Source: Candidatus Eiseniibacteriota bacterium (GTDB taxonomy: Bacteria > ARS69). From it: a DNA stretch of 18,713 nucleotides. Positions 1 to 18,713 of the stretch are shown here, piece after piece (positions within the stretch are counted from its first letter, which is position 1; the number at the start of each line of letters is the position of its first letter). Under the pieces are notes generated by a model. That model saw only the letters and a program-made list of their open reading frames with translations, was not told where the DNA came from and ran no database searches. The stretch lies in NCBI GenBank assembly GCA_052390515.1, contig JBQTGV010000028.1:1-18713 (forward strand), written 5' to 3'. The translations under genes were made by a program, and so were the position numbers.

Positions 1-21
1 GAGGCCGTTCCTACCCGCGAG

Positions 22-1320
22 TTAGTGGCCCCCGTGAACCGCAAGGACCCGTTTCGTCGCGTCGGACTGCAGCCAGACGATGCGGTGCAGGTCGTCGGCG
101 CCGGCCGGGCACGCGGCGCTGCCGGCCGCGAGCCAGGCGGCATCGACCGGGAAGACCACCTCGCGCACCAGGATCTCCCCCGGTGCGGAGAACACCACCG
201 GCTCCTCGTGGTAGGCCCGGGGCACCGACCGGAAGGGACAGTCGTTCCCGACCTCCTCGACCTCCTCCTCGACCAGCAGGAACCGGAGCGTGAGGCCGCC
301 GGACGGCCCGCCTCCACGCCATTTCACGCGCGCGGTGATGCGCGACGAAGCGGCGTCGCGGAGCTCCTCGGTGGAGAGGGCGTACGGGCAGTCCCCCGCG
401 CACTCGGCCAGCGCCGCACCGACCTGGACGCCGTATTGCGTGAGGTTTCCGGTCTGGCTGCCCACGAGCAGGTTCGCGTGATCGCCCTGGACGACGAGCA
501 TCGGCCACCCGAGCAGGACGCCGCCGGTGTAGTAGGACTCGCGAGCCTTCCAGAGATCGTCGTAGAGCGGCAGGTTCGCCCGCGTGTGCCACTCGACGAC
601 CCAGAAGTCCTCGGGATGCGCAGCCTGGAGAGCCTGCAGCTCGTCGACCGACGGCGGACAGTTCGGGCAGACCACGTACGTCGTCATCTCGGCGAGGACT
701 CCATGCACCGGTCCGAGCGTCGCCGCGACCGGCGTCTCGAGTCCCGTGTCGACGCGAACCTCGATCGGAGCGGTGTCCTCGTAGCCGGTCTTCGCCAGCA
801 CGAACCGCGTGGGGCCACAGGGCAGGCCTTCCACCAGCGCGGGCGTCGCCTTCCCGGTCGGTACGAAGACTCCGGGCGAAGACTCGACCAGGATCTCCGC
901 GCCCGAGAGCGGCGCCGCGGTCAGCTCGTCCACCGCCGACACGAGCGCTGCGCCGAACTCGCGGGCCTCGAGCACGAAGTCCACCGCGGCGACCTCGCCG
1001 GGGACCACCTCGACGACGACCTCCGAGGTGGGGAGCGTGGCGAAGCACTCGCGCCGTGCGCTCACCAGGTGCGTGCCGGCGGAGAGCGGCCCGAGCGGCC
1101 CCGACGGATCCCGCGCGACCAGCTCACCGTCGACGTACACGTCCACGTTCGCCGCGCCCTGGATGCGCACATCGAGACGCCCGAGCGTCGGCCGTGCGAG
1201 ATCGTCGCGGCACCCGGCGGTGAGCGACACCGCGGTGACCAGCACCGCGCGCAGCAGCCTGCGCCCGCTCCTCGATCCGGATCTCCGCAAGCACCGTCTC
1301 ACGATCCCCTCCGCGACCAT
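22..1320 (-). CDS. PEGA-like / Omp28-like thioredoxin-fold lipoprotein
   Basis: 432-aa ORF with lipobox-like LTAG-C after a basic/hydrophobic leader. It has PEGA/carboxypeptidase-regulatory-like beta segments (VDVYVDGELV..., FVLAKTGYED) and VLAEMTTYVVCPNCP...VVEWH, resembling the Omp28 CxxC domain. Exact start uncertain. Confidence 0.75.
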   Translation of the reverse strand: MVAEGIVRRCLRRSGSRSGRRLLRAVLVTAVSLTAGCRDDLARPTLGRLDVRIQGAANVDVYVDGELVARDPSGPLGPLSAGTHLVSARRECFATLPTSEVVVEVVPGEVAAVDFVLEAREFGAALVSAVDELTAAPLSGAEILVESSPGVFVPTGKATPALVEGLPCGPTRFVLAKTGYEDTAPIEVRVDTGLETPVAATLGPVHGVLAEMTTYVVCPNCPPSVDELQALQAAHPEDFWVVEWHTRANLPLYDDLWKARESYYTGGVLLGWPMLVVQGDHANLLVGSQTGNLTQYGVQVGAALAECAGDCPYALSTEELRDAASSRITARVKWRGGGPSGGLTLRFLLVEEEVEEVGNDCPFRSVPRAYHEEPVVFSAPGEILVREVVFPVDAAWLAAGSAACPAGADDLHRIVWLQSDATKRVLAVHGGH

Positions 1321-1393
1321 TCTACGCCGTCCGTGGCTCCGGCACGGCAGCTACGTTGCTCGGCCATCTGATCAGCTCTTCCGAGACGGAGCA

Positions 1394-2881
1394 CTAGTAG
1401 CGTCCGACCCACTGCAGCTTCAGACCTTCGAACTCCGGCTCGAAGAAGCACACGCCGCCGGTGCACTTCCAGCCCCCGCGCTCGGAGCCGTAGCTCAGCG
1501 TGACGTTGTGGCCGTCCGCCACGGCGATCTCGGTGCGGAACGCCAGCCAGTCGTCCCGGGGCTCGTCCGGGTTGTCCTCGGTCGTGTCCTCGTACGAGAC
1601 GGTCGCCTGCAGCCACGGCGAACGCCCGTAGGACGCGGAGAGCACGCGTTCCCGGAACTCCTCGGGATGCTGGAACGCCTGGGTGACCGCGTCGGAGACC
1701 TGCGCCTGTGACCACTCTGCACCCAGCGTGAGGCTGTTCGCCTCGTCCAGCGGGAGGACCAGCTCCCCGAACCCCGAGATGCGCTCCTCGAAGATGTTGC
1801 CGAACCGGAACTCGGACTCCGCGGCGGCCGCCGTCACGAAGACCCGTTCGCGCCAGGTGGTCTTCGCCTCTCCCGAGAGCTCCCAGAACGCGTCGCCGGA
1901 GTCGTCCGCGTCGATCTTGCCGAAGGCCGTCTGCACGGTCGTGAACAGTCCGGCCGAGTACTCGGCGGCGGCGTGATACCCCTTCACGTCGTCGTCGGGA
2001 ATGTCCTGCAGCGCCCGGCCGACCTCGCGGTTCAGCAGCGTCCAGCTGTGCTGGGTGAGCGTGGTCGGCGCGTCGTTGTAGGGGTGCTCGAAGCGGAACA
2101 TGTCCCGGAACTCCCCGGAGAGAGTGAGTCCGCTCACCGTGCCCACGGCGGAGACGAACGCCCCGTGACCGGGTGTGCCGAGCTCGCCGAGACCGTTTCG
2201 CCCGGCGAAGTCCCGCCGCACGTACTCCGCGTACACGCTTCCGGGCTCGAACGTGACTTCGGCGAAGGCGCCGGCGTGCTGCTCCCTGGCGGCGATCTCG
2301 GTCGCGCCGCCGCTTCCCCAGGCTTCCACGAAGCTCGCCCCTCCGCGCACCGGGCCGACCGCGTTCGCCTCGGCGAACACGCCGCGGAAGCGGTTCCCCT
2401 CATGACTTCCGCCCAATGCCGTCAGCGCGCCGAGCTCATGATCGAGCTGGCCGCGTACGCCCTCCAGGCGGGTGTCGAAGTTCAGCTCCTCGTCCTCGAA
2501 CACGGAGAGGGCGAGGCCCCGCCCGAACACGTGGGGGACGTCCCCGGCGGTGACGCGCAGCGCATCCCGCTCCAGCGTCAGCGAGCGCTTGGACACCTCG
2601 GTGCGGTCGATGCGTTGCTCGGCGTCGAGCGTGGGCGCGTCCGCGGCGGCGAAGGGATCGTAGGTGTTCGCGTCCGAGACGGAGAGGGACTCCAGCCGGA
2701 TCCACGCCGAGAAGACCCCGTGACGGGCGCTCACCTCGAGGCGGTTGCGGAAGGCTTCCTCGCGGCCGCCCTCGGGATCGAGGCGGCGGTAGTCCAGCTT
2801 GTTCGTGGCGCCGAGGGAGAGGGCCGGCTCGTCGGCGAACGCGACCGCCGGCAGTAGCGCGAGGACCGCAAGCCGCCTCAA
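1394..2881 (-). CDS. DUF6029-like outer-membrane beta-barrel protein (495 aa)
   Basis: C-terminal part of track ORF 1394..3514. The TTG start at 2881 overlaps the TGA of the upstream TlpA gene and gives signal peptide MRRLAVLALLPAVAFA. Amphipathic beta strands run throughout, and the C-terminus GGWKCTGGVCFFEPEFEGLKLQWVGRY ends in an aromatic residue. Confidence 0.75.
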   Translation of the reverse strand: MRRLAVLALLPAVAFADEPALSLGATNKLDYRRLDPEGGREEAFRNRLEVSARHGVFSAWIRLESLSVSDANTYDPFAAADAPTLDAEQRIDRTEVSKRSLTLERDALRVTAGDVPHVFGRGLALSVFEDEELNFDTRLEGVRGQLDHELGALTALGGSHEGNRFRGVFAEANAVGPVRGGASFVEAWGSGGATEIAAREQHAGAFAEVTFEPGSVYAEYVRRDFAGRNGLGELGTPGHGAFVSAVGTVSGLTLSGEFRDMFRFEHPYNDAPTTLTQHSWTLLNREVGRALQDIPDDDVKGYHAAAEYSAGLFTTVQTAFGKIDADDSGDAFWELSGEAKTTWRERVFVTAAAAESEFRFGNIFEERISGFGELVLPLDEANSLTLGAEWSQAQVSDAVTQAFQHPEEFRERVLSASYGRSPWLQATVSYEDTTEDNPDEPRDDWLAFRTEIAVADGHNVTLSYGSERGGWKCTGGVCFFEPEFEGLKLQWVGRY

Positions 2882-3441
2882 CCCGAGGAAGCCTCGGCAG
2901 CTTCGCCGGGAGCGGCTTCGGGTGCCGCCTCGACCGGCGCGTCGAGCGCGGGGCCGAGCATCTCGCGGACCACTTTCTCCAGCTCTTCCTCGTCGCCAGG
3001 CCGATACCCGGTGTGCCGGTAGCGGACGAACCCCTCGCGGTCGAGCACGACCACGTAGGGAACGGAGCCTTCGCCCTGGAGCTGGCGGAACACTTCCTGG
3101 TCGCCGTCGAGCAGCACGTGGAAGGTGAAGCCGTGCCCCTTCACGAACGGCCTCACCCGGGACTGCGACTTCGGCGAGTCGATCGTCACCGCGAGGACCT
3201 GCACCCCGTGCTTCGCGTACTCGTCGTGCAGCCGCTGAATGAAGGGCAGCTCCTTGATGCACGGCTTGCACCACGTCGCCCAGAAGTCCACGACCACCGG
3301 GCCCTTGCCGAGGTACTCCTCGAGCGTCACGGCGCGGCCGGAGATGTCCGTGGCACGGAAGTTCGGTGCGCGGTACGCCCCGGCGGCGCCCGCCGGTGCG
3401 GCGGCGAGCAGCAGGGCGAAGCACGCGAGCAGGCGAATCAT
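2878..3441 (-). CDS. TlpA/ResA-family thiol:disulfide oxidoreductase (exported)
   Basis: C-terminal part of track ORF 2878..4773. Signal peptide MIRLLACFALLLAAAPAGA, motif VVVDFWATWCKPCIKELP and cis-Pro motif SVPY. An alternative in-frame GTG start at 3477 overlaps the GT9 stop. Confidence 0.92.
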   Translation of the reverse strand: MIRLLACFALLLAAAPAGAAGAYRAPNFRATDISGRAVTLEEYLGKGPVVVDFWATWCKPCIKELPFIQRLHDEYAKHGVQVLAVTIDSPKSQSRVRPFVKGHGFTFHVLLDGDQEVFRQLQGEGSVPYVVVLDREGFVRYRHTGYRPGDEEELEKVVREMLGPALDAPVEAAPEAAPGEAAEASSG

Positions 3442-3473
3442 CGGGACACGATACACGACCCGGAGGCGCGGCG

Positions 3474-4604
3474 TCACCGCCGGACCCCCGCCAGGACGCG
3501 CTGTACCGCGGCATGGACCGTGTCCGGAGTGATCAGGTCCTGGCAGCTCGGGCTGATGTCGCAGGTGCGCCGGTAGCACGGGTGGCAGGAGATCGGCGTG
3601 ACCACCTTCTCGCCGCGGCCGTACAGCTCGATCTCCTGCGGGCAGGTCGAGCCGAACAGAACCACCACCGGGACCTTCGCCGCGATGGCCAGGTGCATCC
3701 CCAGCGTGTCCCCGGTGACGACGAGGTCGCAGGCCGCCACGACCCCCGCGAAGACGGGAAGCGAGTGGTCCGTCCCGCTGTCCACGGCGGTGCCGCGCGC
3801 GGCGGCGGCGATGCCCGCGTTTCGCTCCCGCTCTTCCGGACCGCCGAGCAGCACCACGCGGCAGCCTTCCCGGTCCAGCCGCCGGGCGAGCTCCGCATAG
3901 CCGGCCTCGGTCCATGCCTTGTTGGCGAAGACGCTGCCCGCCCCGGTGTTGAAGCCCACGAGCGGACCGGATCCTTCGCGCAGGCCGGAGCGTCGAAGCG
4001 CCTCCCGCCCCGCCGGGAGGTTCGCCTGCACCGCCGGCACGTCGTACTCCTCGCCCTTCCACGGGAGGCCGCAAACCTCGAACGTGATGTCCTGGTAGGA
4101 GCGCTCGTTCTCGTGGAACTTGAGGCGATCGGAGAGGCCGAGATCGTACGCGTACCGCGCGGAAGGATGGAGCGGCACGAGAGCGCCGTTCACCTCGCGG
4201 CCGAAGCCGCGCCGCTCCCGGGTCTGCACGCGGGACGCGATCGCCGTCGGATACGGGTCCTTGTCGAGCGAAAGCACGAGATCGAAGCCCTCGACTTCGA
4301 GCAGCGCCGACGTCTCCCAGCCCGGGAAGAGCAGGCGGTGGATCCGCGGGTGTCCGCGAAGGAGCGGCGCGGAGGACTCCCCGGCGACCCAGGTCACCGA
4401 GACGGGACCGGGGCCGGCCGTCAGGGGGCGGAGGAGCGGGGTCGTGCGCAGGACGTCGCCCAGCGCACCGATCTTGAGGACGAGGATGCGCCGGCCGAGC
4501 GGCGAGTACTCCGGGCAGTCGGGGCATTCGCGCCGGTGAATGCAGGGGCGATCGCCCTCGAAGTGGCGGCAGTCGGTCTTCCAGCCCGTCTCGGTTGCGG
4601 ACAT
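3474..4604 (-). CDS. Glycosyltransferase family 9 (ADP-heptose:LPS heptosyltransferase-like)
   Basis: Motifs RILVLKIGALGDVLRTTP, VGFNTGAG...NKAW and VTGDTLGMHLAIAAKVPVVVLFGST. Start is ATG 4604 or 4622. Confidence 0.92.
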   Translation of the reverse strand: MSATETGWKTDCRHFEGDRPCIHRRECPDCPEYSPLGRRILVLKIGALGDVLRTTPLLRPLTAGPGPVSVTWVAGESSAPLLRGHPRIHRLLFPGWETSALLEVEGFDLVLSLDKDPYPTAIASRVQTRERRGFGREVNGALVPLHPSARYAYDLGLSDRLKFHENERSYQDITFEVCGLPWKGEEYDVPAVQANLPAGREALRRSGLREGSGPLVGFNTGAGSVFANKAWTEAGYAELARRLDREGCRVVLLGGPEERERNAGIAAAARGTAVDSGTDHSLPVFAGVVAACDLVVTGDTLGMHLAIAAKVPVVVLFGSTCPQEIELYGRGEKVVTPISCHPCYRRTCDISPSCQDLITPDTVHAAVQRVLAGVRR

Positions 4605-4647
4605 CGGATTCCCCGGTGGCATCGCTCGCGAAAGTCCCGCGAAAGCT

Positions 4648-4653
4648 AGTATA
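4648..4653 (-). promoter_or_regulatory. Candidate -10 box (TATACT) for the GT9-TlpA-DUF6029-Omp28 operon
   Basis: AGTATA on + reads TATACT on -, in an AT-richer patch of the divergent intergenic region. Confidence 0.4.
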
Positions 4654-4691
4654 ACGAAACGCGCGAAACCACCGATCGTTGCGGCGCCGGC

Positions 4692-4721
4692 TTGCCAGGG
4701 GGCGGACGCGCCAGTTACGAT
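4692..4721 (+). promoter_or_regulatory. Candidate sigma70 promoter for the GGDEF gene
   Basis: TTGCCA(4692-4697)-18 bp-TACGAT(4716-4721), about 40 bp upstream of ATG 4761. Confidence 0.45.
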
Positions 4722-4760
4722 CGCTGACAGGACTTCCGCACCCGCCCCCCCGGGACCCTG

Positions 4761-6203
4761 ATGCGCAAGGCACGACTGACTTATCAGGACCTGGCCCGCA
4801 AGCTGTTGGCCGGGAGCCTGCTACAGGGCGACGAGCGCCGCCTCGCCGAGGAACTGCTCAGCCTGGGACAAGGGGTCGAGACGGGGCGGCGGCTCGGCGC
4901 CCTGCTGGAGCGGCTGGCGGATCGGCACGCCCTGAACCGGCTCTCGCGCCCCGAAGACCGGCCCACGGTCCGCCGCTACCTCGATCCGACGAACGGCGAC
5001 CAGTGGTCGCTGGAGCTGCCCGGGCCGCGCCCGATCGCCGAGGCACCGGCGCCCCAGGCGAGTAGGGTTCCCGCCCAGGCGGAGCCCGGGCCACCGCCGG
5101 CCGCCGAGAAGCCGCGGCTCGTCCTGCCCGTCATGGAGGTGGACCCGGAGCCCGGAGTCTCGCGGCGGCTCCAGGACGAGCGTACCGGGGAGCCGCTGCG
5201 AACGCTCTTCGCCACCTTCGTGCCGTGCAAGACGCCGGACGAGCTGGGCGAGGCGCTCCTGCCGGTGCGAGGACAGATCCTGCAGCGCACGCGGGCCGGC
5301 TCGGTGCACTTCCACCTCGTGGGCGAAAGTGCCGGCGAGCTCGTTCCGGTGCCGTTCCGCGACGAGCCGCTTCCGGCGGCTGCCGCCCTGGGTGGGCGCG
5401 TCCCCGAACGCGTGCTCGGCGCAGGCCGCACGTTGCACGTGCCGAACCTCGCCGCGCCAGGCGCCGGCGGGGCTCCCGGCGAGAAGGGTGCGCTCGTCTC
5501 CGTTCCGATGATCGCCGGCGAGCGCGTCGTCGGTTTGATGGAGGTGCGGGCGGTGACTCCCGGGCCGTTCGATCCGGAGGAGCTCGCCTTCTTCTCGCTG
5601 GCCGGGATGATCGCCGGCGCCGCCGTGGGGCGCGCGGAGATCCTGGAGAAGCTCATCTACCTGGACAAGCTCACCGGCCTCTACAACCGCGCGTACTTCG
5701 ACGACCAGATCGAGCGCGAGATCGAGCGCGCCAACCGCTCCAACGAGCCGGTCGCGCTGCTCATGGCCGACCTCGACCACTTCAAGCGGATCAACGACAC
5801 GCACGGGCACGCCGCCGGGGACCTTGCTCTCGCGCACGTGGCTTCGCTCATCCGCGCGAACGTGCGGCAGATCGACGTGGCAGCGCGCTACGGCGGCGAG
5901 GAATTCGCCATCCTGCTGCCTTCCACCTCGCAGGCGCGCGCGCTGAGCACCGCGGAGCGGCTGCGCCGCGTCGTGCACGCGAGCCGTGCCGGCGAGATCA
6001 TTCCCGCGCTGGGAGACGCGAAGCTCTCGCTCTCGATCGGGCTCGCGCTCTATCCGGACGACGCGGCGACCTCTCGCCTGCTGTTCGATCGCGCCGACCG
6101 CGTGGCCCTCTACGCGGCGAAGAACCGCGGCCGCAACCGCGTGGTCTCCTGGGCCGACGCTCGCGGTACGCGGGAGTCGCTGCGGCCGGCGCGGGAGAGC
6201 TGA
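4761..6203 (+). CDS. GAF-GGDEF diguanylate cyclase
   Basis: DKLTGLYNR, DLDHFKRINDTHGHAAGD, RxxD I-site (RQID) and ARYGGEEF. A GAF-like segment precedes it (LVSVPMIAGERVVGLMEV...PFDPEEL). Confidence 0.95.
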   Translation: MRKARLTYQDLARKLLAGSLLQGDERRLAEELLSLGQGVETGRRLGALLERLADRHALNRLSRPEDRPTVRRYLDPTNGDQWSLELPGPRPIAEAPAPQASRVPAQAEPGPPPAAEKPRLVLPVMEVDPEPGVSRRLQDERTGEPLRTLFATFVPCKTPDELGEALLPVRGQILQRTRAGSVHFHLVGESAGELVPVPFRDEPLPAAAALGGRVPERVLGAGRTLHVPNLAAPGAGGAPGEKGALVSVPMIAGERVVGLMEVRAVTPGPFDPEELAFFSLAGMIAGAAVGRAEILEKLIYLDKLTGLYNRAYFDDQIEREIERANRSNEPVALLMADLDHFKRINDTHGHAAGDLALAHVASLIRANVRQIDVAARYGGEEFAILLPSTSQARALSTAERLRRVVHASRAGEIIPALGDAKLSLSIGLALYPDDAATSRLLFDRADRVALYAAKNRGRNRVVSWADARGTRESLRPARES

Positions 6204-6214
6204 CGGCCCTCACA

Positions 6215-6360
6215 GGTTCCGAAGTCGGACGAAGTTCCGCCTCGCTCAAGCTCGCTCGCCGTCCATGGCTCGCTCGCATCGTTGCCGCCGGCCTCCGCCG
6301 TCCGTGGCTGCGGCTGCGGCGGCTACGACGCGAGGCGGAACTTCGTCCGACTTCGGAACC
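6215..6360. repeat. 146-bp MITE/REP-like element with perfect 31-bp terminal inverted repeats
   Basis: GGTTCCGAAGTCGGACGAAGTTCCGCCTCGC (6215-6245) is the exact reverse complement of 6330-6360. Two internal GCCGTCC(A/G)TGGCT motifs. Lies between two convergent genes. Confidence 0.85.
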
Positions 6361-6364
6361 GTTG

Positions 6365-8674
6365 TCACCGCCACTTCGAGACTTCCGGAATCTCCGCGAG
6401 CGCAGGCCGCTGCGCGAGCGCCGCGCGGACGTGGGCGCGGCCGTCGTCCGTTCGCCCCGTCTCCGCCAGCGCGATCCCGAGATGCGCGCGCACTTCCGGA
6501 TCGCCGGTCAGATCGAACGCCTTGCGGAGCGAGGCGAGGCCGTCGGCCGCCCGCCCGGCGCGGATCGAGGCCCAGCCGTGCGTGTCCAGGATCGCCGGAT
6601 CGTCCGGTGCCAGCTCGGCCGCGCGTGAGGCCAGCGTCCAGGCCTCGGACGGATCGAGCGACTCGTCGGCGAGGATCCATGCCAGGTTGTTCAGCGTCTC
6701 GACCTCGTCCGGCGCGAGCGCGAGGCCCGCGCGCAGCACCTCCACCGCTTCGCCGGAGCGCCCCGCGTGCGAGAGGAGCAACGCCTTGCCGTTGATCGCG
6801 TCGCGGCAGGCCGGATCGACGGCGAGCGAGCGGTCGTAGTCGGCGAGCGCACCGGCCTCGTCCCCGGATGCCTCACGGGCGCGGGCCAGCGCGGCCCTGG
6901 CGGCGGCATCCTCCGGCGCGAGGTCGGCGGCGCGGGCCAGCGCCTCGACCGCCTCGGCGTGCGCGCCGTCCTCCGAGAGCAGGGTCCCGAGAAGCGCCCA
7001 CGCGTCGGCATCCTCGGCGTCGGCCGCGACCGCGTCCCGGTAGCCGCGGACCGCCGCCGCTCGATCCCCGAGGCGGAGCCGGGCGAACGCGAGGTTCTTG
7101 CGCATCGTCCCGTCCGCGGGAGTCCGCTGGAGGATCTCCTCGCACAGCTCGGCGACCTCGGCCCAGCGCTCGTCCAGGCGCTTCAGCAGCGCGAGCCGTT
7201 CCAGCACCTTCACGTTCGCGGGATCCTCCGCGCGGAGCTCGACGAGGATCTTCTCGGCGTCCGCCGTGCGACCGTCGAGCATCAGCGTGGGCACTTCCTG
7301 GAAGCGGTTGAAGAAGTCGACCATGTCCTTGGGATCGGGGCCCGAGCGGCTCCACAGATCTGTGCGCGGCGCTTCGCCGGCGCCTCCCCCGCCGACGTAA
7401 CCGAGCCGCTCCAGCTGCTCGCGCACCAGCGGGTCGATCGAGGCTTCCTCGGCCGGCAGCGCGAGGCCGCGCGCATGGTGACGCTCCAGCGCGGCGGTGA
7501 GCTCGCGGACGATCGCGGGATGCGCGGCGGCGACGTCGCGCGCCTCGGTCGGATCGGACGCGAGATCGAACAGCTCCGGGCGTGGCGCGTCGATCAGCTT
7601 CCACGACCCGCGGCGGATCGAGCGCAGCCCGGACCAGCCGTAGTTGAGCTGCGGCAGCAGGCACTCCCCGAGCACGTCCTCCGTGGCCTGCGCCTCCCCC
7701 CGCGCCACGCCGAGCCGCGAGCGCCCGTCGATCCCGTCCGGCACCGGCACGCCGACCGCTTCCAGCAGCGTGGGCATCACGTCGACGAGCGAGACCGGTT
7801 CCGCCACCCGCGCCGCGACCGGCACTCCCGGCCCCGACAGCACCCAGGGCACGCGCAGCGTCGACTCGTACACGAAGAGACCGTGCGTCTGCTCTCCGTG
7901 ATCGCCGAGGGACTCTCCGTGATCGGCGGTCACCGCCACGGTGACCCGGGACGAAGGCCCGCCCAGCGCGGCGAGGATCCTGCCGATCTGCTCGTCGACG
8001 TAGGCGACTTCGCCCTCGTACGAACCGGGTCCGTAGCGGGTGGAGTGCGGAGGCGGCGGGCTGTACACCGCGTGCGGATCGAAGAAGTGGATCCAGGCGA
8101 AGAAGGGAGCGCGCTCCTCCCGGGCGGAGGCGAGCCAGGCGAGCAACGAGTCGGCGGTCTGCCCGGCCGGGCGCTCTTCGTAGAACAGCTTCTCCGCGAC
8201 GGCCTGCTCGTTTTCGTCGTGCACCGCCCCGGCCGCCAGCGCGGTGAAGTCGTCGTCGTACGTCGCGAAGCCTTGATCCGTCCCGAACTCGCGCCCGATC
8301 GGCACGGCGGAGACGAAAGCCGCGGTTCGCCAGCCGCGCTCGGAGAGGATCTCGGCGAGCGTCCGGGCGTCCGCGGGGAGCCGCCCGGTGCCGTTGTCGC
8401 GAATGGTGTGGCGGTCCGGGTAGAGCCCGGTCAGGATCGTGCAGTGCGAGGGCAACGTGAGCGGCACCGGCGCCGTGGCCTGCAGGAAGATCGTGCCGCG
8501 CTCGGCGATCCCGTCGATGGCGGGCGTTTCGCAGAGGCCGTGGCCGTAGCAGCCGATGCGATCGGCCCGGCACGTGTCGATGGTCACGAGCACGAGGCCG
8601 CCGGAGCCGCGCTCGCCGCATCCGGCGAGCAGAACCTGCGCAAGGAGAGCCGCGGCACAGGTCCCTCGCACCAC
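6365..8674 (-). CDS. Sulfatase-like hydrolase/transferase with C-terminal TPR repeats, probable lipoprotein
   Basis: LVLVTIDTCRAD, PLTLPSHCTILTGLYP, WIHFFDPH, TADHGESLGDHGE and ELFDLASDPTE, then several Ala-rich TPR helix pairs. Lipobox LLAG-C. GTG start at 8674 or 8671 is more plausible than 8734. Confidence 0.9.
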   Translation of the reverse strand: MVRGTCAAALLAQVLLAGCGERGSGGLVLVTIDTCRADRIGCYGHGLCETPAIDGIAERGTIFLQATAPVPLTLPSHCTILTGLYPDRHTIRDNGTGRLPADARTLAEILSERGWRTAAFVSAVPIGREFGTDQGFATYDDDFTALAAGAVHDENEQAVAEKLFYEERPAGQTADSLLAWLASAREERAPFFAWIHFFDPHAVYSPPPPHSTRYGPGSYEGEVAYVDEQIGRILAALGGPSSRVTVAVTADHGESLGDHGEQTHGLFVYESTLRVPWVLSGPGVPVAARVAEPVSLVDVMPTLLEAVGVPVPDGIDGRSRLGVARGEAQATEDVLGECLLPQLNYGWSGLRSIRRGSWKLIDAPRPELFDLASDPTEARDVAAAHPAIVRELTAALERHHARGLALPAEEASIDPLVREQLERLGYVGGGGAGEAPRTDLWSRSGPDPKDMVDFFNRFQEVPTLMLDGRTADAEKILVELRAEDPANVKVLERLALLKRLDERWAEVAELCEEILQRTPADGTMRKNLAFARLRLGDRAAAVRGYRDAVAADAEDADAWALLGTLLSEDGAHAEAVEALARAADLAPEDAAARAALARAREASGDEAGALADYDRSLAVDPACRDAINGKALLLSHAGRSGEAVEVLRAGLALAPDEVETLNNLAWILADESLDPSEAWTLASRAAELAPDDPAILDTHGWASIRAGRAADGLASLRKAFDLTGDPEVRAHLGIALAETGRTDDGRAHVRAALAQRPALAEIPEVSKWR

Positions 8675-8744
8675 GACCCTCCCCGCTCGGGTAAGAAAGG
8701 GTAAAACGTTATGCGCGCGTGCTCCGCCGGTCAACCGCGGGAGC

Positions 8745-8774
8745 TTGACACTCCCGTCATGACGTTTCTATGGT
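8745..8774 (+). promoter_or_regulatory. Candidate sigma70 promoter for the metalloprotease gene
   Basis: TTGACA(8745-8750)-18 bp-TATGGT(8769-8774), followed by a GGAGGAG RBS and ATG 8792. Confidence 0.55.
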
Positions 8775-8791
8775 CGGCTGGAGGAGTCTCC

Positions 8792-11059
8792 ATGTCCCCT
8801 GCGCGACTCGGCGCCCTCATCCTCGCCGTCGGCTGCGTGCCGCTCGCGCGCGCGGAGACCCCGTATCACCTGCTCCACCCCGAACCCGAGGTCGTGGCGC
8901 TCGCTCTGGGCCTCGAGGGCGAAGCCCTGGCGGCGGCGCTCGATCGGCTGGAGGCGGAGGGCGTGCGCGTTCCGGTCGCCGTGGCGGGCGTCGGGTTCGT
9001 GCTCGTCGATGAGCCGGGCCTCGACGCGAAGCTCGCGCGCGCGGGCATCGGGGCGCCGCTTCGCAGCGCGCTTTCCGAGGCGGACGCGGCGGCGGCACTC
9101 CGCGAGGCGCCCTCCGCCGGCGGGCTGCTGCGCTGGTGGGCCGACGGATTCAGCGTGCCGGAGTATTCGCCCGAGGAACGCGCCGTGCTCGACGAGGCGG
9201 CCCGGCAGGCCGAGATCTGCGCCGGCGCGAAGCGGCTGGAGGACGTCGTTTCGCTTCGCTGCGGCCCGAGCGCATGGGGCACCGTGCACTTCGCCGCCGG
9301 GCGATGCGTGGTGAGCCTCATCCTGCCGGAGAGCGTGGGTCCGTCGAACGTGTTCGATTGGAACAGCGCCGACGTCAGCAAGGTGCGGTCCGAGGTGATT
9401 CGTTCCCTGGACTGGTGGTCGCTCAAATCGGGGCACCGCCTGTCATTCGTGCTGGTGGATCACGGGACGGTGGCCACCGACGAGGAACCCGCACTGCTCT
9501 CCATGGCCGACGAGGACCTGTACATCGAGGACTGCCTCACGAACCTCGGTTACACGACGACGAACTGCCCGTACCAGCAGCTCGGCGAGATGAACGAGGC
9601 ACTGAAGCAGCGGCACGGCGGGCACTGGGCCTACACTCAGTTCGTGCTCAACGCGGAGTCGTTCCCGGGCAGCGCGGCGCTCGCGTACGCGTACCTCGGG
9701 GGGCCTCACACCGTCGCCCTGCTCGGCAACGGCGTGCTCACGCTCGAGGAGCTGGATCACGTCGTCTGCCACGAGATGGGTCACATCTTCCAGGCGGCGG
9801 ACGAGTATTCGGGAGCTTGCTCGGGATGCAACGGGGGACCTTACGGCTACCTCGACGCGCGCAACGGGAACTGCATCAGCTGCCCGACCCAGACCGGCGC
9901 CTGCGTCATGCGCGGCTCCTCGCAGTACACCACGTCGCAGATGCACGATCTGGAGAACCAGGTCCACCCCTGCGCGTTCACGAAGCAGATGGCAGGCATC
10001 TGGGACTCGGATCTCGACGGGGTCTGGGATGTGCTGGAGACCTACCCCGAGACCGTCATGCTGAGCGCCGTCCCCGATACGATCGACGCCCCGGAGTCGC
10101 TCCGGCTGCAGGGCCGCACCTGGGACACGCCCTACCCCGCGCCGGCGCGATACACGACGCCGGTCACGGTGAACCGCATCAACCGCGTGGAGTATCGCGT
10201 CGACGGCAGCGCGACGAGACAGGCGCAGGCGCTGGACGGCCTGTATACGGCCGTGTCCGAGGACTTCGAGTTCTCGCTGCCGCCGCTCGGCGGAGGAACC
10301 CACTTCGCCCTGATCCAGGGCGTGAATTCCATGGGCATCCCGGACCCGACCCCGGCGCGGATCGACTTCTTCATCTACGACGTGAAGCTGGTCCGCGACG
10401 AGATCGAGGTGCTTCAGGAGGGCCCGGATATCGTGGTCGTCTGGAAGGTCGACGGCGAGGACTTCGGCAGCACCTACGAGCTGTACCGACGGCTCGGCAT
10501 CGACGCGCCGGAGGAGCTGCTGGCCACGCTCACTTCCAGCGGCGTCCGCAACGAGCGCTTCGCGCACTGGGACCGGCAGGCGCGCGCCGGCACCGAGTAC
10601 GTGTACCGCCTGGTGGTCGACATCCCCGACAAGGGGCGGAAGGAGCTGGGGCTGGGGCGTCTCGAGGCCACCATCGCGCCGCCGGTGGGCAAGATCGCCG
10701 CGGTCGCGCCGAATCCCTCGCGCGGGAACGTGCTGGTCTCCGTCACCGTCCCGGTGGGGCCGCAGCCGGACGCGCCGGACATCCTCATCCCGCAGGCGGG
10801 CGGTCTTCGGGGCGAGGAAGACGATGACGGCGGAAGCGGATCCTCGCTCCTGTGGCGGGACGTGCGCATCCGCGTGCATGACGTGCGCGGTCGGCTCGTG
10901 CGGGACCTCGGCCGGTTCCGCGAGCAGGAGACGCGCACGTTCAACGTCGGGTGGGACGGGCGGTACCGGGACGGAACCTCCGCTCCCCCCGGCGTCTACT
11001 TCGTGCGGATCACGCTCGAGTACGACGAGGCGTTCGAGAGGATCGTGCTGATCCGCTAG
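8792..11059 (+). CDS. Secreted zinc metalloprotease (HExxH) with Ig-like domains and FlgD-Ig/T9SS-like C-terminal domain
   Basis: GGAGGAG RBS and signal peptide MSPARLGALILAVGCVPLARA. Zinc motif HEMGHIFQAADEY with a downstream CVM candidate Met-turn. C-terminus PNPSRG...IRVHDVRGRLVR...WDGR...PPGVYFVRI...RIVLIR. Confidence 0.85.
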   Translation: MSPARLGALILAVGCVPLARAETPYHLLHPEPEVVALALGLEGEALAAALDRLEAEGVRVPVAVAGVGFVLVDEPGLDAKLARAGIGAPLRSALSEADAAAALREAPSAGGLLRWWADGFSVPEYSPEERAVLDEAARQAEICAGAKRLEDVVSLRCGPSAWGTVHFAAGRCVVSLILPESVGPSNVFDWNSADVSKVRSEVIRSLDWWSLKSGHRLSFVLVDHGTVATDEEPALLSMADEDLYIEDCLTNLGYTTTNCPYQQLGEMNEALKQRHGGHWAYTQFVLNAESFPGSAALAYAYLGGPHTVALLGNGVLTLEELDHVVCHEMGHIFQAADEYSGACSGCNGGPYGYLDARNGNCISCPTQTGACVMRGSSQYTTSQMHDLENQVHPCAFTKQMAGIWDSDLDGVWDVLETYPETVMLSAVPDTIDAPESLRLQGRTWDTPYPAPARYTTPVTVNRINRVEYRVDGSATRQAQALDGLYTAVSEDFEFSLPPLGGGTHFALIQGVNSMGIPDPTPARIDFFIYDVKLVRDEIEVLQEGPDIVVVWKVDGEDFGSTYELYRRLGIDAPEELLATLTSSGVRNERFAHWDRQARAGTEYVYRLVVDIPDKGRKELGLGRLEATIAPPVGKIAAVAPNPSRGNVLVSVTVPVGPQPDAPDILIPQAGGLRGEEDDDGGSGSSLLWRDVRIRVHDVRGRLVRDLGRFREQETRTFNVGWDGRYRDGTSAPPGVYFVRITLEYDEAFERIVLIR

Positions 11060-12000
11060 GCTCTTGCCGCGCGCCGCCGGAGCGAGACACCCAGGAACAC
11101 GGCGACGAGCAGCGCCGCGACGAGGATCGGGACGAGCAGCGGGGGCCCGCCGGCGTCTCCCGCGGGCGCCGCTCCCTGGGGTCGGACCCAGTGGCGGTAG
11201 TCCACCTTCCCCTTGTCCCGGCCCGACTTGGCGCGGTCGTTACCGTCCTGCAGAGCGATGATGTCGGCGGGCCAGCCCTTGCGATCCATCTCCAGCGTCG
11301 TCTCCCAGCCCCAGTCGTTGTGCGTCGCGACGATGTCGCTCCGGCTCGTGTTCACGATGGAGGCCTGGTTGTCGTAGATCTTGTTGCCGTTCTCCGGGCT
11401 CCCACCGATCAGAGGGCGAGCCGACTTGCCGCTGATGCTGATGGCCTGCGAGCCGGATCCGCGGACGGTGTTGCGGAAGATCTCCGGCGAAGAGGCGCGA
11501 ATGAGCAGGCCGAACGCGTTGCAGTCGTCGATGACGTTTTCCTCGATCCTCGCGTCCGAGAAGTGCAGGTGGATACCCCACCCGAAACCGACGATGCGAT
11601 TCCCGCGGATCGTCGGCTGCGCGTGGTCGACGTAGATGGCGCATCCGGCGAGGCCGCCGGCATCGAACGTGAACCCCTCGATGAGCGTCGAGCGGTCGCA
11701 GCCCTCCGGCACCTCCATCAGGCGTTCCTCGGTGGGCTTCTTGCCGAGCCCGGGGCTCACCAGGATCGTCGAGTCGGGTCCCTGCGCCGCGCGGAGGGTG
11801 ACTCCCGGGCGAAGCTGGATCATCTCGAGGTAGCGTCCCGGCGCGACCAGCACCGTGTCGCCGGGGGCGGCGGCCATGACCCCGGCCTGGATGGTGGGCT
11901 GCTCCGCGGGTACGTGCACCGTCGCGGCGCGCGTTCCCGGGGCGAACACCGAGACCGCCATCAGCGCGGCACAGGAGCCGGAAAGAGCGGACGCTCTCAC
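11056..12000 (-). CDS. Right-handed parallel beta-helix (pectin-lyase-like/NosD-like) protein with C-terminal membrane anchor
   Basis: Signal peptide, then ATVHVPAEQPTIQAGVMAAAPGDTVLVAPGRY and repeated IxxNxI rungs. It ends in a hydrophobic helix plus RRR. The GTG start overlaps the upstream TGA (GTGA). Confidence 0.85.
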   Translation of the reverse strand: MRASALSGSCAALMAVSVFAPGTRAATVHVPAEQPTIQAGVMAAAPGDTVLVAPGRYLEMIQLRPGVTLRAAQGPDSTILVSPGLGKKPTEERLMEVPEGCDRSTLIEGFTFDAGGLAGCAIYVDHAQPTIRGNRIVGFGWGIHLHFSDARIEENVIDDCNAFGLLIRASSPEIFRNTVRGSGSQAISISGKSARPLIGGSPENGNKIYDNQASIVNTSRSDIVATHNDWGWETTLEMDRKGWPADIIALQDGNDRAKSGRDKGKVDYRHWVRPQGAAPAGDAGGPPLLVPILVAALLVAVFLGVSLRRRAARA

Positions 12001-13922
12001 GAATCATTCCCTCCCTCTGCGAGGCGCTGCCGCGCCCGCTGCAAGTTCTCGAAGGCCCGCGGGTGATCCGGTCGGACGGCCACGGCGCGCTCCCACAACG
12101 GAACCGCCTCTGGCAGCCGACCCGCCCGCGCCAGCAGGACCCCCCAGTTGTTCCATGCATCGGCGAAGGTCGAGTCCTGCGCGACCGCTCGGCGATACAG
12201 GGCTTCCACCTCTTCGCCGCCCCGGCCGAGCCGCTCGAGGCACAGGGCGTGATTGTACAGCGCGGGGGCGTCTTCCAAGCCGGCCGCCTCCGCCGCAGCG
12301 TACGCCTTCTCGGCATCCTCCGTCCTTCCGAGCTTCTCCAGGGCCTGGGCCATCGAAGCGAGGTTCTTCCCGTCCCCGGGGTCCAGGATCTGCTCGCGGC
12401 GGAAGGCCTCCACCGCGGCCTCGGCGTTTCCCAGATCCAGATACATCGTTCCGAGGTTGAGGTTCCCTTCGGGATAGGCGGGATCCGACTCGAGCGTGCG
12501 GAGCTGCCATTCCAGCGCTTGGCGGAGGTCGCCGTTCGTCCGGTGGACGTTGGCCACCGACTGGTAGAACTGCGCCGGGGGCGGCGCATACTCCCGCGTC
12601 CACGGATTCACGTCGACCAGAAAGGCCGCCGCCGCGGTCGCCACGGTGGGCAGGGCCCCGCGCAAGCCCCCGCGACGCATCCGCTCCCACAGCCAGCGGC
12701 CTCCTTCGACGGCGAAGATCGCGAGTAGCGGCCGTAGCGGCACCCGGTACCGTCCGGTCACGAAGAACAGGATCACGGTGACCGAGTACACCGCGGCGAA
12801 CAGGATGACGATGCGCACAGGCCCGTCGCCGCGCCTCCACAGCGCGATCGCGCCGACCACGGCCAGCGGCATCATGACGGTGAGCACGTGCAGGAACGGA
12901 AGCCACGCGGGCACGAACTCGCGGAAGAACAGCGCGTCGTCCCGGTTGTTGCCGAACTCGACTCCGGAGAGGAGGTAGACGACCTTGCGCGCGGTGAGCA
13001 CGATCCCGTCGAGCGGGTTCTCCCGCCACCACTCCCGCGCCCGCGCGTACCAGTGATCGGACACCTCGGAGGGCAGCAGCTTTCGCCCCTCGGCCTCCTC
13101 GGCCAAGGCGATCGCGTCCTCGTAGCCGCCCCACCAGTCGACGCGGAAGATCGAGGGCGCGGTCGCCGACCAGCCGTTGGCCTCCGCATTGTTGCCCAGG
13201 AAGAAGTTCAGTCCGCCCTGCCATGCAACCAGGACGAGATCCCCTCCGGCGCGCCAGTTGACCAGCGTGACCGGCAGTACGAGGAGGCACGTGCCGGCGG
13301 TGAGCGCGAGCGCACGACGCCACCGCGGCGGCTTCCAGCCGAGCGCCACGACGGCAAGCACCGGGGCGAAGAGCAGCACGTTCGGCCGCGTCACGGCGAA
13401 GGCGCCCAGGCCGAGACCTGCGGCGAGCCAGCGCGTCGGGGCGCCCGTCTCCATTGCACGGAGGATCAACAGGACGAGCAGCGCGGAGAGCGGCGCGAGG
13501 AGAGCCTCGAGCAGGAGCTCAGCTTCGAAGTAGATCAGCATCCCGTCGAGCGCGGTCACGACCGCGGCGAGACCGGCCAAGCCCGGCCGCCCGGGAAGGA
13601 GCCGCCGCGCGATGGCCCACACCAGCAGCGGGGTCGCCGCGCCGAGCAGGAGCTGGGCCCCGCGGACAGCCGTAAAATCGGGCCCGCCGGCCAGCCGGTA
13701 GGCCCCACCCAGCAGGAACGGGTAGAGCGGCGCCCGGAAGAACGGGATCCGGGACGTCAGATCCCCGCCGGCGATCTCCCGGGCCCACAGATCGTGGTAT
13801 CCCTCGTCCATCACGGGCGCGGCAAAGTACGGGTTTTCACGGACTTGCACGAAGTAAACCGCGCGGAGCAGGAGCGAGAGGCCGACGGCCACCCAGGGAA
13901 CTTTCCGCGCGTCGAACCGCAC
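11997..13922 (-). CDS. GT-C superfamily (GT39/PMT-like) membrane glycosyltransferase with C-terminal TPRs
   Basis: First-loop MDEGYH...FFRAPLYP, many TM segments, TRPN, GGLNFFLGNN and RYRVP motifs, then TPR repeats (YNHALCLERLGR, WNNWGVLLARAGR). AAAGGA RBS before the GTG. Confidence 0.85.
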   Translation of the reverse strand: MRFDARKVPWVAVGLSLLLRAVYFVQVRENPYFAAPVMDEGYHDLWAREIAGGDLTSRIPFFRAPLYPFLLGGAYRLAGGPDFTAVRGAQLLLGAATPLLVWAIARRLLPGRPGLAGLAAVVTALDGMLIYFEAELLLEALLAPLSALLVLLILRAMETGAPTRWLAAGLGLGAFAVTRPNVLLFAPVLAVVALGWKPPRWRRALALTAGTCLLVLPVTLVNWRAGGDLVLVAWQGGLNFFLGNNAEANGWSATAPSIFRVDWWGGYEDAIALAEEAEGRKLLPSEVSDHWYARAREWWRENPLDGIVLTARKVVYLLSGVEFGNNRDDALFFREFVPAWLPFLHVLTVMMPLAVVGAIALWRRGDGPVRIVILFAAVYSVTVILFFVTGRYRVPLRPLLAIFAVEGGRWLWERMRRGGLRGALPTVATAAAAFLVDVNPWTREYAPPPAQFYQSVANVHRTNGDLRQALEWQLRTLESDPAYPEGNLNLGTMYLDLGNAEAAVEAFRREQILDPGDGKNLASMAQALEKLGRTEDAEKAYAAAEAAGLEDAPALYNHALCLERLGRGGEEVEALYRRAVAQDSTFADAWNNWGVLLARAGRLPEAVPLWERAVAVRPDHPRAFENLQRARQRLAEGGNDS

Positions 13923-13968
13923 GTCCGTCCTTTCGGCAAGTTTGGGGTTGCTTGGGCTTCGCCCGCGG

Positions 13969-13977
13969 ATCTTAGCA
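13969..13977 (-). promoter_or_regulatory. Candidate extended -10 (TGcTAAGAT) for the GT-C/beta-helix operon
   Basis: ATCTTAGCA on + reads TGCTAAGAT on -, about 47 bp upstream of GTG 13922. Confidence 0.45.
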
Positions 13978-14033
13978 GGCGACGGAAGTGCGGGCCAGGA
14001 GCCCGGATCTGCGTGGGTCCGCGCAGGTCGGAC

Positions 14034-14066
14034 CGGTTGACACGCCGTCGCGCACTGTGAGAGTAT
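14034..14066 (+). promoter_or_regulatory. Candidate promoter of cassette 1 (CGGTTGACACG-N12-GTGAGAG)
   Basis: Perfect TTGACA at 14037-14042. The same bipartite motif with the same spacing recurs at 15870-15899. Confidence 0.6.
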
Positions 14067-14262
14067 TTCTTCGCATCTTTGAAGAAGGTAACTCCGCCCG
14101 ACCAGGTTGAGGACCCGTCTTCAAGAGGTGAATCGGGCCTTTCGCCGAAGCGTCTTCCGCGTCTGGCCGCTCCGTCGGGAGTACAGCCACCCGTGAGAGT
14201 CGACGGAGCCGGGGTGGCGATAACTAGCTAGTTCCTCTTCCTTGCTTAGGGGGTCTAAGCAC

Positions 14263-14973
14263 ATGCGCAAGTTCTTCCTGACTGCCTTCACTCTCGTTGC
14301 GGTGATGGCGCTTGCGACGTCCGCTCTCGCGCTCGAGAAGGCGTCCAGGTCCATGATCGACGACGGTCGCGGTGATGACTGGGGCGCCACCAACTCGTTC
14401 ACGCTCCGGTACTACAACACCTGCACCGGCTGGCTCTGGGTTTGGAGTGGCTGGGCTCACGGCGAAGCGCTCGGAGTGTGCGTCGATGCGTGTACTCCCG
14501 GCTCCACGAACCTCGCCGCGACCTGGACCCTGACCTTCACCCCGCAGCCCTCGGGCTACGGATTCACCGGCACGATCTCGGTCCAGGACCGTTGCGACTG
14601 CACGGGTAACGTGCTGGCCTCGCAGCCCTGGCTCCCGATCTCCGGCTTCACCCCGCACGTCTGGAACCTCGCCGTGCCGGGGAGCTTCCTCGTCAACATC
14701 AGCTGGGCGGCTCCGGCGGGATTCACGAACGGTTCCTCGATCGCCTCGGACCACCCGGCGGTCGGCCCGACGGGTCCGCAGTCCTGCGGAACCTGCTTCC
14801 CGCTGAACCGCGCCGTGCATAGCAGGTACTTCGGCGTCGGTGGCGCGTACTGCCCCGGCACCACCCTCAGCGACGGCATCTGCGCGATCGAGTGGGCCAT
14901 GGACATCGGCCTGAAGTGCGTCGTGTCCGTCGAAGAAGCCAGCTGGGGTCAGATCAAGAACCTGTACCAGTAA
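14263..14973 (+). CDS. Secreted Cys-rich hypothetical protein, paralog A1 (236 aa), C-terminal SWGQIKNLYQ
   Basis: Sec signal MRKFFLTAFTLVAVMALATSALA and 10 Cys in the mature part. Clear homology to three downstream ORFs. Confidence 0.92.
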   Translation: MRKFFLTAFTLVAVMALATSALALEKASRSMIDDGRGDDWGATNSFTLRYYNTCTGWLWVWSGWAHGEALGVCVDACTPGSTNLAATWTLTFTPQPSGYGFTGTISVQDRCDCTGNVLASQPWLPISGFTPHVWNLAVPGSFLVNISWAAPAGFTNGSSIASDHPAVGPTGPQSCGTCFPLNRAVHSRYFGVGGAYCPGTTLSDGICAIEWAMDIGLKCVVSVEEASWGQIKNLYQ

Positions 14974-14997
14974 CAGGTTCGCACCTCTGTTGACTGG

Positions 14998-15032
14998 AGA
15001 GGGCGCCGGGCGACCGGCGCCCTCTTGCTTTT
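14998..15032 (+). terminator. Intrinsic terminator-like / stabilising hairpin between A1 and B1
   Basis: 12-bp perfect stem AGAGGGCGCCGG, GCGA tetraloop, CCGGCGCCCTCT, then TGCTTTT. Confidence 0.7.
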
Positions 15033-15046
15033 CGAGGAGGACTCCA

Positions 15047-15748
15047 ATGCGAAACGGACTCCTGAAGGCGACTGCGTGCGCCGCGCTCCTCGGTGTCTCT
15101 TCCCCCGCGCTGGCGCTCGAGAAACACTCCCGAGCGATGGATGACCGCGACCCGGAGTGGGGCGCGACGACCACCGTGACGATCCGGTACTACAACACCT
15201 GTACCGGCTGGCTCTGGGTCTGGAACGGCTGGGCCAACGGCGAAGCGCTCGGCGTGTGTGTGGACAAGCCGGTATTCCTCTGTTTGCTCGGTGCGACCTG
15301 GACGCTGACGTTCACTCCGCAGCCTTCGGGCTACGGCTTCACCGGCACGATCTCGGTCCAGGATCGTTGCGACTGCACGGGTAACGTGCTGGCCTCGCAG
15401 CCCTGGCTCCCGGGCTCCGGGTTCACCCCGCACGTGTGGGGCATCAACGTGCCGTCGACGTTCCTCATCAACATCACCTGGGCGGCTCCGGCAGGATTCA
15501 CGAACGGTTCCGCGATCGCCTCGGACCACCCCGCTGTCGGCCCGACGGGTCCGCAGTCTTGCGGAACCTGCTTCCCGAGCAATCGCAGCATTCACTCCAA
15601 GTACTTCGGCGTGGGAGGCGCGTACTGCCCGGGTACGGCGCTCAACGACGGCATCTGCGACGTCGAGTTCGCGATGGACATCGGCGCGAAGTGCACTGAC
15701 TGGGCCGACGAGATCAGCTGGGGGCAGGTCAAGAACCTGTACCGCTGA
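15047..15748 (+). CDS. Secreted Cys-rich hypothetical protein, paralog B1 (233 aa), C-terminal SWGQVKNLYR
   Basis: GAGGAGG RBS before ATG 15047, signal peptide ending SPALA, 10 mature Cys, homologous to A1/A2/B2. Confidence 0.92.
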   Translation: MRNGLLKATACAALLGVSSPALALEKHSRAMDDRDPEWGATTTVTIRYYNTCTGWLWVWNGWANGEALGVCVDKPVFLCLLGATWTLTFTPQPSGYGFTGTISVQDRCDCTGNVLASQPWLPGSGFTPHVWGINVPSTFLINITWAAPAGFTNGSAIASDHPAVGPTGPQSCGTCFPSNRSIHSKYFGVGGAYCPGTALNDGICDVEFAMDIGAKCTDWADEISWGQVKNLYR

Positions 15749-15869
15749 AGGGTCGAGCCACTCGCGGAGCACGTCCGTCGTCTGCCGTCCGGCCAGCGCC
15801 GCCTCTGCCGGGCGCTTCCCCCGCCGCTCCACGAGCGCGGATCGATGTCTCACTGCCCTCCAGCCACGA

Positions 15870-15899
15870 CGGTTGACACGAGGCCGTTCGAAGTGAGAG
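15870..15899 (+). promoter_or_regulatory. Candidate promoter of cassette 2 (CGGTTGACACG-N12-GTGAGAG)
   Basis: TTGACA at 15873-15878 and GTGAGAG at 15893-15899. Copy of the motif at 14034-14063. Confidence 0.55.
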
Positions 15900-16016
15900 C
15901 GTCGTTCTTGCCCCTGAAAGGGGGCCACTCTCCCCTCCGGCTCGGGTCGGTGAACCATCCTCCGACAGGATGGCGATGACTCGCCGACCCTCCTCCTTCC
16001 TCGGGAGGTCCGGGTC

Positions 16017-16736
16017 ATGAGCAAACGGTTCCTGACAGCTCTCGCGGTCGTCGGCGGAGTCATGCTGACGACGCCCGCCTCAGCGCTGGAGAAGGCGTCC
16101 AGGTCCTTGATCGACGACGGGCGCGGTGACGACTGGGGCGCCTGGGCCTCCGTGACCCTCCGGTACTTCAACACCTGCACCGGCTGGCTCTGGGTCTGGA
16201 GCGGCTGGGCCAACGGCGAAGCGCTCGGCGTGTGCGTCGATGGGTGCGGTCCGGCTCCCGGCCCCACGAACCTCGCCGCGACCTGGGCCCTGACCTTCAC
16301 CCCGCAGCCCTCTGGCTACGGATTCACCGGCACGATCTCGGTCCAGGACCGTTGCGACTGCACGGGTAACGTGCTGGCCTCGCAGCCCTGGCTCCCGATC
16401 TTCGGGTTCACCCCGCATGTCTGGAACATCTACGTGCCGGCGGCCTTCCTCATCCACATCAACTGGGCGGCTCCGGCGGGATTCACCAACGGTTCCGCGA
16501 TCGCCTCGGACCACCCGGCGGTCGGCCCGACGGGTCCGCAGTCCTGCGGAATCTGCTTCCCGCTGAACCGCGCCGTGCATAGCAAGTACTTCGGCGTCGG
16601 TGGCGCGTACTGCCCCGGCACCGTCCTCAGCGACGGCATCTGCGCAGTCGAGTTCGCGATCGACATCGGCCTGAAGTTTTGCAGGATATCCGTCGAGGAA
16701 GCGAGCTGGGGTCAGATCAAGAGCCTGTATCAGTGA
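16017..16736 (+). CDS. Secreted Cys-rich hypothetical protein, paralog A2 (239 aa), C-terminal SWGQIKSLYQ
   Basis: GGAGG RBS, signal peptide ending PASA, 10 mature Cys, long DNA tracts identical to A1. Confidence 0.92.
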   Translation: MSKRFLTALAVVGGVMLTTPASALEKASRSLIDDGRGDDWGAWASVTLRYFNTCTGWLWVWSGWANGEALGVCVDGCGPAPGPTNLAATWALTFTPQPSGYGFTGTISVQDRCDCTGNVLASQPWLPIFGFTPHVWNIYVPAAFLIHINWAAPAGFTNGSAIASDHPAVGPTGPQSCGICFPLNRAVHSKYFGVGGAYCPGTVLSDGICAVEFAIDIGLKFCRISVEEASWGQIKSLYQ

Positions 16737-16798
16737 CGCAGGCCCGCTGACTGCGCGGGGAGCCGGGTGACCGTCGCCCTATCTTCAAGGAGGATCCG

Positions 16799-17500
16799 AT
16801 GCGCAACACGTTCCTCGAGTCGATGACCTGCGCCGCGCTCCTCGGTGCTTCCTCCCCCGCGCTGGCGCTCGAGAAACACTCCCGAGCGATGGATGATACG
16901 CGGGAGTCGGAGTGGGCCACGTCGTGCTCTGTGACGATCCGGTACTACAACAACTGCACGGGCTGGCTCTGGGTCTGGAACCAGTGGCAGCCCGGAGAAG
17001 AGATCGGCGTGTGCGGAAAGGCGCCGTTTCAGTGGTCGGGGCTCGCGGCGACGTGGACGCTCACTTTCACGCCGCAGCCATCCGGTTACGGTTTCACCGG
17101 CACGATCTCGGTCGAGAGTGGCTGCTGCTCCGGCCCGACCCTCGCGTCCCAGCCCTGGCTCCCGATCAGCGGCTTCACCCCCCACGCATGGAACGCGAAC
17201 GTGCCTCAGAACTTCCTCGTCCGAATCACCTGGGCAGCACCGCCGGGCTACACCAACGGCTCCGCGATCGCGACCGACCACCCGACGGCGGGACCGACCG
17301 GCCCGCAGGCGTGCGGGACGTGCTACCCCGCGAACCGGATCGTGCGCAGCCGGTTGTTCGGCGTCGGCGGCGTATACTGCCCCGGCACCATGCTCAACGA
17401 CTACGTGTGTGACGTCGAGTTCGTCATGGACTTCGGCATGAAATTATGCGTCGGGACCGACCCCGTCAGCTGGGGCGAAGTGAAGAACCTGTACCGCTGA
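16799..17500 (+). CDS. Secreted Cys-rich hypothetical protein, paralog B2 (233 aa), C-terminal SWGEVKNLYR
   Basis: AAGGAGG RBS, signal peptide nearly the same as B1, 10 mature Cys. Most divergent body of the four. Confidence 0.92.
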   Translation: MRNTFLESMTCAALLGASSPALALEKHSRAMDDTRESEWATSCSVTIRYYNNCTGWLWVWNQWQPGEEIGVCGKAPFQWSGLAATWTLTFTPQPSGYGFTGTISVESGCCSGPTLASQPWLPISGFTPHAWNANVPQNFLVRITWAAPPGYTNGSAIATDHPTAGPTGPQACGTCYPANRIVRSRLFGVGGVYCPGTMLNDYVCDVEFVMDFGMKLCVGTDPVSWGEVKNLYR

Positions 17501-17520
17501 GCCGCCCTCCGGCGCGGATC

Positions 17521-17529
17521 TGCTAGAAT
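17521..17529 (+). promoter_or_regulatory. Extended -10 (TGcTAGAAT), probably driving a leaderless transcript
   Basis: TAGAAT at 17524-17529 with upstream TG, 8 nt before GTG 17538. No SD sequence in between. Confidence 0.55.
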
Positions 17530-17537
17530 CGCCCGCC

Positions 17538-18713
17538 GTGTGTCGAACGAATCCGGGAGGCTTCGCTCTCCGAAGTCTCTCGCTCCTAGCGGCAGCGCTC
17601 CTCTCCGGTTGCGGCTCCCCCCCGCCGCAGGCCTTCCGTTCCGACGCCGTCCTGCTGGTGACCTTCGACACGTTCTCGGTGTACCGCGCCGGCTGCTACG
17701 GCGCTCCCCACGTCCGCACACCCGAGCTCGACCGCCTCGCCCGGGCCGGCGTGCAGGTCCGCTTCGCCGTGTCCCCCGCGCCGCTGACGCTCCCTTCCCA
17801 CGCCACGCTGCTGACCGGCCTAGACCCGCCGCAGCACGGCGTCCGCGAGAACGGGCTCTTCGTGCTGGCCGCCGAACAGGTCACCGTCCCCGAGCTGCTG
17901 CCCGAGGACGTCGCCACGGGAGCGTTCGTCGGGGCGTTCCCGGTCGCGTCCCGCTTCGGGCTGGCCCAGGGGTTCGACGTGTACGATGACGAGTTCCCGC
18001 CCAGGCAAGGCGCCCGCCAGAGGCACCAGCCCATGCGCCGCGCGAACGCGGTGTTCGAGTCGGCGGCAGCCTGGCTCACGGGCCCCGCAGCGGGCGAACG
18101 ACCCTTCGCCTGGGTCCACGCCTTCGACCCGCATTATCCGTACGAGCCGCCCATCCCGTGGGGGCGAATCGCCGGGGAGCTGGGCGGCGGCGTCTACGAG
18201 GGCGAGGTGGGCTACCTGGACCGCGAGCTCGGCCGCTTCCTCCGCCGCATCGGCGCGGACGGAACCGACGGCCGCGCCACGGTGATCCTGACGGCGGATC
18301 ACGGCGAATCCCTCGGCGACCACGTGGAGATCACCCACGGCCTCTTCGTGTACGACGCGACCCAGCTCGTGCCGCTGATCGCAGCCGGGCCGGGCATCTC
18401 CGCTCGGCTCGACCTTGCGCAGCGGCCGCTCGCCGATGTGGCGCCGACGCTGCTGCGTGCTTACGGCATTGCGCCAGCCGCCGGCATGCCGGGCGTGCCG
18501 CTGCAGCAGACCGTCTCGCCCGGGCGGGAGGCGTACGTGGAGACGAAGCACACCGAGCTGCTGCGGGGCTGGAGCCCGCTCCACGGCCTTCGCACCGAGC
18601 GCTGGAAGTACGTGCGCGCCCCGCGCCCGGAGCTCTACGATCTCGTCATGGATCCGGGAGAGACGGCGAACCTGGTGGACGCGGAGCCGGAGCTGGCCGC
18701 GCGGTTCGCCGCG
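17538..18713 (+). CDS. Sulfatase-like hydrolase/transferase lipoprotein (3' truncated by window edge; not in ORF track)
   Basis: Manual translation from GTG 17538 gives MCRTNPGGFALRSLSLLAAALLSG-C..., VLLVTFDT, PLTLPSHATLLTG, WVHAFDPHYPY, TADHGESLGDH and WKYVRAPRPELYDL. Paralog of 6365..8674. Confidence 0.9.
   Translation, partial: MCRTNPGGFALRSLSLLAAALLSGCGSPPPQAFRSDAVLLVTFDTFSVYRAGCYGAPHVRTPELDRLARAGVQVRFAVSPAPLTLPSHATLLTGLDPPQHGVRENGLFVLAAEQVTVPELLPEDVATGAFVGAFPVASRFGLAQGFDVYDDEFPPRQGARQRHQPMRRANAVFESAAAWLTGPAAGERPFAWVHAFDPHYPYEPPIPWGRIAGELGGGVYEGEVGYLDRELGRFLRRIGADGTDGRATVILTADHGESLGDHVEITHGLFVYDATQLVPLIAAGPGISARLDLAQRPLADVAPTLLRAYGIAPAAGMPGVPLQQTVSPGREAYVETKHTELLRGWSPLHGLRTERWKYVRAPRPELYDLVMDPGETANLVDAEPELAARFAA

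Follow-up and report, generated by a model that had tools for sequence, protein, structure and literature searches.

Tandem paralogs of an unnamed secreted ten-cysteine family end in a short C-terminal tag shared with unrelated secreted proteins in Candidatus Eiseniibacteriota

Four tandem genes lie on the forward strand between positions 14,263 and 17,500 of the window, the 18,713-nucleotide stretch of Candidatus Eiseniibacteriota DNA analyzed here. Paralog 1 (14263..14973, 236 aa), paralog 2 (15047..15748, 233 aa counted from an ATG with GAGGAGGA 8 nt upstream), paralog 3 (16017..16736, 239 aa) and paralog 4 (16799..17500, 233 aa) are tandem duplicates. An alternative, longer frame of paralog 2 has a TTG start at 14990. 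When all four are aligned, paralogs 2, 3, and 4 are 74%, 83%, and 63% identical to paralog 1, paralog 4 being the most diverged copy, and mean column identity is 80%. Pairwise nucleotide identities of 0.68–0.88 and dN/dS values of 0.34–0.50 rule out chance open reading frames and identify diverged coding paralogs under purifying selection. Each N-terminus passes from a basic to a hydrophobic stretch and an A-x-A end, followed by the invariant L24, E25, and K26 at the mature start; signal peptides span residues 1–23 of paralog 1 (14263–14331) and positions 15047–15115, 16017–16085, and 16799–16867 of paralogs 2, 3, and 4. As read from the sequence, with MRKFFLTAFTLVAVMALATSALA before LEK in one paralog and equivalents in the other three, these features mark the proteins as putatively Sec-dependent and secreted. 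Each exported protein, of ~21 kDa, has 10 cysteines in its mature chain, which likely form five disulfides. The motifs RY(Y/F)NxCTGWLWVW, TFTPQPSGYGFTGTISV, DHPxxGPTGPQxCGxC, and FGVGGxYCPGT are all present in the four-paralog alignment, and the first-pass annotation's description of four secreted proteins of 233–239 aa with an LEK start, ten cysteines, and these motifs is accurate.

The intergenic region separating the array from its divergent neighbor (13923..14262, forward strand) includes the 5′ leader of paralog 1. RNA-library contigs from four studies cover it from 14092 or 14112 on, matching as far as 14418 with 0–5 letter differences per piece, and longer contigs match paralog 1 at ~92% and paralog 3 at ~93%; because such libraries can contain DNA, these contigs are not proof of transcription. 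Neither a sigma-70-like site nor an Rfam family was found in this region, and structure is not in excess there (z −0.2). A GC-rich hairpin followed by a T-run (15008..15022, forward strand), terminator-like in form, lies between paralogs 1 and 2; two such hairpins were found in the region against a mean of 1.6 in shuffled sequence, which is no excess.

Divergent from the array is a GT-C glycosyltransferase with a C-terminal TPR domain (11997..13922, reverse strand), one of ~12 GT-C paralogs in the genome. It is followed by a secreted right-handed beta-helix protein (11056..12000, reverse strand) with a C-terminal hydrophobic segment and then RRRAARA; an opposite-strand frame at 10951–12066 has no family match and was discarded in favor of this gene. 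Beyond it are a HEMGH metalloprotease-like protein (8711..11059, forward strand), whose weak FlgD_ig-type C-terminal domain makes it a putative cargo of the type IX secretion system (T9SS), and a protein combining a Sulfatase-family domain with TPR repeats (6365..8734, reverse strand). Downstream of the array, a sulfatase-family lipoprotein runs to the end of the window (17538..18713, forward strand, 3′ end open). The flanking genes had been called a divergent GT-C/TPR glycosyltransferase and a sulfatase-like lipoprotein, and PMT_2 and TPR matches for the former and a Sulfatase match and a lipobox-like LLSGC start for the latter bear this out.

The mature domain belongs to a large family without a name. 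The four paralogs have no match in Pfam, in NCBIfam at E<=0.1, in PHROGs, or in PADLOC, and the best hit in a PDB sequence search (E 0.053) was counted as no match. Pfam DUF7451 (PF24248), suggested by a protein-atlas look-alike, was rejected: it does not match the four proteins, nor anything in their own genome or in five outside tag-carrying genomes, and control genomes likewise gave nothing. Among 8000 candidates scored, 363 proteins belong to the family at E<=1e-3, and all 221 representative clusters at this threshold (67 of them at E<=1e-30) lack a name, in keeping with the earlier view that the family is unrecognized. None of the 120 members listed has a Pfam domain, and their source names are all "hypothetical protein". 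The family occurs at six places in its own genome, including contigs C119 and C74 outside the window, and at 36 related loci from ~10 genome assemblies, with one to eight copies per locus; arrays of two to eight copies are found at 12 of the 36, the rest being scattered single genes, and every genome with the family has several copies. Across 37 diverse members, W57, W59, and W61 are invariant on one strand, and D163, H164, C175, C178, R183, and D204 are invariant or almost so. The three tryptophans form a candidate binding platform.

An AlphaFold model of paralog 1 (mean pLDDT 80.2, pTM 0.75) predicts that the mature domain folds as a single jelly-roll beta-sandwich like those of lectins, carbohydrate-binding modules, and phage receptor-binding proteins, and this model, with the even number of cysteines, supports the disulfide-stabilized beta-sandwich that the first-pass annotation had proposed. 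VIA-align places the model closest to the Clostridioides difficile surface protein Cwp84 with its lectin-like domain (4ci7_A; Z 13.1, rmsd 3.8, 183 aligned), followed by a phage phi812 baseplate protein (Z 11.2), a PBCV-1 capsid protein (Z 10.3), and, at Z 6–8, PHR domains and CBM35/CBM6 modules (6.1–7.8 for CBM35, CBM6, and BT0996-C). These matches are generic, with identities of 5–17% and with Z 6–8 being usual among beta-sandwiches, and Foldseek returned only one match at E<=1e-3. The paralogs resemble the Cwp84 lectin-like domain, CBM6/CBM35, and phage receptor-binding jelly rolls in being a single predicted jelly roll of comparable size, and differ from them in low identity and the absence of any sequence-profile match. 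The ten cysteines, YYNxCTGWxWxW, and DHPxxGPTGPxxCGxC have no identifiable counterpart in those proteins, and no sugar-binding residues were identified in the mature domain.

Only 18 residues lie beyond the last cysteine of the jelly-roll domain, and they complete a module with the pattern C-x-P-V-S-V-E-x-x-[ST]-W-G-x-[IV]-K-x-L-Y-[RQ]-COOH on each paralog. In paralog 1 it is CVVSVEEASWGQIKNLYQ (C219–Q236, 14917..14970, forward strand), and the motif matches at 15692–15745, 16680–16733, and 17447–17497 of the same strand in paralogs 2, 3, and 4. The recurrence of its core, SWGxIKxLY[RQ], as a genome-wide feature is absent from the first-pass annotation. A six-frame search of the genome with W[GAS]x[IV]Kxx[YF] gave 53 matches, of which 51 fall 0–10 residues ahead of a stop and 36 of these 51 exactly one residue ahead of it. 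The tag closes 49 open reading frames of at least 60 aa, ~45 of them unrelated to the four paralogs, and by a crude score most have signal-peptide-like N-termini. Domain content was surveyed in 40 of the 44 non-window carriers (open frames of at least 100 aa): 13 are Beta_helix proteins, 21 have no family, and one each has DUF5123 only, a plastocyanin-like domain, LTD, CHRD, an NHL propeller, or a weak CBM96 match. The tag is a modular C-terminal element, separate from the family's own fold.

The tag extends well beyond this genome. As a DNA pattern it gives 20–56 matches per genome in all 12 genomes of the phylum and, among 401 genomes, 8–60 matches in 11 genomes drawn from seven further families, four to five in three genomes, and 0–2 elsewhere; the reversed pattern, used as a control, gives 0–2. 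In three outside genomes, the loci of 30 matches resolved into 30 distinct tag-ending open reading frames of 58–509 aa, led in by P-V-E-x-x-S and many with signal peptides. With the tag common to unrelated proteins and to other lineages, what is of interest is less a local system than a sorting-type signal.

A close parallel among known signals is the T9SS C-terminal domain (CTD; type A Por_Secre_tail or FlgD_ig-like). A translocon and shuttle of this system are present in the genome: SprA_N matches a 2105-aa SprA-like frame (41.8 bits), and PorV gives one match of 39.1 bits and two weaker ones. Like the CTD, the tag sits at the extreme C-terminus of unrelated Sec-exported proteins, tens per genome, and where it has at least eight matches it occurs only with a SprA-like translocon (23 of 23 genomes have a SprA_N match, versus 86 of 378 others), a co-occurrence that amounts to only about eight independent lineages, perhaps within one superphylum where SprA is common. 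Conversely, 86 of the 109 SprA-positive genomes lack the tag, and in G090 and G365, with four to five tag matches, a SprA match is absent. PorV-like copy number does not separate tag-rich genomes (2–6 copies) from SprA-positive tagless ones (1–12). The tag and the CTD also replace each other on related passengers: for 11 of the genome's 48 tail carriers, a homologue of the passenger part bears a CTD, and four long members of the jelly-roll family that were examined (655–797 aa) combine an N-terminal family domain with a C-terminal FlgD_ig/Por_Secre_tail domain and lack the tail. The two endings look alike, with two hydrophobic residues before a final Arg and a conserved Lys shortly ahead of them. 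The Lys is invariant at −5 in the tail, which ends L-Y-R; in the CTDs of this genome, position −6 is K/R and the ending is L-L-R (…K-V-V-L-L-R; 126 of 170 finish in R). We read this likeness as resemblance, not homology. PMC11285876 describes for T9SS a conserved C-terminal motif whose conserved Lys lies in the final CTD strand, and it locates the HBP35 targeting signal within the last 22 residues. Unlike the CTD, a 70–100-residue Ig-like beta-sandwich, the tag is 10–20 residues long, and its carriers are smaller (median open frame 271 aa versus 771 aa). A CTD of type A or FlgD_ig-like type was rejected for the four paralogs, which have no PF18962, PF13860, or TIGR04183 match.

PEP-CTERM, MYXO-CTERM, GlyGly-CTERM, and LPXTG signals are likewise short C-terminal tags restricted to certain lineages; a genome has them on dozens of secreted proteins, and the same sort of genome-wide recurrence reveals them. 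These signals are tripartite, with a signature motif, then a transmembrane helix, then a cluster of basic residues, and membrane enzymes cleave them. The tail does not belong to this type: it has no hydrophobic span, and in 36 of 51 cases it ends a single residue past the Tyr. NCBIfam "choice-of-anchor" families are passenger domains whose homologues carry differing C-terminal sorting elements. Homologues of the paralogs' passenger domain likewise bear different sorting elements, although no such NCBIfam model matches at E<=0.1; an atlas row for "choice-of-anchor R" (score 0.86) is a lead, not a match. Roughly half of the tails carry a Cys 9–10 residues ahead of the W, and two reports give a Cys as invariant in MYXO-CTERM-type signals (10.1101/2023.06.07.544157; PMC11980579). 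The tag is not captured by Pfam or NCBIfam, and a literature search found no paper naming it.

We propose, with slightly more belief than doubt, that the four paralogs are variable binding proteins, extracellular or on the cell surface, and that this undescribed tag routes or anchors them. The proteins would be exported by Sec and form their disulfides in the periplasm, after which the free C-terminal tag would be recognized by a common receptor or processing enzyme; this step would deliver them to the cell surface or medium, or retain them there, by a route parallel to, or through, the T9SS that handles ~170 FlgD_ig-CTD proteins of the same genome. At the surface, the jelly-roll domain would bind a ligand, most likely a glycan, with the invariant W-x-W-x-W strand and the DHP…GPTGP..CGxC loop as candidate binding elements, and the tandem copies would be variants differing mostly in loops.

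The tail may instead be a mere amphipathic membrane anchor, comparable to that of the penicillin-binding protein PBP5, that holds periplasmic proteins on the membrane face with neither a dedicated receptor nor further export. W, I/V, and L-Y fall at i, i+3, and i+6/7, K and R lying between them, a spacing that would suit such a helix, and the AlphaFold model draws residues 228–235 of paralog 1 as a short helix, at a low pLDDT of 45–54. Neither the neighborhoods of the carriers nor PorV copy number pointed to a receptor, protease, or transporter acting on the tag, which also accords with an anchor. However, the tail keeps W, G, K, Y, and its one-residue distance to the C-terminus (36 of 51 cases) across unrelated proteins and across eight genome families. 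Membrane-binding helices accept wide sequence variation, and this strictness better fits a specific pocket for a free C-terminus. Homologous passengers otherwise bear a T9SS CTD, which directs cargo out of the cell, and 8–10 residues is very short for an anchor. We consider this explanation unlikely.

Somewhat less probable still is the polymer system suggested in the first-pass annotation, in which the paralogs would serve as major and minor (or alternative) subunits of a polymer or adhesive structure on the cell surface, assembled and modified by the adjacent GT-C/TPR and sulfatase-like enzymes as one dedicated system. Tandem arrays are indeed common in relatives. Sulfatase-TPR, beta-helix protein, GT-C/TPR, array, and sulfatase follow one another in the same order in the window and in five genomes of other genera, the GT-C being syntenic at loci L007–L011 and the downstream sulfatase at L007, L008, and L010; at this locus, the GT-C genes are 54–61% identical versus 44–48% for the array genes. 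On contig C178 of the paralogs' own genome, a second GT-C paralog (1321–2514, forward strand) is divergent from another tail carrier (113–1171, reverse strand), and conserved Thr/Ser-rich loops could be O-glycosylation sites. However, the expected conservation of neighborhood holds at this one orthologous locus only, the window and five of 36 related loci. A sixth has a distant GT-C, and the remaining 30 lack GT-C/sulfatase neighbors, being singletons or differently flanked; a second synteny group (L012, L013, L017–L020, L038) has wholly different flanks, and contigs C119 and C74, with the other copies in this genome, have no GT-C match. With ~12 GT-C paralogs and ~49 tail carriers in one genome, some adjacency is expected. 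Nothing was found in favor of major and minor subunits, and Pfam and NCBIfam scans of the window's open reading frames gave no pilin-like, usher, chaperone, or sortase gene.

We regard as improbable, too, that the tail is a docking peptide binding non-covalently to a surface partner, such as the large FlgD_ig-CTD proteins encoded upstream, by a cohesin-dockerin-like interaction or strand addition, so that carriers ride with or decorate T9SS cargo. CTD proteins are abundant (~170 open reading frames in the 4.27-Mb genome), and no other gene family recurs within 6 kb of the carriers, a CTD-cluster member lying that close to 18 of them. For 13 of the 49 tail genes, a same-strand CTD-protein gene lies upstream at <=1.7 kb, measured from stop to stop. 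Five of these 13 pairs, however, are copies of one duplicated two-gene cassette, a large CTD protein and a beta-helix protein ending GCGSVSVETRSWGRIKEGYR, leaving few independent cases, and secreted-protein genes cluster anyway. Directly upstream of the four paralogs there is no CTD gene; the closest one is 3.9 kb away, beyond two opposite-strand genes. Least credible is a catalytic, metal-binding, or redox role for the mature domain in place of a binding one, using the near-invariant D-H…C-G-x-C…R…D residues, in which the CxxC beside His and Asp could hold a metal or form a redox pair, since the even ten cysteines per mature chain fit disulfides in exported proteins, searches of Pfam, NCBIfam, and PDB sequences gave no enzyme-family match, and the structural neighbors of the predicted model are binding or structural modules.

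For the preferred reading of tag-routed surface binding proteins, we tentatively offer a more specific form, which we hold with appreciably less confidence than the general one. [ST]WGx[IV]KxLY[RQ]-COOH with its P-V-S-V-E lead-in may be an undescribed sorting signal without a transmembrane segment, borne by 20–60 secreted proteins per genome in several T9SS-bearing candidate phyla and read either by the T9SS, for which it would be a minimal substitute for the 80-residue CTD, or by a receptor or processing enzyme that is itself new. The paralogs would then represent the most amplified cargo family and give rise to a variable lectin-like surface coat.

Recognition of LPXTG, PEP-CTERM, MYXO-CTERM, and the T9SS CTD each led to dedicated machinery and to phylum-wide prediction of surface proteomes. 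The tag described here is short, has no membrane span, keeps a fixed distance from the free C-terminus on ~50 unrelated secreted proteins in one genome, and is found again in at least eight families of uncultured bacteria. Should it prove to be a sorting signal, it would define a new group of secreted or surface-located proteins in the lineages that bear it and provide a handle on the machinery through phylogenetic profiling or peptide-receptor prediction. It might also show that T9SS-type export can work with a minimal signal. The paralog family would then be the principal amplified cargo of the tag and a candidate dominant, variable surface lectin of the organism.

The four tandem genes lie on the plus strand of the window, which has a G+C content of about 70%, at 14263-14973 (paralog 1, 236 residues), 15047-15748 (paralog 2, 233 residues from its ATG, with a longer TTG frame opening at 14990), 16017-16736 (paralog 3, 239 residues), and 16799-17500 (paralog 4, 233 residues). 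A GGAGG-type ribosome-binding site precedes paralogs 2-4 (GGGAGG for paralog 3), and GGGGG precedes paralog 1. All four N-termini are basic, then hydrophobic, and end in A-x-A before LEK; each mature chain carries ten cysteines, with paralog 4 differing at one Cys position. Identity to paralog 1 is 74, 83, and 63% for the other three, and mean column identity is 80% (alignment A1). Pairwise nucleotide identities of 0.68-0.88 and dN/dS values of 0.34-0.50 indicate diverged coding paralogs under moderate purifying selection. The first-pass annotation had described such an array between a glycosyltransferase and a sulfatase-like lipoprotein, and its description holds: alignment A1 contains the four plus-strand ORFs, the LEK start, and every motif it quoted, and the flanks are a PMT_2 plus TPR protein (11997-13922, minus strand) and a sulfatase-family lipoprotein beginning at 17538.

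The same annotation regarded the family as unrecognised, which HMM searches bear out. The paralogs have no match in Pfam at E<=0.01, in NCBIfam at E<=0.1, or in PHROGs and PADLOC, and the best profile match among PDB sequences is to an unrelated enzyme (E 0.053). A family profile recovers 363 proteins at E<=1e-3 among 8000 candidates scored; Pfam domains are absent from all 120 family matches listed, for which the sole source name is "hypothetical protein", and a few matches derive from assemblies with the label Gemmatimonadetes or just bacterium. An exhaustive search of cluster representatives yields 221 at E<=1e-3; of these, 172 pass E<=1e-10 and 67 pass E<=1e-30. Across 37 diverse members, invariant positions include Y50, N52, C54, W57, W59, W61, G98, T102, G103, and C113 in the N-terminal half and G168, T170, G171, C175, G176, C178, R183, D204, C207, W228, and K232 in the C-terminal half, while at least 90% retain D-H-P and the A-L-E that follows the signal peptide. 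A protein atlas offered a look-alike cluster bearing DUF7451 at 0.95; this lead was set aside, as PF24248 matches neither the paralogs, nor their own genome, nor five outside genomes carrying the C-terminal tag described below; the control genomes, too, gave no match, so these negatives do not demonstrate that PF24248 is missing.

An AlphaFold2 model built on a 37-member alignment (mean pLDDT 80.2, pTM 0.75) predicts a beta-sandwich spanning approximately residues 24-220, followed by a short C-terminal helix at 228-235 with pLDDT of about 45-54. In Foldseek against the PDB, the single hit with E<=1e-3 is to a phage tailspike (TM 0.26); the search also gives TM values of 0.42-0.46 to Cwp84 with its lectin-like domain. 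VIA-align, searched against 48,161 representative chains, also places Cwp84 near the model (Z 13.1, rmsd 3.8, 183 aligned), together with a phage phi812 baseplate protein (Z 11.2), a PBCV-1 capsid protein (Z 10.3), a cyanophage capsid protein and a PHR domain (both Z 8.4), and CBM35, CBM6, and other carbohydrate-binding modules (Z 6-8), all at sequence identities of 5-17%. Model and structural neighbours thus agree with the beta-sandwich predicted by the first-pass annotation. We read the mature domain as a putative jelly-roll beta-sandwich of the binding-module class, with membership of none of the matched families shown; the family is an uncharacterised one with a common fold. Within it, the three invariant Trp of a G-W-x-W-x-W strand, on one face, are a candidate binding platform as judged from sequence alone. 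A predicted complex of two mature chains (residues 24-236, alignment A2) reached 0.02 and 0.01, where the mark is 0.42, and weighs neither way.

All four paralogs end in SWG(Q/E)(I/V)K(N/S)LY(Q/R), and this ending proves to be a genome-wide feature. When all six frames of the own genome (4.27 Mb, 223 contigs, 95% complete) are scanned with W[GAS]x[IV]Kxx[YF], 53 matches result, 51 of which lie 0-10 residues before a stop and 36 exactly one residue from it. The tail closes 49 ORFs of at least 60 aa spread over many contigs, and the module reaches further upstream, roughly as C-x-P-[VT]-[SG]-[VL]-E-x-x-[ST]-W-G-x-[VI]-K-x-[LG]-Y-[RQ]. Among these 49, Ser/Thr occupies -1 in 43, Gly follows the Trp in 45, Tyr is kept in 44, Glu stands at -4 in 22, and Cys at -10 or -9 in 24. 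Third codon positions are free to vary in the DNA matches, so the tail is conserved as protein. Most carriers have signal-peptide-like N-termini by our own crude score. A Pfam scan covered 40 of the 44 carriers outside the window with open frames of at least 100 aa: 13 are right-handed beta-helix proteins, 21 have no match, and single carriers match DUF5123 only, plastocyanin-like, lamin-tail, CHRD, NHL propeller, and, weakly, CBM96 domains. This diversity of folds argues that the tag is modular and not tied to the fold it follows. One family member elsewhere in the genome (C74, 1366-1854, plus strand; 162 aa) opens with the signal peptide and ALEK, retains the domain's N-terminal half, and then runs directly into the tail (…VEATSWGRVKGIYE).

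The tag extends beyond the phylum. The motif W-G-x-[IVM]-K-x-x-[YF]-x-stop, searched as a degenerate DNA pattern, matches 20-56 times in each of the 12 genomes of the window's phylum in the collection, all of one family. Across 401 genomes sampled around and beyond the phylum, 8-60 matches occur in 11 genomes of seven other families (G070, G077, G094/G254/G400, G163/G317, G240/G386, G214, and G380), 4-5 in three, and 0-2 in all others; the same pattern read backwards, as a control, gives 0-2. The loci of 30 matches in three outside genomes resolve into 30 distinct tag-ending ORFs of 58-509 residues, many with clear signal peptides, whose ends read P-V-E-x-x-S-W-G-x-I-K-A-[LM]-Y-R. The paralog family itself is present in three of the five outside genomes tested (G077, G240, and, weakly, G163), where it is also tag-ending, in one case with the tag closing a 688-residue frame. 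Look-alike clusters in the protein atlas, from Eiseniibacteriota, Zixiibacteriota, and Krumholzibacteriota, are leads and not alignments. The tail is unlikely to be a simple amphipathic anchor that holds periplasmic proteins on a membrane: W, G, K, Y, and the one-residue distance to the C-terminus are strictly kept across unrelated proteins and lineages, which points to a specific recognition pocket for a free C-terminus and against a generic membrane helix.

Neighbourhoods bear on a further alternative, that the array belongs to a polymer or glycosylation system with its GT-C and sulfatase neighbours; the first-pass annotation had named the array a candidate variable surface-protein or polymer system. 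We compared 36 loci from about 10 assemblies, drawn from one-genome-per-species contigs with flanks re-scanned using the family HMM. Tandem arrays turn out to be a habit of the family, with eight copies at one locus, four at another, three at five, also two, and many single genes; one closed chromosome holds more than 20 copies, and the own genome has the family in six places, namely the array of four, one gene on contig C119, and the short member on C74. The window's order (sulfatase-TPR, a beta-helix protein at 11056-12000 on the minus strand, GT-C/TPR, array, sulfatase) recurs at five loci of other genera (L007-L011), with 1, 1, 3, 3, or 8 array copies. Seven other loci (L012, L013, L017-L020, and L038) share a second neighbourhood wholly unlike the window's, and the remaining loci have none in common. 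The GT-C and sulfatase neighbours are thus confined to one orthologous locus, and their participation in such a system is improbable. The annotation's own refuting condition, homologs as scattered singletons without a conserved neighbourhood, therefore has a mixed outcome for arrays and neighbours alike. Of about 12 GT-C paralogs in the own genome, one on C178 (1321-2514, plus) is divergent from an unrelated beta-helix tail carrier (113-1171, minus) in the same layout as the window, a weak hint of a link between GT-C enzymes and tail-bearing proteins.

Several other genes in the window deserve comment. The secreted beta-helix protein at 11056-12000 closes with a Pro/Gly-rich stretch followed by a hydrophobic span and then RRRAARA, resembling the tripartite anchors of PEP-CTERM and MYXO-CTERM proteins but without a recognisable signature motif; an opposite-strand ORF (10951-12066, plus) without a family match is probably spurious. 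Sulfatases carry a Cys/Ser...Arg formylglycine motif, C-x-P-x-R. Both sulfatase-family proteins (17538-18713, plus, with T-L-P-S-H at that place, and 6365-8734, minus) seemingly lack it, and so, rather than true sulfatases, may be members of the alkaline-phosphatase superfamily that act as phosphoester or other transferases or hydrolases. A HEMGH zinc-metalloprotease-like protein (8711-11059, plus), conserved in two of the five syntenic loci, has a weak FlgD_ig-type C-terminal domain (24.5 bits, below cut-off). Further upstream are a ResA/TlpA-like periplasmic thiol-disulfide oxidoreductase with a long N-terminal extension (2878-4773, minus), which could be relevant to the ten-cysteine proteins, and a GAF-GGDEF diguanylate cyclase (4761-6203, plus); both likewise adjoin the syntenic locus in L011.

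The tag can be compared with type IX secretion (T9SS). The own genome encodes an SprA_N match, marking the translocon, in a 2105-residue frame on contig C174, as well as PorV-like (shuttle) frames on contigs C108, C17, and C73 and 150 PF13860 matches to FlgD_ig-type domains. An HMM from 40 of these finds 174 ORFs, in 170 of which the domain lies no more than 15 residues from the stop; as a putative set of T9SS cargo, this is unusually large for 4.27 Mb. Four long family members (655-797 aa) place the jelly-roll N-terminally, continue with InlB-B-repeat, CARDB, or laminin-G domains, and end in a FlgD_ig/Por_Secre_tail C-terminal domain (CTD) without the tail; conversely, 11 of 48 tail carriers have a passenger homologue among own-genome CTD proteins. 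Tail and CTD are therefore alternative endings on related passengers. The own-genome CTDs end in T-[RK]-K-V-V-L-L-R (Arg is the final residue of 126 among 170), and the tail in K-x-L-Y-R. An SprA_N match is found in 23 of 23 genomes with at least eight tag matches versus 86 of 378 others, an association that is suggestive only, as it rests on at most about eight independent lineages, possibly all of one superphylum. It is also one-way, the tag being absent from most SprA-positive genomes. Against a simple link, a search for genes marking tag-carrying genomes found none, and PorV-like copy number was rejected as a marker of a second shuttle (2-6 in tag-rich versus 1-12 in SprA-positive tag-less genomes). 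PMC11285876 reports that Porphyromonas CTDs share a conserved C-terminal motif whose Lys, in the last strand, is conserved too, and cites earlier work that traces the targeting signal of HBP35 to its final 22 residues; by analogy, a 20-residue tail as a minimal T9SS-type signal is conceivable.

The tail might instead be a docking peptide for large CTD proteins. A CTD-protein family is the sole recurrent neighbour of own-genome tail genes, 13 of 49 of which lie directly downstream of a CTD-protein gene; five of the 13 pairs, however, are one duplicated cassette, and we consider docking quite improbable. A two-gene cassette, in at least five copies across many contigs (for example C5 15263-19858, C58 52345-56040, C207 18243-22172, C177 263-3886, and C35 27378-32318), pairs a large FlgD_ig-CTD protein (frames of about 1200-1650 residues) with an immediately following beta-helix protein of about 440 aa ending in GCGSVSVETRSWGRIKEGYR. 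An enzymatic or metal-binding mature domain is very improbable.

RNA-library contigs from four studies (soil, freshwater, and outdoor) align to 14092/14112-14418, each piece differing by 0-5 letters, at mean word depths of 240-430 in two runs, although such contigs are no proof of transcription and depth here cannot rank genes. A 654-nt contig is about 92% identical to 14313-14945 and a 508-nt contig about 93% to 16169-16677; stretches without cover, such as 15760-16131, are uninformative. Many database homologues occur by themselves on contigs of about 900-1000 nt, and taken together these observations are consistent with the family being abundantly transcribed. In one contig, adaptor-like letters immediately precede 14092, which hints weakly at an RNA 5' end some 170 nt before the paralog 1 ATG. 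As an RNA element, the leader has no Rfam family in the window, a folding z of -0.2, and, by BLASTN against the relatives' loci, only a 44-nt match (84%) at one of them. A promoter and terminator scan gave no sigma-70-like site; terminator-like sites number two, where 1.6 are expected.

Sorting tags at the C-terminus are a known kind of signal. Neither Pfam nor NCBIfam includes one of this length that lacks a membrane span and is kept in several phyla. Literature searches, which covered part of the journals, found no description of such a tail; motif spellings returned unrelated work only, and nothing was found joining type IX secretion, C-terminal signals, and Eisenbacteria. None of the terms checked occurs in preprint 10.1101/2023.06.07.544157.

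We propose, as the best-supported reading and one we hold somewhat probable, that the products of the four genes are secreted jelly-roll binding proteins, stabilised by disulfides, from a family that is amplified and variable in its loops. Their shared C-terminal tag would most likely serve in routing to, or retention at, the cell surface, and, should that be so, a mechanistic link to T9SS is perhaps evenly balanced.
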